In this document: in pieces, positions 1 through 64,000 of the stretch
How positions within the stretch are numbered: the first letter of the stretch is position 1
How the letters are laid out: each line of letters begins with the position of its first letter
DNA from: Escherichia coli
Lineage (GTDB): Bacteria; Pseudomonadota; Gammaproteobacteria; Enterobacterales; Enterobacteriaceae
Direction: 5' to 3' (one strand)
Assembly: GCF_003334305.1 (NCBI RefSeq)
Contig: NZ_QOWS01000018.1
Length of the DNA: 64,000 bases
Position numbers and translations under genes: made by a program
Notes under the pieces: generated by a model
What the model saw: only the letters and a program-made list of their open reading frames with translations
Databases searched by the model: none
What the model was told of the DNA's origin: nothing

Positions 1-531
1 GGAAGGATCACCGATTCACACCAGTGGAACACCTTGCTAAGTTTGCATAACGCGCAATTTTATTTGCTACAACGCACGCCAGAGGTTGCCCGCAGCCGCG
101 CCACCCCGTTATTAGATTTGATCAAGACAGCGTTGACGCCCCATCCACCGCAAAAACAGGCGTATGGTGTGACATTACCCACTTCAGTGCTGTTTATCGC
201 CGGACACGATACTAATCTGGCAAATCTCGGCGGCGCACTGGAGCTCAACTGGACGCTTCCCGGTCAGCCGGATAACACGCCGCCAGGTGGTGAACTGGTG
301 TTTGAACGCTGGCGTCGGCTAAGCGATAACAGCCAGTGGATTCAGGTTTCGCTGGTCTTCCAGACTTTACAGCAGATGCGTGATAAAACGCCGCTGTCAT
401 TAAATACGCCGCCCGGAGAGGTGAAACTGACCCTGGCAGGATGTGAAGAGCGAAATGCGCAGGGCATGTGTTCGTTGGCAGGTTTTACGCAAATCGTGAA
501 TGAAGCACGCATACCGGCGTGCAGTTTGTAA
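1..531 (+). CDS. appA: AppA periplasmic phytase/acid phosphatase, C-terminal part (gene runs off the left edge)
   Basis: Frame-1 translation from nt 1 (ITDSHQWNTLLSLHNAQFYLLQ...IPACSL*) recognised as AppA C-terminus; stop at 529-531. Confidence 0.9.
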   Translation, partial: GRITDSHQWNTLLSLHNAQFYLLQRTPEVARSRATPLLDLIKTALTPHPPQKQAYGVTLPTSVLFIAGHDTNLANLGGALELNWTLPGQPDNTPPGGELVFERWRRLSDNSQWIQVSLVFQTLQQMRDKTPLSLNTPPGEVKLTLAGCEERNAQGMCSLAGFTQIVNEARIPACSL

Positions 532-599
532 TGCATAAAAAAGAGCATTCAGTTACCTGAATGCTCTGAGGCTGATGACAAACGAAGAACTGTCTAATG

Positions 600-645
600 C
601 GTAGACCGGAAAAGGCGTTCACGCCGCATCCGGCCACTTTCAGTT
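600..645. repeat. REP (repetitive extragenic palindromic) element
   Basis: ggcgttcacgccgcatccggcc matches the REP consensus family; lies between convergent appA and etk. Confidence 0.6.
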
Positions 646-2826
646 TTACTCTTTCTCGGAGTAACTATAACCGTAATAGTTATAGCCGTAACTGTAAGCG
701 GTGCTGGCGCGTTTAATCACACCATTGAGGATAGCGCCTTTAATATTGACGCCTGCCTGTTCCAGACGCTGCATTGACAAACTCACCTCTTTGGCGGTGT
801 TCAAGCCAAAACGCGCAACCAGCAGGCTGGTGCCAACAGAACGCCCCACGACCGCGGCATCACTCACCGCCAGCATCGGCGGCGTATCGACAATCACCAG
901 ATCGTAATGGTCGTTCGCCCATTCCAGTAATTGACGCATCCGATCGCGCATCAGCAGTTCAGACGGGTTAGGTGGCACCTGACCGCGAGTAATCACATCA
1001 AAGCCTCCTTTGCCAAAATGCTGGATCACTTTGTTGAGCTCATCTTTACCTGCCAGATATTCCGACAAGCCATGTTCATTACTCACGGTAAACAGGTTAT
1101 GCGAATAACCACGGCGTAAGTCGGCATCAATAAATAACACTTTTTGATCGGACTGGGCGATCACCGCTGCCAGAGTTGAACTGACAAACGTTTTACCACT
1201 GTCTGGCGTCGCACTGGTGATCATCAGAATGTTATTCTCCGTCTCCATCATAGCGAAATGCAGACTGGTTCGTAGCGCACGTACGGCTTCCACAGCAGAA
1301 TCCGCCGGGTTATCCACCGCCAGGAAGGGGATATTTTTAGTACGATGGCGCTGCTGATTAGAAAATAAATTTTTCTTACGCAGACGGGTGCGTTTATCCA
1401 GCCACTCGGACATTGGGATAGTGGCATAAACGCTGATGCCGTGCTCTTCCAGTTGTTCCGGGGCTTCTACACCACGACGCAACATCGCACGCGCCAGCAC
1501 GGCACCCACAGAAATAAACAGGCCAAGAATAAAACCAAGCACCACATTCAACGCTTTTTTCGGTTTCACTGGCTGCGGCTGAGTGACTGCCGGGTCGATA
1601 ATCCGCACGTTACCAATGGCACTGGATTTCGAAATACTCAACTCCTGCTGGCGGTTAAGTAATTGCAGATATACCGCACGGCCCGCTTCTACGTCACGAC
1701 TTAAACGCAACACTTCCTGTTGGGTGGAAGGCATTGCCGATACCCGCTTATTCAGGCGTTTGCGTTCTTGCTCCAGCGTCTGGCGTTTTTCCAGCAGCGC
1801 ACGATAAGTTGGGTGATCTTTCTTATACAGCTGGGAGATCTCTGCCTCGCGGAAGGTCAGCTCATTGAGTTGATTATCAACGTTCACAATCTGCTCAAGA
1901 ACGGCTTTGGCTTCCAGGTTAAGGTCAACCGAATCGCGCTGCTGGCGATACACGTTGAGTTTTTCTTCCGCCTGGTCCAACTCGCTGCGCACTTCAGGTA
2001 ACTGGCGCTGTAAGAATTCAAGGCTTTGTGAATCCTGCGCCGCCTGGCGAGCGATATTCTGTTGCAAATAGTTGTTAGCGATGCTGTTCAGAATACGAGT
2101 AATCAACTGGGGATCATCACCAGTCATGGTAAGTTCCAGCATCCCGCTTTCTTTACTGCGTTCGCTAACGGTAAAGGTTTCCTGCAATGCGTTAATCGCT
2201 TCCAGTTCGGTACGCTGGCTCAGGACAAACTGTGTTCCTGGTTTGGCCTTAATGTCCGCGATAGTCAGCGCAACGCCATCTTTTTCCAGACGCTGGCCGA
2301 CCATACCATTGACGGTGAACTCTTCACCTTCCAGTGTATAGTGGCCGTTTTCCCCAACCGTGAGTGTCAGTTGCTGATCCTGACCATTCAGTTGTGGAAT
2401 ATGCATCCAGCTGATCGCCAGCTCACCTGGTTTTTCTTTGGTTAATCTCGCCCAGCCGCGACCCACAATCGGAAAATACTTCTGCTCAACTATGTCGCGC
2501 AGATTCAGTTCAGCAATGGTTTTACCGAGAATCATGCGCGATTGCAGCAGTTGGATCTCCGGTGCAGACTCGGGCGATGAGTTAGGGATCATATCGCTCA
2601 GGCCGCTGAGAATGGCGTTGCCCTGTTTTTGCTCAACCTGGACCAGAGTATCTGCCTGATAAATTGGTGTACTTAACAGCGAGTAAGCGACAGCGATCAG
2701 CGTGAATAACGCGGTCACGCTGATAATAAACTTACGGTGATCCCATAACTCGCCGACCAGACGAAGCAGATCGATCTCATTTTCCTGAGTGCTGCCTGGT
2801 GGCGTATTCATATTTTTAGTTGTCAT
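646..2826 (-). CDS. etk: Tyrosine-protein kinase Etk (Wzc paralogue, group 4 capsule)
   Basis: 726-aa ORF with N-terminal TM region, coiled-coil periplasmic part, Walker A/B kinase domain and Tyr-rich C-terminal tail (YSYGYNYYGYSYSEKE). Confidence 0.9.
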   Translation of the reverse strand: MTTKNMNTPPGSTQENEIDLLRLVGELWDHRKFIISVTALFTLIAVAYSLLSTPIYQADTLVQVEQKQGNAILSGLSDMIPNSSPESAPEIQLLQSRMILGKTIAELNLRDIVEQKYFPIVGRGWARLTKEKPGELAISWMHIPQLNGQDQQLTLTVGENGHYTLEGEEFTVNGMVGQRLEKDGVALTIADIKAKPGTQFVLSQRTELEAINALQETFTVSERSKESGMLELTMTGDDPQLITRILNSIANNYLQQNIARQAAQDSQSLEFLQRQLPEVRSELDQAEEKLNVYRQQRDSVDLNLEAKAVLEQIVNVDNQLNELTFREAEISQLYKKDHPTYRALLEKRQTLEQERKRLNKRVSAMPSTQQEVLRLSRDVEAGRAVYLQLLNRQQELSISKSSAIGNVRIIDPAVTQPQPVKPKKALNVVLGFILGLFISVGAVLARAMLRRGVEAPEQLEEHGISVYATIPMSEWLDKRTRLRKKNLFSNQQRHRTKNIPFLAVDNPADSAVEAVRALRTSLHFAMMETENNILMITSATPDSGKTFVSSTLAAVIAQSDQKVLFIDADLRRGYSHNLFTVSNEHGLSEYLAGKDELNKVIQHFGKGGFDVITRGQVPPNPSELLMRDRMRQLLEWANDHYDLVIVDTPPMLAVSDAAVVGRSVGTSLLVARFGLNTAKEVSLSMQRLEQAGVNIKGAILNGVIKRASTAYSYGYNYYGYSYSEKE

Positions 2827-2845
2827 CGTATTTTATAAACTCAAA

Positions 2846-3292
2846 TTACCGGCTGAGGCGCTTCGCCCATTCCTGACTGGCGCGCTCCAACATACCGTAG
2901 ACATGTTCAAATGCGTCCTGACTTTTACGATAGGGATCCGGGATCTCTTTCTGTTCCAGCCATTGCCCAAACAGCATTGTCTTCCCGCGGACCTCGGGAG
3001 CGATTGCGGTAACCTGAGCAATATGCTCTGACTCCATTGCCAGAATCAGATCGTAATTTCGTGCCATCTCAGCAGTGAGCTTACGTCCGGCATGTCCTTC
3101 AAGAGATACGCCATGATTAGCGGCAACATCTGCTGCTGTCGCATCTGCAGGGTGTTTTACCAGACCATGAACACCTGCCGATTTGACTTTTACGCCTGGC
3201 AGACGTTTACGCAGCAAGCGCTCGCCAATGGGCGAACGGCAAATGTTGCCGGTACAAACCACCAGGATTGAGTTAAATTTTAGTTGGGCCAT
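2846..3292 (-). CDS. etp: Low-molecular-weight protein-tyrosine phosphatase Etp
   Basis: [10 protein letters not shown]-loop motif; start taken at MAQLKF (148 aa) inside the 152-aa track ORF. Confidence 0.85.
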
Positions 3293-4419
3293 GTTTGAAT
3301 CCACCGTGAAGTCTCTGTCAGGTCATGCACCCCGGAAATCGTCGGTACCAGCAGAGAAATCACACGGTTCCAACGAGCCAGCGGCGCAGTAGTGACATAA
3401 ACAATGTCGTAAGGTTCAAGCTGGAATTCCGTTCCGAGTATCATTGCCGATGCGTCCTTCGCATTCAGCTGATAAATATTGGCGATTTTGCCATTCTGCT
3501 TGTTTTGCGTTGCACGAATAACAAAAATCCCCGTCGCATCAGCGACATCCTGATTCATACCCTCAGCGTTACCCAGCGCTTCCGCCAGGGTCATACCGCT
3601 GCGGTCCATTTTCAGCGTGCTCTGTTTACCCACTTCACCCATCACGAAGACTTTCAGATCATCGTTGCGCGGAATAAATAAAATATCGCCCGGGTGCAGC
3701 AGTTTGTTCTGGCGCAAGTCGCCACGCTGCATCAGCGCATAGAGGTTCACTTTGGTCTTTACGCCATTCTGGGTGAGCACCACGTTGCGCCAGTCTGCAT
3801 CTGCGGTCAGACCGCCCGCGGCGTTAATCGCATCCATGATGGTCAGAGGAATATTGGTAATCGGCTGCTGACCCGATTTGCTGACTTCGCCGGTGACGTA
3901 CGCTTTTTGCGAGCGGAACGCCGCGACGCTGACATCGACTTGCGGGCTTTCAATGACTGAATCCAGACGCGCTGTAATCTCGTTGCGTACCTGGGTAAGT
4001 GTTTTCCCGGCCACTTTCAGGCGACCAATATAGGGGTAGAAAATCGCACCATCGGCGTTAACCCAGTTGCCGGTATCACTGGCGCTACGGTATTGCCCTG
4101 CGGGGGTGGTTAGTTCCGGGTGATCCCAGACCGTAACCATCAACACATCCCCAATGCCGATACGATATTCATAGTTTGCGATTTGCTGCTCCAGCTCCGG
4201 GTTAGCCTGCGACATAATCGGTTTGGCGCGCAACTGATCAATCAATCCTGGCGTGACGGGATAGATATTGACCATTTTGTCCAGGTCATACTGATTGTCA
4301 GGTAGTTCAATGACATCCTTGTTACTGGTCGATAAATTCTGACCAGGAACAAGGGTACATGCTGTCAAAGACAGAACAGCCAATGTCAGTACCGAAAACT
4401 TAAAAATGTTCTTTTTCAT
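3280..4419 (-). CDS. gfcE: Wza-like outer-membrane polysaccharide export lipoprotein GfcE
   Basis: Lipoprotein signal (LTAC) and Wza-family sequence; start taken at MKKNIF (379 aa). Confidence 0.85.
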
Positions 4420-4464
4420 TGGTTTATATTTATCAGTCAATGTAATGTTATGAATTACGTCAGG

Positions 4465-6561
4465 TTATTGTCCAACCGGTACTTCTCGCTCTGCCGTCAT
4501 TGGATAGAGCTGGTATTTGCGTGACAGCATTTGTCCACCATCACGCGTCAATGGTGTCCACGAAACCACCGCGCGGTTGCGGTTAGGTCCAATGGTCATC
4601 AAGTCGAATGGAATCGAGATATAAAAACCTTTACTAAAGCCGCCTTCGCCGTAGTCATCTTTAGATACGTTACTGATTGCCGCCCATACCCCTACCGCCA
4701 CGCCGCTGTCAAAGCGTTTGGCGACGTCGATCGTTGCGCCTTTATCTTTTGCCAGATATTGCCCAACGCTAAGTTTCATCAGTACGCCATTGAGCGTCGG
4801 CGGGTTCCAGTAAGCCGTCACGAAACCTGTTGGCGTGGAATAATCGGTGAAACGCATCATGTTGTCCCAGTCACGTTGCTTCACGTAGTTAACGTCCACA
4901 CCCAGCGCCCAGCTGGCATCTAGCGGGCGATAAAGCAGCTCGGAACCGACACCGGCGTACATCGTTTCCAGATAACCGCCATACACCTGGCCATAGAAAC
5001 CATTGCCTAAGTCGGCAAAGTAGTTCGCCTGCAAGTTGTTGAGATAAACGTCATTGCGAACGTAATCACGGATATGCGTGCGCACGCGGGGCAGGGTAGA
5101 GTCCGCGGGCAACAGCGAAGACTTAAACTTGTCGTAGTTGTTGTAAATATTGGTGAAAATACCGCCATCAAGCAGCAGGTGGTCGGTAAACCAGTAGCGG
5201 GCACTGGACATCAGCCCCAGCTGGAACATATAGAAATCTTCCGGGCCGCCCAGCGACTGTGAAAGTGTTGGGTTGAAAGAGTAGCTAAAGCGATCTTCAC
5301 GAATACGGTAGCCCCGACCAAAGGCAGAAAGATCTTCTGCTTCAACACGTTGTTGTTGAAGTTGCTCTGATTGACCAGGCGCTGTACCAGCCAGCTGTTT
5401 GCGCAGGCTGGCTACGTCGGTTTCGGTAGTCACCATCGCCATATGCTCGCGCTTTTGCGTCACGCTAATCTTCTCAACGCCTTGCGGCAGGTTATTCACC
5501 AGAATCCGGTTGGCACGATCGACCGCTTCGCGAGAATCACGGTATTTGTATTGTTGACCAGACATATACAGCGTCTTATCGCGCAGCTGAATTTCCGGTG
5601 CTTCAAAACCTGCGTTGTACTTCAGCGCGGTAAGTTGGTTCGCTACTGTGGTGTACTGCAATCCTTCAGATTCAGGCGCAGGTTGATATGCCGGTTTTGG
5701 CGTATCGCGCAGGGCAGGGCGCAGATCGTTGAAATTGGTCCGTAACGTGAAGCCAAACATCAACGTGTTACCGCGTTCATAACTCAGGTTGAGATCTGCC
5801 CAGCTGGCAGCGCGATAAACTGCGCCGACGTTGAAATGGCTTGCCTGAGGCAGTTTGCCAGCGAAATCATTCTGGTAATTGTTGCCATCGTATTCGAGTT
5901 TCAGACGCAGGGGATTCCACGGCGTTTGATACTCAATGCCGCCAAAGATGGAAGCCGGGCCACGAAAGATATCGCTAAAGCTGATATCGCCCGCATCGTG
6001 AGACTCTGCGCGATGACAATATTTATCGCTCACCCGGCAAAACGGGTTGGTAATATTGCCCGCATTACCGGCGTAGCCCCATGCCATCCCGAGGGTGAAA
6101 TCAAATGGCCCCGCTTGCTTGCTGGCCACCAGATACTCACCGTCAAACAGACCCGTACCAGCAATATCACGTTTACCAAACGCCACTTGCGGTAGCCAGT
6201 AACCTTCTTCCCACAGGCGAAGTTTAAAATCGAATGATTTGTCTTTGTATGACTGATCGCCGCTGAAATCTTCCCACTGGCTATATTTGCGTGTGCGCAC
6301 ATCCGTATAACGAATGGTGCCTTCCAGCCATGGGAACAGCGCCACGGAGGTGGAGTAGAACCGGTATTGATCGTTATCCCGGTAGTTGACGCTGAATTCA
6401 CCTTCCGGTGCGATGCGCGCATTTGGCATCTGCAACAATCCTGTGCCGCCAAAGTCTGATTGCGACGAACCCAGCGGATCCGGGTAGGTTAATACTTCAG
6501 CATGACAGGCACTGGAGACGGCAATGGCCAGGCAGCTTAAAAGATAAGAATTCTTCTTCAT
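4465..6561 (-). CDS. gfcD: Group 4 capsule outer-membrane protein GfcD
   Basis: 698-aa ORF with signal peptide; synteny within the gfc operon. Confidence 0.85.
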
Positions 6562-7307
6562 CAGTCAGGAACACGTTGCGTTAAAACAGACACAATCTGG
6601 TCATTTAAATCAGCATATTTTTCGGGCAGTACATGCGCAGAAAAGCCCAACCAAAGCTGGCTGCCAGGCGGTGGTTCCACATGTCTTTTATTCCACAGGG
6701 CAACAGGGGCGACGACAGTCTCACCCTCAGGCGTAATCACCATAACGTTATTCTTGTCCGCGCCTGCAAGGCGGGGGTGATCTTGCAGATAATCGGTAAC
6801 GCTACGGCCTGCCTGCCAGGGCAATTGCCCGGCCCCAGAAACCGCACCCAGCAGAGTAATAGTCACCGGACGCTGTACGGTATAGAGCGTATAGTCCCCG
6901 ACCAACGGGGGATTGCTGTTCTCATCCACTCGTACAAAATCAGGGTCCAGTTTGACCGGTAAGCGACCAGTGATATTGAGATTGAGTAACTGCTGGCGCA
7001 CGGATTTAATCGTTGCCGCCACATCGTCGTCAGCTTCTGCTTCCCAGGAAGCAAGCTGTGCCATGACATGTTGGTAGTCTTTAAGCGCTTTAGCTTTCGC
7101 CGCAGAGTCGGTCAGCAAGGCACCAGGCCACCAGAGGCGATCGCGCAGTTGCGGTTGTGTCACCAACTGGACAACATTTTCCATGGGGCCAACGGAAAGT
7201 GTCTGTTGTTCGCCAGGCAGATAAATAGTCACCGTTCCTTGCGCAAAGGCATGGGGTGTCATTACGTAAAGTACGCTGGCAATGAAATACGACTGTAATT
7301 TATTCAT
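6561..7307 (-). CDS. gfcC: Group 4 capsule protein GfcC
   Basis: 248-aa ORF with signal peptide; operon synteny. Confidence 0.85.
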
Positions 7308-7948
7308 GGTGCGGGTTTAAGAAACGTCATTTCTACGGGAATAACCCCTGCGCCTAACATTTGCCGACTTTGACGAACCTGGCCAGTAGCCGAATCGACC
7401 CAGAATGTGTTTTGCCACTGTTTTTCTGGCCGCGTGGAAGTCACCTCTTCCTGCCAGACATTACACAGCACATTGCGACCCGCAATATTCAGCGTCTCTA
7501 ATCCAGCAAAGGAAAAAGTAGAACTCAGGGTCGCAGAGCGAAAATGGTTGTCTTCACTCCAGAGAATATCGCGCGTCCAGCGGCTGCCATCTTTTATTGC
7601 CAGCGCGTTACGCAGAGGGTCCTGCCCGGAATTTGTCACTTCCAGCAGATTATTATTAAGTTTGACGGTTTTTAAAAGACGTCCATTGTGGGTAACCAGC
7701 ATGGCGTTATCCTGGGATAACCATTTGCTTTGTTCTTGTTCTATATATCCCAGTACCACAAAGATTCGTTGCCCTTCATTAAGGCGTAAATACATAGTGG
7801 AATAAGGCAACGCCTGGATCTGCTGATCCGCTACGGTGATATCCTGATTATCGAAAAGGCTGGCGCGAAATGTATCGACCATACTTTGCTGGCTGTGCGT
7901 ACATCCCGCAAGAAATAGTGCGAAAATCGATAAAATAAGAGGGCGCAC
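7304..7948 (-). CDS. gfcB: Group 4 capsule lipoprotein GfcB
   Basis: 214-aa ORF with lipobox (LAGC); operon synteny. Confidence 0.85.
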   Translation of the reverse strand: MRPLILSIFALFLAGCTHSQQSMVDTFRASLFDNQDITVADQQIQALPYSTMYLRLNEGQRIFVVLGYIEQEQSKWLSQDNAMLVTHNGRLLKTVKLNNNLLEVTNSGQDPLRNALAIKDGSRWTRDILWSEDNHFRSATLSSTFSFAGLETLNIAGRNVLCNVWQEEVTSTRPEKQWQNTFWVDSATGQVRQSRQMLGAGVIPVEMTFLKPAP

Positions 7949-8054
7949 CTTTAATCCTTGAAAGGTTAATTAAAAAAATGCAAATCTCTAAAGCCCGGTA
8001 CGAATATCGCAACCGGGTATCATTTAACTTTAATTTCGACGCGTTAAAGCAGTA

Positions 8055-8360
8055 TTAGCGTGTAGTGGACGTGGTGGTTGAGGTGTTATGAGAACCGCCA
8101 TCGCCACTGTCATTTGCTGCAACAACTGCCAACGTCGCCACACCAACAGCCGTTGCCACACCGACAACTGTCGCCGTGCCGACAGCGCCAGCAGCCACGC
8201 CACCAGTGGTAGTAGCAGTCGTGGTTGCGCCGGTAGTGGTCGTTGTGGTGCCAGTAGTACCCGTCGTTGCCTCGGTCCCGTTTGTTGCTTCAGGGGCAGC
8301 AAACGCAGCTGGCGTCGTCAACATGAAGGCCATAAGGATTGCAGAAAGCTTGTGTTTCAT
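8055..8360 (-). CDS. gfcA: Thr-rich secreted protein GfcA
   Basis: Signal peptide followed by a Thr/Gly/Ala-rich low-complexity region; start taken at MKHKLSAIL. Confidence 0.75.
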   Translation of the reverse strand: MKHKLSAILMAFMLTTPAAFAAPEATNGTEATTGTTGTTTTTTGATTTATTTGGVAAGAVGTATVVGVATAVGVATLAVVAANDSGDGGSHNTSTTTSTTR

Positions 8361-8801
8361 AACTTTTCCTTTATTCATCGCATGGACAATACGTACGCTT
8401 GAGATCAGGATTGTCTACTTTGAGTATAACATCCTTGTGAAATCTCCCTTTCCTCATACCGCTTGCACTATATACTGCGGGTAGGAAAGGCGCGCAGAGG
8501 GAAATATAAGATTGTTAACTATCCCCCTCTGGAAATACGACTTGTGAGCATAAGATAAATCTTAGCAAAATACAAATTAAAGATAAGGAAATTGTTACGA
8601 AAGCTATTAATTATTGTTGGTAATATAGTTTCAAGTGGTACTATAACTGGCTGTTAAATGGCATTTATAACTATTAGGTGCAGAGATATTCGCTTAAATG
8701 GATTAGTTTCTTTGTGGAAAAGTAACTGATGTTATAATGTATGGTGTTGACTATTGCACTATTCCAATAAAACCAGTCAGCTTTAAACAAGCAGCGTCAT
8801 A

Positions 8802-9014
8802 TTAAGAGAGATAAACATTTGCCGCTGTTGGTCCTCGCAGGCCATTTACGCGGCAAAATTCCACACGTAATCCTGGTATAAGCACTTCTGCGTCGCGGGG
8901 AGTGAATGCGGAAATATGGACCTGAACTTCTTTACGACCGTCGGAGGGGATAATGAATCCTTTGCCGCTTTTGCGATCAAAGGTTTTGACAATTCCTGTC
9001 ATTTTACGGGACAA
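8802..9014 (-). CDS. cspH: Cold-shock-like protein CspH
   Basis: 70-aa cold-shock domain protein. Confidence 0.9.
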
Positions 9015-9299
9015 ACAAATTCCTTACTGAAAATACTGCGCTGCACTATACGGGGTTAATAAAATAAAGCCAGCGATATTTAAGACCGCCGGACGGCTAA
9101 AATAAAATTTGCTTAATCTCAATTATCATGCGTTAATAGCTGCGTCGGTTTGAAAGACAGACAGCATACAAAGTAGTTTACTAAAGCAGTTCTCATTATC
9201 AGGCATTATCCCCTTCTTTTGAGTCTCTCTCCTGAACACTAAGTAGTTTCTGTATTAAAGCCCTGTTTGCCGAAAGGCCCAAAATGAAGGAAGTAAAAT

Positions 9300-9512
9300 A
9301 TGTCTAATAAAATGACTGGTTTAGTAAAATGGTTTAACGCAGATAAAGGTTTTGGCTTTATCACTCCTGATGATGGCAGCAAAGACGTTTTCGTCCATTT
9401 CACTGCCATCCAGAGCAATGAATTCCGCACGCTGAACGAAAATCAGAAAGTTGAATTTTCTATTGAGCAGGGGCAACGTGGCCCCGCGGCAGCGAACGTT
9501 GTTACGCTCTAA
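9300..9512 (+). CDS. cspG: Cold-shock protein CspG
   Basis: 70-aa CSD protein ([21 protein letters not shown]...); strong RBS upstream. Confidence 0.9.
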
Positions 9513-9711
9513 GGTTGCCGTTATTACTCAACATCTCCATTTCCGCTGTCCATGTTGTCATGGTTCACAGTACCGTACATCGGCATTCGATGTGACGGAG
9601 CGAAACCCTTTGGGCGCTAAGTGTATTTTTTGTAAATCGACGATGATCACCTTTGATAACGTCGCGCTGCAAATATGCACGGACCATGCGCCGCTGGATT
9701 TCACAAAATAA
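9451..9711 (+). CDS. Small Cys-rich (zinc-ribbon-like) protein in the cspG-gnsA interval; true start uncertain, probably downstream of the cspG stop
   Basis: ORF with CPCC...C...C motif; the track ORF start overlaps cspG so the real start is likely internal or non-ATG. Confidence 0.3.
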
Positions 9712-9916
9712 TATCAGGCTCCCTCGTGGAGCCTTTTTTATATCTGCCTTATTTTTCTTCAACGCTGTATGTATAGTAAGCGATAACCTGTTGATTATTG
9801 AATCTTTCGGGGAGATGGCTTATAACATTTCTTACCTGACCAGGGTACCGGGAACCAACACCTTACTGGCGTGTTGCTGTCTTTCAAGACCAGAAGAGGT
9901 TAACAGTGAATATTGA
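9686..9916 (+). CDS. ymcE: Small hydrophobic protein, 76 aa (position and length consistent with ymcE/sfa)
   Basis: 76 aa from MRRWISQNN... inside the 87-aa track ORF; assignment is from recalled synteny and length, sequence identity not verified. Confidence 0.45.
   Translation: MRRWISQNNIRLPRGAFFISALFFFNAVCIVSDNLLIIESFGEMAYNISYLTRVPGTNTLLACCCLSRPEEVNSEY
9716..9740 (+). terminator. Intrinsic terminator-like hairpin downstream of cspG
   Basis: ggctcc-ctcgt-ggagcc stem-loop followed by tttttta. Confidence 0.6.
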
Positions 9917-10079
9917 AGAGTTAAAAAAACAAGCCGAAACGGAAATCGCCGACTTTATCGCGCAAAAAATCGCCGAGCTGAACAAGAATACAGGGAAAGA
10001 AGTCTCTGAAATTCGCTTCACCGCACGAGAAAAAATGACCGGGCTTGAAAGTTATGATGTCAAAATCAAAATAATGTGA
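9906..10079 (+). CDS. gnsA: GnsA (secG null-mutant suppressor), 57 aa, GTG start
   Basis: Translation MNIEELKKQAETEIADFIAQKIAELNKNTGKEVSEIRFTAREKMTGLESYDVKIKIM recognised; below the 60-aa track cutoff. Confidence 0.8.
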   Translation: MNIEELKKQAETEIADFIAQKIAELNKNTGKEVSEIRFTAREKMTGLESYDVKIKIM

Positions 10080-10126
10080 TTTTGTGAACATCACCCGTGC
10101 GAGGTGATGTTCCGCTTGTTGCTAAT

Positions 10127-11200
10127 TTAGTGACCAATCATTGGCGCTTGTGGAATTAAGCGTCGGTACAATTCATCCGGTACCGGGCTTTGCCATACTC
10201 CCGCATACATTGCGTAACCAATCACCGCAAACATAATCCCCAGAACCAGTAGCGTCATTAACCAGCCAGACAACGCAAAGGCTTTTTTATTTGCCGCAGG
10301 TTTTTGCAGTGAAAAGGTCAATGTTGAGGCTACCGGACATGACTCTACGCAAGTCATACAGCCGGTACATTCCACTGTTCGTACCTGAATTAATTTATCT
10401 ACCGGGATCCGTGATGGGCAATTTTTTGCGCATTTGCCACAGCCGATACAACTTTCGGCATTGCGACGAATCTTAAACGGCGATAATAGCGAAACCACGC
10501 CCATCAGCGCGCCATATGGGCAAAGATAACGACACCAGGCATGGCGAATAAACAGGCTGGCAATCAGCAAAACGGTCACGCTGATTAATGTCGCGGTCCC
10601 CATATGACGAAAGAAATCGAGCATTTTTACGTCCATCACCACGCTGTAGGGCGACAACATAAAATAGTGAATCGCCTGAGCGGGCATCAATAACGCGATA
10701 TAGAGAAAAAAACTCAACAGCAAATACTTCACGCCGCGCAGAGGAATATCCAGCCAGCGGGGAAGGACACATTGCCGACCAAACAGTTTGTTACCGAGAT
10801 CGCCGATTAATTCAGAAAGCGTACCAACCGGGCATAACCATGAGCAAAAGGCCTTTTTGAGTAATAGACTGATGACGATAAAAGCGACCAATAACAGCAT
10901 CGCGGCGGCGTGGACGGACGGTAACTGACCTGTTGTAAGGCTATATTTCAGATTCATCAGACCGGCAATCGGTAGCCAGCCTTCGATACCTCCCGGTCTG
11001 GCGACAAATGTCGTGCTACTTGCCGTTTCGTAATAGCGCACCCAATACCAGAACGTGATGGCAATATAAATATTCATTGCCAACAGTAATAATTGCGTCG
11101 CTTTACGCCAGGTCGTGGCATTGCGCCAGTCATTCCACGGTAATTTGCCGCCCGTCGTGCCTGGCCGCCGCTGCCAGCGGGTTCTTTTTTTCTCTGCCAT
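10127..11200 (-). CDS. yccM: Membrane 4Fe-4S ferredoxin-type protein YccM
   Basis: 357-aa ORF with multiple TM segments and CxxCxxC cysteine clusters. Confidence 0.85.
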   Translation of the reverse strand: MAEKKRTRWQRRPGTTGGKLPWNDWRNATTWRKATQLLLLAMNIYIAITFWYWVRYYETASSTTFVARPGGIEGWLPIAGLMNLKYSLTTGQLPSVHAAAMLLLVAFIVISLLLKKAFCSWLCPVGTLSELIGDLGNKLFGRQCVLPRWLDIPLRGVKYLLLSFFLYIALLMPAQAIHYFMLSPYSVVMDVKMLDFFRHMGTATLISVTVLLIASLFIRHAWCRYLCPYGALMGVVSLLSPFKIRRNAESCIGCGKCAKNCPSRIPVDKLIQVRTVECTGCMTCVESCPVASTLTFSLQKPAANKKAFALSGWLMTLLVLGIMFAVIGYAMYAGVWQSPVPDELYRRLIPQAPMIGH

Positions 11201-11271
11201 GATTTTGCCAGTCCGTTAAGTTGCATACCAAATGCCACTATTCTAGTTGTTCTTAACTGGCTGATATTGAT

Positions 11272-14016
11272 TCAAATCGCGTTCAGGTCTTTCTTATTCA
11301 ACCATGCTTCCAGATCGGCAACACTGCGTGTAATTTCTTCGTGTGGAAGGGGGGCAGATAATGGCTGCTGCTCCAGTTGTGCGCATAGCTGGCTGGCGAT
11401 ACGCATTCCCAAACTCGAGCAACTGCTTTTTAGCTGATGCGCGGCACGCTTTATTTTCTCGCTATCCTGACTGGCGCGGGCAATGTCGATTTCATCGAGA
11501 AGCGGCAGGGCATGTTGTGTAAATAATACCAGCCATTCGTGGATCTTCTCCGTCCCCATTAACTGAGCATCTTCATTGAGTTGCGATACATCCAGCGATT
11601 GATCGTTATTGACTTGCAGTTGGAGATAGTGCGCCAGTAACTGACCGAGCACTTCACGCGGCACCGGTTTAGGGATAATCCCGCGGAATAATGAACTGGT
11701 ACGCTGGCGCAGCGTTTCGTCAATGACATGGGCGCTAAAGCCAATCAAAACCAGCGACGGATATTGCTGTGCCAGTTGTCGGGCAAGCGTAATGCCGTCG
11801 ACATCCGGCAGATCAAAATCCACCAGTGCGGCAGCAAACGGTTCGCTATTTTGCAGTGTCTCTAAAGCCTGCGCGGCATTGCCAACAGCAACAACCTGCG
11901 CACCACTGGTGTTCAGCATCTCAACGGTAATTCGCTGGGTTAGCGGGTTATCTTCAATTAACAGCAAACGTAAACCGTCAAGACGCACCGCCTGATTGAC
12001 TGTTTTTGGCACGGGTGCCGTGGCAACACGTAACGGCAAGCGTAAACAAAAACAGCTTCCAACCTCCGGCGTGCTGGTGGCGCTCAGTTCGCCGCCCATC
12101 GCCTGGGCCAGACGGCTACTGATAGTCAGCCCCAGCCCGGTGCCGCCGCGTTTGCCGCTTACCTGCACAAATGGCTGGAAGATTTCTGCCAGTTTCGCGG
12201 GATCAATACCGCAGCCGCTGTCTTCCACTTCGACCAGCCATTGCTCGCCATCAGTGCGACTACGCAGGATAATGTACCCTTCGTCAGTAAAACGCAGGGC
12301 GTTGCTCAACAGGTTGGTTATAACCTGACGAATACGTCGTGGATCGCCCATTAACGCGCACGGCATATCATCGGCAATTGCCGTTGCCAGGCGAATCGGG
12401 CGACCTTTCACCCGTCCGCTCATTAATTGCAGGGTACTTTCCAGCAGCGGGCGCGGTTCAAAGGGCTCATCGCTGACCGAAACATTCTTGCCACCTGCTT
12501 CGATAGCGGAATAATCGAGAATATCGTTGAGGATGGTCAGCAACGATTCACCAGAGTCAGTAATTGCCCGCAAATCATCACGCTGGGCGTTAAGTGCGGG
12601 GTTATCTGCCAGCAGTTGAGCAGTGCCGAGAATACCGTACAGCGGTGTGCGGATCTCATGGCTCATCGCCGCCAGAAACGCCGATTTTGCCTGGCTGGCT
12701 TTTTCTGCTTCCGCCCGTGCCTGTCGGTGTTCTATCACCAGTTCCTGCAATTCAGCTGTACGCGCTTTGACCTGCGCCGCCAGCTGTTCGCGGTGGCGAT
12801 TCAGTGCATGAACATTGCTGCGAAACGCATCCATCAGCCGCCCGATGGTATCCAGCTCCCGTACGCCAGCGGTTTCCGGGAAAGGGGAGTCAATATCACC
12901 GTCCAGCAGCCGTTGCAGCGCCTGCGTTTGTTCGGCAAGTGGACGCGTGACTGAGCGATAAACCACGCGCCAAAGGATCAGAATCAGTGCGCAAAGTGAA
13001 ACCATCCCCAGCAATAACAGGCTGTATTGCCCGCGTGCACTGGCTTTTTCCAGATGCGCCAGTCCGTGCTGATTACGCAGCTCAATGGTGTCGACCAGCT
13101 GACTGACTTCGCTACTAAACTGCGCGAACTGGGCGATGTTATTTTGTGCGAGAGTTTGTAGGTGATTGCTGATTTCACTGTCCTGCTGATACAGCGCCAG
13201 CAAATCGCTATATTGGCTAACGGTAGTTAACGTTGTTGCGACCTGCGCACGAACACCCGGATCTTCAATGCGTATTTGCCGACGTTGCAGAATTTTCACC
13301 GCATTATTGAGCTGCTTTTCCAGCGTTGGTGCATTTTTCTGGATCTGCTCCAGCCCCAGATTCATCACCATTTGCTGCACCCGCAGAGCGCTAAGGCGCA
13401 GTTCATTCATCTGGTTAACATACTCAAGATCGATATCAATCAGCCGATCGAGTGCACTTTCAGCAGCCTGACGCTGATCTTGTTCGATCAAATCGTAAAT
13501 CCCGGCCTGGGTCGCTCCAGCGGAAGTTGTCGCATTATTCGCCTGACCTTGCGCCAGGCGTGCGATCTCATCGGCGGCAGCGACTATCTGCTGACTGAGT
13601 TGCCGTTGTTGCTGGCGTAGTTGCAGACGCCGCCCCACCAGTTCCCCTTGCTGACGTAATGAACGGGAGATCTCCTGCTCCTGTTGTTCAATAGCGGTGG
13701 TATCAAAACCTTGTTCCCGTAACGCTTGCAGCAACGCATTAATCTTCAGGCTTTGTGCGGTGAGCATTCGCCCCTGCGCCTGCCACATCTTTTCGTTATC
13801 GGCACTGGTCAGGTTCTGCGCGGCGAAAAGTTCCCAGGCGCTGGCTTCGCTCAACTGGCGCGCCATATTCATGGTAGGAATCAATGCCTGAGTGTTGTCT
13901 TTTTCCACCTGGCTGATAAAGCGCAGGTTGTACCATCCCACCAGGGTACTGGTCAGGGTTAACAGCGCCATCAGGGCAAAGCCCATCCAGAGTCTTCGGG
14001 TCAGGGTTAAATTCAC
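11272..14016 (-). CDS. torS: TMAO-responsive hybrid sensor kinase TorS
   Basis: 914-aa ORF with histidine kinase (HEIRTPL), receiver and HPt domains. Confidence 0.95.
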
Positions 14017-14098
14017 GGTCGGTGCACTTTAGGTGAAAAAGGTTGAGTCGCAAAGCAGAATGCATCTAGCATAAAGCCTTATTATTGATGAGGCTATC

Positions 14099-15127
14099 AT
14101 GCGCGTACTGCTATTTTTACTTCTTTCCCTTTTCATGTTATCGGCATTTTCGGCTGATAACCTGTTGCGCTGGCATGATGCGCAGCATTACACGGTGCAA
14201 GCCTCTACGCCGCTTAAAGCCAAACGCGCATGGAAACTGTGCGCGCTTTATCCCAGCCTGAAAGATTCATACTGGTTATCGTTGAACTATGGTATGCAGG
14301 AGGCAGCTCGCCGCTATGGTGTGGATTTAAAAGTGCTGGAGGCAGGCGGCTACAGCCAGTTGGCTACCCAGCAAGCACAAATCGACCAGTGTAAACAGTG
14401 GGGCGCAGAGGCCATTTTGCTCGGTAGTAGCACTACGTCATTTCCCGACCTGCAAAAGCAGGTAGCAAATCTGCCGGTGATCGAACTGGTAAATGCTCTT
14501 GATGATCCCCTGGTGAAAAGCCGCGTTGGTGTACCCTGGTTTCAGATGGGCTATCAACCTGGGCGATATTTGGTGCAATGGGCGCACGGTAAACCACTGA
14601 ACGTGCTGTTGATGCCCGGACCCGATAATGCCGGGGGCAGTAAAGAGATGGTCGAGGGTTTTCGCGCAGCCATTGCCGGAAGCCCGGTGCGTATTGTTGA
14701 TATTGCGCTTGGTGATAACGATATTGAAATCCAGCGTAACCTGTTGCAGGAGATGCTGGAACGCCACCCAGAAATCGACGTCGTTGCCGGAACGGCCATT
14801 GCGGCAGAGGCGGCAATGGGTGAAGGGCGTAACCTGAAAACGCCGCTTACCGTGGTGTCGTTTTATCTTTCACATCAGGTGTATCGCGGGCTGAAGCGGG
14901 GAAGAGTGATTATGGCTGCCAGCGATCAAATGGTCTGGCAGGGGGAACTGGCGGTTGAGCAGGCCATCAGGCAATTACAGGGGCAATCGGTGTCTGATAA
15001 TGTCAGCCCACCGATTTTAGTTCTGACGCCGAAAAATGCCGACCGTGAACATATTCGCCGCTCGCTGTCACCAGGGGGATTTCGTCCGGTCTATTTTTAT
15101 CAGCACACATCAGCGGCTAAGAAATAA
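14099..15127 (+). CDS. torT: Periplasmic TMAO-binding protein TorT
   Basis: 342-aa periplasmic binding-protein fold with signal peptide; synteny. Confidence 0.9.
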   Translation: MRVLLFLLLSLFMLSAFSADNLLRWHDAQHYTVQASTPLKAKRAWKLCALYPSLKDSYWLSLNYGMQEAARRYGVDLKVLEAGGYSQLATQQAQIDQCKQWGAEAILLGSSTTSFPDLQKQVANLPVIELVNALDDPLVKSRVGVPWFQMGYQPGRYLVQWAHGKPLNVLLMPGPDNAGGSKEMVEGFRAAIAGSPVRIVDIALGDNDIEIQRNLLQEMLERHPEIDVVAGTAIAAEAAMGEGRNLKTPLTVVSFYLSHQVYRGLKRGRVIMAASDQMVWQGELAVEQAIRQLQGQSVSDNVSPPILVLTPKNADREHIRRSLSPGGFRPVYFYQHTSAAKK

Positions 15128-15792
15128 CCTTCACCATGTTGCGTCACCAGTAAATCCGCGCTGAGTTTATGACGTAAACGACGAATTAACACATCGACGG
15201 TGCGCAGGTCAGGGTTTTCCACCCGACGCGCAGAAAGCATACGTAGCAGACGTTCACGGCTGAGAATTTCGCCCGGATTCGTCACAAATGCCACCAACAT
15301 TTCATACTCTGCGCGGGTCAGTTTAATCGGCTCGCCATCCCGCTCCAGCGTATGGCGCGACACATTCAGGCAATAACCGGCAAAGCGATAGCAGTTGTCC
15401 TGAGTGTGCGGTTGAGCTTGTCGCGCGAGGTCGATTCGCCAGAGCAGATTTTTCACCCGTACTACCAGTTCGCGCAGTTCCAGCGGTTTGGTGACGTAAT
15501 CGTCTGCGCCCATTTCCAGCCCAACAATACGGTCAATCCGATCGCTGCGTCCGGTAACCAGAATAATCCCCACCGTTGAGCGTTCTCGCAGGGCGCGGGT
15601 TAACATCAGGCCATTTTCATCGGGTAAGTTGATATCCAGCAGAATTAAATCTACCGGCTGATTCTGCATAATTTCCCGCAGCCCGGCACCGCTCGCTGTA
15701 ACGGAAACGGTATACCCCTCCTGAGTGAAGTAAGATTGTAATCGCGCCTGGGTAACCGGCTCATCTTCAACAATAACAATGTGATGTGGCAT
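15100..15792 (-). CDS. torR: Response regulator TorR (OmpR family)
   Basis: 230-aa receiver plus winged-helix domains. Confidence 0.9.
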   Translation of the reverse strand: MPHHIVIVEDEPVTQARLQSYFTQEGYTVSVTASGAGLREIMQNQPVDLILLDINLPDENGLMLTRALRERSTVGIILVTGRSDRIDRIVGLEMGADDYVTKPLELRELVVRVKNLLWRIDLARQAQPHTQDNCYRFAGYCLNVSRHTLERDGEPIKLTRAEYEMLVAFVTNPGEILSRERLLRMLSARRVENPDLRTVDVLIRRLRHKLSADLLVTQHGEGYFLAADVC

Positions 15793-15921
15793 CAGAGGGT
15801 TTTACTCATTCTGTTCATATCTGTTCATATTCTGCCGTAAGCCGTTCATCCTGACCAGTGCCGCTGTTCATATTTGCTCATTAAGATCGCTTCACTAAAC
15901 CATAATTTTACAGGGGCTATT

Positions 15922-17094
15922 ATGCGGAAACTCTGGAACGCGCTACGCCGACCCAGTGCTCGTTGGTCGGTACTGGCGCTGGTCGCAATTGGGATTGTGA
16001 TTGGCATTGCGCTGATTGTATTGCCACACGTTGGGATCAAAGTCACCAGCACAACCGAATTTTGTGTCAGTTGCCACAGTATGCAACCGGTGTATGAAGA
16101 ATATAAACAGTCGGTGCATTTCCAGAACGCCTCCGGCGTGCGAGCTGAATGCCATGACTGTCATATCCCGCCGGATATTCCAGGCATGGTGAAGCGCAAA
16201 CTGGAAGCGAGCAATGATATCTACCAGACCTTTATTGCTCACTCCATTGATACACCTGAAAAATTCGAAGCCAAACGCGCGGAACTTGCCGAGCGTGAAT
16301 GGGCGCGAATGAAAGAAAACAACTCGGCAACCTGCCGCTCCTGCCATAACTACGATGCGATGGATCATGCGAAGCAGCATCCTGAAGCGGCACGTCAGAT
16401 GAAGGTGGCAGCGAAAGATAATCAATCCTGCATCGACTGTCATAAAGGTATTGCCCACCAGTTACCGGATATGAGTAGCGGCTTCCGTAAGCAGTTCGAT
16501 GAGCTGCGCGCCAGTGCTAATGACAGTGGTGACACGCTGTACTCTATTGATATTAAGCCAATTTATGCGGCGAAAGGCGATAAAGAAGCCTCTGGTTCTC
16601 TGCTGCCTGCTTCGGAAGTGAAAGTCCTTAAACGTGACGGCGACTGGCTGCAAATTGAAATTACCGGCTGGACGGAAAGCGCCGGACGTCAGCGTGTACT
16701 CACCCAATTCCCAGGTAAACGCATCTTTGTTGCCTCGATTCGTGGTGATGTGCAGCAGCAGGTAAAAACGCTGGAGAAAACCACCGTTGCCGACACCAAT
16801 ACCGAGTGGAGCAAGTTGCAGGCCACCGCATGGATGAAGAAAGGCGACATGGTGAACGATATCAAACCGATCTGGGCCTATGCGGATTCGTTGTACAACG
16901 GCACCTGTAACCAGTGCCACGGCGCACCGGAAATCGCCCACTTTGACGCTAACGGTTGGATCGGCACGCTCAACGGCATGATTGGCTTTACCAGTCTCGA
17001 TAAACGTGAAGAACGCACTTTGTTGAAATATCTGCAAATGAATGCGTCTGACACCGCAGGTAAGGCTCACGGCGATAAGAAGGAAGAAAAATAA
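15922..17094 (+). CDS. torC: Pentahaem c-type cytochrome TorC
   Basis: Multiple CxxCH haem-binding motifs; start taken at MRKLWNAL (390 aa). Confidence 0.9.
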   Translation: MRKLWNALRRPSARWSVLALVAIGIVIGIALIVLPHVGIKVTSTTEFCVSCHSMQPVYEEYKQSVHFQNASGVRAECHDCHIPPDIPGMVKRKLEASNDIYQTFIAHSIDTPEKFEAKRAELAEREWARMKENNSATCRSCHNYDAMDHAKQHPEAARQMKVAAKDNQSCIDCHKGIAHQLPDMSSGFRKQFDELRASANDSGDTLYSIDIKPIYAAKGDKEASGSLLPASEVKVLKRDGDWLQIEITGWTESAGRQRVLTQFPGKRIFVASIRGDVQQQVKTLEKTTVADTNTEWSKLQATAWMKKGDMVNDIKPIWAYADSLYNGTCNQCHGAPEIAHFDANGWIGTLNGMIGFTSLDKREERTLLKYLQMNASDTAGKAHGDKKEEK

Positions 17095-19640
17095 TGAACA
17101 ATAACGATCTCTTTCAGGCATCACGTCGGCGTTTTCTGGCACAACTCGGCGGCTTAACCGTCGCCGGGATGCTGGGGCCGTCATTGTTAACGCCGCGCCG
17201 TGCGACTGCGGCGCAAGCGGCGACTGAGGCTGTCATCTCGAAAGAGGGCATTCTTACCGGGTCGCACTGGGGGGCTATCCGCGCGACGGTGAAGGATGGT
17301 CGCTTTGTGGCGGCAAAACCGTTCGAACTGGATAAATATCCGTCGAAAATGATTGCCGGATTGCCGGATCACGTACACAACGCGGCGCGTATTCGTTATC
17401 CGATGGTACGCGTGGACTGGCTGCGTAAGCGCCATCTCAGCGATACCTCCCAGCGCGGTGATAACCGTTTTGTGCGCGTGAGCTGGGATGAAGCCCTCGA
17501 CATGTTCTATGAAGAACTGGAACGCGTGCAGAAAACTCACGGGCCGAGTGCCTTGCTGACCGCCAGTGGTTGGCAATCGACGGGGATGTTCCATAACGCT
17601 TCGGGGATGCTGGCGAAAGCTATTGCCTTGCATGGTAATAGCGTTGGTACGGGCGGAGATTACTCTACCGGTGCTGCGCAGGTGATCCTGCCGCGCGTGG
17701 TTGGCTCAATGGAAGTGTATGAACAGCAAACCTCCTGGCCGCTGGTATTGCAGAACAGCAAAACCATTGTGCTGTGGGGCTCTGATTTGCTGAAAAACCA
17801 GCAAGCGAACTGGTGGTGCCCGGATCACGATGTTTATGAATATTACGCGCAGCTAAAAGCGAAAGTCGCCGCCGGTGAAATTGAGGTCATCTGCATCGAT
17901 CCGGTTGTCACATCCACCCATGAGTATCTGGGGCGCGAGCATGTGAAGCACATTGCGGTTAACCCGCAAACTGATGTGCCGCTGCAACTGGCGCTGGCGT
18001 ATACGCTGTACAGTGAAAACCTGTACGACAAAAACTTCCTCGCTAACTACTGTGTGGGTTTTGAGCAGTTCCTGCCGTACCTGCTGGGTGAGAAAGACGG
18101 TCAGCCGAAAGATGCCGCATGGGCTGAAAAACTGACCGGCATTGATGCCGAAACCATTCGTGGGCTGGCGCGGCAGATGGCGGCGAACAGAACGCAAATT
18201 ATTGCTGGCTGGTGCGTGCAGCGTATGCAGCACGGTGAACAGTGGGCGTGGATGATTGTGGTTCTGGCGGCGATGCTGGGGCAAATTGGCCTGCCAGGTG
18301 GTGGCTTTGGTTTTGGCTGGCACTATAACGGCGCAGGCACGCCGGGGCGTAAAGGCGTTATTCTGAGTGGTTTCTCCGGCTCTACGTCGATTCCGCCTGT
18401 TCACGACAACAGTGATTACAAAGGCTACAGCAGCACCATTCCGATTGCCCGTTTTATCGATGCGATCCTCGAACCGGGGAAAGTGATCAACTGGAACGGT
18501 AAATCGGTAAAACTGCCGCCGCTGAAAATGTGTATTTTTGCCGGAACTAACCCATTCCATCGCCATCAGCAGATCAACCGCATTATTGAAGGCTGGCGCA
18601 AGCTGGAAACGGTTATCGCCATAGATAACCAGTGGACCTCAACCTGCCGCTTTGCCGATATCGTGCTGCCTGCGACCACGCAGTTTGAGCGTAACGATCT
18701 CGACCAGTACGGCAACCACTCCAACCGTGGCATTATCGCCATGAAACAGGTGGTGCCGCCGCAGTTCGAGGCGCGCAACGACTTTGATATTTTCCGCGAG
18801 CTGTGCCGTCGCTTTAATCGCGAAGAAGCCTTTACCGAAGGGCTGGACGAAATGGGCTGGCTGAAACGCATCTGGCAGGAAGGTGTACAACAAGGCAAAG
18901 GACGCGGCGTTCATCTGCCAGCGTTTGATGACTTCTGGAATAACAAAGAGTACGTCGAGTTTGACCATCCGCAGATGTTTGTTCGCCACCAGGCATTCCG
19001 CGAAGATCCGGATCTCGAACCGCTGGGCACGCCGAGTGGCCTGATTGAGATCTACTCGAAAACCATCGCCGATATGAACTACGACGATTGTCAGGGGCAT
19101 CCGATGTGGTTTGAGAAAATCGAACGCTCCCACGGTGGGCCCGGCTCGCAGAAGTATCCGTTGCATCTGCAATCTGTGCATCCGGATTTCCGACTTCACT
19201 CGCAGTTATGTGAGTCGGAAACTCTGCGTCAGCAATATACGGTAGCGGGTAAAGAGCCTGTGTTCATTAACCCGCAGGATGCCAGCGCGCGCGGTATTCG
19301 TAACGGTGATGTGGTACGCGTCTTTAACGCTCGCGGTCAGGTGTTGGCAGGGGCAGTAGTTTCTGACCGCTATGCACCCGGCGTGGCACGAATTCACGAA
19401 GGGGCATGGTACGATCCAGATAAAGGCGGCGAGCCTGGTGCGCTGTGCAAATACGGTAACCCCAACGTGCTGACCATCGACATCGGTACTTCGCAGCTGG
19501 CGCAGGCGACCAGTGCGCACACTACGCTGGTGGAAATTGAGAAGTACACTGGAGCAGTGGAGCAGGTGACGGCGTTTAACGGCCCTGTGGAGATGGTGGC
19601 GCAGTGCGAATATGTTCCCGCGTCGCAGGTGAAATCATGA
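17094..19640 (+). CDS. torA: Trimethylamine-N-oxide reductase TorA (molybdoenzyme)
   Basis: 848-aa ORF with twin-arginine signal ([10 protein letters not shown]) and molybdopterin oxidoreductase sequence. Confidence 0.95.
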
Positions 19641-20236
19641 CCACGCTGACAGCACAACAGATTGCCTGTGTTTACGCCTGGCTGGCGCAGTTGTTCTCCC
19701 GTGAACTGGACGATGAACAACTGACGCAAATCGCCAGTGCGCAGATGGCTGAATGGTTTTCGTTGCTGAAAAGCGAACCGCCGCTGGCTGCGGCGGTGAA
19801 TGAGCTGGAAAACTGTATTGCCACGCTGACAGTACGTGACGATGCCCGTCTGGAACTGGCCGCTGACTTTTGCGGCCTGTTTCTGATGACCGACAAACAA
19901 GCGGCGCTGCCGTATGCATCGGCCTACAAACAGGACGAGCAAGAGATTAAACGCTTGTTAGTTGAGGCAGGGATGGAAACCAGCGGCAATTTCAACGAAC
20001 CGGCAGATCATCTGGCGATCTATCTCGAATTGCTCAGCCATCTGCATTTTTCGCTGGGAGAGGGGACCGTTCCTGCGCGAAGAATCGACAGTTTGCGGCA
20101 AAAAACACTGACGGCGCTGTGGCAATGGTTACCAGAGTTTGTTGCGCGTTGCCATCAGCATGACAGCTTTGGTTTTTACGCGGCACTAAGCCAGTTATTG
20201 CTGGTGTTAGTGGAGTGCGACCACCAAAACAGATAA
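19637..20236 (+). CDS. torD: TorA-specific chaperone TorD
   Basis: Start taken at [20 protein letters not shown] (199 aa). Confidence 0.9.
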
Positions 20237-20244
20237 CGTCGTTT

Positions 20245-20330
20245 GTGCGCCTGAAAAGACGCGTTTAGCGTCGCATCAGGCATTATGGGGCAGTTGCCGG
20301 ATGCGTCATCACATCCGGCAAACACACATC
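20245..20330. repeat. REP/BIME-like palindromic repeats between torD and cbpM
   Basis: gacgcgtttagcgtcgcatcaggc and gccggatgcg...catccggc palindromic units. Confidence 0.6.
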
Positions 20331-20634
20331 ACGGATGAGTTACAAACCGGGAAAGTCGCTGGCGCAGCAGGCGGTTTTCCTGCTTCAGGTGCGCAATATC
20401 ATCCATTAACGTCAGCGCCACCGCGATCCCAGGCCAGTCCAGAGCCAGTTCATGACGCAGGCGTACTGCGCGTTGCACCACGATGGCGGCATGGTCGTCA
20501 AATACCCAGGTTGTTTCCTGGATCTCACGCGGTTCAACCACCCCCAAACCGACAATTTCATTCAACTCCTCTTCAGAGATGCCGGTATGCAGGCAAAATT
20601 CGGTAATAGTAAAAGTCACCGTAACATTAGCCAT
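20329..20634 (-). CDS. cbpM: Chaperone modulator CbpM
   Basis: Start taken at [13 protein letters not shown] (101 aa); start overlaps the cbpA stop (TAATG). Confidence 0.85.
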
Positions 20635-21554
20635 TATGCTTTCCCCCAATCTTTACGTGGATCAAAAGACGACTGGGCGTCTGCCAGTTGCTGCCACAGC
20701 GCGGCAGTGTTTTCATCCGGTTTCGGCGGCATCACGATTTTCAGTACCGCATACAGATCGCCGGTCTGTTTTTTGCTCACCAGACCTTTGCCTTTAACGC
20801 GCAATCGTTGCCCGGCCTGGCTGCCTGGCGGGATAGTCAGCAAAATGCTTTCTTTCAGTGTTGGAACGGTGACTTTAGCACCCAGCGCCGCTTCCCACGG
20901 GCTAACCGGCACTACAATTTCCAGATCATGGCCGACAATATCGAACAGCGGATGTGGCGCAATATGAATCACCAGCCACAAATCGCCATTTGGACCGCCG
21001 TTTTCGCCCGGCGTCCCCTGGCCTTTCAGACGGATGCGTTGACCATTGCCGACGCCCGCCGGGATCTTGACATTCAGCGTTTTCGGAATTTCCTGTTCGA
21101 TCATGCCAAAGGCGTTATAAACCGGCAGGTTATAGCTGATGGTACGCTTATGCTCAGTCAGCGTTTCTTCGAGGAATACCGCCACTTCGATTTCAATATC
21201 GTGGCCGCGTGCGGCGGGGCGTTGACGGCTCTGGCGGGCATGCTGACCGAAAATTGACGAGAAGATATCGTCAAAATCTTCGGCATTAAAACTCTGACCG
21301 TCGCCATGATGGAACTGACGGTTAAATTGCGGATCGTTGCGATGTTGCCACATCTGATCATACTCAGCGCGACGTTGTTCATCACTTAACACTTCCCAGG
21401 CTTCAGCGACCTCTTTGAAGCGGGCTTCGGCATCCGGTTCTTTGCTGACATCAGGATGGTATTTGCGGGCCAGTCGACGATAGGCGGTCTTGATTGTCTT
21501 GAGATCGTCCGTCGGTTTCACGCCCATGATGGCGTAATAATCCTTTAATTCCAT
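20634..21554 (-). CDS. cbpA: Curved-DNA-binding DnaJ-like protein CbpA
   Basis: 306-aa ORF with J domain ([12 protein letters not shown]...YHPD). Confidence 0.9.
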
Positions 21555-21814
21555 AGCGTTATCTCGCGTAAATCAACACAAATTGAAGGAACCCCTGTAA
21601 GGTAACTCCTATAAGTGTAGGGTAATCCTCAAAATTTCATATGCCAACACAGAATATGTTATTGAAATCATCGCGGAGAGGAGGTCGCCATCAAGATGGG
21701 TTGCTGAACATATTTTAAACAGGTGAAAAAGGGTGAGCGATTTTTGATAGTTGAACCAGGCACTTTAAGTTTAACTGGGGCGTCATTATTTATTAAATTT
21801 TATAGACGCTATAT

Positions 21815-23074
21815 ATGGGTAGTAATATACATGGAATTAGTTGCACTGCAAATAATTATTTGAAACAGGCCTGGAACGATATAAAAAATGAGTACGAAAA
21901 AAATCAAACATATTCAATCGCGCTTTTTGAAAACACACTGGTGTGTTTTATGCGGTTATACAATGAACTCAGACGTAAAGTAAATGAAGAGGATACTCCA
22001 TGTCTGGAATGTGAATCACTAGAAAAAGAATTTGAGGAAATGCAGAATGATAATGATCTATCATTATTTATGAGAACATTGCGTACTAATGATACACAAA
22101 TTTATTCAGGGGTTTCAGGAGGTATTACATATACTATACAATATGTTCAAAATGTTGATATTGTTAGAGTGTCCTTGCCGGGCAGAGGTTCAGAGTCTAT
22201 CACAGATTTTAAAGGTTATTATTGGTATGGCTTTATGGAATATATTGAAAACATTACTGCGTGTGATGATGTTTTTTCTGAGTATTGTTTAGATGATAAT
22301 GAAAATATGAGTATCCAGCCAGCGCGGATAAATACGCCGGGAATATCTGATTTGGATTCTGGCATTGATTTATCTGGTATATCTTTTATTCAGCGTGAAA
22401 CTAACCAGGCATTAGGATTAAAATCTGCTCCTGTAGATGGCGATGGATATTGTCTGTTAAGGGCCATACTGGTTTTAAAAGAACATGATTATTCATGGGC
22501 GCTGGGCAGTTATAAGACGCAAAAGGAAGTTTACAACGAATTCATTAAAATGGTTGATAAAAAAACGATCGAGGCTCTTGTTGATACGGCATTCAATGAT
22601 CTCAGGGAAGATGCTAAGACATTATTTGGCGTTGATCTGCAATCTGACAACAAAATTCAGGGTGTGGGTAGTTTTATGTCATGGAGCTTTCTGTTTTTTA
22701 AAAAAGAATTCATTGATAGTTGCTTGTATGACAAAAAATGCATACTGCATTTACCCGAGTTTATATTTAATGATAACAAGACACGCCTTGTTTTAGACTC
22801 CGCCCCAGAGAAGATGATTAATGAGGTGAAAAATTTCCTCACTGCTCTTTCAGATAGCATTTGCTCATTATTTATTGTTAATAGTAACGTGGCATCAATC
22901 TCCTTAGGGAATGAATCCTTTTCAACAGATGAAGATCTTGAGTATGGTTATTTAATAAACACTGGCAATCATTATGACGTTTACCTCCCTCCTGAACTTT
23001 TTGCTCAGGCTTATAAGTTAAGAAATAAGGAAATGAATGCGCAACTCGACTATTTAAATCGTTATGCAATTTAA
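21815..23074 (+). CDS. yccE: Uncharacterised protein YccE
   Basis: 419-aa AT-rich ORF in the expected position between cbpA and agp. Confidence 0.75.
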   Translation: MGSNIHGISCTANNYLKQAWNDIKNEYEKNQTYSIALFENTLVCFMRLYNELRRKVNEEDTPCLECESLEKEFEEMQNDNDLSLFMRTLRTNDTQIYSGVSGGITYTIQYVQNVDIVRVSLPGRGSESITDFKGYYWYGFMEYIENITACDDVFSEYCLDDNENMSIQPARINTPGISDLDSGIDLSGISFIQRETNQALGLKSAPVDGDGYCLLRAILVLKEHDYSWALGSYKTQKEVYNEFIKMVDKKTIEALVDTAFNDLREDAKTLFGVDLQSDNKIQGVGSFMSWSFLFFKKEFIDSCLYDKKCILHLPEFIFNDNKTRLVLDSAPEKMINEVKNFLTALSDSICSLFIVNSNVASISLGNESFSTDEDLEYGYLINTGNHYDVYLPPELFAQAYKLRNKEMNAQLDYLNRYAI

Positions 23075-23366
23075 TGACAAAGGTATGTGCTAAAAACCAT
23101 TGTTATTAGCCTCACTTCTCTTATTATTGGTACTATTGCCTCTGTATTAGTAACGCCGCTGATATTCTGTTTAGCCACAGGTGTAATCATCAGCGGTGTA
23201 CGCGAGGCAGGGGATAAGCAGGCATAGTTTGCATCAAACCTTGCCTGTTTTTAAAGATGTATATAGAAAACAGGCGTTCAGCAAGCCATTTTGCGAACCT
23301 GTTCCCGGAAAAATGTCATATTTCTGTCACACTCTTTAGTGATTGATAACAAAAGAGGTGCCATGA

Positions 23367-24608
23367 ATGAACAAAACGCTAATCGCCACAACTGTGGCAG
23401 GGATAGTTTTACTCGCTTCAAATGCTCAGGCACAAACCGTACCGGAAGGCTATCAGCTACAGCAAGTGCTCATGATGAGCCGCCATAACTTACGTGCGCC
23501 GCTGGCGAACAATGGCAGTGTGCTGGAGCAGTCGACGCCGAATAAATGGCCCGAATGGGACGTCCCCGGTGGGCAACTCACCACCAAAGGTGGCGTGCTC
23601 GAAGTGTATATGGGTCATTACATGCGTGAATGGCTGGCAGAGCAGGGGATGGTGAAATCGGGGGAATGCCCGCCGCCAGACACCGTTTATGCCTATGCCA
23701 ATAGTCTGCAACGTACCGTTGCGACCGCACAGTTCTTTATTACCGGCGCATTCCCGGGGTGTGATATTCCTGTGCATCACCAGGAAAAAATGGGCACTAT
23801 GGACCCAACCTTTAACCCGGTGATCACCGATGATTCCGCCGCATTCAGTGAACAGGCGGTGGCGGCAATGGAGAAAGAGCTCAGCAAACTCCAGCTTACC
23901 GACAGCTACCAGCTACTGGAAAAAATCGTTAACTATAAAGATTCCCCTGCCTGTAAAGAGAAACAACAGTGTTCGCTGGTGGATGGCAAAAATACCTTTA
24001 GCGCCAAGTATCAACAAGAACCAGGTGTTTCCGGGCCGCTGAAAGTCGGCAACTCGCTGGTAGATGCGTTTACTTTGCAATATTACGAAGGTTTTCCGAT
24101 GGATCAGGTGGCCTGGGGAGAAATCAAATCTGACCAGCAGTGGAAGGTGTTGTCGAAGCTTAAAAACGGCTACCAGGACAGCCTGTTTACCTCACCGGAA
24201 GTGGCGCGCAATGTTGCGAAACCGCTGGTCAGTTATATCGACAAAGCTCTGGTCACCGATCGCACCAGCGCACCGAAAATTACAGTGTTGGTTGGGCACG
24301 ACTCCAACATTGCCTCTCTGTTAACGGCGCTGGATTTCAAACCGTATCAGTTGCATGACCAGAACGAACGCACGCCGATTGGCGGCAAAATCGTTTTCCA
24401 GCGTTGGCATGACAGCAAAGCCAATCGCGATTTGATGAAAATTGAATATGTGTATCAGAGTGCGGAACAGTTACGTAATGCCGATGCGTTAACCCTGCAG
24501 GCACCTGCTCAGCGTGTGACGCTGGAATTAAGCGGTTGCCCGATAGATGCCAACGGTTTCTGCCCGATGGATAAATTTGATAGCGTGTTGAATGAAGCGG
24601 TGAAATAA
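23367..24608 (+). CDS. agp: Periplasmic glucose-1-phosphatase Agp (histidine acid phosphatase)
   Basis: Signal peptide plus RHNLRAP active-site motif; 413 aa. Confidence 0.9.
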
Positions 24609-24610
24609 CA

Positions 24611-24640
24611 GAAAACTCCCCCGCGAGAAGCGGGGGAGTC
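24611..24640. terminator. Hairpin terminator between convergent agp and yccJ
   Basis: ctcccccgc-gagaa-gcgggggag perfect stem-loop. Confidence 0.6.
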
Positions 24641-24645
24641 GCTGG

Positions 24646-24873
24646 TTAAACGTTTTTACGTTCGATGGTCTGTTCGCCCCAAAAAAGCGAATCTTTATCG
24701 GTCTTAGCAAAGGCTTTGACTAACACTTCATCGCTACCTTCTTCCCAAATCTTTTCCGCCATTTTTTCGTCGTACCCGGCGACTTCGAAAATGGCCTCGG
24801 CTATTTCCGGCGACGTATTGCGCAGAGATGCCCATTCACCGACGTGATGAGCTTTCGCTTCTTGAGTTGGCAT
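24646..24873 (-). CDS. yccJ: Uncharacterised protein YccJ
   Basis: 75-aa ORF, synteny with wrbA. Confidence 0.85.
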
Positions 24874-24893
24874 GCGTATCCTCCTGTTGAAGA

Positions 24894-25499
24894 TTAGCCG
24901 TTAAGTTTAACTGCCAGACCTGCGACATATTCCCCTTGATAACGAGCAATAGACAGTTCTTCCTGGCTTGGCTGGCGTGAGCCGTCACCGCCTGCGATGG
25001 TTGTTGCGCCGTACGGCGTACCGCCGCGAACCTGTGAAACGTCAAATAATTCCTGCGCTGCGTAGCCAATGGGGACAATTACCATGCCGTGATGCGCAAG
25101 GGTCGTCCAGGTTGAAGTAATAGTTTGTTCCTGACCGCCGCCAGTACCGGTGGAACTAAAGACGCTCGCCAGTTTTCCGTATAGTGCGCCGGAAGCCCAC
25201 AGGCCGCCCGTCTGGTCGAGGAAGGTACGCATTTGACCGGACATGTTGCCAAAGCGGGTAGGTGTACCAAAAATAATGGCGTCGTAATCGGCCAGTTCTT
25301 GCGGGGTTGCAACCGGTGCAGTTTGCGTTTTACCGCCTGCTTTTTCAAATAATTGCGGCGGCATGGTTTCCGGTACACGCTTAACGACAACTTCTGCGCC
25401 ATCCACTTTGCTTGCACCCTCAGCGACTGCGCGTGCCATCGTTTCAATATGTCCGTACATGGAATAATAAAGCACTAGTATTCTTGCCTTAACACTCAT
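24894..25499 (-). CDS. wrbA: NAD(P)H:quinone oxidoreductase WrbA with an element-encoded N-terminus ([12 protein letters not shown] in place of the recalled K-12 MAKVLVLYY)
   Basis: 201-aa flavodoxin-like ORF; the first codons and the RBS (aggaga) lie in the inserted element, the rest is host wrbA. Confidence 0.9.
25469..25475. other. attL core candidate (AAAGCAC), left copy of the junction direct repeat
   Basis: Host wrbA sequence ends and element sequence begins right after this heptamer. Confidence 0.55.
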
Positions 25500-25550
25500 A
25501 TCATTGTTCTCCTGTTCAATGAACCACTTAGATAAGCATAGTCCGAAGAT

Positions 25551-27194
25551 ATGAAGCTGCTAGTGACATACATCAGGTGGAGTACTAAAGAGCAAGACTC
25601 AGGAGACTCCTTAAGACGACAAACAAACCTCATTGATGCTTTCTACTCTAAGCACAAAAACGATTATTACCTTCTTCCTGCTCACAGATACGTTGATAAG
25701 GGTAAATCTGGTTTTCACCAGCAACATAAGAATCAAGGTTCTGACTTCAGACGTATGTTTGAAAATGTTATGTCTGGGGCTATTCCAGAAGGTTCCCTGA
25801 TTGTTGTAGAGAACTTTGACCGCTTCAGTAGGGCTGATATCGACACAGCTATAGATGATGTCAGGCAGATACTGAGGAAGGGAGTCTCTATACTGACTCT
25901 GGGAGATGGTGAACTCTACGACAAGTCAGCATTAACAGACCCTGTGAAGCTGATTAAGCACATCATCATAGCTGAGCGAGCACATCAGGAATCTCTTGTT
26001 AAACAAAAGCGTATAGCTCAGGTCTGGAACCATAAAACACAGCTTGCAAGAGAACTTAAGAAGCCTATGGGTAAGCAAGCCCCCGGATGGTTAGAGCTAT
26101 CAGAAGACGGTTCACACTACATCGTTGATGAAGATAAAGCGTCACTGGTGAATATCATCTATGACAAGCGTCTTTCTGGTATGTCGATGTTTGCTATCTG
26201 CAAATGGCTAAACGAACAAGGTTACCCGACCATTAATCAGCGTAAGGTCAGAATATCCAAGACTAAGAAACCGGATGGTAACTGGTCAGCTTTAAGCGTT
26301 AAACACATCCTGACTTCACGAAGTGTATTAGGTTACCTTCCCGCTAAGATTTCTACAGAAGACCGTAAAACAGTGTTACGTGAAGAAATTGAAGGGTTCT
26401 ATCCTCAGATTGTCACAGATTCTAAGTTTTACGCTGTACAGCAACTGTTAGAGGAAACAGGGAAGGGGAAAACATCCAGCGGTGACCACTGGTTATACGT
26501 GAACATACTGAAGGGGCTTATCCGTTGTAAGTGTGGGCTTGTAATGACTCCTACAGGGATACGTAAACCCGTTTATCAAGGTACTTACCGTTGCAATGGT
26601 AATAAGGAGTCCCGTTGTAGCTACGGTACAGTGTCCAGAAAGTTACTTGATACACAGCTTTGTAGTCGTCTGTTTAGCAAACTGTCACAGCTACACGATG
26701 AAGCTACCGATACAGCTAAATTAGATGAACTACAAAGAAGATTAAACACCGTTGATGGTGAACTGGAAAAACTCACTGAGACGCTGATACAGCTTCCTAA
26801 CATCACTCAGATTCAAGAAGCACTACGGGTTAAACAGGAAGAAAAAGATGAACTGATAGTTCAGTTATCACGAGAAAAGGCGAGGGTAAAATCTGTATCA
26901 AGCTTGGATTTAAGCGGTCTTGATATGGAGTCTGTAGAGGGGAGAACTGAAGCCCAGATTATCATTAAGCGTCTGGTGAAAGAGATTGTTGTTTCTGGTA
27001 ATGAAAAGCTGGTGGATATATATCTTCACAATGGAAATATGATTCGTGGTTTCCCTCTTGATGGTAAAGATGACCACACCTTAACGCTTGAAGAAGCAAC
27101 CGATGAGATGCAGTCACTAGATGATATGCTTATTTTTGGTGAACCAGTAACAAGGATTTATCCTGCTGGTGATATGGAAGAGGTGGACGCTTAG
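25551..27194 (+). CDS. Large serine recombinase (integrase candidate)
   Basis: 547 aa; N-terminal resolvase-type catalytic motif YIRWSTKEQ (catalytic Ser), Cys-rich zinc-ribbon region (CKCG...CNGNKESRC) and coiled-coil segment typical of large serine recombinases; gene abuts the junction. Confidence 0.85.
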
Positions 27195-27979
27195 TATTTT
27201 TTATTAGGGTTCACTGAGTACTTTTTAAGCTTTGAAGCTACTCGACCAGCGTTACTATTAGCATTGGTGACGTTGGTTTTTTCAGCTTCTGTTAAGTCTG
27301 AATAGTCCAGCTTCCAAGCCTTATTACACTTAATCTGAGCATCGAGAATATCATTTCTGATAGCTGGAGCGTAACCGGATACATCGCTAATACTCATTAG
27401 CTCTTTGCACGATAGCATAGGCGCGTTATTGCGTTCAGTGGTCACGTTACCTGCATTCTTCTTACTGGTCACACCACCATCATTCGTAGTCGCGGCTTTT
27501 CCAGTTGCAGCCGAGATATCAGTCTGCCCCACAACAGCTTTGAAGTTAATTTCCTGAAAAGTTAGTTGGATTCTTAATCCGTTTGAAATTCCAACATCTT
27601 TAGAGGCTTTAAAACTTGTGATAATGGAATCATCAATTTTAATTCCGTCTTTACAGATGACAGAAATAATCTGCTTCTGGTCACGCCAGTTTTCCAGAGT
27701 GTCAATGAAGTTCTCTACTAATTGACCCTGACGAGTTAATAGTAAGCTTCCTTCATAACCAACTACAACGACACCACTGATAGTGATTGTTCTGGGTGCT
27801 CTTTGAACATTATCTGTGACGGTTTGCCCTGATTGCATGTTCTGTGTAGTCACCTGCATAGGGCTATCAAATTCCATATTTTCAGTTGCTGATAAGGTTA
27901 AGAAGGCATCTACATTATCTCTTAAGTGGAAGTAAACGCCATCTTTGCCACTGTAGCGGATTTGATTGCTAAAAATCAT
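27191..27979 (-). CDS. Hypothetical protein, possibly distal-tail (Dit)-like phage tail component
   Basis: Follows the tape-measure-like gene in the canonical order; start taken at the second Met (MIFSNQ), which has an AAGGAG RBS; homology not verified. Confidence 0.35.
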
Positions 27980-28059
27980 TAAATTCTCCTTTGATTTCAA
28001 AGGCTTAGTGTATTTTAATCATTTTTAACCAAGCCTTTGATATATAAGTATTTTCTCTG

Positions 28060-28128
28060 TTAAGCGTGAGCTACGTAAATTCTATTTTTCAGTGCGGGTA
28101 TTAACTTTGCTTTATTCACGTAGAACAC
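28060..28128. repeat. Direct repeat copy A (69 bp, internal dyad GCTACGT...ACGTAGC) upstream of the Dit-like gene
   Basis: ttaagcgtgagctacgtaaattctatttttcagtgcgggtattaac... about 88 percent identical to copy B. Confidence 0.75.
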
Positions 28129-28135
28129 CGTTAAA

Positions 28136-30304
28136 TCAATCATCTTCTGGGAATGATGAACTTAATAACGTAGCTTCTGCATATTGGTCGTAGATATTAC
28201 TGCTAAAGGTCATAAAGCTGGTTTCATCTGGTTTAATGGCAACTTCACCACCAAGTGAAACTTTCACAGGCTCCTGAATACGCTTACTTAAAGCAGAGAT
28301 TTCATCCCTCAGACCCTGAATATCTGCACTCGTTAATGCTGAATCTTGCTTAATGTTGTTTAATTCTGGATGATTGAATCTTGCAATATTCATTGTGGCA
28401 TTGTTAAACAATTCACCCATTGAACTAAAAATTCTACTCCATCCTTCGTTAATCACATTCGGTTTATTAGGGTCACCAGAATACACAGGATTAAAGTCAC
28501 TACCCACACCTACCCCAGATGGATGCATATTAGCGTTTTTGACTACTTCCTGATTCATAAAATCCAGTGCTTTCTTCAATGCATATAAACCAAGAGTGAC
28601 ACCTCTGATTTGTGGAATCATTGAAGCTAATGCTAACGCTGTTTCATAACCGTCATCAGCATAACCAATTGCAAGAGCACTACCTACACCACCAGCTACA
28701 CCTTTCAGTTTTCCACCACCTTTACCAGTAGCTACCTGACCAGCCACCTGATTAGCTCTTGTACCTAACGTTGTGATTGCTCTTGTCAGGTTCATAACCC
28801 CTGTAGTAGCACTGAATAGTGTCTTTGCAGATAACGCTATAGCAAGACCTTTGACGAAGTTGATAAATCCATCACCGACTTCATCAAGTAGCTTTCGCTT
28901 AGTGTCATCAAGGCTGTAATAGGTCTTCTTAATCTGTAGAATCCAGCCTTCAAGGTGATTGTTAAAGATACGGATGTCATCTACACCAGCTTTAAGCATG
29001 TCGATAAGTCCACCGATAGCATCACCAGCGATAGAAGAACTCATACCCATTTCACTAAGCAGGTTACTCAGGCTGGATAAGAAGCCATTTAGCTCATCCT
29101 GTGAACCTGAGAAGATTTTCACCATCGTATCATCCCAGTTGTTAGCCAGTTTCCCTAAAGCTGTCTGAGTGCTCTTAGCGACTTCAGCCCAGCCACCCGC
29201 TTTATCAATCATCAAGCCCATCTGTTTAGCGACTTTAGGGAGAGTATCACTACTTAAAATCTTCCCGTCTTTCATCGCTTTATCAAGCTCTGTAGCAGTC
29301 ATACCCAGTGCTTCAGCGAATAGCTTAAATGCACCAGCCATACGGTCACCTAACTGACCACGAAGCTCTTCAGCCTGAATCTTGCCCTTGCTCGCCATCT
29401 GCTCAAATGCTTTCAAAATGCCGTTTAGCTCATCGTTAGAAAGCCCCATTAAGCGACTCATAGCCGTTGCATTACCAAATAGCTCCTGTGTCTGTTCCTG
29501 TGACATAGAACCCTGAGCACCTGCTGCAAACTTAGCGTAGCTTGATAGCCCTTCAGAGATATTAAGACCTGTCTTGTCTGCTAAATTTCGAATAAATACC
29601 TCAGCTTCAGATGCTTTATCACCAAGTACAAACTTAGCGGCTCTCTGTGCGGAATCTCGTTTAAGACCTGCATTCATGATGGCCTTGTAAGCGTTAAGAG
29701 CACCCATCACAGAGTAAAATGCACCAGATAACTTGATTGCATTGCTTGCAAGATTATTAAATGCGTCGCTTGTATTGTTAATGCTGGTGGATGTATGACC
29801 TTTAGCTTTAGCAATTGCTTCTCTGACTGAAGCATTTAACTGAGTCAGCTTCTCATTGAATTTTGAAGAATCCATTGACCCAGCTTTAGCAGATAGCCCG
29901 TAAAACTGAGATTTGATGTATTTCTGCAAAATAGGGTCAAAGCCTTTTAGCTTAGACATATTAGCTGAGTAAGCCGCTGTGATTGCTCTGTTGCCGCTAA
30001 TTCGTGGCTGTCTTGGTTGTCTAAGTGGCTTTAAAGTGTCATCAATTTCCGTTTTAATCTTAAACGCTCTAGTGTTTTTAAGACGCTGCTCAATCTTGGA
30101 AACAGTTTTATCGACATTCTTTTCCATTAGTTTGAGAGAATCATTTAAAGGCGTAGGGTTAACTCTGAATGCCTTATTTAGTCGTTTCTCAATTCTTGAT
30201 GCGATTTGCATCGTTTGTTTCTCGGCTTTTTCCAAGCCTTTTAAAACTTTCTGAGAGCTAAAACTTAGCTCAATCAAAAAATCATCAACTTTAAATTGTG
30301 CCAT
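28136..30304 (-). CDS. Tape-measure-like protein (phage tail length tape measure family candidate)
   Basis: 722 aa; coiled-coil N-terminus, central region resembling the tape-measure core (...AEELRGQLGDRMAGAFKLFAEALGMTATELDKAMKDG...), Gly-rich hydrophobic segments. Confidence 0.55.
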   Translation of the reverse strand: MAQFKVDDFLIELSFSSQKVLKGLEKAEKQTMQIASRIEKRLNKAFRVNPTPLNDSLKLMEKNVDKTVSKIEQRLKNTRAFKIKTEIDDTLKPLRQPRQPRISGNRAITAAYSANMSKLKGFDPILQKYIKSQFYGLSAKAGSMDSSKFNEKLTQLNASVREAIAKAKGHTSTSINNTSDAFNNLASNAIKLSGAFYSVMGALNAYKAIMNAGLKRDSAQRAAKFVLGDKASEAEVFIRNLADKTGLNISEGLSSYAKFAAGAQGSMSQEQTQELFGNATAMSRLMGLSNDELNGILKAFEQMASKGKIQAEELRGQLGDRMAGAFKLFAEALGMTATELDKAMKDGKILSSDTLPKVAKQMGLMIDKAGGWAEVAKSTQTALGKLANNWDDTMVKIFSGSQDELNGFLSSLSNLLSEMGMSSSIAGDAIGGLIDMLKAGVDDIRIFNNHLEGWILQIKKTYYSLDDTKRKLLDEVGDGFINFVKGLAIALSAKTLFSATTGVMNLTRAITTLGTRANQVAGQVATGKGGGKLKGVAGGVGSALAIGYADDGYETALALASMIPQIRGVTLGLYALKKALDFMNQEVVKNANMHPSGVGVGSDFNPVYSGDPNKPNVINEGWSRIFSSMGELFNNATMNIARFNHPELNNIKQDSALTSADIQGLRDEISALSKRIQEPVKVSLGGEVAIKPDETSFMTFSSNIYDQYAEATLLSSSFPEDD

Positions 30305-30322
30305 TGTTCATATTTCACCTCT

Positions 30323-30390
30323 TTAAGCGTGAGCTACGTAAATTCTATTTTTCAGTGTGGGTATTAGCTTTACAGATTTCACGTAGCACA
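30323..30390. repeat. Direct repeat copy B upstream of the tape-measure-like gene
   Basis: ttaagcgtgagctacgtaaattctatttttcagtgtgggtattagc...cacgtagcacac. Confidence 0.75.
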
Positions 30391-30505
30391 CATAGGATTC
30401 GATAGAAGACTATCTCATATACAAAAAAGGAGAGTTACCGATGTCACTCGATAATCTCTCCCGTAGATTTTTACCCAACCAATTCTATTAGAAGCTAATC
30501 TCAAA

Positions 30506-30721
30506 TTAATGGTAAACGTAAGAATACATCCCATCATCACCTAAAATCTGTGCGTCACATGGTAATTTATCTAAGCACCATGAAGGAATCTTACGTACCT
30601 TTGGTTTATGTGAGGTGATAACTTGATGCTGATTTTTAATTCGTAGCTTTGGTTTAGTCTGAAGCTTTAAGTTCTCACAAACAGACTTAATAAGTTCATA
30701 GCGTTCTGTTAAATCAATCAT
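30506..30721 (-). CDS. Hypothetical small basic protein
   Basis: 71-aa ORF co-oriented with neighbouring element genes; no recognisable motif. Confidence 0.4.
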   Translation of the reverse strand: MIDLTERYELIKSVCENLKLQTKPKLRIKNQHQVITSHKPKVRKIPSWCLDKLPCDAQILGDDGMYSYVYH

Positions 30722-30744
30722 TCACCACCTCTTTTAATTCATAG

Positions 30745-31455
30745 TTAAAGTGCCTTGCTATATTTCTGAGAAATCTTCACTAACTGCTCAATATCAGCCT
30801 GCATAGCAATCTTCTTCTGCGTTTCATATGCAGAAATAAGCTCTTTCATAGCCTGAAGCTCTCTTGAGAGATACAACTTAACATTTTCAAGTTGCTTGTT
30901 ACGTGATGCCAAGATGTTCTGTCTGGCAAGTTCAGCGAGTTCTTCATCGCTCTTATTAGTCGTGTAAATAAACTGACCAGCACCCCTTGAAGCTTTAACC
31001 ATCTTCACAATTCGATATCCAGCAGGAAGACTACTAATCACGGCTGCGACGTTTTCTTGAAAAGTACCAAAACCATCATTGTCTTCGTATGTGAAGTAAA
31101 CATACGGCTTCTGTGACAATTCATCCTGAATCTCAAATTCTGACGGCTCAATAGCTGATTGCATCAGGGTAACTTTACTGTAAGCATCATCTAGTTTAAT
31201 ACGCTGTGCTTTTAGCAGTGGGTAATATTCACGCTCAAGCTCAAGTAATGCTTCAGTTTTGCATACATCAGGCATCTCTTGAGGCTCAGGAGACACAAAG
31301 ATGATTTCCTTTGGTGACATTCGGATTTCTTGCTCAAGCTTAATTCTTTCATCGTGTTCTTTACGCTGAATAGCGATAGCTGGATGTTCAGTCTGTGGCG
31401 ACCAGTCACCGAAGCTATCAATCACTTTGCCATTAATGTAAATATCATTTGTCAT
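30745..31455 (-). CDS. Hypothetical protein with C-terminal coiled coil
   Basis: 236-aa ORF with a good RBS (aagagga); no recognisable domain. Confidence 0.5.
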   Translation of the reverse strand: MTNDIYINGKVIDSFGDWSPQTEHPAIAIQRKEHDERIKLEQEIRMSPKEIIFVSPEPQEMPDVCKTEALLELEREYYPLLKAQRIKLDDAYSKVTLMQSAIEPSEFEIQDELSQKPYVYFTYEDNDGFGTFQENVAAVISSLPAGYRIVKMVKASRGAGQFIYTTNKSDEELAELARQNILASRNKQLENVKLYLSRELQAMKELISAYETQKKIAMQADIEQLVKISQKYSKAL

Positions 31456-31933
31456 TGTTTTTTCCTCTTCTAAGCTAAAGTATTTCAGTTTTTAAAAAGC
31501 ACACCTGACAGCCTATCTAAACTTAGAAGAGACTTAAAAGGCGGTTTGCCAAGTATGCTTTTTAAAAGCTGAAAAAGCCCTAGATAACTAAAACGCTATA
31601 AAGGGCTAAGGTGAAGAAATTAAAACATCTAAAGGATTCAATAACGAATGAACAAAGACTTTTCGAGATAGCCTCTCAGGTTGTATAAGAGGCCATGTAG
31701 CGAAAAGCATTGCACCTTTCAGAATGTTCGGTATAGAACATACCTCACCAACTCAGAATATCCATCCATCGGATTATTGAAATAAATAAGAGAGAAATTC
31801 TCTCTATAATTAAAATTATGTCATGCTTAAGGTTATTTGTCAACAGCTTTTTAACAGATTGGTAACATTTATACTTTAATAGATGCACCTGCAATCATAC
31901 CAATCAACACAAAACAGAGAATCACCAATTCCA

Positions 31934-32257
31934 TTAATGCACCACCTTCGAATCCGTAACCAGAATATTATCGCTGTACAAAATTGCTATAGCCGCCTTG
32001 AGATATTTTTCAGGGCTAACGCTGTATTTGTTCGTTTGCTCGACAACCAATCTTTTCATGTTGCTGTCTTTAATTGGTAGCATCATTCGAGGCTCGTTAA
32101 ACTCCACCGACTGAATAAAGTCAGAGATGCTTTCCGCATTATCAGTCATTAACTCTAACAACTTATCAAAGTCAATGCTAACACCTACATCAGTGAAAGC
32201 CTGAATCATCATGGCGGTGTCGGTATCAATAAAAATCTGTAATTCGTAATTGTTCAT
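31934..32257 (-). CDS. Hypothetical acidic protein
   Basis: Start taken at the ATG (MNNYELQIF) preceded by AAGGAG; the track ORF begins at an upstream TTG. Confidence 0.45.
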   Translation of the reverse strand: MNNYELQIFIDTDTAMMIQAFTDVGVSIDFDKLLELMTDNAESISDFIQSVEFNEPRMMLPIKDSNMKRLVVEQTNKYSVSPEKYLKAAIAILYSDNILVTDSKVVH

Positions 32258-32412
32258 TTTTAAAATCTCCTTTTTACCAGACCTCCTCAATCGCTCTGTA
32301 ACGAGCTAAACAGTCTTTTTCAGGGGTAGCCTGTACAGTGGTATTACCCACCCTAAAATAAGATAGTTTTTTGCGTCAGAATGCGATTGAGAGCGTCTGA
32401 GAAGCTGTTTTT

Positions 32413-32700
32413 CTAATTTCTCTTAAAGTCTCGGACTTGCATAAGATTTTTTGGTCTGGTATCGGCTCTGTTACCATTTCGATGGATAATTTGCTTGTTG
32501 GATTGATAGCCATGATAAAGAAACCAGACAACATATTTCACGTAGAAAGTATATCGGCCTATATTAAATGTTTTGTTGCCGTAGTCGTCGGTGTTTATCG
32601 TGACTGACTCTCCATCAGACCAGCACAGGGAATCACTGGATTCATCATAGATAAGGTGTTCTGCAAAATATCTTCTAACATCTTCATTCCAAGGTTTCAT
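32413..32700 (-). CDS. HNH endonuclease-like protein
   Basis: 95 aa; C-terminal IIHRNGNRADTRPKNL resembles the HNH core (I-H-x-N/D-G-N-x-x-D-N-R-x-x-N-L) of phage HNH nucleases. Confidence 0.5.
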   Translation of the reverse strand: MKPWNEDVRRYFAEHLIYDESSDSLCWSDGESVTINTDDYGNKTFNIGRYTFYVKYVVWFLYHGYQSNKQIIHRNGNRADTRPKNLMQVRDFKRN

Positions 32701-32912
32701 AAAACCTCCTCACCCCAATAACCTAATTCAATCTTGTGACGCTCAAACCATTCCGGTTTAACTGCTGTTTTCAGTACTTCATTTGGGCCAATGGCTTTAA
32801 TGAAAATATCTTTTGAGTTATGGATGTCACCGAATCCGTTTCCTTCAATCAGGAGGTCGGAGATGTAGCGAATCATTTTATCCGTGTGGTATTCAAAGGT
32901 AACGCATAGCAT
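32697..32912 (-). CDS. Hypothetical protein
   Basis: 71-aa ORF with start/stop overlap to both neighbours (operon-like coupling). Confidence 0.4.
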   Translation of the reverse strand: MLCVTFEYHTDKMIRYISDLLIEGNGFGDIHNSKDIFIKAIGPNEVLKTAVKPEWFERHKIELGYWGEEVL

Positions 32913-33193
32913 TAAACCTCCAGAGACAGCTTGTGAATCTTAAGACTCAATAGACGGGCAATATCAATTTTAAAGCCGTTAAGTCCCTTCAAAGTATCTA
33001 AAGCGTCCTGAGTAATTCGGATGTGTTTACGACCTTTAGAGACTGGATATTTAAGTAAATCCGACTCAGTAACCTCTTTAGCAATTGCAAGCTGCATAAC
33101 AGTCTGATGAGGTAAGTTAGTAGCTCGTTTAATTCTGGCAAGCTCGTTAAAAGCTTCCTCTGAAATGCGGGTTAAAGTGTGTTTGTTTTTCAT
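32912..33193 (-). CDS. Putative ribbon-helix-helix DNA-binding protein
   Basis: N-terminal HTLTRISEEAFNELARIKRATNL pattern (beta-strand then helix) typical of Arc/MetJ/CopG-type regulators. Confidence 0.4.
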   Translation of the reverse strand: MKNKHTLTRISEEAFNELARIKRATNLPHQTVMQLAIAKEVTESDLLKYPVSKGRKHIRITQDALDTLKGLNGFKIDIARLLSLKIHKLSLEV

Positions 33194-33194
33194 T

Positions 33195-33749
33195 TTAAAA
33201 TTCCTCTGTAACTAAATACGGGTCAAATTCAAAGTCTGGTTCACTGGTTGTAAGGCTGATATTTCCAACTTCCGCATGATGATTAATTGTCTCAATAACT
33301 TTCATGCAAATAGTGGCTAAGTTAGCGCAATATTTATCACTTGGTAATTCGTAGCTAAGTCTGGTTGCTTGTCTTTGAAGATGGCTCGTCACTGTGCTTG
33401 AACTAATCTCATCAAGACTTCGCAGTAAATAAAAAACCTTCCGGTGATAATTATCTCTTCCAAGACTGCGACAAGTACCGATAATTACATCTTCAATTCG
33501 TGGCGGTAATTGCTCGTAAGAATCAAAGCCCATCAAGAAAGTTTTTAAAGTATTCTCTTTTTCTTTGCGTGCTGGCATAAATCTGTCTCGTGGCGTAATG
33601 CTACGAATGACCGCTTCAATGTTCTTACGTTCGGATTTGCTAAAGGTTGGGACTTCGTAGCTGGTGGGGGTGTCTGTGTGGCTGTAACCGTTGTGTCTGT
33701 TGCGTTCTCTTGATGCCTGAAGCATCGCTCTAAATTCTCTGTCGTTCAT
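33195..33749 (-). CDS. Hypothetical protein (first gene of the leftward operon)
   Basis: 184-aa ORF with no recognisable domain. Confidence 0.45.
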   Translation of the reverse strand: MNDREFRAMLQASRERNRHNGYSHTDTPTSYEVPTFSKSERKNIEAVIRSITPRDRFMPARKEKENTLKTFLMGFDSYEQLPPRIEDVIIGTCRSLGRDNYHRKVFYLLRSLDEISSSTVTSHLQRQATRLSYELPSDKYCANLATICMKVIETINHHAEVGNISLTTSEPDFEFDPYLVTEEF

Positions 33750-33850
33750 TCATAAGCTAGTCCTTATAATTGTTAATTCTCTGTTAACTTATATATACAA
33801 TACTAGCATTTTCAAAGACTAATGTCAAGCATTTTTTAACATTTCATTAA

Positions 33851-33866
33851 CATCTGTGGTATAATG
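33851..33866 (+). promoter_or_regulatory. Candidate extended -10 promoter (TGgTATAAT), rightward
   Basis: ctgTGgTATAATgg in the divergent region between the 184-aa gene and the small membrane ORF. Confidence 0.45.
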
Positions 33867-33992
33867 GTTCTATGGGGAGAGTAAAATATAAAGGCGTGGC
33901 TATGAGGTTTATTCGATAGGGGTTGGTACAAGCCCAACCAACCGAATCAACTATGTATGTCACATGGTATTGCATTGCACACAGGAAATTTA

Positions 33993-34169
33993 ATGGTAAA
34001 TCTCCCTCCTGAACTGGGGTCACCTGATGTATGGGCTGGTGGAGGTATCGGGCTGATTGCAGGTCTGTTACTCCGCTACGTCCTTGTCAGAGTGCTTGTT
34101 GTGTTCCGATTGTTCGGTCGTACATGGACGCTTGACCTTAAGGATAATGAGCACACAGAACCCCGTTAA
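33993..34169 (+). CDS. Small single-pass membrane protein (58 aa from the RBS-preceded ATG)
   Basis: Hydrophobic stretch GGGIGLIAGLLLRYVLVRVLVVF; AGGAAA RBS before the MVNLPPEL start. Confidence 0.35.
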   Translation: MVNLPPELGSPDVWAGGGIGLIAGLLLRYVLVRVLVVFRLFGRTWTLDLKDNEHTEPR

Positions 34170-34211
34170 GCTCCCTTCAAATCCCCCTGTACGAGATGGC
34201 ATAGGGGTGTC

Positions 34212-34250
34212 TTTAGCATTTTGTGCTATCTATTAAAAAATAACTTGACA
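34212..34250. promoter_or_regulatory. Operator-like dyad TAGCA-N5-TGCTA followed by ACTTGACA (module 1)
   Basis: tttagcattttgtgcta ... acttgacagaa. Confidence 0.45.
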
Positions 34251-34289
34251 GAACCGGAAAGCTGTATCTATCAGGTATTCACCTCTCTG

Positions 34290-34460
34290 ACAGTAACTTC
34301 TAAAAGTTCTTATTTTTCAATGAGTTGTAATCACCCATATATAGAGAACTGACAAGTCTCTTCACAATTAACTCTGTAACCTTAACAGTGATTTCTAAAA
34401 ATGCTTATTTTTCAATAAGTTGTAATTAGCCATATATAGAGAACTGACAAGTCTCTTCAC
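34290..34460. repeat. Two tandem copies of a 76-bp direct repeat (period 95 bp) in ORF-free DNA
   Basis: acagtaacttctaaaagttcttatttttcaatgagttgtaatcacccatatatagagaactgacaagtctcttcac versus the second copy, about 88 percent identical. Confidence 0.8.
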
Positions 34461-34777
34461 GGAGAACTTCCTGGACTCACTAAGATACAAGGCGATAACC
34501 CCAGAAAGGGAGAGCCACCTTCTAATTGGTATTGTTATGAGGATGCTTCATCCGAATCATCTACCAATCCCTAAACCGACTTCTTAAACAATCTTTACAG
34601 ACCCCGTTCACCAGTCTCAATATTTTTATTTCTCGCTCTTCGTTTGTTGCTCGTTTCTATTATTGAGGGGGTTTGAAAAACCTCTGTAAAATAACCCTTC
34701 CAGTAAAAAGCGAATAACCCCAGAGAGGGGGAATCGCCTCTTTAACATTCTCATAATCAGTGCTCTATATGAGAATT

Positions 34778-35446
34778 TCAGCCCAACCTTTGAACAATCT
34801 TGTAAGTGGTGCTTAGAGGCATTCTTAGCGATTCTGCGATGCTCTTGACGGATTGCCCTTGGCCATGCAGTTTAATCAGCCTGTCAAGCGTCTGTGCATC
34901 GTGTATATGAGGTCTTCCACGTAAACCACCCCTGTTAACCACGGCAAGTAAAAGCATTGTGTCGCCACAATAGATTGTTTGTGTAACTTCAACCTTCGGT
35001 TTACGGGGTGTGTTCCTGTATATCAAAACGCAACTTGCAAACGGTGAACGCACTACAACACCTTTCTTCCCTGCTGGTGGAAGGTATTTGACTGCTCGGT
35101 GTAACGTTCGAATCTCATGCAGAAAGGGGTTTGTATATACACACCGAAGCCAGTAAGTTGTCTTTGACCTGTGCGGAACCAGACATACACACACATCAGC
35201 TTCATGGGATTTTAGGAGGAACCTTTCAGCCATGCTAAACGGCGGGTTAACGAAGACCCGTTCACCAACCCATGATTGATTGTGAATATCATCGGTGAAC
35301 CGTGGCAACAATGCGTCATGCTCAGTTGCAGCACCATCCATCGAAAAACCAAATTCACGGTGTAGGTTACGAAATAAACGATACGGTGTACGCCAGTCAT
35401 CAGAACCACCATGATAACGACCGACATTGATTATTGGATGTGACAC
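34778..35446 (-). CDS. Dam-family (phage-type) DNA N6-adenine methyltransferase with a C-terminal HTH extension; GTG start
   Basis: N-terminal DWRTP and catalytic NPPF motifs of the phage Dam family; C-terminal about 45 aa (GRPHIHDAQTLDRLIKLHGQGQSVKSIAESLRMPLSTTYKIVQRLG) resemble the GRP-linker plus HTH of resolvase/invertase proteins. Confidence 0.7.
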   Translation of the reverse strand: MSHPIINVGRYHGGSDDWRTPYRLFRNLHREFGFSMDGAATEHDALLPRFTDDIHNQSWVGERVFVNPPFSMAERFLLKSHEADVCVCLVPHRSKTTYWLRCVYTNPFLHEIRTLHRAVKYLPPAGKKGVVVRSPFASCVLIYRNTPRKPKVEVTQTIYCGDTMLLLAVVNRGGLRGRPHIHDAQTLDRLIKLHGQGQSVKSIAESLRMPLSTTYKIVQRLG

Positions 35447-35485
35447 AAGCGAAGCGCCCCTCTTAGTATATTTCTTAATCGTCTC

Positions 35486-35546
35486 TTTAGCATTTAGTGC
35501 TTTTTGTTAAGTTTAGCACTTTTTGCTAAAGACAAAACACTTGACA
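35486..35546. promoter_or_regulatory. Operator-like dyads (TTTAGCA-N6-TGCTAAA and a second half-degenerate copy) followed by ACTTGACA (module 2), upstream of the methyltransferase gene
   Basis: tttagcatttagtgct and tttagcactttttgctaaa, then acttgacaaaa. Confidence 0.5.
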
Positions 35547-36020
35547 AAATGGTAAGATTGTTCACATGACCTTACTTAACAGATTCTTAAGAGCTTTGAA
35601 ACGAACTGTTTAACAAGGTCACTACCTCTGGTCTTATCGTTCCCTCTCTTCTTGGTAGTTCTGTTAAGTATCTTTTCAGGTATCTCTTACAGTCACTGTT
35701 AAGATAGAACCTACCTTCGGTTTCATGGTTCTCTTCCTCCCGTTAAATATCCCTTCACAGTCAGACTAAATAACACCTCTGTAGTTTCTTGGTAGAATCT
35801 TTCAAGGTAACTTAACTCTGAGTTTATGAAGTTGACCTTAGTCAATGTTTGTGAAGGTGTTACAGAGCATGTTCTCTAGGTCTGTGTAGCTCACTAAGCG
35901 AGAGAGGGGATATGTGACCATAGGGGAACCCCTCCTGTTAAAAGTTTCTTGATGTTATCATCACAATATGTATAATCACCAACTGTACAGACACCTTAAC
36001 GGTTTCTCTACACCTCACTA

Positions 36021-36089
36021 TGGCTAGGTAGGGTATGGTTTAGCTTGGTACGGCTAGGTTAGGTCTGGTTTGGTTAGGTATGGGTGGAT
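36021..36089. repeat. Degenerate G/T-rich short tandem repeat (GGYTAGGT-like units)
   Basis: tggctaggtagggtatggtttagcttggtacggctaggttaggtctggtttggttaggtatgggtgg. Confidence 0.6.
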
Positions 36090-36120
36090 TGTCGTAGCCA
36101 CGTTAAAAATCGACTTATAG

Positions 36121-36145
36121 GGACTCTTTCGGGAGTCCTTTTTAG
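36121..36145 (+). terminator. Intrinsic terminator, plus orientation, with no upstream plus-strand ORF
   Basis: ggactc-tttcgg-gagtcc stem-loop followed by ttttt. Confidence 0.6.
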
Positions 36146-36347
36146 TTTGTATAAAATCTGTACAGGAGTTATCAGGCTTCTAAAATTTTTATAAAAAATA
36201 ATCAGACCTCTTCTAAGCCTCTTCAACCAAATCTTTCGAAAATATCTGACAGATGTCTGTAGCTGCTAAGTACCCGTCACACCAGCTATGTGACCCCCTT
36301 GGCAAAAAAGCCAAATATCAGCTACATCCATGTAACTATTCAGTAAC

Positions 36348-36899
36348 TTATTTAGCAAGTCTGTAATAAGTTGCTCTAGAGATTCCTAACTCTTCCTGAA
36401 TCTGCAACCTCGTCTTACCTTGTGAAATAAGCGTCTGTACAGCCTCTGAAGAAGCCTTTACAGGCCTCCCCATATGTACCCCTTCAGCTTTAGCACGTTC
36501 AATACCAGCCTTTCTACGCTCTGCTATCAAGCTTCTTTCAAGCTGTGCCAACGTTGACATAATGCCTAACATTGCTTCACCCATAGCGCTTGATAAGTCA
36601 AACCCTTCTCTAAGGCTGATAACTGTCACACCTTTAGCCTGTAGCGCTTTAACCGTTGATAACACATCAATTGTGTCACGTCCAAGACGGTCTACAGCTA
36701 CCACAACTACGGTGTCACCTTCTCGTGCATAAGCTAACAAACTACTGAAACCGTTTCTTAAAGAAGCTTTGACAGAACCACTGACAGCTTCATCAGTGAA
36801 CCATTTAGCAATGTTGTACCCTGCCTCTTCAATTTGCATTTGCTGGTTAGTGATGGATTGGTCATCTGTACTCACCCTGCAATATCCAAGTATCGCCAT
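36348..36899 (-). CDS. Small serine recombinase (resolvase/DNA-invertase family)
   Basis: 183 aa; N-terminal catalytic motif GYCRVSTDDQ, resolvase core, C-terminal GRP linker plus HTH. Confidence 0.85.
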   Translation of the reverse strand: MAILGYCRVSTDDQSITNQQMQIEEAGYNIAKWFTDEAVSGSVKASLRNGFSSLLAYAREGDTVVVVAVDRLGRDTIDVLSTVKALQAKGVTVISLREGFDLSSAMGEAMLGIMSTLAQLERSLIAERRKAGIERAKAEGVHMGRPVKASSEAVQTLISQGKTRLQIQEELGISRATYYRLAK

Positions 36900-36912
36900 A
36901 CATCCCCCTTAG

Positions 36913-37040
36913 AAGTCTCAAAAGTTAGTCTCATAAGTTTAGCTGTCTCATAATCCAAAAACAACCTTTTGAGACTACTTGAGGGTGCATTCTACCGTTA
37001 CGTTGAAAGTGTCTCAAAAGGAAGTCCTTTTAAGACTGGT
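36913..37040. promoter_or_regulatory. Iteron-like array of GTCTCAWAAG motifs (at least four direct, two inverted) immediately upstream of the small recombinase gene
   Basis: gtctcaaaag, gtctcataag, gtctcataat, inverted ttttgagact, gtctcaaaag, taagact within about 125 bp. Confidence 0.6.
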
Positions 37041-37416
37041 TATGAAGGAGCTATGAAGATTTTAGGAGGGTAACTATAACCATCACTTTCTAACTTTCAC
37101 GTAGGAAATCGTTAAGTTTCTTGATAGTTACACCATGTGACCAACTATCTATATATCGTTATATAGCCCTGTATATAACACTTTTCTAGGAGTCGAGAGA
37201 GGGACGACTAACACGATACAGTTTACCCTGAAAAGAGACTTCACAGATTCTCTATATATTTCAATAAGTTAGGCTAAAAAGAGACTATACCGATACTGTA
37301 TAGAATCTGTGTAGAATTGCTTAGATACTTGGAAAAATGCCTTTAAATTGAATAGGTACTAACCTGTTTATGTCCTGTTATTAACAGGTAGTTGAATGTA
37401 CGTGTTTAGCTATGTA

Positions 37417-37438
37417 AAAGCACCAGAACTTTAGCCAT
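37417..37438 (-). other. attR core candidate (AAAGCAC) plus the displaced native wrbA start codon and first five codons
   Basis: Minus strand reads ATG GCT AAA GTT CTG GTG C..., the recalled native wrbA 5' end, now separated from the gene body by the element. Confidence 0.6.
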
Positions 37439-37810
37439 TTCTAACCACTCCTCGTGTTATCTCTATTCCGTAGCGATTCGCTACCACTTATTTAAAGATA
37501 AGACGTCCTTTTCAGAGTGCAAATTTCACAACCACTTATTTGATTTATAACAACTTTCACAAGCACGTAATTTTGTCGCAAAATGACACATTTTTATCTC
37601 ATCGCGTTTTTTTAATCATAAGAGCGGCTTATGGATAATTATTGGAGATGATATCTATTCTCGCTAAGAAGCTGTTGCAGGATATTACCAAACGCGGGTC
37701 TGCCCGCGTCAGTTCACTAAGCTTAGTCCCACGTAGCGAAAATATGGCAGCCGCCATACGCCGCGTTAATTCTATGCAATATGATGTCTATACCCAGACG
37801 GAGGTCAGTA

Positions 37811-37984
37811 ATGGCAAACCATCGAGGCGGTTCCGGCAATTTTGCAGAAGACCGCGAAAGAGCATCAGAAGCAGGTAAAAAAGGTGGACAGCACAGCGGG
37901 GGGAATTTCAAGAATGACCCGCAGCGCGCATCTGAAGCAGGTAAAAAAGGTGGCAAGAGCAGTCACGGTAAAAGTGACAACTAG
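37811..37984 (+). CDS. ymdF: Stress-induced small protein YmdF (KGG-repeat protein)
   Basis: MANHRGGSGNFAEDRERASEAGKKGG... with GGAGG RBS; 57 aa. Confidence 0.85.
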   Translation: MANHRGGSGNFAEDRERASEAGKKGGQHSGGNFKNDPQRASEAGKKGGKSSHGKSDN

Positions 37985-38066
37985 CCGGACTAATCAGTGA
38001 CGAATGCATTTTTGTCTGAAGCTCGTCAAAAAGTCATCACCGCCGGTTACCCCGGCGGTTTTCTGT

Positions 38067-39395
38067 TTATGGCTCCTGATGAACAACTTCTGGCGGTGGA
38101 ACGTCAACCAACCTTCTGCTTAACAACGCATTGAGTAAAATCGCGCCAAAGGTTGCTGTACCGATCCCTCCCAACGTAAAACCGCCCAGCGTGAGAGCAA
38201 AATCACCCGCGCCCAGCACTAAGGTTACTGCGACCATAATCAAATTACCGTTCTGGCTTAAATCGACACGGTTTTGTACCCAGATCCTTGCGCCTGCGAC
38301 GGCAATCAGCCCGAACACAACAATTGAAGCACCACCAATCACCGGTGCAGGAATGGTATGGATCAGCGCGCCAAATTTCGGCGAAAAGCCCAACAGCATG
38401 GCGATGACGGCAGCAGCAACAAACACCAGCGTCGAGTAGACTTTGGTCACGGCCATCACACCGATATTTTCAGCATAGGTGGTCACGCCGCTACCGCCGA
38501 CAGAGCCGGAAAGCATCGTTGCCAGACCATCGCCTACGAATGCCCGCCCCATATACGGGTCCATATTGCGTCCGGTCATCCCGGCGACTGCCTTGAGATG
38601 ACCTAAGTTTTCCGCCACCAGAATCACCGCCACGGGCGCAATCAGCATCATTGCCTGACCATTAAAAGCAGGAGTGGAAAAATGTGGCAAACCGAACCAG
38701 GCAGCATGGCTGACGAGAGTAAAATCGACGGCTTTTCCCAGCCCTAAAACGTTGGTCATCACGCCATACAGCAGACAGGCGACAATTAATCCTACGAGAA
38801 TCAATAACCGCTGGATCATGCCACGGGTAAACACCGCCACCAGCCCAATACACAGCACCGTCATTACCGCCATCCAGCTATCAAAGGCCGAAGCCGATAC
38901 ACTTTTCACTGCGATAGGCGCTAAGTTCAGGCCAATCGCCATCACCACCGCACCCGTCACCACCGGCGGCATTAGTCGTTCAATCCAGCGTGTACCAATT
39001 TTCATCACCACCAGGCCAATGACGGTATAAACCAGCCCACAGGCGATAATCCCGCCCAGCGCAATGCTGATATTCGGGTTAATGCCCTGACCGTTAAAGC
39101 CCGTCGCGGCAATCACCACGCCGACAAAAGCCGCGCTGGAACCGAGATAACTGGGGACGCGCCCGCCGGTAATAAAGAAAAACAGTAACGTGCCGATCCC
39201 CGACATTAAAATGGAAAGATTGGGATCCAGCCCCATCAGAATCGGCATTAACACCGTCGCGCCAAACATCGCCACCGCGTGTTGAACGCCCATTACTGCC
39301 GTCTGAGCAAACGGCAATCGTTCATACGGCGCGACCACGCCGCTCTCTGTAGAGGTCGATTTTAACTGCCAGTGAGGAAAACCGAACATTGCCAT
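38067..39395 (-). CDS. rutG: Pyrimidine permease RutG
   Basis: 442-aa NCS2-family transporter; rut operon synteny. Confidence 0.9.
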   Translation of the reverse strand: MAMFGFPHWQLKSTSTESGVVAPYERLPFAQTAVMGVQHAVAMFGATVLMPILMGLDPNLSILMSGIGTLLFFFITGGRVPSYLGSSAAFVGVVIAATGFNGQGINPNISIALGGIIACGLVYTVIGLVVMKIGTRWIERLMPPVVTGAVVMAIGLNLAPIAVKSVSASAFDSWMAVMTVLCIGLVAVFTRGMIQRLLILVGLIVACLLYGVMTNVLGLGKAVDFTLVSHAAWFGLPHFSTPAFNGQAMMLIAPVAVILVAENLGHLKAVAGMTGRNMDPYMGRAFVGDGLATMLSGSVGGSGVTTYAENIGVMAVTKVYSTLVFVAAAVIAMLLGFSPKFGALIHTIPAPVIGGASIVVFGLIAVAGARIWVQNRVDLSQNGNLIMVAVTLVLGAGDFALTLGGFTLGGIGTATFGAILLNALLSRRLVDVPPPEVVHQEP

Positions 39396-39415
39396 CAGCT
39401 GTCTCCTTTAGGAGG

Positions 39416-39910
39416 TTAACAAGCAGGGCGCATCAGCGCGTGATAACTGCGATCGAACCACACCAGCCCGTAGGGTGTGGCGTGACGATGAATCGCTTCG
39501 ATGGCGCAAAACAGAATGTCGTGGGTGCCGACGCTCACCACCTGGCTGATACGGCAGTCAAACGAAACCAGAGCCTCTTCCAGTTGCGGGCATCCGGTCA
39601 CCCCCGTCTGCCAGCGGGCGGCGGCAAAGCGGTGTTCCATGGGCGTTTTGCCGCCAAAAAGGTTTGAAAGCGGCTCCTGCCCGGCGCTCAGTGTATTTAC
39701 ACACAGCGTTCGATTTTCATTGAATACCGGCCAGACGGACGCCCCACGATTCAGGCACACCAGTAATGTGGGCGGCGTGTCGGTCACGCTGCAGACGGCG
39801 CTGGCGGTGAACCCGGCGCGCCCGGCTGGACCGTCCGTGGTGATGATATTGACCGCCGCGCCCATACAGGACATCGCATCGCGAAAGGTTTGTTGATCAA
39901 CTATGTTCAT
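39416..39910 (-). CDS. rutF: Flavin reductase RutF
   Basis: Start taken at [14 protein letters not shown] (164 aa). Confidence 0.85.
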
Positions 39911-39920
39911 AGTTTGCTCC

Positions 39921-40511
39921 TTACAACAGCCCGCAGGCTTCTTCAAAGGACAGACGTGGCAGGCGCGCAAAAAGTTTGCTGCTATCGCCATAGCCGATAT
40001 TAATCAGCAGATTGCTCTTCAGCGTGCTGCCCGCAAAAAAGGCGTCGTCAACGTGTTGACGGTCAAAACCCGACATCGGGCCGGTATCCAGTCCCAGCGC
40101 ACGGCAAGCGACGATCAGATAGGCCGCCTGCATGGAACTGTTGCGAAACGCTGTTTCTTCGGCAAGTTGTGGGCTGGAGGTAAACCAACTGCGGGCATCG
40201 CCGTGAGGAAACAGTTGCGGTAACCGTTCATAAAATTCACTGTCCCAGGCGACGATAGCGGTGACGGGCGCGGTCAGGGTTTTTTGCAGATTGCCGCTGG
40301 AAAGTGCCGGGCGCAGACGTTCTTTTCCTTCTGCCGTGCGGATAAACACGATCCGTGCCGGAGAACAGTTAGCTGATGTCGGCCCCCATTTCATCAGGGC
40401 ATAAATCTCCCGTAACGTCTCATCGCTGACGGGTGTCTCCCGCCAGCCGTTGTGAGTGCGGGCATCGGTGAACAAGGTGCTAAGCGCACCTGGGCTAACG
40501 GCTTCGTTCAT
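39921..40511 (-). CDS. rutE: Malonic semialdehyde reductase RutE (nitroreductase family)
   Basis: 196-aa ORF, synteny. Confidence 0.85.
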
Positions 40512-40520
40512 AGCAATTCC

Positions 40521-41321
40521 TTACAGGGCGGCTTCACGGTGATGTAACAGGCTGGCAAGCCCGTTGAGTAACAGAGCATTAAACGTTTCGGGATCGGTCA
40601 CGTTGCAGGCGTGTCCGCCATAGGGCATCACCATTTTCTGGCTATCGGGCAGGGCGGCATGAAGTTCACTGGAACATGCTGTTGGCACCAGCAGATCATC
40701 ACTGGCGCAGATGATTTGCACCGGGCAGCGGATGCGATCCGCATGGTGACTAAAGTCAGCGCGTTTGAGGGCGTTAAGTCGACGCAGTAAATTATTTTTG
40801 CCCTGAAAATGCGCCAGTGCCAGCGCGTCTTCTGCCTCCAGGCGAGGTACGCGGGCCGCCATCCAGTCGGCGGGATAGAGGAACAACGGCTGCGCTTCCA
40901 CCCATGCCTGCGCGCCGCCGCTATACAGTAATCGTTCGCGAACCTGAAAACAGCGGCGCGTATGGGCGTTTATTCGTAGCCAGCCGTTAACGCTGATCAG
41001 CACAGTTACCGACGCGGGATAATCCAGCGCCAGCTGCATTCCCACCAGCGCACCGAGCGCATGGCCGACCACCACGTAATGCTCAATCCCTGCGGCTACC
41101 AGCGCCTGATGCAGTTCCGCTGCCATCTGGGCGATACTGTAATCTTCTGCCAGTGTGTCGGGATTATTGCCGGTGCCGCGCTGGTCGTAACAGACTACCT
41201 GATACTCCTGCTCCAGCACCGCCAGTTGCGGTAACCAGTAACTGCCGCTACCGCCAAGACCCGAAATCAACACCACTACGGGCGCATCAGCATAAGGGGG
41301 AGGTGAGAGTGAAAGTTTCAT
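40521..41321 (-). CDS. rutD: Aminoacrylate hydrolase RutD (alpha/beta hydrolase)
   Basis: Start taken at [10 protein letters not shown] (266 aa). Confidence 0.85.
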
Positions 41322-41328
41322 CGCGGCC

Positions 41329-41715
41329 TCACTTGGCGATATGCGCAATTGTGGCGATTTCCACCAGCGCGTCAGGTTTTACCAGTCCGCACTGAATGCA
41401 GAATCGCGCCGGTTTATCACCCGGAAAAAACTCGGCGTAGATTTCGTTAATCGCGGCGTAATTTTTCCAGTCGGTAATAAAGATGCTGTTGAAGGTCACA
41501 TCCGCCATCGTGCCACCCGCCGTCTCGATCACCTTGCGGATAGTTTCCAGAACGTGGCGGGTTTGCGCCTTTGGGTCATCGGCAAACAGCACGTTGTTAT
41601 GTTGATCAAAAGCCAGCGTACCGGAGACATACACCACGCCATCAGCCAGCGTGCCGGGAACGAAGGGGGCCAGCGGTGCGCTGCTGCCAGCGGGAATAAT
41701 TACGGATTTTGGCAT
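41329..41715 (-). CDS. rutC: Aminoacrylate peracid reductase RutC (YjgF/RidA family)
   Basis: 128-aa ORF, synteny. Confidence 0.85.
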
Positions 41716-41726
41716 CGTTAAACTCC

Positions 41727-43567
<1,841 letters not shown>

Positions 43568-43797
43568 ATCCTTTTCAGCCGCGTAATGGCTTGTTTGCAA
43601 AGCGGATGCCAGTTTTTAAAAAGTGAATGTTATTAATGTGTTAACATTGTGTTGTCTAAAATATCTGGTAAAAAGTGGACTAAACGGTCAAAACAGTTGC
43701 ACATAAAACATGCATCTGTGCGCGATGAGAGTGCAGAAGGTCGAGGCCGGGCGGGGGTTTTGCTATCCTGTTGCCAATCTACAAGAGGGGAGAGCGC

Positions 43798-44436
43798 ATG
43801 ACGCAAGGCGCAGTGAAAACAACGGGTAAACGTTCGCGCGCAGTAAGCGCGAAGAAAAAAGCGATTCTTAGCGCAGCACTGGACACTTTTTCACAATTCG
43901 GTTTTCACGGCACAAGGCTGGAGCAGATCGCAGAGTTGGCGGGTGTTTCAAAAACCAATCTGCTGTATTACTTTCCGTCAAAAGAGGCGCTGTATATTGC
44001 CGTGCTGCGGCAGATTCTCGATATCTGGCTGGCACCGTTAAAAGCGTTTCGTGAAGATTTCGCTCCGCTGGCGGCGATAAAAGAGTACATCCGTCTGAAG
44101 CTGGAAGTCTCCCGCGATTATCCGCAGGCTTCGCGCCTGTTCTGTATGGAGATGCTGGCAGGCGCGCCGCTGTTAATGGATGAACTGACGGGCGATTTGA
44201 AGGCATTAATTGATGAGAAATCGGCGCTGATTGCCGGTTGGGTCAAAAGCGGCAAACTCGCGCCGATTGATCCGCAGCATTTGATTTTCATGATTTGGGC
44301 TTCCACTCAACATTACGCCGATTTCGCCCCTCAGGTGGAGGCGGTGACAGGCGCGACGTTGCGCGATGAGATATTTTTCAATCAAACGGTTGAAAACGTG
44401 CAGCGGATTATTATTGAGGGGATTCGACCACGTTAA
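43798..44436 (+). CDS. rutR: TetR-family repressor RutR
   Basis: Start taken at MTQGAVKTTGKRSRAV (212 aa); TetR HTH. Confidence 0.9.
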   Translation: MTQGAVKTTGKRSRAVSAKKKAILSAALDTFSQFGFHGTRLEQIAELAGVSKTNLLYYFPSKEALYIAVLRQILDIWLAPLKAFREDFAPLAAIKEYIRLKLEVSRDYPQASRLFCMEMLAGAPLLMDELTGDLKALIDEKSALIAGWVKSGKLAPIDPQHLIFMIWASTQHYADFAPQVEAVTGATLRDEIFFNQTVENVQRIIIEGIRPR

Positions 44437-44440
44437 AGAT

Positions 44441-44468
44441 GCCGGAGGAGGTTGTAACATCCTCCGGC
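44441..44468. terminator. Hairpin terminator between convergent rutR and putA
   Basis: gccggaggagg-ttgtaac-atcctccggc stem-loop. Confidence 0.6.
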
Positions 44469-44475
44469 TACCTGT

Positions 44476-64000: not shown

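Follow-up and report, generated by a model that had tools for sequence, protein, structure and literature searches.

A conserved four-gene operon and its upstream region

Four minus-strand open reading frames (ORFs) are packed into positions 32413-33749 of the window, that is, the whole 64,000-nucleotide stretch of Escherichia coli DNA analyzed here. A probable fifth gene follows them, and a largely noncoding region with a promoter precedes them:

33749-33195, minus strand: p184 gene, 184-aa ORF, first gene of the operon
33193-32912, minus strand: p93 gene, 93-aa ORF
32912-32697, minus strand: p71b gene, 71-aa ORF
32700-32413, minus strand: HNH gene, 95-aa ORF
31934-32290, minus strand: p118 gene (107 aa when started at an internal ATG), probably the fifth gene in the operon, 122 bp 3' of the HNH gene
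33828-33800, minus strand: operon promoter, sigma70-type, TTGACA-17-TAGTAT with a TG extension
33786-33768, minus strand: conserved leader GTTAACAGAGAATTAACAA, just after the operon promoter
33750-34777: upstream region, largely noncoding, about 1 kb, 89-96% nucleotide identity across elements
33957-34169, plus strand: divergent small ORF (about 62-70 aa; a single hydrophobic helix)
34290-34365 and 34385-34460: two 76-nt direct repeats within the upstream noncoding region
34523-34590: phage-shared stretch of 51-68 nt in the upstream noncoding region, common to Felixounavirus terminal repeats

The original prediction of tight coupling among the four ORFs was borne out, as the coordinates were exact, all junctions abutted or overlapped, and a strong ribosome-binding site preceded every downstream gene. 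In particular, the sequence reads TAA, one base, and ATG at the p184/p93 junction (GAGGAA 8 nt upstream), a TAATG overlap at the p93/p71b junction (GGAGG 5 nt upstream), and an ATGA overlap at the p71b/HNH junction (GAGGAGG 6 nt upstream). In pairwise comparisons of related elements, dN/dS was 0.04-0.3 for all four genes, with one outlying comparison whose value had almost no substitutions behind it; diverged copies of p71b gave 0.04-0.11. The block was found in every E. coli-type element compared and in 383 of 5,426 complete E. coli genomes. Because of this purifying selection and this recurrence, the four ORFs do not represent a chance pattern, and the results confirmed that the block is real, coupled, conserved, and under purifying selection. 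The transcription unit probably extends beyond the four genes, since the 107-118-aa p118 gene lies 122 bp downstream and a sequence scan revealed no terminator-like site between it and the HNH gene; p118 was kept in all E. coli-type elements. Gene order within the block was variable, with the HNH gene placed before or after the p71b gene depending on the element.

In a consensus scan, the operon promoter scored 10 of 12 matches plus the TG, and it was near-identical in the related elements L005, L007, and L021; the 250 nt directly 5' of p184 were 86-96% identical across elements. The same kind of scan placed a divergent promoter-like site at 33836-33865. The divergent small ORF retained 92-96% amino acid identity in L002, L003, L005, and L007, and the changes relative to L007 were conservative. 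Rfam searches detected no RNA families in the island that carries the operon. Across elements, the upstream noncoding DNA showed no covariation with p184 variants, and specific binding of p184 to this DNA is thus weakened as an explanation.

The island and its links to Felixounavirus

The four genes stand first, behind the promoter, in the main operon of a low-G+C island integrated in the 5' end of wrbA. An identical locus is present in strain A7, whose annotation was used. The other recognizable features of the island were as follows:

25476-37416: island of about 11.9 kb, located within the 5' end of wrbA
25551-27194, plus strand: large serine recombinase, the island integrase (PHROG 95 integrase, E = 5e-78)
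27191-28000, minus strand: tail-tube initiator (Dit_like; PF21821 in homologues)
28136-30304, minus strand: alternative tape-measure protein (TMP), 722 aa (PF20155 TMP_3 in homologues)
30506-30721, minus strand: p71a gene, 71 aa, between the operon and the TMP gene, conserved across elements
30745-31455, minus strand: p236 gene, 236 aa, between the operon and the TMP gene, conserved across elements
34778-35446, minus strand: phage-type N6-adenine DNA methyltransferase (PHROG 111, E = 9.5e-25; PADLOC orphan MTase, E = 7e-9)
36348-36899, minus strand: small serine recombinase of the resolvase/invertase type (ORF and annotation)

Comparison with the empty wrbA-ymdF site showed the core AAAGCAC at both island junctions (25469-25475 and 37417-37423). 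Homologues of the large serine recombinase carry Resolvase, Recombinase, and Zn_ribbon_recom domains. The small serine recombinase gene lies between 21-nt inverted repeats (35660-35680 and 37227-37247) that are 90% complementary, and its homologues also occur in distant islands. The methyltransferase is variable cargo, replaced or missing elsewhere and absent from L003, L005, L007, and L021. A 69-nt repeat was observed upstream of both the TMP gene and the tube-initiator gene. Neither p236 nor p71a matched a family in PHROGs, NCBIfam, or PADLOC, and a role as tail chaperones was rejected for both, as they showed no similarity to those of Felixounavirus. When p236, p118, p71a, p71b, the HNH protein, and the small membrane ORF were concatenated and compared with 50,697 phage records by tblastn, no match reached E <= 0.01. 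Annotation and profile searches revealed no capsid, portal, terminase, sheath, tube, or lysis genes in the 11.9-kb island, and no replication initiator, terminase-related gene, or capsid-size factor was recognized in it.

The island family occupied 383 of the 5,426 complete E. coli genomes, exclusively on chromosomes and with at most three copies per genome. One architecture of 11-12 kb recurred at wrbA, tonB-yciI, yecE, and dinB, that is, at four or more sites and with different recombinases, and some copies were broken by IS elements. The predicted attP junction GCTATGTAAAAGCACTAGTATTCTTG was detected on three metagenome contigs, although tandem copies could also give such a junction. One of these, L021 (11,233 bp), contained all the genes in addition to the junction, its ends overlapped by 55 bp, and its recombinase region was 98% identical in nucleotide sequence to the large serine recombinase of the island. 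The family thus combines an integrase and att cores with an attP junction on a contig that is circular by overlap, a pattern consistent with excision and also with tandem copies. Two further 11.3-kb contigs were considered as free circles: L007 was rejected, as its end sequence reads as dinB and identifies an integrated copy, and L005, at first suspected, has no end overlap or any other mark of a circle. A search of the literature for the island family and its protein accessions found no reports.

Several features connect the island with Felixounavirus. The island TMP and its Felixounavirus counterpart were 32% identical (E = 1e-72), the N terminus and the C terminus both being conserved, and the island tube initiator showed 76% amino acid identity to the Felixounavirus protein encoded right after the TMP, so that TMP and tube initiator follow each other in the same order in both. 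Over a 519-nt stretch of the tube-initiator gene, nucleotide identity to Felixounavirus reached 93-95%. In phage Bas63, gp18, which follows the TMP gp17, is the tube initiator (PMC12609058). In addition, the phage-shared stretch upstream of the operon matched NBEco004 at 100% identity over 51 nt and both NBEco005 and EC106 at 91-94%, and it corresponds to positions 242-307 of a 651-nt repeat present at both ends of the NBEco005 record; packaging in Felixounavirus involves direct terminal repeats (PMC8303462, PMC11737134). The 51-nt stretch was absent from L002, L007, and L021 and located elsewhere in other elements, and it was accordingly rejected as a universal packaging signal of the family. 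As a folded RNA it was no better than shuffled sequences (z = -1.1). In summary, the island has too few genes to build its own virions and encodes a TMP and a tube initiator homologous to those of Felixounavirus.

Predicted properties of the four proteins

The p184 protein (184 aa) is all-helical, and its conserved acidic and aromatic C-terminal tail resembles a partner-binding motif. It was the only one of the four proteins kept in distant relatives of the island. Genes of the p184 family were always preceded by a long noncoding region, and a small DNA-binding protein was always encoded after them, of the ribbon-helix-helix (RHH) type in E. coli-type elements and of the HTH type in distant ones. 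As originally noted for the 184-aa and 71-aa proteins, no motif could be recognized in p184 or p71b: Pfam, PHROG, NCBIfam, PADLOC, and PDB sequence searches gave no match for either, and a p184 profile run against PDB sequences returned nothing usable. A structure search found no informative structural relative of p184, which also lacked similarity to terminase small subunits in sequence and in fold. Its one match among the 50,697 phage records (tblastn) was an Aeromonas phage protein without an assigned function. We propose that p184 may be the core factor of the operon, most likely a DNA-bound regulator or an initiator of replication or packaging. Homologues of p71b were found in all E. coli-type elements at 38-97% identity. 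RefSeq gives this protein 59 aa in strain A7, and the 71-aa start is annotated in another genome; on the sequence, the 71-aa start is better supported, because GGAGG precedes it and because of that second annotation.

The p93 protein was confidently modeled as a single-chain tandem RHH protein, with two beta-alpha-alpha repeats in the RHH2 fold and TraY and DndE as the closest structures. The earlier description of p93 as a candidate RHH regulator thus held for the predicted fold and found no counterpart in the sequence, which gave no significant match to any RHH family profile; among these profiles only DndE appeared, at E = 0.006 in NCBIfam, well short of the cut-off, and at E = 0.33 in Pfam. 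No match to p93 was found by tblastn in the 50,697 phage records. TraY, DndE, and VirC2 share the single-chain tandem RHH arrangement with p93, but only at 4-14% sequence identity, and unlike TraY and DndE, p93 has no conjugation or phosphorothioation context around it. The model has no extra toxin-binding tail. From this confident model, p93 is predicted to be a DNA-binding protein that would act sequence-specifically as a partner of p184 or as a regulator of the operon. A TraY-like tandem RHH fold is of the type that typically marks and bends one specific site for a nicking enzyme, and p93 might do likewise. Putative p93 sites were noted at 33786-33768, the leader, and at 31913-31930.

The assignment of the fourth protein as HNH-like was upheld by a Pfam match to PF13392 (HNH_3) at residues 53-89 (E = 2.6e-8), together with matches to PHROG 99 (E = 1e-8) and to the HNH endonuclease family PHROG 959. 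In PDB sequence searches, the HNH alleles matched nothing but antibodies, and these matches were spurious. Relatives in phages were weak, at 31-35% identity and E values of 0.2-5 (tblastn, 50,697 phage records). Since the protein is 95 aa long with the domain ending at residue 89, and no second or DNA-recognition domain was found beyond HNH_3, its sequence identifies it as a minimal HNH_3 domain protein. Two alleles were observed. The window's allele (H allele) keeps the His-Asn-Asn motif IIHRNGNRADTRPKNL, whose His and Asn presumably stand at canonical HNH spacing. The alternative allele, of 90 aa and about 40% identical, reads IIF[KR]DGNKRNCHPNNL, with Phe at the position of the catalytic His; it matched PHROG 959 at 5e-5. 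The Phe allele lies on the opposite side of the p71b gene, so that the HNH gene adjoins the p93 gene in some elements and is separated from it by p71b in others; distant islands that retain p184 lack the HNH gene. The Phe allele was found on at least 1,000 contigs, versus 78 for the exact sequence of the window's allele, and it is under strong purifying selection (dN/dS 0.05-0.12). Because the catalytic His is replaced and the gene is nevertheless so strongly selected, the selected function of the Phe allele is presumably not cutting.

I-HmuI is a strand-specific nickase. Homing endonucleases of the I-HmuI type share the HNH_3 domain and the His...Asn...Asn motif with the window's protein, whereas the latter has only 95 aa, no DNA-binding extension, and a sister allele without the catalytic His. 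The HNH_3 protein may accordingly be an accessory derived from a homing endonuclease, with no DNA-binding domain of its own. The window's allele may have retained nicking activity, with the site selected by a partner, for instance p93, a pairing that we infer; the Phe allele, carried by most elements, would act without cutting, by binding or blocking, in the manner of CapR of the Vibrio PLEs.

A candidate satellite of Felix O1-type phages

On the basis of these sequence comparisons, the island looks like a previously undescribed satellite of Felix O1-type lytic phages. The explanation that we favor, with slightly better than even confidence, is that the four genes are those nearest the promoter in the main operon of a PLE-like satellite island of Felix O1-type virulent myoviruses (Felixounavirus). 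The operon would be transcribed by the host and would serve as the satellite's early control or DNA-handling module. A more specific version is unlikely as a whole: the control module of an undescribed satellite family, present in about 7% of E. coli, would include p93 and the HNH_3 protein as a split, two-subunit, site-specific effector, in which the RHH subunit recognizes DNA and the HNH subunit nicks it (His allele) or purely blocks it (Phe allele), the target being either the helper genome or a processing site of the satellite itself.

The term PLE-like is used here as an analogy, drawn from descriptions of PLEs rather than from their gene sequences. Like the Vibrio cholerae PLEs, the island is small and chromosomal, encodes a large serine recombinase, has a virulent myovirus as its presumptive helper, and includes nuclease-derived accessory proteins. 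Every PLE has genes for an alternative TMP and for a baseplate hub protein, which are 19-41% identical to those of the helper (PMC11838301), and a nickase, NixI, and a nuclease-dead relative of homing endonucleases, CapR, are known from PLEs (PMC10055350). In contrast, the host of the island belongs to the Enterobacteriaceae and the presumptive helper to Felixounavirus, the nuclease-like protein is of the HNH_3 rather than the T5orf172 type, and no RepA_N initiator or capsid-remodeling gene was recognized. The E. coli islands described in 2023 (PMC10055350) are also predicted satellites of large virulent myoviruses and also encode a TMP and a baseplate component without most tail genes; however, genes for major capsid and decoration proteins and for a RepA_N initiator are present in them, and their integrases are mostly tyrosine enzymes encoded beside tRNA genes. 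This island lacks all of these genes and matches Felixounavirus, whereas one of the phages matched by the 2023 islands, Inny, is a Justusliebigvirus.

Alternatively, the HNH gene could be a selfish, free-standing homing endonuclease that invaded a real three-gene satellite operon twice and contributes nothing to it. Phage homing endonucleases typically carry HNH_3, the two alleles have settled on opposite sides of p71b, distant islands lack the gene, and the active site of one allele is broken as in a decaying selfish gene; a protein of 90-95 aa, however, lacks the DNA-recognition domain that a homing enzyme needs, and the allele without His predominates and is under strong purifying selection. 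The start and stop codons of the HNH gene overlap the neighboring genes, and the gene is therefore part of the translation of the operon. We judge the selfish-gene explanation improbable. Less probable still is the idea, in line with the original prediction of a self-contained toxin-immunity or anti-phage module, that the block is stand-alone toxin-immunity or abortive-infection cargo, with HNH as a DNA-damaging toxin, the RHH protein as antitoxin or repressor, and the two remaining proteins as accessories. PADLOC had no match for the four proteins and NCBIfam no toxin-antitoxin family, and p93 resembles the TraY/DndE type without a toxin-binding tail. No toxin-antitoxin pair is fixed, as the HNH gene shifts relative to p71b and is lost from distant p184 islands; the commoner allele lacks the catalytic His yet is under selection, and the block was present in every E. 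coli-type element compared, unlike variable cargo. The self-contained module found no support.

The original prediction also named packaging-associated modules, an option of low probability for which no positive support emerged. The operon adjoins the conserved 1-kb region, in which one stretch is identical to a segment of the Felixounavirus terminal repeat, and p184, which is small and helical, has a tail resembling a partner-binding motif and always follows a long noncoding region; p184 could thus be akin to a small terminase or packaging-specificity factor acting on that region, while HNH would aid the helper terminase in cutting island DNA, as in some cos phages. Against this, p184 is unlike terminase small subunits in sequence and fold, several elements do not have the phage-shared stretch, and most HNH alleles, judged by their residues, would be unable to cut. 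To our knowledge, none of the HNH proteins that assist terminases belongs to the HNH_3 family. We give the packaging module little credence. Clear homology of the whole set to routine genes for replication or packaging, named at the outset as a refutation of the original prediction, did not emerge from family and PDB searches. A decayed prophage fragment in which the leftover ORFs serve no coherent function would account for tail genes persisting without capsid, terminase, or lysis genes and for the copies disrupted by IS elements; but the same 11-12-kb architecture at four or more insertion sites with different recombinases, the purifying selection on all four genes, and the existence of an attP junction and a circular contig make it highly improbable.

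If the favored explanation, a satellite of Felix O1-type phages, is correct, its consequences reach beyond the locus. These phages are widely used in typing, biocontrol, and therapy of Salmonella and E. coli, and an island that is present in about 1 of 14 E. coli genomes and encodes its own variants of two of their tail proteins would naturally give rise to resistance against them. It would also allow strictly lytic phages to drive gene transfer. The switch and the DNA-handling functions of the element are best sought among the four genes; p184 represents a protein family without known function, and the HNH alleles with and without the catalytic His form a natural pair that offers a ready-made test of homing-endonuclease domestication. 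The PLE paradigm of integration by a serine recombinase, an alternative TMP, and nuclease-derived effectors would then extend from Vibrio to E. coli, which has been studied more thoroughly than any other bacterium and is easy to manipulate genetically.

The operon and the insertion of its island into wrbA

The four minus-strand ORFs named in the original prediction were all recovered by our ORF calls at the same coordinates.

Genes of the operon
33749-33195, minus strand, p184 (184 aa)
33193-32912, minus strand, p93 (93 aa)
32912-32697, minus strand, p71b (71 aa)
32700-32413, minus strand, HNH protein (95 aa)

A conserved TTGACA-17-TAGTAT promoter lies directly ahead of these genes. The p184 and p93 genes are joined by TAA, one base and ATG, p93 and p71b overlap as TAATG, and p71b and the HNH gene overlap as ATGA, with a strong Shine-Dalgarno sequence at each of the three downstream starts (GAGGAA, GGAGG, and GAGGAGG, respectively). 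RefSeq gives p71b 59 aa in the identical locus of strain A7 and 71 aa elsewhere; the longer form is favored because GGAGG precedes its start. Pairwise comparison of five related elements gave dN/dS values of 0.04-0.3 for all four genes in every pair but one, the exception being two p71b genes so alike that there were hardly any substitutions. The four genes are real. Among 5,426 complete E. coli genomes, 383 contain related DNA, in every case chromosomal and in at most three copies per genome.

The window is 100% identical to the chromosome of E. coli strain A7 over 1.6-kb and 12-kb queries, and the operon lies within a low-G+C island flanked by wrbA and ymdF. Comparison with the empty site set the island limits at ~25476-37416 (11.9 kb), with an AAAGCAC core duplicated at both junctions (25469-25475 and 37417-37423). 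The insertion point falls among the first codons of wrbA (24894-25499), whose new start and N-terminus come from the island; thus, wrbA stays open as an ORF of 201 aa (vs. 198 aa).

Island contents, in the direction of the operon
36348-36899, minus strand, small serine recombinase
Dam-like methyltransferase
conserved, mostly non-coding region of 1 kb, between methyltransferase and p184
p184, p93, p71b, and HNH genes
107-118-aa gene, 236-aa gene, and 71-aa gene, in that order
tape-measure protein, 722 aa
Dit_like protein, 269 aa
large serine recombinase, 547 aa, opposite strand to the operon

The small serine recombinase gene is bracketed by 21-nt inverted repeats (35660-35680 and 37227-37247; 90% complementary, 1.5 kb apart), a layout like that of a Hin-type invertible switch, and one arm overlaps a weak Felixounavirus non-coding match (29 nt, 83-86%). 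Within the conserved non-coding region, two 76-nt direct repeats (34290-34365 and 34385-34460; 91% identical, 95 bp spacing) are kept at 89-95% in other elements and may represent an origin or a regulatory site. A divergent small ORF (33957-34169, plus strand) encodes 62-70 aa with a single hydrophobic helix; every E. coli-type element has it, at amino-acid identities of 92-96%. This ORF has its own promoter-like site at 33836-33865, and its product could be a small membrane protein or a toxin. The stretch separating the 118-aa gene from the 236-aa gene (31483-31574, 31815-31843) contains a promoter close to consensus (TTGACA-17-CATAAT with TG) and an inverted repeat with 28-nt arms. The 18-nt leader motif that follows the operon promoter recurs there in inverted orientation (31913-31930), and this arrangement suggests a second, co-regulated transcription unit.

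Mobility and the link to Felixounavirus

The attP junction predicted for circularization, GCTATGTAAAAGCACTAGTATTCTTG, which does not occur in the integrated form, was present in three metagenome contigs (L021, L022, and L023). L021 (ERZ506742 NODE_633) spans 11,233 bp, and its two ends overlap by 55 identical bp, which implies a circle of 11,178 bp. At the nucleotide level, its recombinase region matches that of the window at 98%, and its gene set is complete, including p184, p93, an HNH gene of the phenylalanine allele described below, and a p71b-like gene. L023 comes from a 23-kb contig and might be a dimer or tandem copy. Tandem copies could yield the same junction sequence; in both cases, the island has excised or recombined as one unit.

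The 269-aa Dit_like protein shows 76% identity to the protein whose gene immediately follows the tape-measure gene in Felixounavirus, the first ~170 residues being near-identical, and a 519-nt stretch of this tube-initiator homologue shows 93-95% nucleotide identity to Felixounavirus. In Felixounavirus Bas63, gp18 is the baseplate tube initiator and gp17 the tape-measure protein (PMC12609058). The tape-measure proteins of the island and of Felixounavirus share 32% identity (E = 1e-72), with both the N- and C-terminal ends alike, and the two island genes (27191-30304) retain the phage gene order. Just 5' of each of them lies a copy of a 69-nt direct repeat (28060-28128 and 30323-30391; 88% identity) with a 10-bp dyad (CTACGTGAAT...ATTTACGTAG), which is partly kept in other elements and may be a regulatory site common to both tail genes.

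Similarity to the large non-coding region of Felixounavirus genomes was also seen in several short stretches of non-coding island DNA. The best match, 34523-34573, is 100% identical to phage NBEco004 over 51 nt, and the wider stretch, 34523-34590, shows 91-94% identity to NBEco005 and EC106. The first 651 nt of the NBEco005 record equal its last 651 nt, and the island match (242-307) falls within this terminal repeat; Felixounavirus packaging has been reported with direct terminal repeats of ~580 bp (PMC8303462; PMC11737134). We do not regard this stretch as the packaging signal: it is missing in L002, L007, and L021, duplicated in L003, and located elsewhere in L005, and it behaves like a small exchangeable or mobile cassette. 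It does attest to repeated exchange of DNA between the islands and Felixounavirus. Further matches to the same phage region, 28-40 nt long and 82-92% identical, were found at 35610-35679, 30392-30419, 37144-37175, 34479-34510, and 34706-34745, including terminator-like hairpins 3' of the methyltransferase gene.

Operon proteins in related and distant elements

The same island architecture recurs with other recombinases at tonB-yciI (L002), yecE (L003), and dinB (L007), and in L005. In yecE-inserted L003, a protein with an AP2/ERF domain (13527-14051, opposite strand) occupies the position of the methyltransferase gene, and this slot therefore holds variable cargo. Distant islands in other Enterobacterales (L008/9, L012-14) retain a large and a small serine recombinase, a p184 homologue, and a tape-measure protein; there and in L011, a phage-like contig, a small helix-turn-helix protein takes the place of the RHH protein after the p184 homologue, and the HNH gene is absent. 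Thus, the recurring unit is p184 with a small DNA-binding protein, to which particular lineages have added the HNH gene and p71b. Phage also carry p184-family genes, as in L011 and in Aeromonas phage 85AhydR10PP (L019); in both, a long non-coding gap of 0.85-1.5 kb precedes the gene, and the Aeromonas phage has a resolvase gene ~7 kb upstream.

The RHH assignment of p93 proved correct at fold level, with faint sequence-level matches (DndE, E = 0.006 and 0.33); p93 is of the TraY/DndE type rather than the dimeric antitoxin type. For p71b, no family or PDB sequence search that we made gave a match. Another member of the operon, p184, represents a protein family without an assigned function.

The HNH call was likewise borne out by Pfam HNH_3 (residues 53-89, E = 2.6e-8) and by HNH PHROGs. 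At 95 aa, the protein is too short to include the DNA-recognition domain that free-standing homing endonucleases carry, and its closest phage relatives are only 31-35% identical (E-values 0.2-5). A second allele of 90 aa in related elements aligns without gaps at ~40% identity; there, the motif IIHRNGNRADTRPKNL of the window becomes IIF[KR]DGNKRNCHPNNL, and phenylalanine replaces the catalytic histidine. Two exact sequences of this allele each occur on at least 1,000 contigs, and the exact sequence of the window on 78. The two alleles also differ in position: the gene order is p93-p71b-HNH in the window and L003 and p93-HNH-p71b in L002, L005, L007, and L021, with one additional gene in L005. 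Because the common phenylalanine allele is without the catalytic histidine and its copies show dN/dS of 0.05-0.12, the selected function in most elements cannot be DNA cutting. The alleles with and without this histidine are an informative natural pair.

A probable satellite of a virulent phage

The island is a mobile element integrated by a serine recombinase. Its gene set is too small to build a virion but includes counterparts of two tail proteins from one specific group of virulent myoviruses. These features match the profile of phage satellites, and the operon very probably belongs to such a satellite-like element. A decayed prophage is highly improbable given an architecture conserved at several sites and the existence of a circular form. 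The original prediction noted a layout known from toxin-immunity, anti-phage, or packaging-associated modules, and the RHH-plus-nuclease layout would fit a toxin-antitoxin or defense system; this reading fails, however, on a PADLOC search without a match, the variable gene order, the distant islands that have no HNH gene, and the conservation of an HNH allele lacking its histidine, which leaves it unlikely.

That the HNH gene is a purely selfish homing endonuclease would accord with its two insertion positions, but the DNA-binding domain is missing and the dead allele is under strong purifying selection, and we consider this unlikely. A packaging module also seems improbable: the operon adjoins non-coding DNA resembling that of phage, and p184 has a fitting shape, but positive homology is lacking.

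We favor, on balance, a reading in which the operon is transcribed by the host and serves as the early control or DNA-handling block of a PLE-like Felixounavirus satellite. In this module, p184 and its small DNA-binding partner would form the core factor, which would either regulate or initiate replication or packaging. Here, p93 would recognize a specific site, and the HNH_3 protein would be an accessory that possibly still nicks DNA in the allele of the window and acts without cutting in most elements. This specific division of labor is put forward with low confidence.

The closest studied system is PLE, a phage satellite of Vibrio cholerae, which is integrated by a large serine recombinase, as is the island. 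PLEs turn homing-endonuclease-derived proteins against their helper (PMC10055350). The literature searched, with most subscription journals outside it, gave no description of this island family or its proteins; among published cases, another set of putative E. coli satellites comes nearest.

Follow-up and report, generated by a model that had tools for sequence, protein, structure and literature searches.

The window (the whole 64-kb stretch of DNA analysed here) contains a phage-related island in which a rightward open reading frame of 58 codons is very probably a genuine gene, transcribed separately from its own promoter, and the product of this gene is likely to be a membrane protein. The explanation favoured here, to which a probability of roughly 0.35 is assigned, is that this is a core membrane-protein gene of the island and a member of the island regulon, and that its product binds a partner and has a role of the exclusion type. 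By itself it is an ordinary, well-supported orphan small-protein gene; the island that carries it and the operator-like promoters are more unusual. Annotation routinely overlooks the small membrane proteins of mobile elements, as it did this one in most of about 400 carrier genomes, and such proteins often prove to govern the entry of phages, functions of the cell envelope or the life cycles of the elements. A compact, widespread and apparently undescribed island with tail-tip genes has the small gene as the conserved partner of its control region, and knowledge of the role of the peptide would be a direct route into the biology of that island.

The small gene and the island that carries it

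The reading frame (Table 1) is preceded by a Shine-Dalgarno sequence that related islands keep 6-9 nt before the ATG despite divergence of the leader (AGGAAAtttaATG versus AGAAGGtacattgaATG). The mean pairwise pS is 0.34 and the mean pairwise pN is 0.077 (pN/pS of 0.23, 13 islands), the variable alignment columns are distributed 27/7/38 over the three codon positions, and all indels within the ORF (3, 6, 12 and 15 nt) preserve the frame. The pN/pS ratio, the codon-position pattern, the in-frame indels and the retained Shine-Dalgarno sequence together indicate that the ORF is translated and under purifying selection, and thus the short frame of 58 codons with a ribosome-binding site that was noticed in the preliminary description stands as a gene. 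A 70-residue form starting at ATG 33957, which appeared in a program-made list of ORFs, was rejected because homologues align only from its Met13, the first residue of the 58-residue form. Three islands (L011, L012 and L013) have a 90-nt leader insertion near the equivalent of window position ~33985, which adds an in-frame upstream ATG and leads gene callers to report proteins of 105-120 residues; the extension is not conserved as protein. At the other end of the gene, a short run of C near the last four codons (in relatives of 34155-34169) is the site of frameshifts in about one third of the protein clusters, giving C-terminal extensions of 12-55 residues that are either real variants or assembly errors.

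The ORF was matched in 403 of 5,426 complete E. coli genomes, with at least 80% of its length covered in 402 of them, and the adjacent 184-residue protein gene was matched in 368 genomes at the same blastn sensitivity. It is present in every related island examined and always beside the same leftward operon, in a position that is constant at three integration sites, in Citrobacter and in E. albertii. Having as many carriers as the adjacent core gene, the small gene is evidently a core gene of the island and not a variable add-on; the patchy presence among related elements that characterises a moron was not found, and conservation in related elements, on which the preliminary description had made its reading depend, is borne out. 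In most carrier genomes, the PGAP annotation lacks the ORF.

The region around the small gene is identical to the chromosome of E. coli strain A7. In addition to the genes listed in Table 1, the island encodes an HNH endonuclease, a 93-residue protein and several proteins without a family match. Similarity to islands integrated elsewhere ends near position 37390. Other E. coli have mosaic variants of the island at wrbA, within yecE (DUF72) or in the interval from tonB to yciI, and the island also occurs in Citrobacter portucalensis, in metagenome assemblies and in E. albertii. Approximately 7% of complete E. coli genomes carry it, and among the scanned contigs of species representatives it was seen only in E. 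albertii. Capsid, terminase and recognisable replication genes are absent from the island, comparison with phage and plasmid DNA gave no match, and an Rfam scan of the island (E <= 1) returned nothing relevant. A literature search found no description of the island or of the small protein, which is not proof that none exists.

Table 1. Location of the island, the small gene and associated features in the window
Feature	Position	Strand	Remarks
Phage-related island	~25,500-37,390		~12 kb; inserted between wrbA and ymdF
Large serine recombinase	25551-27194	+	Leftmost of the genes listed
Dit-like "baseplate" protein	27191-27979	-	PF21821 in relatives
Tape-measure protein	28136-30304	-	
Three phased repeat copies	31840-31867		Over the -35 (31843-31838) of a second extended -10 promoter (minus strand)
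184-residue protein gene	33195-33749	-	
Mirror TTAACA-N5-TTAACA	33771-33787	-	In leader of leftward operon, inferred ~+6 to +22
Leftward promoter TTGACA-17-TGcTAGTAT	33828-33800	-	Would drive operon headed by the 184-residue protein gene
Rightward -35 hexamer TTAACA	33836-33841	+	Also first copy of operator-like repeat
Phased TTAACA-N5-TTAACA repeat	33836-33852	+	Spans -35 and spacer; candidate operator
Extended -10 TGgTATAAT	33857-33865	+	18-nt spacer to -35
Inferred 5' leader	33872-33992	+	Start inferred from position of -10
51-nt palindromic insertion	33904-33954	+	CTAT flank on each side
Stem-loop	33921-33926, 33934-33939	+	GGTTGG, loop TACAAGC, CCAACC; inside 51-nt insertion
Shine-Dalgarno AGGA	33983-33986	+	6 nt before ATG
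58-residue protein gene	33993-34169	+	ATG 33993, TAA 34167-34169; product MVNLPPELGSPDVWAGGGIGLIAGLLLRYVLVRVLVVFRLFGRTWTLDLKDNEHTEPR
Hydrophobic helix	34035-34106	+	Codons 15-38; small-xxx-small G16/17-G20-G24; R28 and R33 invariant
Two hairpins after stop	34184-34228	+	CCCCCTG...AGGGG and TAGCA...TGCTA; no U-tract
Stretch left unannotated by PGAP	between 184-residue protein gene and Dam gene		~1 kb
Dam-type methyltransferase	34778-35446	-	
TTAACA-type repeat	35576-35592		Upstream of Dam gene
Small serine recombinase	36348-36899	-	

Divergent promoters, operator-like repeats and the leader

The promoter of the small gene has a TG one base upstream of its -10 hexamer and, judged by its sequence, is an extended -10 sigma-70 promoter close to consensus. 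The window has just two sites that combine at least 11 of 12 hexamer matches with the TG, versus 0.055 expected from 200 first-order Markov simulations. The promoter is retained in all 17 aligned related islands (TGnTATAAT in 16, TATAGT in one), and the -35 hexamer of the relatives is either TTAACA or GTAACA. Back to back with it lies the leftward promoter, which is likewise conserved in relatives; the two divergent -35 hexamers are 7 bp apart and the inferred start sites are ~79 bp apart. Both the extended -10 element and its location in a divergent control region, as the preliminary description had them, are confirmed by these comparisons.

The -35 hexamer and spacer of the rightward promoter are covered by direct copies of TTAACA 11 bp apart, i.e. 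one helical turn, which form an inverted pair with the mirror repeat of the leftward operon leader (CTGTTAAC, invariant in the alignment of relatives). With one mismatch allowed, TTAACA-N5-TTAACA is found seven times in the window, versus 0.41 expected, and five of the seven copies are in regulatory regions of the island. The second extended -10 promoter of Table 1 (TTGACA-17-TGaCATAAT, window 31815-31867, minus strand) is the only other near-consensus promoter of this type in the window; its -35 is overlapped by three TGTTAA-type repeats with 11-bp spacing, and it is located upstream of an operon that includes the genes of a 236-residue protein, the tape-measure protein and the Dit-like protein.

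Because the repeat is shared by several promoters of the island, one DNA-binding regulator probably switches them together, and the distribution of the repeats makes it fairly probable that the small gene belongs to the island regulon. Binding of the regulator over the small-gene promoter would occlude the -35 hexamer, and it is this TTAACA-binding regulator of the island that would set the expression of the small gene. No Pfam or PDB match was obtained for the 93-residue, 184-residue and 236-residue proteins, considered as candidate regulators; the 184-residue protein, modelled with medium confidence, has no meaningful structural neighbour, and no recognisable repressor gene was found elsewhere in the island. 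The control region resembles PRM/PR of phage lambda in having divergent sigma-70 promoters with starts ~80 bp apart and operator-like repeats between and over them, but unlike that of lambda, its rightward product is a predicted membrane peptide and not a DNA-binding repressor, and its TTAACA repeats are direct and 11 bp apart.

The leader of the small gene is ~120 nt long here and ~70 nt long in relatives without the palindromic insertion, and it contains two conserved blocks, GCGTGGCTAT (33894-33903) and GTCACATG...TTGCATTGCACACAG (33959-33984). The stem-loop that the preliminary description placed in the 5' untranslated region exists in this sequence, within the 51-nt insertion; most aligned relatives lack the insertion, and some have a 30-nt version without the central hairpin. 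The 51-nt insertion is present in 166-187 of ~403-421 island-bearing genomes (~40-45%), and the insert element also occurs elsewhere in related islands in either orientation, with an insertion polymorphism at the equivalent of window position 36251. Its patchy presence and its other insertion sites indicate that the hairpin is a small mobile palindromic insert and not a conserved element of the leader. Palindromic mini-elements of ~50 nt with the core GGGGTTGGTACAAGCCCAAC are found next to CTAT at several positions of the islands (L015:11442-11496, L007:12603-12639, L006 ~1148 and L025 ~9099). The whole leader folds no better than shuffled sequences (z = +0.75). A basal 5-bp stem (33896-33900 with 33959-33963) is always pairable, but was rejected as a structural element because it shows no compensatory change.

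No intrinsic terminator was called after the small gene. The second of the two hairpins beyond its stop codon is a copy of a TCTTTAGCA...TGCTA motif that is also found upstream of the Dam gene; TCTTTAGCA-N5-TGCTA is located at 34208-34228 and as an inverted pair at 35484-35501 and 35515-35532. The inverted repeats at 34208 and 35514, next to the small serine recombinase, suggested an invertible segment, but this was rejected, as no inversion was found in ~20 relatives, in which there is instead presence or absence of a Dam cassette (~34690-35528, found in some islands and missing in others). Further downstream of the small gene lies a 76-nt direct repeat (34290-34365 and 34385-34460, 95-nt spacing), of which each island has one or two copies. 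The 76-nt units end in a variable 10-bp dyad (ACTGACAAGT, ACTGTCCAGT, GCTGTTCAGC) followed by a constant TTCAC, and look like protein-binding sites (iterons or operators) rather than RNA.

The predicted membrane protein

Hydropathy analysis and AlphaFold2 both give one long hydrophobic helix, in agreement with the single transmembrane helix originally predicted for the product. The Kyte-Doolittle mean is 2.2-2.3 over 19-21 residues, which qualifies as the hydrophobic segment of a bitopic protein, and AlphaFold2 models one continuous helix from residue 11 to residue 51, with high confidence for residues 21-40 and pLDDT > 90 in the core. The unweighted Hessa sum of +1.4 to +1.8 kcal/mol, with two arginines in the hydrophobic stretch, marks insertion as borderline on the biological scale. 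The N-terminal tail has a net charge of -2, and there are four arginines at positions 28, 33, 39 and 43; such a charge distribution suggests an N-out/C-in topology under the positive-inside rule. The product would thus insert in the inner membrane with its acidic, proline-rich N-terminal tail outside and its arginine-rich segment and C-terminal tail inside.

Both the 13-residue N-terminal tail and the 20-residue C-terminal tail are highly conserved. Among 17 distinct members of the family, invariant residues are found in the N-terminal tail (N3, P5, E7, L8, S10 and W14), on the small-xxx-small face of the helix (G17, G20 and G24), within the hydrophobic stretch (R28 and R33), and in the C-terminal tail (F41, G42, W45, D48, L49, K50, H54 and P57). 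The small protein is 67-97% identical among islands, compared with 37-91% for the tape-measure protein.

The small protein has no match in PHROGs, NCBIfam, PADLOC, Pfam or the sequences of the PDB, and a tblastn search of 50,697 phage genomes with the peptide found none. When 1.84 billion representative proteins were searched with a profile, there were only 16 hits, of which the strong ones all belong to the same island family, and a fold search of viral structures with the helix model returned nothing. By these searches, the small protein is without a homologue outside the island family and cannot be assigned to a described family. The name YhcB/DUF1043, given by one source to one member (P0065), was rejected, as comparison of the 17 members with Pfam gave no match at E <= 0.1.

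Possible functions of the small protein

The near-invariant tails, the GxxxG face, the arginines and a conservation above that of the tape-measure protein argue for specific binding and against unspecific membrane damage, and the product would most likely act by binding specifically to a conserved partner located in or at the membrane. MgrB, SafA and AcrZ of the E. coli chromosome are single-pass proteins of 30-65 residues that bind a larger membrane protein, and their partners are known. The conserved residues in and beside the helix of the small protein fit the same partner-binding mode; unlike the genes of these three proteins, the small gene is specific to the island.

In the role placed first, a tentative reading that draws on analogy, the protein would act at the inner membrane to exclude or gate phage or element DNA entering the cell; a membrane-tethered regulator and then a membrane-damaging effector are ranked close behind. 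The small Sie proteins Sie2009 of lactococcal phages and Ltp of S. thermophilus are encoded in the lysogeny modules of temperate siphophages and are co-expressed with the repressor. The small gene resembles theirs in specifying a short, predicted membrane-anchored product beside the switch of a temperate element, but the hosts and sequences are unrelated, and no recognisable repressor gene is present here. A precedent for exclusion by a small inner-membrane protein with its own promoter is gp15 of phage HK97, which is expressed from the prophage and blocks entry of superinfecting DNA in a tail-dependent manner (PMC3594210). Like the moron that encodes gp15, the small gene has a small product with predicted insertion in the inner membrane, belongs to an element with a tape-measure protein, and has its own sigma-70 promoter outside the structural operon. 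Unlike gp15, the small protein has no YebO-type, Pfam or PHROG match and no sequence relation to gp15 itself; its gene belongs to the core of the island and lies at the control region rather than being added on inside the tail operon, is not followed by a canonical terminator, and has its promoter embedded in operator-like repeats.

Several observations weigh against an exclusion role. The small protein is not homologous to any exclusion protein, and two arginines make its membrane insertion borderline. Variants of the small protein do not track variants of the tape-measure or Dit-like proteins, so that a lock-and-key relationship with the tail proteins of the island itself is not supported; they do not track variants of the 184-residue protein either. 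A phage-dependent element has no obvious gain from excluding phages, and the gene, unlike classical exclusion genes, may be silent at rest if a repressor binds the TTAACA sites.

Alternatively, the small protein could be a membrane-tethered regulator or sensor in the switch of the island, its conserved cytoplasmic tail holding or modulating a regulator of the island or a host membrane complex such as a protease, sensor kinase or transporter, so that membrane events (for example, the injection of phage DNA) are linked to induction of the island. The rightward half of the back-to-back switch, which has a geometry similar to that of lambda PRM/PR, contains only the small gene, this gene is a core gene conserved above the structural genes, with conservation of both tails, and no repressor gene is recognisable elsewhere in the island, all of which would suit such a role; however, the case is purely positional, the protein has no DNA-binding or known interaction motif, and two islands persist although the gene is cut by an IS element in one (L007) and its promoter has been removed in the other (L013). 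Overall, a tethered regulator is unlikely. Slightly less likely again is a membrane-damaging effector, i.e. a peptide of holin-like, depolarising or abortive-infection type that would form oligomers through its glycine face and, once the island is induced, kill or lyse the cell. Its small size, single hydrophobic helix, charged C-terminal tail and GxxxG motif are those of such a peptide, and operator-like repeats over the -35 would permit tight repression of a strong promoter, but the conservation of the tails exceeds what pore formation needs, and any leak would be costly with a good Shine-Dalgarno sequence and a near-consensus promoter. Neither an adjacent endolysin or spanin gene nor a dual-start motif accompanies the gene: it is flanked by the 184-residue protein gene and by repeats of the non-coding kind, lysis genes were not detected anywhere in the island, and the single conserved methionine is that of the 58-residue form, the upstream ATG at 33957 not being conserved.

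A type I toxin-antitoxin toxin, restrained by an antisense RNA together with a structured leader, is improbable. The small protein is similar to Hok, TisB, Ldr and ZorO in its size and single hydrophobic helix, and the leader of 70-120 nt with a hairpin is, like theirs, tens of nucleotides long. Unlike these toxins, the small protein has long conserved hydrophilic tails and is encoded by a single-copy core gene of an island, and no antisense RNA signal was detected: across 15 relatives, the ORF and its surroundings have no conserved opposite-strand promoter, and there is no complementarity or identity to the mRNA of at least 11 nt elsewhere in the island beyond chance-level hits and the TCTTTAGCA motif. 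The leader, moreover, is not unusually stable, its hairpin is an optional insert, and its basal stem is not supported by compensatory change. Least probable of all is that the ORF is incidental and that the transcript or DNA sites matter instead; the lack of PGAP annotation and the richness of the downstream DNA in conserved non-coding repeats could be read in this way, but the selection on the frame, the frame-preserving indels and the retained Shine-Dalgarno sequence contradict it. Of the holin-like, toxin-like and exclusion-like possibilities raised in the preliminary description, the holin (no lysis cassette or dual start) and the type I toxin (no antisense signal) are disfavoured, and the exclusion-like role is tentatively preferred.

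The island as a whole may be a phage-dependent or tail-interference element. A broader and rather doubtful proposal is that it represents an undescribed family of such elements in Escherichia and its relatives, of which the small protein would be the membrane-level control component, acting either as an injection sensor or tether or as an entry-exclusion factor. If this is true, a tether or sensor would make the TTAACA-operated switch respond to the injection of phage DNA at the inner membrane.

Two of the sites occupied by the island, wrbA and yecE, are known integration sites of Stx phages as well. At wrbA, the start codon of the large serine recombinase gene is only 51 nt from that of wrbA on the opposite strand (window 25497-25551); the island has thus displaced the DNA formerly upstream of wrbA, and expression of wrbA may be altered in carriers of the island.

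Follow-up and report, generated by a model that had tools for sequence, protein, structure and literature searches.

The repeat-bearing 600 bp at 34170-34777 are the best-conserved non-coding part of an integrative island in Escherichia coli. We interpret them as the left, element-specific half of a non-coding control region that works as DNA and not as a structured RNA gene, in an island that is most likely a satellite of the Felix O1-like virulent phages; we put the probability of this reading at about one half. Rather than an RNA gene, the region is probably where a phage satellite not described before is controlled and meets its helper. The observations behind this are the anatomy of the region, its conservation among relatives and its homology to phage DNA. 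All positions refer to the 64,000-nucleotide stretch of contig NZ_QOWS01000018.1 that was analysed (the window).

The island lies between wrbA and ymdF and was delimited by its drop in G+C content (0.36-0.44, compared with 0.50-0.57 outside) and by the annotation of the strain A7 locus. The strain A7 chromosome matches the queried window at 100% identity over the query. The island is 11.9 kb in size, and at its right edge chromosome identity is back at 37417 while similarity within the family stops near 37390. It contains the following features:

25500-37416 (left end approximate): the whole integrative island
25551-27194: large serine recombinase gene
27191-28000: gene for a Dit-like (distal tail) protein, Pfam Dit_like
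28136-30304: gene for a 722-aa tape measure protein, Pfam TMP_3
33195-33749: gene for a 184-aa protein
36348-36899: small serine recombinase gene (invertase-like)

The rest of the island comprises genes for several small unknown proteins, an HNH remnant and about 3 kb of non-coding DNA. Insertions into the island include a methyltransferase gene, HNH/AP2 genes and, in the relative L002, IS elements. Genes for head, portal, terminase, sheath and replication proteins were not recognised among the island genes, and this includes any replication initiator, primase or helicase. A 236-aa product labelled as a transposase has no family match, and the label was rejected. The tape measure gene is bracketed by two 69-nt direct repeats (28060-28128 and 30323-30391, 88% identical), each located just upstream of a minus-strand gene start, and these may be matched promoters or regulatory sites. 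A short core common to the 69-nt and the 76-nt repeats had been proposed in the first-pass annotation, and the likeness proves to be weak (local score of 36, compared with 25.6 +/- 4.3 for shuffles and a shuffle maximum of 39; z about 2.4). In addition, 21-nt inverted repeats (35660-35680 and 37227-37247, 90% complementary) bracket the small serine recombinase gene and 1.5 kb. An invertible segment between them was considered and rejected, as the inverted variant is absent among the relatives examined.

The same island, 11-12 kb long, was also found at tonB/yciI and inside yecE in other strains, which brings the number of chromosomal sites to at least three, and metagenomic contigs of 11.33 kb correspond to the entire island. 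The repeat region was detected in 419 of 5426 complete E. coli genomes (~8%), at 931 places (median of two and maximum of six per genome), and is also present in E. albertii. Regarding a circular or excised form, the whole-element contigs show no terminal overlap and one contig has short host flanks. The island thus has an integrase, defined ends, several insertion sites and a size (11.3-11.9 kb) that falls within the 7-20 kb range of satellites. It also has the incomplete set of virion and replication genes by which satellites are recognised (only the tape measure and Dit-like proteins), together with helper-matched genes and non-coding sites.

The repeat region is bordered by a small membrane-protein gene on the left and by the methyltransferase gene on the right, with these features from left to right:

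33957-34169, plus strand: ORF for a 70-aa small membrane protein, adjoining the repeat region on the left
34183-34207, plus strand: terminator-like hairpin CCCCCTGTAC...GCATAGGGG followed by T-rich DNA, which ends the 70-aa ORF
34214-34228: operator-like dyad TAGCA-N5-TGCTA
34245-34274, plus strand: promoter-like site P1 (TTGACA, 18 nt, TATCAG)
34290-34365: repeat unit 1 (76 nt, 95-nt period), with an IHF-like site TTTCAATGAGTTG at 34315-34327 and a dyad AGAGAACTGACAAGTCTCT at 34343-34361
34385-34460: repeat unit 2, with the IHF-like site at 34410-34422 and the dyad at 34438-34456
34478-34516: copy 1 of a second motif, CACTAAG and a two-tier hairpin GGC-GATAA-CCC-CAGAAA-GGG-AGA-GCC
34524-34572: 49-nt hairpin insert AATTGGTA...TACCAATCCCT
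34705-34737, minus strand: copy 2 of the second motif, hairpin GCGA...TCGC then UUUUU (34705-34709), -15.3 kcal/mol
34778-35446, minus strand (gene end at 34778): Dam-like N6-adenine methyltransferase gene, an insertion that splits one non-coding block

Changes between relatives at third codon positions indicate that the 70-aa ORF is a real gene, and it is annotated as a hypothetical protein in an O111:H8 strain. Two promoter-like sites lie back to back on its left, one for the leftward operon (33828-33800) and one rightward with an extended -10 (33836-33865). The rightward site precedes the 70-aa gene by a leader of ~90 nt with a hairpin, an arrangement that resembles a small genetic switch or a toxin-like gene. 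Both arms of the hairpin that ends the ORF are retained in relatives, L002 differing in the loop and at one arm position.

The operator-like dyad is nearly invariant in 33 distinct relatives, the pattern used to collect relatives including that stretch. Further copies are found at 35488-35501 and 35514-35528 before a second promoter-like site, and all three dyads precede a promoter-like site. P1 has an A-tract upstream and is conserved in relatives, where the -10 hexamer reads TATCAA. A sigma-70 scan did not list P1 because the last base of its poor -10 hexamer is not T. No DNA-binding regulator was identified in the island. The 184-aa protein, for which a role as small terminase or as a regulator reading the repeats was sought, yields no match to Pfam, PDB or known folds that would assign it a function. 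The model of its predicted structure has a pLDDT of 77, and its homologues in E. coli, Shigella, E. fergusonii and Salmonella (1083 clusters at 90% identity) are all unnamed. It is far more variable than the non-coding block, a pattern that would be expected for an arms-race protein. Distant homologues in other bacteria are encoded in islands of a like kind, with genes for a serine recombinase and a tape measure protein and, in some cases, more tail genes, and the non-coding DNA of these islands is not alignable to that of the island here. One distant relative of the island, integrated in another enterobacterial genome, also near cmoA/cutC (L085), has a tandem repeat with a period of ~41 nt directly 3' of the homologue of the 184-aa gene (8826-8934).

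The two 76-nt units are direct copies with a start-to-start distance of 95 nt, as first described, and are 91% identical rather than about 88%. The pair goes unreported by Tandem Repeats Finder owing to the low copy number of two and the divergence of the 19-nt spacer. Each unit starts with TGACAG or TTAACAG and has TTCAC at its end; in between are TTTCAA-N4-TTG, the dyad AGAGAACTGACAAGTCTCT and a (TA)n run whose length varies. The G+C content of the units is 32%, compared with 40% for the island. In both units the IHF-like site fits 12 of 13 positions of WATCAANNNNTTR, a match that is not significant alone given that chance matches occur 1.4 times per kb in the window. Across the family, the flanking bases of this site are invariant and its most variable column is inside the N4 part. 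The 95-nt period corresponds to about nine helix turns, placing both modules on the same face of the helix. The absence of ORFs of at least 60 aa in 34170-34777 is confirmed, the longest being 43 aa (TTG start, plus strand), followed by 42 aa and 31 aa. A small-protein gene was also considered and rejected, since the sole recurring ORF overlaps the operator and promoter, has a TTG start without a ribosome site and varies in length between copies.

Across 37-39 of the relatives (39 loci, many of them collected by a pattern from 34217-34248, so that identity is inflated for that short stretch), 34200-34400 is 91-95% identical, compared with 75-85% for the adjacent 184-aa gene. Unit 1 hardly varies, the variable part being the 3' third of unit 2. 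About 27 of the 33 distinct relatives carry two units and five carry one hybrid unit, indicating that two copies are usual but dispensable. The 95-nt spacing is preserved in E. albertii. Outside Escherichia, no real match to the repeat unit was found in IMG/VR or in a set of one genome per species, where the other 27 loci are single chance matches.

The density of repeats had initially suggested a structured non-coding RNA, a protein-binding array or a packaging or replication signal. As an RNA gene, the region would produce a P1 transcript some hundreds of nucleotides long, and the two modules in it would act in cis or on other RNAs in trans, transcripts of the helper or the island being possible targets, with the P4 immunity RNA and the put-type antitermination RNAs as models. 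The promoter-like site directly upstream, the lack of an ORF and a conservation above that of the adjacent gene would all suit such a gene, as would the hairpin at the unit end, which is paired in 78% of cells and whose covariation beats 499 of 500 shuffles. However, a control slid by +2 gives essentially the same covariation (0.124 vs 0.127). Folding of 34276-34600 is no better than that of shuffles on either strand (z = +0.57 and -0.11), and Rfam 15 has no match in 33700-37500, be it at the gathering score or at E<=5. An inverted copy able to pair with the units is absent, as is extended complementarity to a Felixounavirus genome. A plus-strand terminator after the repeats was not found, and variants with one unit exist. 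A structured RNA for the 76-nt repeats is thus unsupported, and we consider an RNA gene unlikely. Elsewhere in the window, Rfam matches Ysr251 (antisense RNA, 55536-55729, 188 bits) and the cspA thermoregulator (9144-9566, 163 bits), ordinary chromosomal features unrelated to the repeats. The protein-binding array fits better than an RNA, in the form of a regulatory array that would act at the DNA level. This is suggested by a conservation exceeding that of the adjacent gene, by the helical phase of the units and by their operator-like and promoter-like neighbours.

The second motif, downstream of the repeats, is real: a 26-nt pair (34495-34520 and 34714-34739) is 81% identical. The pattern GCGAWAACCCC...GGG occurs at 34491-34516 and 34710-34737 and, with one indel, reaches over GCGA(A)TAACCCCAGARAGGG. 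The relatives L050 and L066 have a recombinant of the two copies, which supports their homology. The partial third copy that had been suggested at 35889-35915 has only CACTAAG and a purine-rich run in common with the others, a likeness that is not significant alone (shuffle test against the phage region, p about 0.6).

Copy 1 is homologous to a hairpin located ~290 bp before the Felixounavirus terminal repeat (score of 35, compared with 20.4 +/- 2.3; reached by 0 of 300 shuffles). The fold is kept among island and phage variants with a changing outer helix (GGC/GCC, AGC/GCU, GCGA/UCGC, GCCC/GGGC and GCCA/UGGC). Pairing is possible on either strand, with greater stability on the minus strand of the window (-11 to -17 kcal/mol), where the hairpin precedes U-rich sequence. 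Copy 2 has the sequence attributes of a Rho-independent terminator, namely a stable, G+C-rich hairpin and a U run, ~40 nt past the methyltransferase stop codon and on the strand of that gene, and therefore reads as its likely intrinsic terminator. Unlike ordinary terminators of this class, the motif hairpin is two-tiered with a conserved internal loop (AUAA / GAA). In Felixounaviruses, other terminators already shield the motif region to the left and right, and the hairpin may thus do more there than terminate transcription.

The 49-nt insert beside copy 1 is 94-98% identical to sequences of NBEco004, NBEco005 and EC106, and that of the relative L002 is 100% identical to NBEco004. So close a match speaks for contact between island and phage DNA within one cell. 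Depending on the position, the insert is found complete, shortened or not at all in both islands and phages, and most islands and most phages lack it. It thus behaves as a small piece of DNA that moves or recombines, much like a miniature mobile insert. A small hairpin element with the core TTGGTATTGTTACCAA, whose long form has a 26-nt loop insert, is seen at 34524-34572 of the window, in EC106 (L005, 5001-5054 and 5759-5781) and in ZX4221 (L043).

The methyltransferase gene is absent in L002, L004 and most relatives, and there the non-coding blocks on its two sides are contiguous. Without it, the repeat block joins the block that starts at ~35500 to form a single non-coding region of ~1.6-1.8 kb. 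Two features of this right-hand part are relevant to the phage comparison:

35541-35667: second promoter-like site (TGGTAAGAT, extended -10) and phage-homologous segment
36022-36140, plus strand: G/T-rich repeat block, ~78% identical to repeats of the Felixounavirus replication gene cluster

The coding part of the island also points to these phages. The Dit-like protein is 71.6% identical to gp119 of the Felixounavirus garuso, encoded just after the garuso tape measure gene. The island tape measure is 33% identical to that of garuso, and its best full-length matches in the phage collection are Felixounavirus proteins. Felixounaviruses are virulent phages, and a Felix-like integrated element is therefore hard to explain as an ordinary prophage remnant. 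Since some distant relatives carry more tail genes, the island could nevertheless derive from the tail module of a prophage.

The Felixounavirus genome has a non-coding region of ~1.7 kb that includes the direct terminal repeat (591 bp in ZX4221), and many records begin at one same point of this terminal region. Direct terminal repeats have been reported for Felixounaviruses in an announcement (PMC11737134). In the island, 35550-35667 matches DNA inside the terminal repeat in reverse orientation (E about 1e-8 to 1e-11), and 36146-36390 matches phage DNA spanning the right terminal-repeat boundary, also in reverse orientation. Within the G/T-rich block the matching part is 36026-36114, and a strong terminator hairpin follows (36119-36140). 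In garuso, the G/T-rich repeats occur in three places (4396-4481, 5652-5740 and 5776-5820). A promoter-like site is located upstream of the block, which might be an origin of the helper type or an R-loop element.

The island thus holds the hairpin motif, the 49-nt insert, the segment from within the terminal repeat and the DNA spanning its right boundary. However, these segments are rearranged and partly inverted relative to the phage, and the 76-nt repeats are specific to the island, with no counterpart detectable in the Felixounavirus terminal region (shuffle test, p = 0.2). The similarity of P1 to the terminal region is not significant either. The phage terminal region (EC106, L005 4865-6601; ZX4221, L042/L043) has CTGTTAAG / CTTGTTAG / CTATAAAG motifs at 11-bp spacing. 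This array, with 26 YTGTTAR in 1.7 kb within and around the 591-bp repeat, is of a protein-binding type for which we found no described function, and the phased CTGTTAAG array is thin in the island. Felixounavirus early genes (garuso 43000-49000; L074/L075) follow stereotyped leaders (hairpin, CCACTAAAT, CCTAAACTGGAGATTCTAAAATG), which recur about ten times. The units were compared by hand with the Felix early leaders (GGAGATTCTAAAATG) for antisense pairing, an idea rejected because just eight A/U-rich base pairs form.

The proposal of a packaging or replication signal is favoured by these results for the second motif and its adjacent hairpin, which are homologous to DNA beside the Felix O1-like terminal repeat, but not for the rest of the region. 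For replication, the region would be an origin at which the helper replisome starts, with a promoter leading into AT-rich DNA that unwinds readily and includes TA runs and an IHF site. Transcription-primed origins are known from T4 and T7. The low G+C content of the units, their variable (TA)n runs, P1 upstream and an island without replication genes of its own are consistent with this. Against it, origins of the iteron type have three or more repeats of 17-22 bp and an initiator gene, compared with two long repeats and no initiator gene here. One-unit variants again exist, and the stretch homologous to the phage replication-module repeats (36022-36087) is a better candidate elsewhere in the island. 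We therefore regard an origin at the 76-nt repeats as improbable.

Still less probable is a packaging signal for the helper terminase that would mimic a concatemer junction. It draws on the homology of the motif and the 49-nt insert to DNA near the Felixounavirus terminal repeat, and on more terminal-repeat-like segments 1-2 kb rightward. However, the 76-nt repeats, the most conserved part, are those without a phage counterpart, the order of the homologous pieces differs from that in the phage, most islands and most phages do without the insert, and copy 2 of the motif is explained as a terminator. The terminal-repeat boundaries themselves were not found, a fuzzy search with boundary probes giving only a weak 18/24 match at 34736 and the full probes giving nothing. 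Functionless DNA of a decaying prophage, to which the insertions in the island and the mosaic right-hand part might point, is highly improbable given that the block is better conserved than flanking coding DNA, as seen in dozens of copies from various chromosomal sites and also in E. albertii.

Under the preferred reading of a satellite control region, the operator, P1 and the in-phase units are the island-specific and most constrained part, and the hairpin motif and the insert the parts in common with the helper genome end. The operator, P1 and the two modules would assemble a protein-DNA complex that controls rightward non-coding transcription, heading to the helper-like sites, i.e., the DNA resembling the terminal repeat and the G/T-rich block. 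The island would thereby couple its own replication and packaging to helper infection, and the hairpins may insulate the control region from neighbouring transcription. Protein binding, promoter activity and helper dependence are here predictions from sequence. More tentatively, and with the odds slightly against so detailed a picture, the region could be the cis core of an undescribed family of satellites that live on strictly virulent Felix O1-like phages of Escherichia, Shigella and Salmonella. Such satellites would supply a tape measure and a distal tail protein themselves, lack genes for replication and heads, and rely on non-coding DNA copied in part from the helper genome end and the replication-module repeats. 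The two 95-nt modules by P1 would then be a helper-sensing switch.

Known satellites offer partial parallels. P4 has a cos site copied from its helper P2, leader repeats (immunity RNA) and a crr with two 120-bp direct repeats. The island resembles it in having helper-like cis sites and long direct repeats in non-coding DNA beside a promoter. However, the P4 repeats pair with an inverted copy (seqA/seqC with seqB) or hold octamer iterons bound by the alpha protein, whereas the island has no inverted unit copy and no primase-type gene, and so corresponds neither to the RNA immunity nor to the crr of P4.

PLE, a Vibrio cholerae satellite of the virulent myovirus ICP1 (10.1101/2024.04.22.590561), has a non-coding repeat region that serves in cis. 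Both PLE and the island are chromosomal islands with a large serine recombinase and without a full set of virion genes, and PLE depends on its virulent helper for replication and particles. They have no sequence homology, and PLE has its own replication initiator and capsid-remodelling genes, whereas the island, a candidate satellite, has a tape measure and distal tail protein and no recognisable replication protein. The PICMI are minimalist satellites of virulent Vibrionaceae phages (PMC10803314) and, as described, are similarly small islands with reduced gene content, a virulent helper (proposed for the island here) and no capsid-remodelling genes. They differ in hosts, genes and integrase type, and lack tail genes.

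We found no paper linking a satellite to Felix O1-like phages in a literature search. Phages of the Felix O1 type are used in Salmonella typing, biocontrol and therapy and, to our knowledge, are regarded as having no temperate relatives. Among complete E. coli genomes, about 8% have an island with Felix-like tail genes and genome-end sequences. A simple marker for finding this island family is the pair of 76-nt repeats at a spacing of 95 nt, and the block with these repeats, being its best-conserved one, is the natural place to search for the signals that would link it to a helper. Interference with Felix O1-type phages, travel in their particles and transfer of host DNA are all conceivable for such an island.

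Follow-up and report, generated by a model that had tools for sequence, protein, structure and literature searches.

[quoted passage not shown] Its consensus sequence has been derived from ChIP data as 5'-GCAnnWWnTGnnAAA-3' (PMC12052159); an older version reads AYnGCACnnWnnRYYAAAY (PMC3709825). Class I promoters carry a reversed box between −56 and −85, and class II promoters a forward box between −36 and −55 that overlaps the −35 element (PMC12052159). Published box centres are at approximately −71.5 for acrA and −41 for micF (PMC8811837). The marRAB promoter, as read from a genome (L021), has the arrangement TTTAGCA-AAAC-GTGGCAT, 16 nt, TTGACT, a 17-nt spacer, and TATTAT.

A similar arrangement (TTTAGCA-TTTT-GTGCTAT, 15 nt, TTGACA, an 18-nt spacer, and TATCAG) is found at site A in a 64-kb stretch of Escherichia coli DNA (referred to as the window, by which we mean the whole stretch that was analysed). 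In both cases, the box is in reverse orientation, with 39 nt from the box to the −10 element and a predicted centre at −62. Site A fits the ChIP-derived consensus better than the box of marRAB does (0 vs. 1 mismatch). The putative promoter next to site A, termed P_A, differs from that of marRAB by the lack of downstream MarR operators, by its weak −10 element, and by the noncoding island product, and its box is a predicted one. Two further sites, B and C, are associated with a second predicted promoter, P2 (Table 1). We tentatively read all three as marbox-type sites for the host activators MarA, SoxS, or Rob on two + strand promoters that would transcribe phage-like noncoding DNA, and put the chance that this is correct at a little less than even.

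Table 1. Positions of the features discussed in the text (coordinates refer to the window).
Feature	Coordinates	Strand	Description
Host island, about 11.9 kb	25500–37389		between wrbA and ymdF; right end set by the break in homology
p93, tandem ribbon-helix-helix protein	32912–33193	−	assigned by AlphaFold model and fold search
Terminator-like hairpin (cccctgtac...gcatagggg)	34184–34207	+	ends a small ORF (33993–34169); directly upstream of site A
Site A, marbox-like	34211–34229	−	− strand reads ATAGCACAAAATGCTAAAG; reverse relative to P_A; dyad at 34214–34228
A-tract	34235–34240		just upstream of P_A
ACTTGACA, first copy	34243–34250		14 nt past A
Putative promoter P_A	34245–34274	+	−35 TTGACA (34245–34250), 18-nt spacer, weak −10 TATCAG (34269–34274)
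51-bp stretch	34523–34573	+	downstream of P_A; matches the terminal repeat of Felixounavirus NBEco004 at 100% identity
Dam-HTH gene, 222 aa	34778–35446	−	phage-type N6-adenine methyltransferase with C-terminal resolvase-type HTH; start codon GTG at 35446, stop at 34778
Site B	35485–35503	−	− strand reads AAAGCACTAAATGCTAAAG; reverse relative to P2; dyad at 35488–35502
Site C	35513–35531	+	+ strand reads TTAGCACTTTTTGCTAAAG; forward; 3' AAA overlaps AAGACA of P2; dyad at 35514–35528
Predicted promoter P2	35529–35558	+	weak −35 AAGACA (35529–35534), 18-nt spacer, extended −10 TGgTAAGAT (35550–35558)
ACTTGACA, second copy	35539–35546		10 nt past C and 36 nt past B
TTGACAAA	35541–35548		in the spacer of P2
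Predicted P2 transcription unit, noncoding	35565–36148	+	similarity to Felixounavirus noncoding DNA
Internal promoter-like site	35949–35976		within the P2 unit
Iteron-like repeats	36019–36117		within the P2 unit
Intrinsic terminator	36119–36140		within the P2 unit; followed by a T run

The sites came to attention as dyads. In a pattern search of the window, TAGCA-N5-TGCTA is matched perfectly at A (TAGCATTTTGTGCTA) and C (TAGCACTTTTTGCTA), with one mismatch at B (TAGCATTTAGTGCTT), and nowhere else at up to one mismatch. The two perfect matches compare with an expectation of 0.10, and only one of 100 shuffled sequences reaches two. No copies were found outside the homologous positions when related loci totalling about 115 kb were searched, and none elsewhere in the approximately 180 kb examined overall. 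The repeated dyads described in an earlier note on this DNA are thus real, and the motif search in the element and its relatives places them far above background. As stated there, they are found on both sides of the methyltransferase gene; by our measurement, B/C are 42–82 nt upstream of its start and A is about 550 nt beyond its stop. The statement that each dyad is followed by ACTTGACA has to be corrected, as this sequence occurs twice rather than three times, once after A and once after C. In a repeat comparison, the flanks of A and B are alike (25 of 30 nt identical) and C represents an inverted copy, so that the three sites are not independent; B and C together form a 50-bp palindrome. 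Judged from these repeats, A and B/C are two paralogous promoter-upstream modules and not three units.

P_A combines a good −35 element, TTGACA, which is invariant in 13 relatives, with a poor −10 element. The stem of the terminator-like hairpin directly upstream of A is retained among the relatives, the whole hairpin being inverted in L002, L015, and L017 and carrying a loop insertion in L016. The extended −10 element of P2 (TGnTAnnAT) is kept in all 13 relatives (13/13), and a promoter scan of L005 retrieved AAGACA-18-TATGAT with the TG. The sequence TTGACAAA in the P2 spacer is conserved and unexplained. TTGACA was rejected as the −35 element of P2 because the conserved extended −10 is only 5–6 nt away and none of the relatives has a usable −10 at a distance of 16–18 nt. 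A 15-codon ORF from the predicted P2 start was also rejected, its start codon being gone in four relatives. Readings of the motifs as sigma-54, sigma-32, T4 MotA-box, or IHF elements were dropped upon inspection by eye, due to wrong spacing or missing key bases.

From the hexamers, we infer transcription start sites at about 34281 (P_A) and 35565 (P2). Predicted box centres are then at about −62 for A (reverse), −72 for B (reverse), and −42 for C (forward); with these predicted starts, A and B would fall into the class I range and C into the class II range, each in the orientation published for its class. Activation of P_A from site A would be of the class I type, and P2 would be activated in the class I manner from B and in the class II manner from C. 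The poor −10 of P_A and the poor, box-overlapped −35 of P2 fit such an activator dependence. Transcription from both promoters would lead away from dam, into noncoding DNA that mimics the terminal repeat and an intergenic repeat region of the helper phage. Site C resembles the boxes of the class II promoters micF, lpxC P2, and lpxL P1 in being forward, on a weak −35 element, and at about −42, while B resembles that of the class I promoter acrAB, being reverse at about −72. P2 differs from these class I and class II promoters in having two boxes 26 bp apart, one of which (C) matches in both orientations, in its reliance on an extended −10, and in the conserved TTGACAAA.

The ChIP-derived consensus GCAnnWWnTGnnAAA is matched perfectly by A, by B (35486–35500), and by C, the latter on both strands (35516–35530 on the + strand, 35512–35526 on the − strand). 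The window contains five perfect matches (1.5 expected), four of which are on the three sites, and the 115 kb of related loci have them at homologous positions only, including the sites of L010 and L011. Of the specified positions of the older consensus, 13/14 are matched by A and 12/14 each by B and C; A is one of only two matches in the window at up to one mismatch, and the orthologue of B in L010 reaches 14/14 by manual count. Every copy, be it in the window, in L010, or in L011, has the same asymmetry, its two sides being GCAC and TGyTAAA. Positions that are invariant between the copies (GCAC, G, T, AAA) are specified marbox positions, and changes are mostly found at n or W. Variants at specified positions exist in L018 (at the G) and in L003 and L020 (at a Y of the older consensus). 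The palindromic look of the dyads would result from the spacing of GCA and TGC in the marbox, which is one helical turn.

Given the TAGCA-N5-TGCTA core, we estimate that the WW spacer and the AA flank are met by chance in about 5% of cases. This match was obtained after many consensus sequences had been considered, so that a look-elsewhere effect applies, and due to the paralogy of the three sites their common asymmetry may stem from descent rather than from selection. A MarA-like protein was found to be encoded neither by the island nor by phage NBEco004, and the binder would thus be a host protein.

At up to two mismatches, the older consensus is found 17 times in the window (19 expected), and 17,730 candidate marboxes have been counted in the E. 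coli genome (PMC12052159). The marbox consensus is degenerate, and a match to it is by itself weak support.

Irrespective of the protein involved, the dyads are very probably protein-binding regulatory sites beside promoters, considering their frequency far above background, their fixed positions, and the diverged locus L011, where half-sites are kept while spacers drift. In this locus, 18/20 half-site positions but only 8/21 spacer positions are identical (Fisher p = 6e-4), and the spacing to the −10 element is the same. Site A is present in 13 relatives (10 perfect, 3 with a single change), and C is retained in L010 as well as in L011, where the spacer differs (CGAAT).

As the main rival reading, the dyads might be symmetric operators through which a dimeric island-encoded regulator, with p93 as the likeliest candidate, switches P_A and P2; we consider this somewhat unlikely. 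One p93 copy would contact TAGCA and a second copy TGCTA, a helical turn away, and B and C, with their distance of 26 bp, would be bound cooperatively. p93 was found in every relative whose retrieved sequence covers the gene, a distribution shown by no other DNA-binding protein, and its strand residues do not vary among 10 relatives. It has no match in Pfam or among PDB sequences, only the fold search being informative. Its AlphaFold model (pLDDT 92) is a confident double ribbon-helix-helix, with the beta-alpha-alpha fold repeated twice, and the best fold matches are DndE, chains of the F-plasmid relaxosome, which we take to be TraY, and AvtR. The 10-bp spacing of the boxes suits dimers of the ribbon-helix-helix or HTH type, own operators are usual in mobile elements, and both the B/C palindrome and the conservation of half-sites over spacers in L011 are consistent with a dimer. 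As for the operators of Arc, Mnt, CopG, and TraY, there are short inverted boxes about one turn apart, paired sites on the promoter side, and a ribbon-helix-helix gene nearby; in contrast to these, the dyads are asymmetric and none is found at the ribbon-helix-helix gene's own promoter. The promoter of the p93 operon (33800–33870) is devoid of a dyad, there is no link from p93 to the motif, and L009 has p93 but no site. A symmetric binder predicts neither the conserved asymmetry nor the marbox-rule orientation of the sites, and natural variants break the palindrome at positions which are free in the marbox (e.g., TGCCA in L010).

It is quite unlikely that the dyads have no protein-binding function at all, being relics of an AT-rich duplication, or hairpins in DNA or RNA, which were kept only through close kinship. 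The 160-bp block around A is conserved as a whole and A no better than its surroundings, which indicates that conservation there is not site-specific. Also, many relatives lack A or B/C, so that the regulatory input is dispensable. Sites B and C fold as one hairpin (−10.5 kcal/mol, z = −4.1); A on its own, however, has just a 5-bp stem (−3 kcal/mol), and the spacers show no co-variation that would preserve a hairpin. In L011, half-sites and their distance to the −10 are preserved in spite of diverged spacers, and the motif is restricted to these positions in the approximately 180 kb examined.

Satellites commonly sense their helpers through promoter elements in common, as is established for P2 and P4, and Lrp arrays are typically phased at roughly 30 bp. 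Binding of another host or helper factor to the dyads, either the host global regulator Lrp or a helper-phage regulator that would act as Ogr of P2 does on P4 late promoters, is very unlikely in our view. The Lrp consensus yAGhAwATTwTdCTr, a 15-bp palindrome (PMC5554404) of the same shape, is matched 13/15 by A and C, but matches at this level are common in the window (22 vs. 12 expected), and the B–C distance of 26 bp is not that of Lrp phasing. The island resembles P4 (promoters Psid and PLL, with Ogr of P2) and the PLE/ICP1 pair of Vibrio cholerae in looking like a satellite, with tail genes and noncoding DNA that seem to come from the helper, and in that promoters are preceded by a dyad (at about −55 to −62). 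In NBEco004, which is one candidate helper genome, there is no perfect dyad and no enrichment, one-mismatch matches are patternless, and the early promoters belong to the ordinary sigma-70 type and lack the motif. With the motif being absent from this presumed helper, the promoter element common to helper and satellite that characterizes these systems is missing.

The methyltransferase gene itself occurs independently of the sites. Its product shows the Pfam domains Dam (PF05869, 3.9e-13) and HTH_7 (PF02796, 6.4e-4), and no relatives of it were found in viral contigs. The gene is an accessory one, inserted between the two modules; it is missing in many relatives, in which a remnant of the ribosome-binding site and start of dam persists. 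Site A, together with ACTTGACA, is kept in the dam-less loci L002, L003, and L015–L020, and B/C is present in the dam-less loci L010 and L011. Conversely, the Dam-HTH proteins of L005–L007 and L009 are 92–97% identical, including the HTH, yet the former three loci lack B/C and the latter lacks all three sites. Among 5426 E. coli genomes, 403 carry the A block, 214 carry dam, and 53, including that of the well-studied ETEC strain E24377A, carry the B/C block. The promoter-like elements beside A and B/C point away from dam, and a promoter scan found no sigma-70-like or consensus promoter on the − strand upstream of this gene; by eye, the left half of C reads TGCTAAACT on the − strand, which is a possible extended −10 toward dam. 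The six loci with dam all have this segment in a single orientation, without any sign of inversion, and A persists where the small serine recombinase is absent or replaced (L002, L017, L010, L018). Crossover sites of the hix/gix type were rejected because inverted sites of about 26 bp are expected (the dyads have 15–21 bp) and the dam segment is never inverted in the six loci; inversion by the small recombinase was rejected because relatives with the recombinase on the opposite strand carry a different gene and not an inverted one. Despite the resolvase-type HTH of Dam-HTH, a similar HTH in the neighbouring serine recombinase, and the position of B/C close to the dam start, it is thus most improbable that A, B, and C are autoregulatory operators of either protein with a 1.3-kb loop between the clusters. 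From the proposal of the earlier note that the dyads are operators, we retain regulatory, promoter-adjacent sites, but not autoregulation by Dam-HTH. Looping is not upheld either, because the 1.3-kb gap exists only through the insertion of dam between two otherwise contiguous noncoding stretches, nor is the invertase required, as L002 and L017 have A without the small serine recombinase.

The island is satellite-like and related to Felixounavirus (phages of the Felix-O1 type). It has genes for two serine recombinases, one large and one small, for tape-measure and baseplate-type proteins, and for Dam-HTH, as well as an operon of small ORFs, and no capsid or terminase gene was found in it. One island protein of 269 aa is 72.5% identical to the product of an NBEco004 gene that adjoins the tape-measure gene of this phage, and the tape-measure proteins themselves are 38–43% identical. 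The NBEco004 record has an identical 628-bp copy at each end, and the 51-bp match of the island is found at 311–361 and 85199–85249. The predicted P2 unit contains helper-like motifs of the CTTAACAG type in addition to the elements listed in Table 1, and the repeats of the island resemble the intergenic repeat region of the phage. The stem of the P2-unit terminator is retained in L003 despite a loop insertion. An Rfam search of 33000–37500 returned no match. The 184-aa protein p184 has no Pfam, PDB-sequence, or fold match and its model is only partly confident; a scan of species-representative genomes with a p184 alignment found two E. albertii loci only.

An integrase-type recombinase, the lack of capsid and terminase genes, the 51-bp terminal-repeat copy, and the intergenic-like repeats are what speaks for a satellite, as far as this can be read from the sequence alone. 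A description of a satellite of Felix-O1-type phages was not found in the literature searched. The island might represent an undescribed satellite family of lytic Felix-O1-type phages, in which helper-mimicking noncoding regions, namely the terminal-repeat copy and origin-like repeats, are transcribed from promoters wired to MarA, SoxS, and Rob and stress primes replication or packaging; we regard this extended proposal as unlikely. If it applied, bile, oxidants, and antibiotics would prime the island before or during helper infection. Carriers of the island make up about 8% of the complete E. coli genomes, and it also occurs in E. albertii.

As regulatory sites, the dyads are ordinary. They illustrate that a marbox may be mistaken for a symmetric operator and that relatives can uncouple a site from the adjoining gene. 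The island may deserve more attention than the dyads, with its own tape-measure and baseplate-type proteins, its copy of 51 bp from a phage terminal repeat, and its intergenic-like repeats. If the sites are true marboxes, a host regulon of stress response and antibiotic resistance would be tied to a mobile island with parts copied from a strictly lytic phage family. Lytic phages of the Felixounavirus type are used in phage therapy and biocontrol, and the proposed wiring, if true, would make it testable what switches on the satellites of lytic phages.

The repeated TAGCA/TGCTA dyads described in the earlier note beside dam, the Dam-HTH methyltransferase gene, are real and comprise three sites (A, B, and C), two of them perfect. 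A pattern search of the 64-kb window for TAGCA-N5-TGCTA with at most one mismatch returned no others. Run on the window, the background-frequency check proposed there gave two perfect dyads against 0.10 expected, and two or more were reached in 1 of 100 shuffles. The sequence ACTTGACA, said to follow each of the three dyads, does follow A and C, but it occurs twice, not three times. Judged from their sequences, the three sites are not independent of one another. The flanks of A and B have 25 of 30 nt in common, C is an inverted copy, and the region of A aligns to that of B and C once a 26-nt stretch with C is taken out. The true unit is an upstream module, made up of TTGACA and either one site or two, which is present in two copies.

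Coordinates of the dyad sites and of surrounding features in the window
Feature	Coordinates	Strand	Remarks
Island	25500-37389		~11.9 kb, between wrbA and ymdF
wrbA junction	24894-25551		island adjoins 5' end of wrbA
p93 gene	32912-33193	-	93-aa tandem ribbon-helix-helix protein
Back-to-back promoters	33800-33865		both strong; leftward TTGACA-17-TAGTAT with TG; rightward TTAACA-18-TATAAT with TG
Terminator-like hairpin	34184-34207		closes small membrane-protein ORF
Site A	34214-34228		perfect (sequence and pattern search)
ACTTGACA, first	34243-34250		14 nt past A
P_A (putative)	34245-34250 (-35)	+	TTGACA, 18 nt, weak -10 TATCAG; predicted start ~34281
Direct repeats	34290-34365, 34385-34460		76 nt, 91% identical, 95 nt apart
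Phage-end match	34523-34573		51 bp, hairpin inside hairpin
Dam-HTH gene	34778-35446	-	Pfam Dam plus resolvase-type HTH
Site B	35488-35502		one mismatch, TGCTT (sequence and pattern search)
Site C	35514-35528		perfect (sequence and pattern search)
P2 (putative)	35529-35534 (-35), 35550-35558 (extended -10)	+	-35 AAGACA, 18 nt; predicted start ~35565
ACTTGACA, second	35539-35546		10 nt past C, 36 nt past B
TTGACAAA	35541-35548		inside P2 spacer
Promoter-like site	35949-35976		before tandem repeats
Tandem repeats	36019-36117		short, GGTTAGG/GGCTAGG-type
Phage-repeat similarity	36056-36117		intergenic region past phage DNA ligase gene
Intrinsic terminator	36119-36140		strong; after tandem repeats
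Small serine recombinase module	36320-37090

Putative promoters are located downstream of A (P_A) and of B/C (P2); their start sites were inferred, hence the box positions given below are predicted. In P_A, TTGACA is invariant and preceded by an A-tract, and the -10 is TATCAA in most of the related island loci. The extended -10 of P2 (TGnTAnnAT), downstream of the B/C position, is kept in every relative, and a promoter scan of the related locus L005 returned exactly P2, with a weak -35 and the extended -10. The likewise conserved TTGACAAA was ruled out as the -35 of P2, being merely 5-6 nt from the extended -10. The intrinsic terminator, the stem of which is intact in L003 despite a loop insertion, would end a ~580-nt noncoding P2 unit. 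At the other module, A directly follows the terminator-like hairpin, which is wholly inverted in three relatives (L002, L015, and L017) and carries a 17-nt loop insertion in L016, the stem being preserved each time. The first of the two direct repeats that follow P_A is near-invariant among relatives, the second variable.

All copies of the sites, read in one direction, conform to (A/T)(A/T)(A/G)GCAC-N4-TG(C/T)TAAA, and the asymmetric features that they share go beyond what a plain palindrome predicts. The marbox, to which MarA, SoxS, and Rob bind as host activators, has the ChIP-derived form 5'-GCAnnWWnTGnnAAA-3' (PMC12052159). It is matched perfectly by A and B (- strand) and by C (both strands), a match reached after many consensus sequences had been considered. 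Perfect matches in the window number five, where 1.5 are expected; four of them are on A, B, and C, and none was found outside homologous positions in 115 kb of related loci. An older consensus, AYnGCACnnWnnRYYAAAY (PMC3709825), fits A at 13 of its 14 specified positions, B and C at 12 each, and the L010 copy of B at all 14; it is degenerate, with 17 occurrences at up to two mismatches in the window against 19 expected. A published genome-wide scan gave 17,730 candidate marboxes. A marbox holds GCA and TGC at a distance of one helical turn, which is why the sites read as dyads; given the dyad core, we estimate that a sequence would fit the rest of the marbox by chance in about 1 of 20 cases. 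The three sites being paralogous, common descent rather than selection may account for the asymmetry that they share.

Published rules put class I marboxes between -56 and -85 in reverse orientation and class II marboxes between -36 and -55 in forward orientation, where they overlap the -35 (PMC12052159). The predicted centre of B (reverse) is at -72 and that of C (forward, its AAA overlapping the weak -35) at -42; for comparison, the published box of acrA is at about -71.5 and that of micF at about -41 (PMC8811837). The marRAB promoter, as read from a genome (TTTAGCA-AAAC-GTGGCAT, 16 nt, TTGACT, 17 nt, TATTAT), and the promoter at A (TTTAGCA-TTTT-GTGCTAT, 15 nt, TTGACA, 18 nt, TATCAG) are alike in having a reverse box, 39 nt to the -10, and a predicted centre at -62. 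This fit was not tuned, because the -10 elements had been picked before marboxes were considered. The promoter defects would suit activation, with a poor -10 in P_A and a poor -35 under the box in P2. In the diverged locus L011, 18 of 20 half-site positions are identical compared to 8 of 21 spacer positions (Fisher p = 6e-4), and the distances to the -10 are the same. The conservation of A is not site-specific, since the whole surrounding 160-bp block is conserved, and the input is dispensable, as one module or even both are missing from many relatives. Neither the island nor the candidate helper phage NBEco004 (Felixounavirus) encodes a MarA-like protein; the binder would thus be a host factor.

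The earlier note had assigned the dyads to autoregulation by Dam-HTH, with looping across 1.3 kb. A, B/C, and dam occur together in the window, A alone in L002, L003, and L015-L020, A with dam in L005-L008, dam alone in L009, and B/C alone in L010 and L011; all four combinations of A with or without B/C are thus represented. In L005-L007 and L009, the Dam-HTH protein has 92-97% identity to that of the window, HTH included. Of 5426 complete genomes, 403 carry the A block, 214 carry dam, and 53 carry the B/C block. Moreover, the promoter-like elements beside the sites run rightward, away from dam, and a promoter scan found no - strand promoter upstream of dam. Because sites and dam differ in distribution and the promoters point away from the gene, neither autoregulation nor looping is supported, and assigning the sites to Dam-HTH is wrong. 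The gap is a by-product of dam being inserted between the modules; in relatives without the gene, one noncoding stretch runs straight into the other. Dam-less islands (e.g., L002 5905-5935) still carry a remnant of its RBS and start (gtgaccccaagcgaagcgcccctct), and dam itself falls into two allele classes, at ≥90% and ~70% DNA identity (93 and 118 genomes).

The main rival to marbox-type sites is a reading of the dyads as symmetric operators of a regulator encoded by the island itself, for which p93 is the best candidate. It is confidently modelled as a single-chain tandem ribbon-helix-helix (pLDDT 92), its best fold matches being DndE, AvtR, and F-plasmid relaxosome chains, which we take to be TraY. 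No sequence-based family detects p93. Wherever the region fetched for a relative covers the gene, the protein is present, and its strand residues are invariant; however, nothing found links it to the motif, its own promoter lacks such a site, and L009 has p93 and none of the sites. A helper-encoded activator is disfavoured as the binder, the motif being absent from NBEco004. Also disfavoured is a purely structural or neutral origin, against which the L011 footprint speaks, and A alone forms only a weak hairpin. The Lrp consensus fits at 13 of 15 positions, but matches at this level are common. Crossover sites of the small recombinase are excluded, as the orientation of the dam segment is fixed and sites persist without the recombinase gene (A is retained in L002 and L017, which lack it).

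The window is chromosomal DNA of E. coli and shows 100% identity to strain A7. Besides Dam-HTH and the small serine recombinase, the island containing the sites encodes a large serine recombinase, tape-measure and baseplate-type proteins, and a leftward small-ORF operon; genes for a capsid or a terminase are absent. The 269-aa baseplate-type protein is 72.5% identical to the product of the gene after the tape-measure gene in NBEco004, and the tape-measure proteins share 38-43% identity. The noncoding DNA on either side of dam is similar to noncoding DNA of the Felixounavirus family. The phage-end match is 100% identical to part of a 628-bp sequence present at both ends of the NBEco004 record, and CTTAACAG-type motifs, crowded at the phage end, are seen again downstream of the second module. 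As gene content and noncoding DNA resemble a Felix-O1-type phage, the island looks like a satellite of such lytic phages; no description of a satellite of this kind was found in the literature searched. Related islands carry other recombinases and occupy other positions in the chromosome; blocks of the family are spread over several chromosomal sites in ~400-440 of the 5426 E. coli genomes and were found in E. albertii as well.

Several further features were observed in the island. The phage-end match, of which L003 and L009 retain the outer stem alone, is possibly a copied packaging signal. The tandem repeats show ~76% identity to the post-DNA-ligase repeat region of Felixounavirus genomes (annotated as repeat_region in phage garuso) and, placed between a promoter-like site and a terminator, have an origin-like arrangement. 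In the spacer of the rightward back-to-back promoter, a second TTAACAT lies 11 nt past the first, a motif which also fills the end of the phage genome. In some relatives (among L010, L018, L002, and L017), an unrelated recombinase gene on the opposite strand or an AP2-domain protein gene takes the place of the small serine recombinase module, with conserved flanks. At the wrbA junction, where the wrbA ORF has 201 aa, the island may supply both first codons and promoter.

We tentatively prefer, at somewhat less than even confidence, to read A, B, and C as marbox-type activator sites in a class I plus class II arrangement on two rightward promoters. A host activator of the MarA/SoxS/Rob type would bind them and act on P_A and P2, which would transcribe noncoding DNA mimicking that of the helper in a satellite-like island. 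As regulatory elements, the candidate sites would belong to an already known type; the surrounding island is a more unusual object than the dyads and is worth a separate study.

Follow-up and report, generated by a model that had tools for sequence, protein, structure and literature searches.

A predicted N6-adenine methyltransferase of the phage Dam family fused to a serine-recombinase-type DNA-binding tail in a mobile island of Escherichia coli

The window analysed here, i.e., the whole stretch of 64,000 nucleotides of Escherichia coli DNA, shows 100% identity to the chromosome of E. coli A7 (NZ_CP028767.1). It carries a gene for a protein in which a Dam-family methyltransferase (MTase) domain is followed by a helix-turn-helix (HTH) tail (Table 1), and the RefSeq annotation of E. 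coli A7 has at identical coordinates a DNA N-6-adenine-methyltransferase, WP_097344000.1. The GTG start, which the original prediction had read from the letters alone, is supported by two comparisons: paralogues of the second subtype, described below, have an ATG in the same alignment column, and the GTG is kept by every subtype-1 copy examined.

Table 1. Features of the fusion gene and its surroundings, in positions of the window
Feature	Position	Strand	Remarks
Host island	25551..37700		~12 kb, low-GC, between wrbA and ymdF; right boundary approximate
Large serine recombinase	25551-27194	+	at one island end
Third, partial dyad copy	34208..34228 (pattern 34212-34227)		550 bp downstream of the fusion gene
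Presence/absence cassette	34591..35527		~218 bp instead in the gene-less loci L003 and L004
MTase-HTH fusion CDS	34778..35446	-	222 aa, GTG start, stop 34778-34780; full-length homologues 220-222 aa
Serine-recombinase-type DNA-binding tail, aa 171-222	34781..34936	-	NRGGLRGRP minor-groove arm and three helices
Dam-family (PF05869) N6-adenine MTase domain, aa 1-165	34952..35446	-	DWRTP and NPPF
Catalytic NPPF motif, aa 67-70	35237-35248	-
DWRTP motif, aa 17-21	35384-35398	-
Upstream segment with two alleles	35463..35527		65 bp; window allele carries the perfect and a partial dyad
Partial dyad copy	35486-35501		upstream of the fusion gene
Perfect dyad TTTAGCA-N5-TGCTAAA	35512-35530		upstream of the fusion gene
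Small serine recombinase, invertase/resolvase type	36348..36899	-	183 aa; 900 bp upstream of the fusion gene

The host island has a GC content of ~40%, compared with 52% in its flanks, and is found at the same site in other strains with ~85% nucleotide identity; related islands lie in yecE (a DUF72 gene) and beside yciI. A leftward gene array begins at the end that holds the small recombinase and the MTase gene, the fusion gene being near this end of the island. On the minus strand the array comprises the small serine recombinase, the MTase-HTH gene, several hypothetical genes and a small HNH endonuclease, as well as genes for a 236-aa 'transposase', a tape-measure-like protein and a phrog_3721 protein. 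Neither Rfam nor tRNA scans showed anything in the island that rose above noise. The fusion protein was classed by PADLOC as an orphan MTase, which is the sole PADLOC result among the island proteins; no restriction-enzyme match adjoins the fusion gene and no partner endonuclease gene is adjacent to it. The single nuclease nearby is a 95-aa HNH protein encoded ~2 kb away, of a type that is common in phages.

The islands form a family (window 25551-37700; loci L002, L003, L005-L007 and L013-L015) whose members are ~12 kb long and low in GC, have a fixed gene order and a large serine recombinase, and occupy three or more chromosomal sites (wrbA-ymdF, yecE and yciI). Their gene content includes a tape-measure-like protein of 722 aa, the phrog_3721 protein, an HNH protein and many unknowns, with no capsid genes, and the layout recalls PLE-type phage satellites. 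The fusion gene is an accessory cassette of the island, which is integrated by the large serine recombinase. Loci L003 and L004, which have only a short segment in place of the cassette, keep both its flanks, including the 5' leader AGAGGGGCGCTTCGCTTG. At 13820-16536 of L004 (E. coli E2855) a lambdoid prophage beside yciI has at its end the small serine recombinase together with the non-coding modules but not the MTase gene, so the modules move between island and prophage backbones.

The N-terminal part of the protein is matched by the Pfam profile Dam (PF05869) over aa 15-144 (E 3.9e-13; model positions 9-145 of 169), as are 11/11 sequences of the fusion clade, and by the DNA methyltransferase family phrog_111 of PHROGs (E 9.5e-25). 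Against the curated equivalog TIGR01712 (phage_N6A_met) it scores 39.1 bits, below the cut-off of 97.05, with aa 15-82 only being aligned; with a score so far under the cut-off, the enzyme is divergent. The residues conserved throughout the family are all retained, namely W18, T20, P21, F34, D37, A39, A40, W59 and N67-P68-P69-F70. In the alignment of 136 family sequences A39 reaches 79% and F/Y at position 70 reaches 97%, while the other signature residues reach 93-100%. Since every family-wide conserved residue is present, the fusion enzyme is expected to be active.

The AlphaFold model, calculated from a deep family alignment (mean pLDDT 89.8, pTM 0.85; with a shallow, E. coli-only alignment the pLDDT was 45), consists of an alpha/beta domain reaching to about aa 172, followed by three helices at aa 184-195, 200-207 and 211-221. 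Both the model and the fold searches identify the N-terminal domain as a class I SAM-dependent N6-adenine MTase. The closest structural relatives of this body are M.TaqI, M.BseCI, PacII M, type I HsdM, CamA and MmeI, and also PCIF1; in Foldseek PCIF1 (E 6e-4) comes first, with KsgA/Dim1 and PacII next. No solved structure with sequence kinship to the catalytic domain or the Dam family was found. Judged by its sequence, the product of 34778-35446 would be an intact orphan N6-adenine MTase of the minimal phage-type Dam family, with predicted activity. The original prediction of such an MTase had been made from the DWRTP and NPPF motifs, and these are joined here by the PF05869 match and by an MTase fold in the structure prediction.

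The C-terminal part begins with NRGGLRGRP (aa 171-179, with the GRP arm at aa 177-179), after which the helix-turn-helix follows. In Pfam the resolvase HTH profile HTH_7 (PF02796) covers aa 177-217 (E 6.4e-4), so that Dam and HTH_7 are both matched on one protein; across the fusion clade 7/11 sequences match HTH_7 at E ≤ 1e-3 and 11/11 at E ≤ 0.1, the best at 5.2e-8. When the profile of the tail was compared with that of the C-termini of the islands' small serine recombinases, the probability was 95.8% (E 6.7e-9) over 44 columns that include the GRP arm. In structure the tail matches the DNA-binding domains of GcrA, Sin and Tn3 resolvase. The resolvase catalytic domain PF00239 is absent from the Pfam matches of the fusion protein; the MTase occupies its place, and the protein is therefore not a recombinase. 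A GRP arm with a serine-recombinase HTH, as first read from the letters, is thus corroborated by profile, model and fold matches alike. Searching proteins with the tail alone brought up only E. coli fragments from this family, with no donor recombinase among them.

The tail might have been a normal part of Dam-family proteins, and three comparisons speak against this. Among 50,697 phage genomes, searched in translation, 157 records matched, all of them aligning within aa 11-165 at no more than 35% identity; the phage homologues end at aa 133-165. Of 1.84 billion representative proteins scanned with HMMER, 2356 matched, and among the best 150 of these 2356 representatives (50%-identity) six near-full-length proteins and one degraded fragment of 162 aa align to about aa 217-221, the remainder (~95%) ending near aa 145-165 and being mostly 140-200 aa long. 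In the 136-sequence alignment residues past aa 180 occur only in the fusion clade and in four proteins with unrelated extensions. By these comparisons the tail is specific to the clade. C-terminal extensions unrelated to the HTH tail are found on other Dam-family members; that of P0222 resembles, by eye, a different DNA-binding tail, and if it truly binds DNA, accretion of DNA-binding domains would be recurrent in the Dam family.

The fusion recurs in a small set of mobile islands of enterobacteria. In the 90%-identity protein collection 528 proteins were found at E ≤ 0.001, the best 120 of which are nearly all 220-222 aa long, with query coverage of 100% and identity of 67-90%. Among complete E. 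coli genomes the gene is present in 214/5426 (~4%), the ETEC reference strain E24377A being one of its carriers; it is chromosomal in every case, and in 211 of the 214 the query coverage is at least 80%. Similar DNA was found on no plasmid and in phages only as a 55-nt non-coding match, and single-protein pattern scans of viral and genome contigs gave no matches. Two subtypes of the gene occur in E. coli, at nucleotide identities of at least 90% and of ~70%, respectively, and the same architecture is found with 41-55% identity in Franconibacter helveticus, Erwinia typographi, Pluralibacter gergoviae, Raoultella planticola and metagenomes. Over both parts of the protein dN/dS is 0.17-0.41, with dS > 1 between the subtypes. 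The between-subtype values are 0.19-0.27 for the MTase part and 0.17-0.22 for the tail, and the tail stays at 0.17-0.36 where dS > 1; both parts are under purifying selection, and the tail is accordingly functional. Within the tail G173, G177 and D188 are invariant down to 41% identity, and P179, G197, T213 and position 216 (mostly R, K in this protein) are nearly so. The cross-genus architecture, the low dN/dS and the conserved tail residues indicate that both halves are old and selected as one protein. The idea, raised at the outset, of a chimera that arose by recent or local recombination is contradicted by the homologues in other Enterobacterales genera and by these dN/dS and dS values. 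The fusion is already visible in public annotation, where PF05869 and PF02796 are placed automatically on some of its members; the literature searches turned up no account of the fusion, of its specificity or of its island.

The pattern TTTAGCA-N5-TGCT has four matches in the window against 0.03 expected. The 65-bp segment that contains the two upstream dyads exists as two alleles of equal length that differ sharply, one with and one without the dyads, while the surrounding DNA is conserved, a polymorphism which resembles that of operators or immunity regions. No dyad common to all gene-bearing loci was found; the only candidate, GTCACA-N7-TGTGAC at 36276, is absent in L013-L015, and no DNA motif was found to co-occur with the fusion gene across the loci. 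This last dyad, or hairpin, lies at 36273-36297 just 3' of the recombinase stop; it is shared by the window, L002 and L005-L007, L004 has it with one mismatch, and L003, like L013-L015, lacks it.

A small recombinase is a frequent but not obligatory neighbour of the gene. The serine recombinase of the window is also present in L002 and L013; in L005 and L006 its place is taken by a distant serine-recombinase relative that faces the other way, and in Erwinia and Raoultella-like loci a small tyrosine recombinase of 186-205 aa is near the gene. In the window, inverted repeats of 20 nt (36331-36350 / 37113-37132) stand on either side of the recombinase gene and coincide with the breakpoints of homology to other islands. 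The corresponding bracketed segment of L005 (5448-6345), likewise of L006, holds a different recombinase in reverse, so that the small recombinase is itself a swappable cassette. In Erwinia typographi (L011) a perfect 14-bp inverted repeat (9130-9143 / 9936-9949) brackets a 792-bp spacer between a tyrosine recombinase of FimB/FimE size and the MTase-HTH gene; the chance of such a repeat in 1.8 kb is, by a rough estimate, <0.01, and the spacer is a candidate invertible promoter. In Franconibacter helveticus (CP188022.1; L009 7777-13718) the homologue lies 29 bp downstream of genes for flagellin and a FljA-like phase-1 repressor, close to a large serine recombinase, and the locus looks like an excisable flagellar-antigen islet.

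How the protein relates to known systems may be considered next. It shares with the phage Dam MTases (PF05869; T1, HP1 and VT-2/933W Dam) the catalytic family with DWxTP, DxAA and NPPF/Y, a small size, carriage by mobile elements and orphan status; unlike it, these are single-domain enzymes of ~140-200 aa that end where the tail of the fusion starts. With the serine recombinases (Hin, Sin, Tn3 and gamma-delta resolvase) it shares, in profile and in structure, the GRP arm followed by a three-helix HTH, yet it has no PF00239 domain, the MTase standing in its place. GcrA of Caulobacter, which prefers m6A-marked promoters, is a transcription factor, unlike the fusion, and the resemblance of the DNA-binding domains is a lead only. 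MTases with a fused HTH are a kind already known, since M.SsoII and M.Ecl18kI carry one and are autoregulatory (PMC3978073, PMC2760811), and ParB-HTH fusions have been discussed as well (PMC4738411). The likeness to M.SsoII and M.Ecl18kI consists in a DNA MTase with a fused HTH and, in the window allele, a dyad upstream. Those two methylate C5 of cytosine, carry their HTH at the N-terminus and have both a partner endonuclease and a proven operator, whereas the fusion is of the N6-adenine type and has a C-terminal tail of recombinase type, no endonuclease partner and dyads that are not linked to the gene.

The reading that we favour, tentatively and with slightly less than even confidence, is that the tail serves as a built-in DNA-anchoring and target-selecting module for an MTase that has no target-recognition domain of its own. 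A complete DNA-binding module of the serine recombinases, GRP arm and three-helix HTH, would have been appended to a catalytic Rossmann domain. The tail would dock on a short sequence through its recognition helix LSTTYKIVQRL and the arm, so that the catalytic domain comes to lie on an adenine at most about one helical turn away, and the sites of methylation would thereby be narrowed or defined. The methylation may serve the island, as restriction protection or as epigenetic marking, since the gene is an accessory cassette and heads the main array of a mobile island. M.TaqI, M.BseCI, PacII M, type I HsdM, CamA and MmeI have a separate recognition domain or subunit. A targeting role is favoured because the structural class of the body uses such a separate module, which the Dam family lacks, and also because the appended tail is itself a DNA-binding unit that reads sequence, complete and conserved, in surroundings too variable for a fixed operator. 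The M.TaqI/HsdM class has a large recognition domain or subunit, compared with a 50-aa HTH as the only extra DNA-binding element of the fusion. The Dam enzymes of T1, HP1 and VT-2 are GATC-specific without any tail, so specificity does not strictly require a tail.

One may ask if the tail instead binds an operator of its own gene, TTTAGCA-N5-TGCTAAA, with specificity residing in the catalytic domain alone, as the precedent of HTH-fused MTases that bind operators in their own promoters would suggest (PMC3978073, PMC2760811). The original prediction had offered autoregulation through the dyads. That the dyads exist well above expectation was confirmed; two of them sit 40-85 bp upstream of the start codon, and a perfect dyad in the presumptive promoter of the window allele fits an operator in subtype 1. 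The proposed regulation fared worse, and we consider it unlikely. Among junctions in complete genomes the gene stands next to the dyad allele in 45 and next to the dyad-less allele in 64, i.e., the dyads precede ~40% of subtype-1 genes, and they are absent upstream of the subtype-2 gene in both loci examined (L005 and L006) despite a nearly equal recognition helix (LSTTYKIVQRL here vs LSTSYRIAQRL in subtype 2). Moreover, the dyad-less allele is found both before subtype-1 genes (L013-L015) and in islands without the gene (L003, L004), the downstream dyad-like site is present in gene-less islands as well, and the stretch from the dyads to the start codon yielded no sigma-70-like promoter on the coding strand. 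These allele counts, the absence from subtype 2 and the persistence without the gene argue that the dyads are not the cognate partner of the protein across its family, and they probably do not serve as its operators. More generally, the flanking DNA is variable and the recognition helix conserved, which makes any locus-specific operator unlikely.

Because a recombinase recurs beside the gene, a phase-variable switch was considered, in which the fusion would be an epigenetic partner of recombination that methylates recombinase half-sites and so controls inversion, excision or the switching of expression. The distance of 0.5-0.9 kb between the two genes in most loci, whether the recombinase is of the serine type (E. 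coli) or the tyrosine type (Erwinia, Raoultella-like), fits this idea, as do the repeats around the recombinase cassette of the window, the bracketed spacer of Erwinia and the position of the Franconibacter gene. It is nevertheless quite unlikely in our estimate. Chimeric-junction queries for two repeat pairs in finished assemblies revealed the inverted form in 0/499 genomes carrying the sequences for the junction 35660-35680 / 37227-37247, and in 0/278 for the L005 repeats between the MTase and the divergent recombinase; rare or conditional inversion, or inversion at further repeat pairs, would escape such queries. As to the gene-flanking pair 34208-34228 / 35514-35534, the 71 genomes with at least 80% coverage matched on a single strand, in the arrangement of the window. 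The fusion gene is present in L014 and L015, where no small recombinase is annotated, the tail is only 28% identical to the DNA-binding domain of the neighbouring recombinase, and HTH_7 sites are not used by tyrosine recombinases. A bolder version, in which the MTase replaced the catalytic domain of a recombinase and m6A at a few long asymmetric half-sites would be a switch for recombination, excision or early transcription of the satellite-like island, seems to us rather improbable; in it the tail, which closely resembles the GcrA DNA-binding domain in structure, might even read its own methyl mark. A transcription regulator of the island, with an MTase domain that is inactive or a SAM sensor only, would suit a gene that heads the main array near the integrase end, the usual place of satellite and prophage regulators, and also the low TIGR01712 score. 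The conserved catalytic and SAM-pocket signature, NPPF included, and a purifying selection as strong on the catalytic part as on the tail leave this very improbable. Truncated or split copies, with HTH-only fragments of 42-108 aa, occur in some genomes and might recall a decaying pseudogene fusion or an error of annotation or assembly, but this is scarcely credible: it was effectively refuted by the dN/dS well below 1, the 211/214 copies of near-full length and the architecture conserved across the genera of the clade, and the two-domain model is confident.

Minimal Dam-family MTases are common in phages and their target selection is poorly understood; natural fusion to a well-understood recombinase module of 50 aa offers a simple system for how an added DNA-binding domain reshapes specificity, and could be a template for targeted m6A writers. 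Carried by ~4% of complete E. coli genomes, the gene may account for m6A motifs that have no assigned enzyme. It also marks a family of large-serine-recombinase islands that lack a description in the literature searched. The finding itself is solid and tidy and overturns no expectations.

The non-coding DNA around the MTase gene has further features. Two blocks that flank the gene (34522-34575 and 35610-35648) match Felix O1-like phages at 92-98%, the first of them forming a hairpin ATTGGTA...TACCAAT. Their counterparts in phage EC106 (L008; 2501-2554 and 3146-3184) lie in an unannotated 1.7-kb non-coding region, and they are also found in NBEco004 and NBEco005. These blocks may be regulatory or packaging signals common to island and phage, which would suit a satellite-helper relationship. 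In the non-coding kilobase downstream of the MTase gene there are, moreover, two 76-nt direct repeats (34290-34365 and 34385-34460), 91% identical and spaced 95 nt apart, which are conserved in related islands and each of which opens with a promoter-like site on the plus strand.

Follow-up and report, generated by a model that had tools for sequence, protein, structure and literature searches.

A Candidate Phage-Derived Non-Coding RNA Gene with a GGU Pentamer Array in an Integrative Element of Escherichia coli

The Locus and Its Features

The window analysed here is a stretch of Escherichia coli DNA of 64,000 nucleotides, and the locus of interest is a 0.9-kb segment that lies between two minus-strand genes of an integrative element. 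The anatomy, strand, conservation, phage homology and repeat register of this locus were computed. Its features are listed below, with positions counted from the first letter of the window.

25479-37416, no strand assigned: integrative element of 11.9 kb in the 5' end of wrbA, with bounds taken from the empty K-12 site
34778-35446, minus strand: Dam-type methyltransferase gene, an accessory gene, left flank of the segment
35447-36347, plus strand: ORF-free segment, read as a region of plus-strand non-coding transcription
35484-35501/35515-35532, no strand assigned: imperfect inverted dyad with 18-nt arms, upstream of the methyltransferase gene on the minus strand
35529-35558, plus strand: candidate promoter P1 (AAGACA, 18 nt, TG-n-TAAGAT), a block invariant in all copies
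35575-35703, plus strand: long imperfect hairpin in the P1 leader, from the RNAalifold consensus
35706-35732, plus strand: hairpin capped by C(UUCG)G, from alignments of element copies
35949-35976, plus strand: sigma-70-type promoter P2 (TTGATG, 16 nt, TATAAT), a 10/12 match in the promoter scan
35983-36143, plus strand: predicted small RNA of about 160 nt, delimited by P2 and the terminator
36021-36085, plus strand: array of 13 in-phase N-G-G-U-N pentamers, the last unit being UGGGU
36084-36114, plus strand: H-type pseudoknot with stems S1 and S2 and an A-rich loop 3
36120-36143, plus strand: putative intrinsic terminator (GGGACUC, UUUCG, GGAGUCC, then U5)
36150-36197, plus strand: conserved block after the terminator, holding TATAAAATCTGT, P3 and AAAATTTTTATAAAA
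36198-36347, no strand assigned: non-coding DNA 3' of the small recombinase gene, with partly conserved hairpins
36348-36899, minus strand: small serine recombinase gene, right flank of the segment

The initial annotation had found no reading frame on either strand of the segment, and this was borne out. The few ORFs present are just 30-50 aa long and are broken by indels in homologues, and no conserved ORF was found when the element copies were aligned. A decayed gene was therefore rejected. No annotated feature lies under the segment in any E. coli genome among the matches listed, and neither tRNA nor tmRNA was detected within 25000-38500.

The left and right margins of the segment belong to exchangeable cassettes. 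The inverted dyad is duplicated at 34207-34236 according to the repeat scan, and it is missing from the copies that carry no methyltransferase gene (L002, L007, L008 and L010). As judged from these alignments, the dyad is part of the accessory methyltransferase cassette and lies outside the conserved RNA unit. The annotation had joined it to a TTGACA sequence as one module; both are present as described and the TTGACA block is invariant, while the dyad goes with the methyltransferase. On the other side, the sequence from 36308 onwards is part of a cassette that is exchanged in variant L009. Between these margins and directly after the terminator, the conserved block contains the promoter-like sequence P3 (TGTACA-16-TAAAAT), and both TATAAAATCTGT and AAAATTTTTATAAAA recur in non-coding DNA of Felix O1-like phages.

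A Predicted Plus-Strand RNA Gene Between P2 and a Terminator

The predicted small RNA begins with a 37-nt leader, which is followed by the GGU pentamer array, then the pseudoknot and finally the terminator. Its promoter P2 reads TTGACA or TTGATA, 17 nt and TAAGAT in other copies, and its hexamers and spacing are kept in all eight distinct variants despite turnover of the sequence. The terminator scan placed a hairpin at 36119-36140 with nine pairs (four of them G-C), a 4-nt loop and a following TTTTT; in sequence terms this is an intrinsic (Rho-independent) terminator, a G+C-rich stem-loop followed by a U-run. Its arms are conserved or compensated in 8/8 distinct element variants, and in two of them, L002 and L008, the loop carries an insertion of 33 nt while both arms are intact. 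A plus-strand terminator with no ORF upstream of it, the observation that had first drawn attention to the locus, is thus confirmed.

The pseudoknot between array and terminator pairs GUGG (36084-87) with CCAC (36098-101) in S1 and GUCG (36091-94) with CGAC (36111-14) in S2, and its A-rich loop 3 reads GUUAAAAAU. Covariation across the copies is extensive: 97.2% of cells are paired, against 29-43% in slid controls, and compensatory, two-sided changes occur at 8/9 pairs. A covariance model of the 40-nt module tail, R1, has its sole match in the window at 36077-36116 (60.3 bits, E 2e-13), a score to be read with the window copy being among the 16 training sequences, so that independent support comes from the pair counts and from blastn against phages. 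Minimum-free-energy folding of the RNA alone gave Z-scores of -1.6 and -2.2, which were uninformative.

The plus strand was assigned because of the conserved promoter, the U-run after the hairpin, the UUCG loops and the G-U pairs. We regard it as highly probable that the locus is a real plus-strand non-coding RNA gene of phage origin. The initial annotation had proposed a non-coding transcript of roughly 0.5 kb; the plus-strand non-coding locus stands, resting on the conserved promoter, the U-run and the pseudoknot covariation, and the discrete unit is shorter, about 160 nt from P2. The segment encoding it occurs in 153 of 5426 complete E. coli genomes and is annotated in none of them, and these 153 are drawn from 545 genomes that match any part of the 0.9-kb segment. 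It belongs to no known RNA family as far as Rfam covers them, since neither the whole window at the gathering threshold nor 33700-37800 at E values up to 5 gave a relevant match.

Two functions had been suggested for such a transcript. An antisense role found no support: no annotated gene overlaps the RNA, and its complementarity to the element and to the Felix O1-like phage garuso is at chance level except at its own and homologous loci. A protein-sequestering RNA is plausible, for a strict 5-nt GGU register with free spacers looks like an RNA with many protein-binding sites.

The Upstream Candidate Promoter and Its Leader

Further upstream, P1 was assigned by reading the sequence, and the consensus promoter scan did not list it. 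Its invariant block contains TTGACA at 35541-35546. In variant L154, this promoter and leader precede a plus-strand HNH-AP2 gene. The long leader hairpin pairs CTTAACAG with CTGTTAAG, CTTAAGAG with CTCTTACAG and ACTACC with GGTAGT; seven of its pairs are kept through two-sided changes in one divergent lineage, and many are G-U pairs on the plus strand. Part of this hairpin is homologous to an ORF-free, CTTAACA-rich region of Felix O1-like phages (garuso 49666-49724). The outer stem of the UUCG-capped hairpin that follows also covaries between copies, as AGAACC/GGTTCT, GATAC/GTATC and GTAAC/GTTAC. With this long structured leader, P1 (at about 35541) could add read-through transcripts of about 0.58 kb to those from P2.

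The GGU Pentamer Array

The initial annotation had described a GGYTAGGT-like repeat tract upstream of the terminator. The G/T-rich tract is real, and its unit was mis-described, as the true period is 5 (N-G-G-U-N); the tandem repeat finder TRF gave a period of 15. Twelve of the 13 consecutive units fit N-[G/A/U]-G-[U/C]-N, where the maximum in 20,000 dinucleotide-preserving shuffles of the tract was 9, and the array is unique within the window on both strands. The spacer bases vary from one element copy to another, and array lengths differ by multiples of 5 in 7/8 element variants. A GGU register kept while spacers drift, with indels in fives, is a signature of purifying selection.

The same register governs the arrays of Felix O1-like phages. 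In 54 such arrays with fixed flanking sequences, the length ranges from 44 to 92 nt and follows steps of 5 in 52. G occupies position 3 in 96% and position 2 in 79% of units, U occupies position 4 in 88%, and positions 1 and 5 are near random. The unequal conservation of the two Gs fits a sequence-specific read-out better than a G-quadruplex. Two DNA-site readings of the tract were rejected by inspection: a cluster of E. coli Chi sites, an exact Chi being impossible in register, and a cluster of T7 primase sites, which require C where position 5 of the array is not C.

Arrays of this kind extend well beyond one phage group. We found 107 heterogeneous GGU arrays in at least 60 unrelated viral contigs that span 29-68% G+C, with lengths of 8-42 units. 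The upstream ORF reads in the same sense as the G-rich strand in 85 cases versus 6. A ribosome-binding site and start codon follow 32/107 arrays, and a hairpin with a T-run follows 26/107 within 80 nt; in one closely examined contig (L039-L042), the arrays come after the upstream reading frame has ended and before a strong terminator hairpin. Rfam at the gathering threshold gave nothing relevant for 12 array-bearing viral loci. All-against-all clustering of the ORFs from 63 loci yielded no real shared family that could represent a partner protein beside the arrays. The two largest ORF clusters are apparently ORFs that overlap the arrays themselves, to judge from the coordinates of one member. 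The uncultivated array-rich phages had no match in the isolate collection, and our literature search found no report of GGU arrays in phages.

Homology to Felix O1-like Phages

By blastn, the RNA module of the window matches 93 phage records, nearly all of them Felix O1-like (Felixounavirus), with a best E value of 4e-11, and the module-tail covariance model has three matches in phage garuso. Felix O1-like phages carry three to five array-pseudoknot modules per genome within about 1.5 kb, in the leaders of early operons, where each is positioned between the early promoter and the first gene of the operon. The proteins encoded downstream belong to PHROGs without assigned function, except one HTH regulator. 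These modules are undescribed: where annotated at all, they are labelled 'repeat_region' or fall within a hypothetical protein, and Rfam returned nothing relevant for them at E values up to 10. The Felix O1 genome paper leaves the passage of many early terminators and the timing of transcription unexplained, and it is these leaders that the array-pseudoknot modules occupy (PMC3185647).

Sequence comparison indicates that the element RNA is a copy of the last array-pseudoknot module of Felix O1-like early-operon 5' leaders. With the phage type A module the relationship is one of true homology: the AUGGGU junction, S1, L2 and L3 are identical and the array architecture is shared, while S2 matches exactly in element variants L010 and L023 and shows compensating changes in the window copy. 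Within the module family, which is defined in the present analysis, the window RNA has the array (13 in-phase units, where at least 8 are called for) and the tail, with an (A/U)UGG junction and an H-type pseudoknot with A-rich loop 3. It departs from the family in its setting, as no plus-strand gene follows its terminator to make it an early-operon 5' leader. The phage modules thus stand in cis ahead of operons, several to a genome, and type A leads into its operon without a terminator directly after it, whereas the element has a single module with its own promoter, a strong terminator and no gene after it.

The homology extends to the left part of the segment, which corresponds to a 1.6-kb ORF-free region of garuso. 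Of the 31 CTTAACA copies in the half of that genome that was scanned (40.8 kb), 17 lie in this region. In the window, four CTTAACA copies cluster at 35505-35703, and the whole window has 16 where 8.7 are expected.

The Host Element as a Candidate Satellite

The element encodes a large serine recombinase, a tape-measure protein, a Felix O1-type protein of 269 aa and several small ORFs, together with an HNH endonuclease, the accessory Dam methyltransferase and the small serine recombinase. The large serine recombinase (547 aa, phrog_95) lies at one end. Only two genes are tail-related, both of Felix O1 type: the 269-aa protein has 72-73% identity to the Felix O1 protein encoded next after the tape-measure gene, and for the tape-measure protein itself the identity to its Felix O1 counterpart is 29-33%. 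No capsid, terminase or replication gene was recognised in the element, where small unannotated ORFs could hide such functions. The 236-aa, 184-aa and other element proteins had no sequence match in Pfam, PHROG function, NCBIfam, PADLOC or PDB, and PADLOC gave no match for 10 ORFs of the element or its surroundings.

Copies of the element occupy at least four chromosomal sites (wrbA, yciI, mdtG and yecE). Their right arm is a mosaic: the methyltransferase cassette may be present or absent, L009 has a different recombinase cassette, and in L154 an HNH-AP2 gene replaces the sRNA-plus-recombinase unit. A Hin-like invertible segment at the recombinase gene was considered and rejected, because the oppositely oriented L009 recombinase is 44% identical, which denotes a cassette swap and not an inversion.

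Like satellites in the sense of PLE, PICI and P4, the element has an integrase and specific chromosomal sites, is without a full set of virion, packaging and replication genes, and carries helper-related tail genes and non-coding modules. Its gene content, namely the Felix-O1-like tail genes and the want of recognised capsid, terminase and replication genes, together with its occurrence at no fewer than four sites, makes it a candidate Felixounavirus satellite. A search of the literature found no report on satellites of Felix O1.

Comparison with Known Systems

A close parallel in the presumed way of working is the TRAP-binding segment of the Bacillus trp leader, in which 11 (G/U)AG triplets spaced 2-3 nt apart are wrapped around an 11-mer ring. 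The array shares with it a 3-nt core with about two free spacer bases, a repeat every 5 nt or so, around a dozen units in all, one nearly invariant core position flanked by weaker ones, and a place in an untranslated leader that adjoins a terminator. It differs in its core, which is GGU and not GAG or UAG, in a spacing of strictly 2 nt and in its range of 8-42 units. The resemblance is not one of membership, for the TRAP triplet does not describe positions that are G in 96% and U in 88% of cases. We know of no TRAP homologue in E. coli.

Sponge RNAs such as CsrB and RsmZ have, like the element RNA, their own promoter and terminator and many copies of a short G-rich motif, and they titrate a protein, as is proposed for the element RNA. 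They present GGA in hairpin loops at irregular spacing, whereas the element RNA presents GGU in a strict, linear, single-stranded 5-nt register. The Csr and Rsm models of Rfam had no match at E values up to 5 in 33700-37800, so the RNA is not placed among these sponges.

Among regulatory RNAs encoded by satellites, SviR (from the PLE of Vibrio cholerae) and the CI RNA (from P4) influence the expression of helper or satellite genes. PLE resembles the element in having a large serine recombinase, and it is a parasite of a virulent myovirus. SviR and CI act by base-pairing; the element RNA is instead a homologue of a helper leader with no complementarity above chance, and it has no sequence or Rfam relationship to either. 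Its pseudoknot resembles the preQ1-I aptamer and other H-type pseudoknots in its size (about 31 nt), its 4-bp S1, its S2 of 4-6 bp and its A-rich L3 directed toward the S1 groove. It differs from preQ1-I in its loop sequences, in having no queuosine genes downstream and in always following a GGU array, and RF00522 (preQ1-I) matched neither 33700-37800 (E values up to 5) nor the phage modules (E values up to 10). In type III toxin-antitoxin systems, the antitoxin is built of tandem repeats of about 34-36 nt and lies upstream of a toxin endoribonuclease gene. A ToxI-like antitoxin RNA was rejected on the 5-nt period, the lack of a plus-strand gene after the array and the lack of a PADLOC match among the 10 ORFs.

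Proposed Function and Alternatives

From these features we infer transcription, a binding factor and an effect on the phage as follows. P2 would drive the 160-nt RNA, with its short leader, 13 pentamers, pseudoknot and terminator. An oligomeric RNA-binding factor may read the array in 5-nt steps, with one protomer per GGU and two free spacer bases, in a mode likened to that of TRAP on (G/U)AG triplets, and the pseudoknot may anchor or protect the 3' side. The free-standing copy of the leader module would then titrate or recruit the factor of the helper, which could couple the element to the early gene expression of an infecting phage or interfere with it. To this reading as a whole, a phage-derived RNA gene of a candidate satellite together with its mechanism, we assign a probability of about 0.4. 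The decoy mechanism itself, with the element RNA mimicking a helper leader RNA, is the doubtful part, and we lean against it somewhat. The array neighbourhoods of different phages share no protein family from which a binding protein could be picked out. A range of 8-42 units would misfit a ring protein of fixed size, and the element RNA could be a passenger gained by recombination with a phage. The phage arrays stand in cis, either within 5' leaders or after a stop codon and ahead of a terminator, a position that favours a function in cis, such as RNA stability, pausing or termination control, over a trans-acting sponge.

That last point leads to the alternative we take most seriously while judging it unlikely: a module that acts in cis and has no function in trans. 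Array, pseudoknot and terminator would then form a 3'-end or insulator cassette that prevents transcripts from P1 and P2 from extending antisense into the recombinase gene, toward which the efficient-looking terminator indeed faces. The array might slow RNA polymerase, help the pseudoknot or terminator to fold, or protect the RNA 3' end, possibly through quadruplexes of two G-tetrads plus a U-tetrad with 2-nt loops. The strong sense-strand bias of the arrays in unrelated phage contigs, their cis placement before terminators (as in L039-L042) or before translation starts, and the finding of neither trans targets nor a partner protein all agree with it. A terminator alone would insulate, however, which leaves the presence of P2 in all variants and an in-register array of 13 units unexplained; G at 79% in position 2 against 96% in position 3 is unexpected for G-tetrads, and the type A phage module runs on into its operon with no terminator. 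A role at the DNA level, rather improbable in our view, would make the segment a replication origin or packaging signal from the helper phage. With iteron-like CTTAACAG repeats and a promoter giving a G-rich transcript that persists as an R-loop primer, an element that has no replication or terminase genes of its own could be copied or packaged by Felix O1 machinery. The clustered CTTAACA copies, the homology to the garuso region and a transcript that is G-rich on the non-template strand suit this idea, as does the genome of Felix O1, for which short terminal repeats are inferred and no small terminase subunit is reported (PMC3185647). Against it, the pseudoknot covaries, pairs of the pseudoknot and the leader hairpin include G-U, a strong terminator right after the array argues against primer extension, three to five modules within about 1.5 kb are too many for origins, and the CTTAACA enrichment over the whole window is modest. 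DNA-level and RNA-level roles could also coexist in different parts of the 0.9 kb.

The remaining alternatives deny the module a present role or give its hairpin another one. The segment could be a relic, non-coding DNA carried over from a Felix O1-like phage with no present function in the element, as the mosaic right arm and the restriction of the RNA gene to a minority of the genomes matching part of the segment might suggest. Relics would not be expected to keep pseudoknot, terminator arms and promoter hexamers invariant or compensated among copies with no more than 73-87% overall identity, nor to hold the GGU register while spacers drift and indels come in fives, and we consider this very improbable. 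Hardly credible is a recombination site (res, hix or att-like) of the small serine recombinase in place of the terminator, a possibility that the initial annotation had named as one that would overturn its own view. The hairpin does adjoin the recombinase gene, its arms form a 7-bp palindrome, and an imperfect inverted repeat (36331-36350/37113-37132) flanks that gene. Yet a crossover site would not tolerate the 33-nt insertions found between intact arms in two natural variants, the U-run is present on just one strand, the hairpin moves together with the RNA module rather than with the recombinase, the oppositely oriented recombinase of L009 is a replacement and not an inverted copy, L009 lacks the left arm of the flanking repeat, and no second copy of the hairpin was found to make up a paired res or hix site.

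Significance

Felix O1-like phages are classic typing phages and current candidates for therapy. If the reading of the element as a candidate satellite is true, it would be the first satellite or defence island specific to the Felix O1-like group in E. coli. To our knowledge, few RNA-based interactions between satellites and helpers are known. Two linked claims can be put forward together, tentatively and with the odds against their both holding. One is that heterogeneous in-register (N-G-G-U-N)n arrays may constitute a class of phage RNA element that is widespread and has so far gone undescribed; a conserved factor of the host or the phage would read them five nucleotides at a time, or else they would adopt a periodic GGU fold. 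The other is that the wrbA element may be the first satellite-like parasite of virulent phages of the Felix O1 type, with a free-standing RNA mimic of a leader module of its helper. More broadly, the 5-nt GGU register points to a general mode of RNA recognition that is uncharacterised in phage biology.

A Conserved, Computationally Defined RNA Gene in a Mobile Element

The locus in the ORF-free segment at 35447-36347 is established by computation as a conserved, phage-derived, plus-strand RNA gene of defined architecture, whose transcript is predicted. The segment is 100% identical in Escherichia coli strain A7, and K-12 is without the insertion that holds it. Against MG1655, the left flank stops at 25478 and the right flank restarts at 37417, with a 10-bp overlap in the first wrbA codons; these ends define an element of 11.9 kb at 25479-37416. 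In strain A7 the start of the annotated wrbA (24894-25499) is supplied by element DNA, the two junction regions being 25479-25560 and 37390-37416, and wrbA is an integration site for some Stx phages too. In other strains the element adjoins yciI or lies within mdtG or yecE with its gene order unchanged, and has therefore moved recently. Its genes, from left to right, are as follows.

Genes of the element
First from left: large serine recombinase, 547 aa
Second: 269-aa protein
Third: tape-measure protein, 722 aa
Right of the tape-measure gene: several small proteins with no assigned function
Right of the small-protein genes: HNH endonuclease
34778-35446, minus strand: methyltransferase (optional), Dam domain and resolvase-type HTH
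36348-36899, minus strand: small serine recombinase, Resolvase domain and HTH_7

Felix O1-like phages encode, directly following their tape-measure gene, a protein with 72-73% identity to the element's 269-aa protein; the element's own tape-measure protein is 29-33% identical to its Felix O1-like counterparts, and the two genes are neighbours in element and phage alike. No capsid, terminase or replication genes were recognised among the element genes. These Felix-type tail genes, the gene types missing and the occupation of several sites together suggest a satellite-like parasite of Felixounaviruses. In outline this candidate satellite is similar to the PLE of Vibrio cholerae; a literature search found no paper describing it.

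Several parts of the element are exchangeable. The methyltransferase ORF is a fusion (Dam domain at residues 15-144, resolvase-type HTH_7 at 177-217), and its cassette (~34540-35527), which has a copy of the dyad and TTGACA module on each side (34207-34253 and 35481-35549), is missing from several element copies. The small serine recombinase is likewise a swappable cassette (window 36308-37090; 5749-6637 in the copy of strain FAM21845), exchanged in FAM21845 for an oppositely oriented resolvase-family gene with 44% identity; inversion around the recombinase is ruled out at that level of identity, which indicates replacement. In strain F070, a plus-strand HNH-AP2 homing-endonuclease-like gene stands in place of the small-RNA-plus-recombinase unit. 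In E. coli O111:H- 11128 (1596588-1615443), the right arm (leader, small RNA, recombinase) is joined via IS1203 to a lambdoid prophage, so the element's non-coding modules occur in composite prophage regions too. The segment is matched in 523-545 genomes, most of which hold sub-modules only.

Further left, a strong plus-strand promoter-like site at 33836-33865 (TTAACA, 18 nt, TATAAT with TG; 11/12 matches) diverges from a minus-strand one at 33828-33800 that precedes a 184-aa gene. Downstream of the former, a 70-aa ORF with a hydrophobic helix (33957-34169), unannotated in strain A7 and annotated in other copies as the 62-aa hypothetical protein WP_000247742.1, could encode a small membrane toxin or holin-like effector. 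The element's other ORF-free stretch contains 76-nt direct repeats (34290-34365 and 34385-34460), 91% identical, 95 nt apart and kept in other copies. Elsewhere in the window, Rfam reports the cspA thermoregulator (plus strand, 162.7 bits) and Ysr251 (minus strand, 188.3 bits) at 9144-9566 and 55536-55729, ordinary chromosomal features unrelated to the segment.

Architecture of the Locus

The gap between the two minus-strand genes is ORF-free, as first described: only ORFs of 30-50 aa occur there, broken by indels in homologues, and no feature is annotated under the match in any genome among those listed. Nine element copies (73-100% identity) were aligned, and the following plus-strand features were delimited.

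Plus-strand features of the segment
35528-35568, plus: block AAAGACAAAA...TTGACAAAATGGTAAGATTGTTCACAT, invariant across the aligned copies; putative promoter P1
35575-35703, plus: long imperfect hairpin of the leader, many G-U pairs, seven pairs kept by two-sided changes in one divergent lineage
35706-35732, plus: UUCG-capped hairpin, outer stem covarying
35949-35976, plus: P2, candidate sigma-70-type promoter from a scan (TTGATG, 16 nt, TATAAT)
From ~35983, plus: predicted small RNA (37-nt leader, array, H-type pseudoknot, terminator)
36084-36087 with 36098-36101, plus: pseudoknot stem S1, GUGG with CCAC
36091-36094 with 36111-36114, plus: pseudoknot stem S2, GUCG with CGAC
Pseudoknot loop L3, plus: GUUAAAAAU
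36120-36143, plus: intrinsic terminator

P1 is our own reading of the invariant block, which the consensus scan leaves unlisted. In the variant of strain F070, this block and the leader lie upstream of the plus-strand HNH-AP2 gene, which makes plus-strand transcription from P1 plausible. P2 reads TTGACA or TTGATA, 17 nt, TAAGAT in other copies, its hexamers and spacing being retained in 8/8 distinct variants despite sequence turnover. Of the dyad and TTGACA previously noted upstream, both are present; the dyad is part of the methyltransferase cassette and shares its absence from several copies. The terminator was recovered by the scan (36119-36140 plus a T-run).

The repeat tract is likewise real but was mis-described as GGYTAGGT-like: in register it consists of 13 N-G-G-U-N pentamers (36021-36085). 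The pattern N-[G/A/U]-G-[U/C]-N holds for 12 of these, and 20,000 dinucleotide-preserving shuffles of the same stretch never exceeded 9. TRF gives a period of 15 for the tract, and no other such array occurs on either strand across the 64 kb. A set of 54 different Felix-like phage arrays, bounded by conserved flanks alone, spans 44-92 nt, with 52/54 lengths falling on 5-nt steps. With the register set from the 3' end, G occupies position 3 in 96% and position 2 in 79%, position 4 has U in 88% and C in 11%, and positions 1 and 5 carry <0.1 bit. At the loci examined, flanks are near-identical between phages and arrays vary throughout in spacer bases and unit number; in the element copies spacers also vary, and 7/8 variants have an array length divisible by 5. 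This amounts to a periodic constraint, a 3-nt core plus two free bases per unit.

Phage Origin and the Pseudoknot

With the segment as query, blastn matched 93 of 50,697 phage records, the 93 being nearly all Felix O1-like; among the matches listed, all fall inside 36019-36114 (best E 4e-11). The phage homologues are placed downstream of a strong early promoter and ahead of the first operon gene; the Felix O1-like phage garuso has three array-pseudoknot modules, and other phages have as many as five. Every module tail measures exactly 40 nt and the tails align gap-free, S1 appearing as GUGG/CCAC, GUAG/CUAC or AAGG/CCUU and S2 as GUCG/CGAC, GGUAG/CUACC, GGCAG/CUGCC, GUCUCA/UGAGAC or AUCGGA/UCCGAU. 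In this alignment 97.2% of cells are paired, with two-sided changes at 8/9 pairs, against 29-43% when partners are slid 1-3 columns; independent pairing events are fewer than cells because the module types are paralogues.

A covariance model of the tail matches once in the window (60.3 bits), three times in garuso and once in E. albertii, and on 100 other array-bearing viral loci it is significant in two Felix O1-like contigs only. A search of 100,044 species-representative genomes found the pseudoknot motif in Escherichia albertii alone. The window copy is nearest to the phage type A module, directly before the operon, and two other element copies match that module exactly in S2. The preQ1-I aptamer has the same topology, but its model gives no match here.

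Arrays in Other Viral Contigs

IMG/VR, scanned for exact runs of seven GGT spaced 5 nt apart, yielded at least 120 stretches. Counted by strict in-phase extension, requiring half or more of the units to be distinct and leaving out simple microsatellites, the matches listed contain at least 107 heterogeneous arrays of 8-27 units in at least 60 loci, on contigs of 29-68% G+C; the longest array seen has 42 units. Among the matches listed, the G-rich strand agrees with the coding sense of the closest upstream ORF 85 times versus 6 and with that of the downstream ORF 61 times versus 29, by crude ORF calling and with same-contig arrays being non-independent. One 189-kb contig has at least eight arrays, each beginning at the apparent end of an upstream reading frame and most followed by AGGGU and a terminator hairpin. 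An Rfam scan returned no matching RNA family for array-bearing viral loci, no protein family common to array neighbourhoods was found, and no isolate phage matched either of two array-rich contigs compared.

In two contigs of uncultivated phages (L149, L150), a GGU array is followed directly by the tRNA T-arm signature GGTTCGATTCC, Rfam reporting no tRNA there at the gathering threshold. The densest arrangement seen is in contigs L035 (6113-6497) and L152 (3395-3842), where 6-7 GGU arrays run head to tail with only AGGCUAAUGGGU between, then a long hairpin.

Proposed Function and Alternatives

Our best hypothesis is that an oligomeric RNA-binding factor would read the GGU units, one per protomer, and that the element's free-standing RNA would compete with the helper's leader modules for this factor, or recruit it. 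The unequal core conservation, the free spacers and the dedicated promoter kept by the element favour this read-out; it is weakened because the phage arrays sit in cis, their unit number varies and no candidate protein was found. One GGU per protomer is proposed by analogy with TRAP, which reads triplets. In its proposed mode of working the RNA resembles TRAP-binding leaders and Csr/Rsm sponges, but it differs from them in motif, in Rfam model and, as far as is known, in protein. The nearest precedents as satellite-encoded RNAs, SviR of PLE and the CI RNA of P4, both base-pair with targets, and a complementarity check found no evidence of such action here.

One main rival is a module that acts only in cis, at the 3' end or as an insulator, and that may form a string of GGU quadruplexes; the cis position of the phage arrays would favour it. 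A second concerns the left part of the segment, which may work at the DNA level as an origin or packaging signal borrowed from the phage. Felix O1-like phages have, where genes converge, a 1.6-kb ORF-free region (garuso 48952-50603; 3950-5600 of the extracted locus) to which part of the leader is homologous. Short blocks of the garuso region recur in three separate non-coding stretches of the element, and the region holds 17 copies of CTTAACA(G/A) in both orientations, several at 11-12-bp spacing (17/31 of the CTTAACA copies in the 40.8-kb half of the genome scanned); it may itself serve as an origin, in packaging or as an array of regulator-binding sites. A third rival, that the segment is a relic, is argued against by its conservation pattern. 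A fourth, the terminator hairpin as a recombination site, a possibility raised at the outset, is opposed by a natural 33-nt insertion that separates its arms and by the FAM21845 recombinase, a replacement and not an inversion.

The observation in the initial annotation as a whole is confirmed, and its interpretation, a non-coding transcript with a potential antisense-regulatory or protein-sequestering role, is partly supported. We would provisionally place the RNA among multi-site protein-binding or decoy RNAs. That the array represents a distinct, widespread and undescribed phage RNA class, and its host element a new satellite family, is a reading to which we assign a substantial probability, about 35%.

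What the first reader, a model, noticed from the sequence alone, without database searches (positions are those of the whole stretch)
36913..37040. Iteron-like array of GTCTCAWAAG motifs upstream of the small recombinase gene
At least four direct copies and two inverted or partial copies of a 10-bp motif occur within about 125 bp, spaced 14-17 bp apart, directly upstream of the recombinase start codon. Such arrays are typical of res-type accessory sites for resolvases or of iteron origins and operators. Their position between the recombinase gene and attR suggests a recombination or replication control site.
Basis: seen in the sequence. Interest (0 to 1): 0.5.

Follow-up and report, generated by a model that had tools for sequence, protein, structure and literature searches.

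The report
Three-part res site of prophage resolvase
The repeat cluster is most likely the complete recombination site (res: one crossover site plus two accessory sites, overlapping the gene's promoter) of the adjacent small serine resolvase. This is an ordinary kind of system, but its layout mixes features of the two textbook types.

Summary
Six copies of GTCTCAWAAG (up to 1 mismatch) lie at 36915-37036, against at most 2 per 130 bp in 600 simulated sequences.

They are not iterons. They are six 12-bp half-sites forming three dimer sites, in this order from the gene:
- Site III, 36915-36939: two direct repeats, 12+1+12.
- Site II, 36945-36975: an inverted pair, 12+7+12, with an A-tract centre.
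- A 35-bp spacer.
- Site I, 37011-37036: a 26-bp near-palindrome, 12+2+12, centre AG.

The adjacent 183-aa protein is closest to gamma-delta/Tn3 resolvase and keeps the catalytic residues. The best sigma70-like promoter for the gene has its -35 inside site I and its -10 in the spacer.

Ten homologous loci (52-67% protein identity; Klebsiella, Yersinia, Cronobacter, Enterobacter, Aeromonas, metagenomes) keep the same geometry. Their half-site sequence changes with the protein. The centre-to-centre distance between sites I and II is about 63 or about 52 bp, one helical turn apart.

The module also occurs without the large serine integrase or attR, so it belongs to the small recombinase. There is no second site in the window, no rep gene and no Tn3 transposase.

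Verdict: a res site with autoregulatory operator, probably for resolving element multimers, as shown for SGI1. It is a variant of a known kind and of modest interest. Binding and recombination are untested.

The parts
36348..36899 (-). Small serine recombinase gene (183 aa), resolvase-like: catalytic domain plus C-terminal helix-turn-helix domain
   Evidence: ORF. The best solved relatives are gamma-delta and Tn3 resolvase (E 3e-31 and 9e-29, full length); Gin invertase is weaker (E 8e-22). Precomputed Pfam domains for near-identical proteins are PF00239 and PF02796. Y6, R8, S10, R71 and R74 are invariant in alignment A2, and D36 is present in every family member aligned. These correspond to the Tn3 residues Y6, R8, S10, D36, R68 and R71 reported as crucial for catalysis (PMC2794168).
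36915..36939 (.). Site III (gene-proximal accessory site): two head-to-tail 12-bp half-sites, GTCTCAAAAGTT (36915-36926) and GTCTCATAAGTT (36928-36939), 12+1+12 = 25 bp
   Evidence: (D2). The direct-repeat arrangement at the same distance from the start codon is kept in 9 of 10 homologous loci; L019 has an inverted pair instead.
36945..36975 (.). Site II (middle accessory site): inverted half-sites GTCTCATAATCC (36945-36956, +) and GTCTCAAAAGGT (36964-36975, -), 12+7+12 = 31 bp, with an A-rich centre (AAAAACA)
   Evidence: (I17). It is 29-32 bp long in all 10 loci. [quoted passage not shown]
36976..37010 (.). 35-bp spacer between sites II and I, with the conserved block GGTGCATTCTACCGT
   Evidence: The block is conserved in Klebsiella L002 and, as GCTGCATTCTGTCGT, in the E. 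coli island L006. Spacer length is 34-35 bp in 7 loci and 23-25 bp in 3 loci.
36989..37017 (-). Predicted sigma70 promoter of the recombinase gene: -35 TTGAGA (37017-37012, inside the left half of site I), 17-nt spacer, -10 TAGAAT (36994-36989, in the conserved spacer block)
   Evidence: Best promoter-like match in 36300-37850, 10 of 12 positions. This is a consensus match only, not evidence of function.
37011..37036 (.). Site I (putative crossover site): GTCTCAAAAGGA AG TCCTTTTAAGAC, 12+2+12 = 26 bp, with central dinucleotide AG at 37023-37024
   Evidence: I9: 12-nt arms, 92% complementary, 2 nt apart. It is exactly 26 bp in all 10 homologous loci, with central dinucleotides AG, GA, CT, GC or GT. 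It is invariant among the close E. coli copies examined.

Best explanation
The array is the complete res site of the adjacent small serine resolvase, and it doubles as the operator of that gene.

Binding (inferred). Three resolvase dimers bind six 12-bp half-sites through the C-terminal helix-turn-helix domain.

Resolution (inferred by analogy with Tn3/gamma-delta, Sin and SGI1). The reaction needs two res copies in direct repeat on one supercoiled molecule. That situation arises with a dimeric circular form of the phage or island, or with a tandem insertion. The dimers on sites II and III of both copies then wrap together. This activates the dimers on the two site I copies. Ser10 cuts both strands at the central AG, the half-sites rotate and are rejoined, and the multimer becomes monomers.

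Autoregulation (inferred). With a single copy, as in this 12-kb prophage remnant, no recombination occurs. The bound protein instead sits on its own promoter, whose -35 lies in site I, whose -10 lies in the I-II spacer, and whose transcript reads through sites II and III. This limits its own expression.

Shown here: the site anatomy, its conservation and covariation with the protein, and the resolvase-like sequence with catalytic residues intact.
For: 1. The clustering is far beyond chance.

2. The geometry is that of dimer sites. Site I is 12+2+12, site II is 12+7+12 with an A-tract, and site III is 12+1+12. Site III lies next to the start codon and site I is distal. That order is the canonical one for Tn3, Tn501 and SGI1 (PMC7157771; PMC12217951).

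3. The protein is nearest to gamma-delta/Tn3 resolvase. It keeps the catalytic residues (PMC2794168). Its conserved Tyr-x-Arg (Y57, R59) aligns with the regulatory-interface residues F52 and R54 of Sin and with K54 and E56 of gamma-delta (PMC2428073).

4. Ten loci with 52-67% identical proteins keep the layout. Site I is always 26 bp, site II is 29-32 bp and site III is 24-28 bp. The II-III centre distance is 31.5-35 bp. The I-II centre distance is 62-63.5 or 51.5-52.5 bp, about 6 or 5 helical turns. The half-site core changes with the protein (GTCTC, GTATC, GGCTC). The outer 5 nt are more alike within a locus than between loci (0 of 5000 permutations reached the observed difference).

5. In L009 and L003 the res and the DNA-binding-domain codons are 98-100% identical to the window, while the catalytic-domain codons are only 56-70% identical. 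So the sites travel with the domain predicted to read them.

6. The module occurs without a large serine integrase or attR: in tyrosine-integrase islands, in a satellite, and next to parA.

7. The best promoter match overlaps site I and the conserved spacer block. Tn3-type res sites carry resolvase-repressed promoters (PMC7157771).

8. There is a precedent on an integrative element. The SGI1 res/resolvase system was shown to remove tandem multimers (PMC12217951).
Against: - There are no binding, cleavage or expression data, so every mechanistic step rests on analogy.
- The window holds only one res, and the A7 chromosome shows one place matching the gene-plus-array stretch.
- Site III is a direct repeat and site I has a 2-bp spacer. 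This fits neither the Tn3 nor the Sin prototype, so the synapse architecture cannot simply be copied from them.
- Pairing of the six half-sites into three dimers is by adjacency, which is an inference.
- The promoter is only a consensus match, and a comparable -10 is seen in only some relatives.
- The half-site matrix and the geometry table were built from sites I chose by eye with help from palindrome and mismatch scans.
Confidence: 0.8

Rival explanations
1. Operator only. The protein is a domesticated, recombinase-derived repressor and the array merely controls transcription of its own gene or of neighbouring genes. No recombination takes place.
For: The best promoter match overlaps site I and the spacer. 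There is only one copy in the window. Resolvases are known autorepressors (PMC7157771).
Against: The catalytic residues Y6, R8, S10, D36, R71 and R74 are kept across proteins only 52-67% identical, and in both catalytic-domain alleles. Helical phasing between sites I and II is preserved, and site I is strictly 26 bp with a 2-bp centre. Those features are needed for a synapse, not for repression.
Confidence: 0.12
2. An invertase system. Site I is a hix/gix-type 26-bp inversion site and the recombinase flips a DNA segment. PHROGs labels the protein family 'DNA invertase'.
For: Site I is 12+2+12 = 26 bp with a non-palindromic centre; from my memory of hix and gix, that matches them. PHROG 125 is named 'DNA invertase'. 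The best NCBIfam hit is the Mpi invertase family, but far below its cut-off (93.6 against 272 bits).
Against: No second paired site exists anywhere in the 64-kb window. Two extra dimer sites in a res-like layout accompany site I in every relative. The protein scores higher against resolvases than against Gin. The Tyr-x-Arg at the regulatory-interface position matches Sin.
Confidence: 0.04
3. An iteron-type replication origin or copy-control array.
For: Several direct copies of a short motif lie within about 125 bp.
Against: Orientations are mixed with dimer-site geometry. No rep gene lies adjacent. The motif covaries with the recombinase, and the array always sits at a fixed distance from that gene's start codon.
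Confidence: 0.01
4. Arm-type or accessory sites for the large serine integrase, or for its directionality factor, acting at attP/attR.
For: The array lies about 360 bp from the right end of the element. In the circular form it would sit between the small recombinase gene and attP plus the large serine integrase gene. The same pairing of the two recombinases at opposite prophage ends recurs at tonB/yciI, and both genes also lie close together in Aeromonas and Cronobacter.
Against: The array travels with the small recombinase in elements that use tyrosine integrases or have none in the stretch examined. L004 keeps the prophage end but lacks both the array and the small recombinase. From general knowledge, large serine integrases use short simple att sites.
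Confidence: 0.03

Closest known systems
Tn3 / gamma-delta (Tn1000) res with TnpR resolvase, and the Tn21/Tn501 arrangement with res upstream of tnpR
   Same: - Three dimer-binding subsites made of 12-bp half-sites.
- Site III next to the resolvase start codon and site I distal.
- Site III has a 1-bp spacer (25 bp).
- An A-tract in site II.
- The I-II centre distance is a whole number of helical turns.
- A promoter is embedded in res.
- The protein is 38% identical to gamma-delta resolvase over its full length in alignment A2.

   Different: - Site I is 26 bp (2-bp spacer), not 28 bp (4-bp spacer), and its centre is AG, not a TA/AT step.
- Site II is 31 bp, not 34 bp.
- Site III is a direct, not an inverted, repeat.
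- The I-II spacer is 35 bp (6 turns centre to centre) here, against 22 bp (5 turns).
- No Tn3-type transposase is annotated in the 12-kb element.
- At the regulatory-interface position the protein has Tyr-x-Arg, not Lys-x-Glu.
Sin res (staphylococcal plasmids) and other 'Sin-like' res sites
   Same: - The accessory site nearest the gene is a head-to-tail (direct) repeat of the binding motif.
- An aromatic-x-Arg motif (Y57, R59) aligns with the regulatory residues F52 and R54 of Sin.

   Different: - Sin res is 86 bp, with two dimer sites plus an HU/IHF bend. Here a third dimer site with an A-tract occupies the place of the bend.
- The protein lacks Sin's insertions and is only 33% identical to it in alignment A2.
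SGI1 res/resolvase of Salmonella genomic island 1
   Same: - A tripartite res upstream of a resolvase gene on an integrative, non-transposon element, with boxIII next to the start codon.
- A non-palindromic centre (AC there).
- A predicted promoter within res.
- A demonstrated role in removing tandem multimers of the element.
(PMC12217951)
   Different: - SGI1 has boxes of 28, 30 and 25 bp separated by 22-bp and 2-bp spacers, aligned to Tn3 and gamma-delta.
- Similarity between the two proteins was not measured here.
- The present module sits on prophages, islands and satellites, and in this window about 360 bp from attR.
hix/gix/cix sites of the Hin/Gin/Cin invertases
   Same: A 26-bp site of two 12-bp inverted half-sites around a 2-bp core (from memory of that literature). 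The proteins are homologous (Gin E 8e-22).
   Different: Invertases need two such sites in inverted orientation plus a Fis-bound enhancer, and they have no accessory dimer sites. Here there is a single site I with two accessory sites and no partner in the window.

Membership tests
Small serine resolvase with cognate res site (general class) | An adjacent gene for a small serine recombinase of about 180-210 aa, with the catalytic Ser and a C-terminal helix-turn-helix domain | tested here: met
   183 aa. Full-length match to gamma-delta and Tn3 resolvase. Pfam PF00239 and PF02796. Equivalents of Y6, R8, S10, D36, R68 and R71 are present.
Small serine resolvase with cognate res site (general class) | A crossover site made of two inverted half-sites, plus accessory binding sites beside it and on one side only | tested here: met
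   Site I at 37011-37036, with sites II and III both on the gene side. This is shown by sequence only.
Small serine resolvase with cognate res site (general class) | The sites are bound by the protein, and two direct res copies are resolved | not testable with these tools
   Needs EMSA or footprinting and a resolution assay. Indirect support comes from the half-site motif covarying with the protein across 10 loci.
Tn3/gamma-delta-type tripartite res | Three dimer sites in the order I-II-III, with III next to the resolvase gene | tested here: met
Tn3/gamma-delta-type tripartite res | All three subsites are inverted repeats of 28, 34 and 25 bp | tested here: not met
   The subsites are 26, 31 and 25 bp, and site III is a direct repeat here and in 9 of 10 relatives. 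Tn3 values come from PMC9943657 and PMC12217951.
Tn3/gamma-delta-type tripartite res | The I-II centre distance is a whole number of helical turns (usually 5, range 4-7) | tested here: met
   63.5 bp here. Relatives have 62-63.5 or 51.5-52.5 bp. The criterion is from PMC12217951.
Tn3-family transposon | A DDE TnpA transposase and about 38-bp terminal inverted repeats around the res/tnpR module | tested here: not met
   No Tn3-type transposase is annotated in the 12-kb element or its flanks. The only 'transposase' is a 236-aa protein among the tail genes. Terminal inverted repeats were not searched for.
Sin-type res | Two dimer sites only, with an HU/IHF-bent spacer, and site II as a direct repeat | tested here: not met
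   Three dimer sites are present. Only the direct-repeat feature is shared.
Invertase (Hin/Gin) system | Two crossover sites in inverted orientation flanking an invertible segment | tested here: not met
   No second paired site in the 64 kb.
Iteron origin | Directly repeated iterons next to a rep gene, with an AT-rich unwinding region | tested here: not met
   Mixed orientations and no rep gene.

The most novel reading that the evidence does not exclude
This family's res may be a natural intermediate between the Tn3-type and Sin-type synaptic architectures that has not been described. It has three dimer sites like Tn3, but with a Sin-like head-to-tail accessory site, a Sin-like Tyr-x-Arg regulatory patch and a 26-bp site I. 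It is used by temperate phages, satellites and islands rather than by transposons or plasmids. In one prophage lineage it is systematically placed opposite the large serine integrase across attP. There are also natural catalytic-domain swaps on an unchanged DNA-binding domain plus res.
Probability: 0.3. Interest if true: 0.45.

Novelty: new variant of a known kind. Interest (0 to 1): 0.33.

Why it matters
If the reading is right, a widespread and uncharacterised resolvase family of Enterobacterales mobile elements gets a defined recombination site. The predicted crossover point is AG at 37023-37024, and the half-site code varies between relatives.

This matters in three ways:
- Annotation. These genes are currently labelled 'recombinase family protein' or 'DNA invertase'.
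- Element biology. It bears on how prophages and islands avoid dimeric or tandem forms.
- Mechanism. It offers a natural test case for models of the resolvase synapse, because a Tn3-like three-site res carries a Sin-like direct-repeat accessory site.

It does not open a new kind of biology.

Tried and rejected
- Second site. I looked for a second site in the window, for inversion or for deletion between two res copies. A weight-matrix scan found only isolated weak half-sites.
- Natural recombination products at the centre of site I.
  - Hits that start at about 37026 without a recombinase (H135-H142) turned out to be gradual decay of homology in a prophage lineage that lacks the module (L004).
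  - H134/L005 is a truncation next to IS3 copies, with homology to the window starting at about 36944.
  - BLAST end-points at about 37041 cannot separate 'module ends at site I' from 'crossover in site I'.
- Collections. The phage collection gave no match at DNA level and only about 40% identical proteins. The plasmid collection gave only two Klebsiella records, which look chromosomal. The exact site I sequence occurs in only 2 IMG/VR contigs, the same two found through the protein.
- RNA. Rfam has no family matching 36300-37800.
- IHF. I judged an IHF site in the I-II spacer by eye and found no good match to the consensus. No tool was used.
- Curated families. NCBIfam gave no family above its cut-off.
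- Literature. Three paper searches failed on time-outs or queueing. I therefore could not establish whether a three-site res with a direct-repeat site III has been described; Rowland et al. 2002 is not in the library.

Full report
**Context.** The window matches E. coli strain A7 at 100% identity. The finding lies in a 12-kb prophage remnant inserted in the 5' end of wrbA, upstream of ymdF and rutG. The remnant has these parts:
- A 547-aa large serine recombinase gene at its left end (window 25551-27194, +).
- Tail genes and an adenine methyltransferase.
- A 183-aa small serine recombinase gene as its last gene on the right (36348-36899, -).

Sequence shared with related prophages at other chromosomal sites ends at 37389. 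Homology to uninterrupted wrbA resumes at 37417, so attR lies at about 37390-37417. The array at 36915-37036 starts 15 bp upstream of the recombinase start codon and sits about 360 bp inside the right end of the element.

**Observation.** GTCTCAWAAG with up to 1 mismatch occurs at 36915+, 36928+, 36945+, 36966-, 37011+ and 37027-. The count over the whole window is unremarkable (9 against 6.8 expected), but six hits in 130 bp is not. The maximum was 2 in 600 Markov-simulated sequences. A 12-nt matrix built from the six half-sites scores them at 12.4 bits or more. Only one other position in 64 kb reaches that score, and it has no partner.

**Anatomy.** The six copies are 12-bp half-sites that pair by adjacency into three sites.

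| Site | Coordinates | Layout | Notes |
|---|---|---|---|
| III | 36915-36939 | GTCTCAAAAGTT A GTCTCATAAGTT, head-to-tail, 12+1+12 | nearest the gene |
| gap | 36940-36944 | 5 bp | |
| II | 36945-36975 | inverted pair, 12+7+12 = 31 bp | A-rich centre |
| spacer | 36976-37010 | 35 bp | holds the conserved block GGTGCATTCTACCGT |
| I | 37011-37036 | GTCTCAAAAGGA AG TCCTTTTAAGAC, 12+2+12 = 26 bp | farthest from the gene |

The centre-to-centre distance is 33 bp between II and III, and 63.5 bp (about six helical turns) between I and II.

The best sigma70-like match in 36300-37850 is on the gene's strand. Its -35 (TTGAGA) lies in the left half of site I and its -10 (TAGAAT) lies in the conserved spacer block (10 of 12 positions). 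Transcription would therefore start between sites I and II and read through sites II and III.

**The protein.**
- The best solved relatives are gamma-delta and Tn3 resolvase (E 3e-31 and 9e-29, full length). Gin invertase is weaker (8e-22) and Sin weaker still.
- The six Tn3 residues reported as crucial for catalysis are Y6, R8, S10, D36, R68 and R71 (PMC2794168). Their equivalents here are Y6, R8, S10, D36, R71 and R74, all present in every family member aligned.
- A conserved Tyr-x-Arg (Y57, R59) aligns with F52 and R54 of Sin and with K54 and E56 of gamma-delta. These are the residues of the regulatory interface that links accessory-site and crossover-site dimers (PMC2428073).
- No NCBIfam family passes its cut-off. 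PHROGs calls the family 'DNA invertase'.

**Comparative evidence.**
- Distribution. Relatives of the gene-plus-array stretch occur in 264 of 5426 complete E. coli genomes. The protein family is broad in Enterobacterales.
- Loci examined. I examined ten loci whose proteins are 52-67% identical to the window's. They come from Klebsiella, E. coli islands, Yersinia, Cronobacter, Enterobacter, Aeromonas and metagenomes.
- Conserved geometry. In all ten, site I is exactly 26 bp, site II is 29-32 bp and site III is 24-28 bp. Site III is a direct repeat in nine and an inverted pair in L019. The II-III centre distance is 31.5-35 bp. The I-II centre distance falls into two classes, 62-63.5 bp (seven loci) and 51.5-52.5 bp (three loci), one helical turn apart. 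An eleventh, more distant locus (Laribacter, L013) also has a 12+2+12 palindrome at the same distance from the start codon.
- Covariation. The half-site core changes with the protein: GTCTC, GTATC (Enterobacter), and GGCTC or AGCTC (Aeromonas and two metagenome loci). The outer five bases are more alike within a locus than between loci; no permutation in 5000 reached the observed difference.
- Variable spacers. Spacers between the sites vary freely in sequence.
- What this pattern implies. Fixed geometry, preserved phasing and a motif that tracks the protein are what is expected of binding sites for the adjacent protein assembled into a defined complex.

**Co-inheritance with the DNA-binding domain.** L009 (the same wrbA locus) and L003 (E. 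coli O111:H- 11128, tonB/yciI locus) were compared with the window. They are 98-100% identical over res and over the codons of the C-terminal DNA-binding domain. They are only 56-70% identical (62% at protein level) over the catalytic-domain codons, and the boundary is sharp at the start codon. The sites thus travel with the domain predicted to read them.

**Independence from attR and the large serine integrase.** The module recurs at the right end of related prophages at wrbA and tonB/yciI, with a large serine integrase gene or its remnant at the other end where that end was examined. It also occurs in these other settings:
- Islands with tyrosine integrases at thiM (L006, L007), and an island next to tRNA-Leu (L008).
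- A P4-like satellite.
- Next to a parA partition gene.

Conversely, L004 (a related prophage at yecE) keeps the prophage end but lacks both the recombinase and the array. The array therefore belongs to the small recombinase and not to attR.

**Mechanism.** The layout matches the canonical res logic. Site III is next to the resolvase gene, recombination occurs in the distal site I, and promoters are embedded in res and repressed by the resolvase (PMC7157771). Tn3 uses 12-mer half-sites, with a 1-bp spacer in site III, a spacer 3 bp longer in site I, a spacer 9 bp longer in site II, and a conserved A-tract in site II (PMC9943657). The I-II centre distance is usually 5 turns but can be 4-7, and phasing matters (PMC12217951).

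I therefore infer the following:
- Three resolvase dimers bind the array.
- Two res copies in direct repeat synapse through sites II and III.
- Ser10 cuts at the central AG of site I.
- The product is resolution of a dimer or tandem array.
- With a single copy the protein acts as an autorepressor.

The SGI1 island gives a tested precedent for such a system on an integrative element: its restored res/resolvase removes tandem multimers. In A7 there is one res in a decayed remnant, so the site is presumably idle apart from autoregulation.

**How it differs from the prototypes.**
- Against Tn3/gamma-delta: site I has a 2-bp rather than a 4-bp spacer and a non-palindromic centre. Site II is 31 rather than 34 bp. 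Site III is direct rather than inverted. The I-II distance is one turn longer. No Tn3-type transposase is annotated in the element.
- Against Sin: there are three dimer sites rather than two plus an HU/IHF bend. The head-to-tail accessory site and the aromatic-x-Arg patch are Sin-like.

It therefore works like a res but is not a member of either prototype family. I could not establish from the library whether this hybrid layout has been described, because several searches failed.

**Rivals.**

| Rival | Estimate | Main evidence bearing on it |
|---|---|---|
| Operator only | 0.12 | Catalytic residues, phasing and the strict 26-bp site I are conserved |
| Invertase site | 0.04 | No partner site; accessory sites are present |
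| Accessory sites for the large serine integrase | 0.03 | The module occurs without that integrase |
| Iteron origin | 0.01 | Mixed orientations; no rep gene |

**Verdict.** The 'res-type' reading is supported and sharpened: the array is a complete res with its crossover site, and it also serves as an operator. The replication reading and the link to attR are not supported. It is a new variant of a known kind and of modest interest.

Noticed in passing
window 36348-36899, compared with L009 6001-6549 and L003 20001-20549: A natural domain swap. Relatives at the same locus (wrbA) and at another locus (tonB/yciI, E. coli O111:H- 11128) are 98-100% identical over res and the codons of the DNA-binding domain. 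They are only 56-70% identical in DNA (62% in protein) over the catalytic-domain codons, about 36500-36899, with a sharp boundary at the start codon.
   Followed up: partly
window 37040-37389: About 350 bp of non-coding sequence at the prophage end is conserved in related prophages at three chromosomal sites, including L004, which lacks the small recombinase. It holds 34-nt direct repeats (37223-37256 and 37269-37302), an inverted repeat (37239-37254 and 37299-37314) and AT-rich palindromes (37146-37180). It has no Rfam match and no ORF of 40 aa or more. In the circular phage it would lie between res and attP plus the large serine integrase gene, so it could carry that gene's promoter or control sites.
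   Followed up: partly
L005 6120-6160 and 6445-6480; L003, L010 and L024 at the position equivalent to window ~37062: A small palindromic insert (about 23-60 bp; core AGGGGTTGGTACAAGCCCAACTA inside GGTTGATT...AATCAAC) is flanked by a repeated CTATGA just right of site I in several relatives. A second, related copy lies near attR in L005. It looks like a miniature mobile or hairpin element.
   Followed up: no
L006 3721-5448; L007 3615-5333; L008 3870-5725; L014 5001-6353; L012 3632-5895; window 34778-35446: Genes next to the small recombinase in relatives are often defence-like and differ from element to element. They include AIPR abortive-infection proteins, an Eco29kI restriction-modification pair, DarT/NADAR, a DprA-like protein with a phosphoribosyltransferase, and a Dam-like methyltransferase. 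The recombinase/res module may mark a variable cargo spot.
   Followed up: no
window 24894-25499 and 37417-37640: The remnant separates the body of wrbA (which has a phage-supplied 5' end, 201 aa) from its native start and promoter region. That region now points into the right end of the element, towards res and the small recombinase gene.
   Followed up: no
window 25551-27194 with 36348-36899; L023 4528-4848 with 6997-7548; L012; L018: A large serine integrase gene and the small resolvase gene sit at opposite ends of related prophages at wrbA and tonB/yciI, so they would flank attP divergently in the circular form. The two genes also lie within a few kb of each other in Aeromonas and Cronobacter loci.
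   Followed up: partly
L002 (NZ_CP074582.1, K. pneumoniae 'plasmid' p2B30155) 10646-16563: This 120-kb record is typed as a non-mobilizable plasmid. It carries ordinary chromosomal genes (sodB, purR, punR, punC, cfa) right beside the prophage end, so it may be a mis-assigned or mis-assembled replicon.
   Followed up: no
L018 position ~96 of the upstream region (I-II spacer): The Cronobacter relative has a seventh good half-site (GTCTCGAAAGGT, minus orientation) inside the I-II spacer. The other loci have none there.
   Followed up: no
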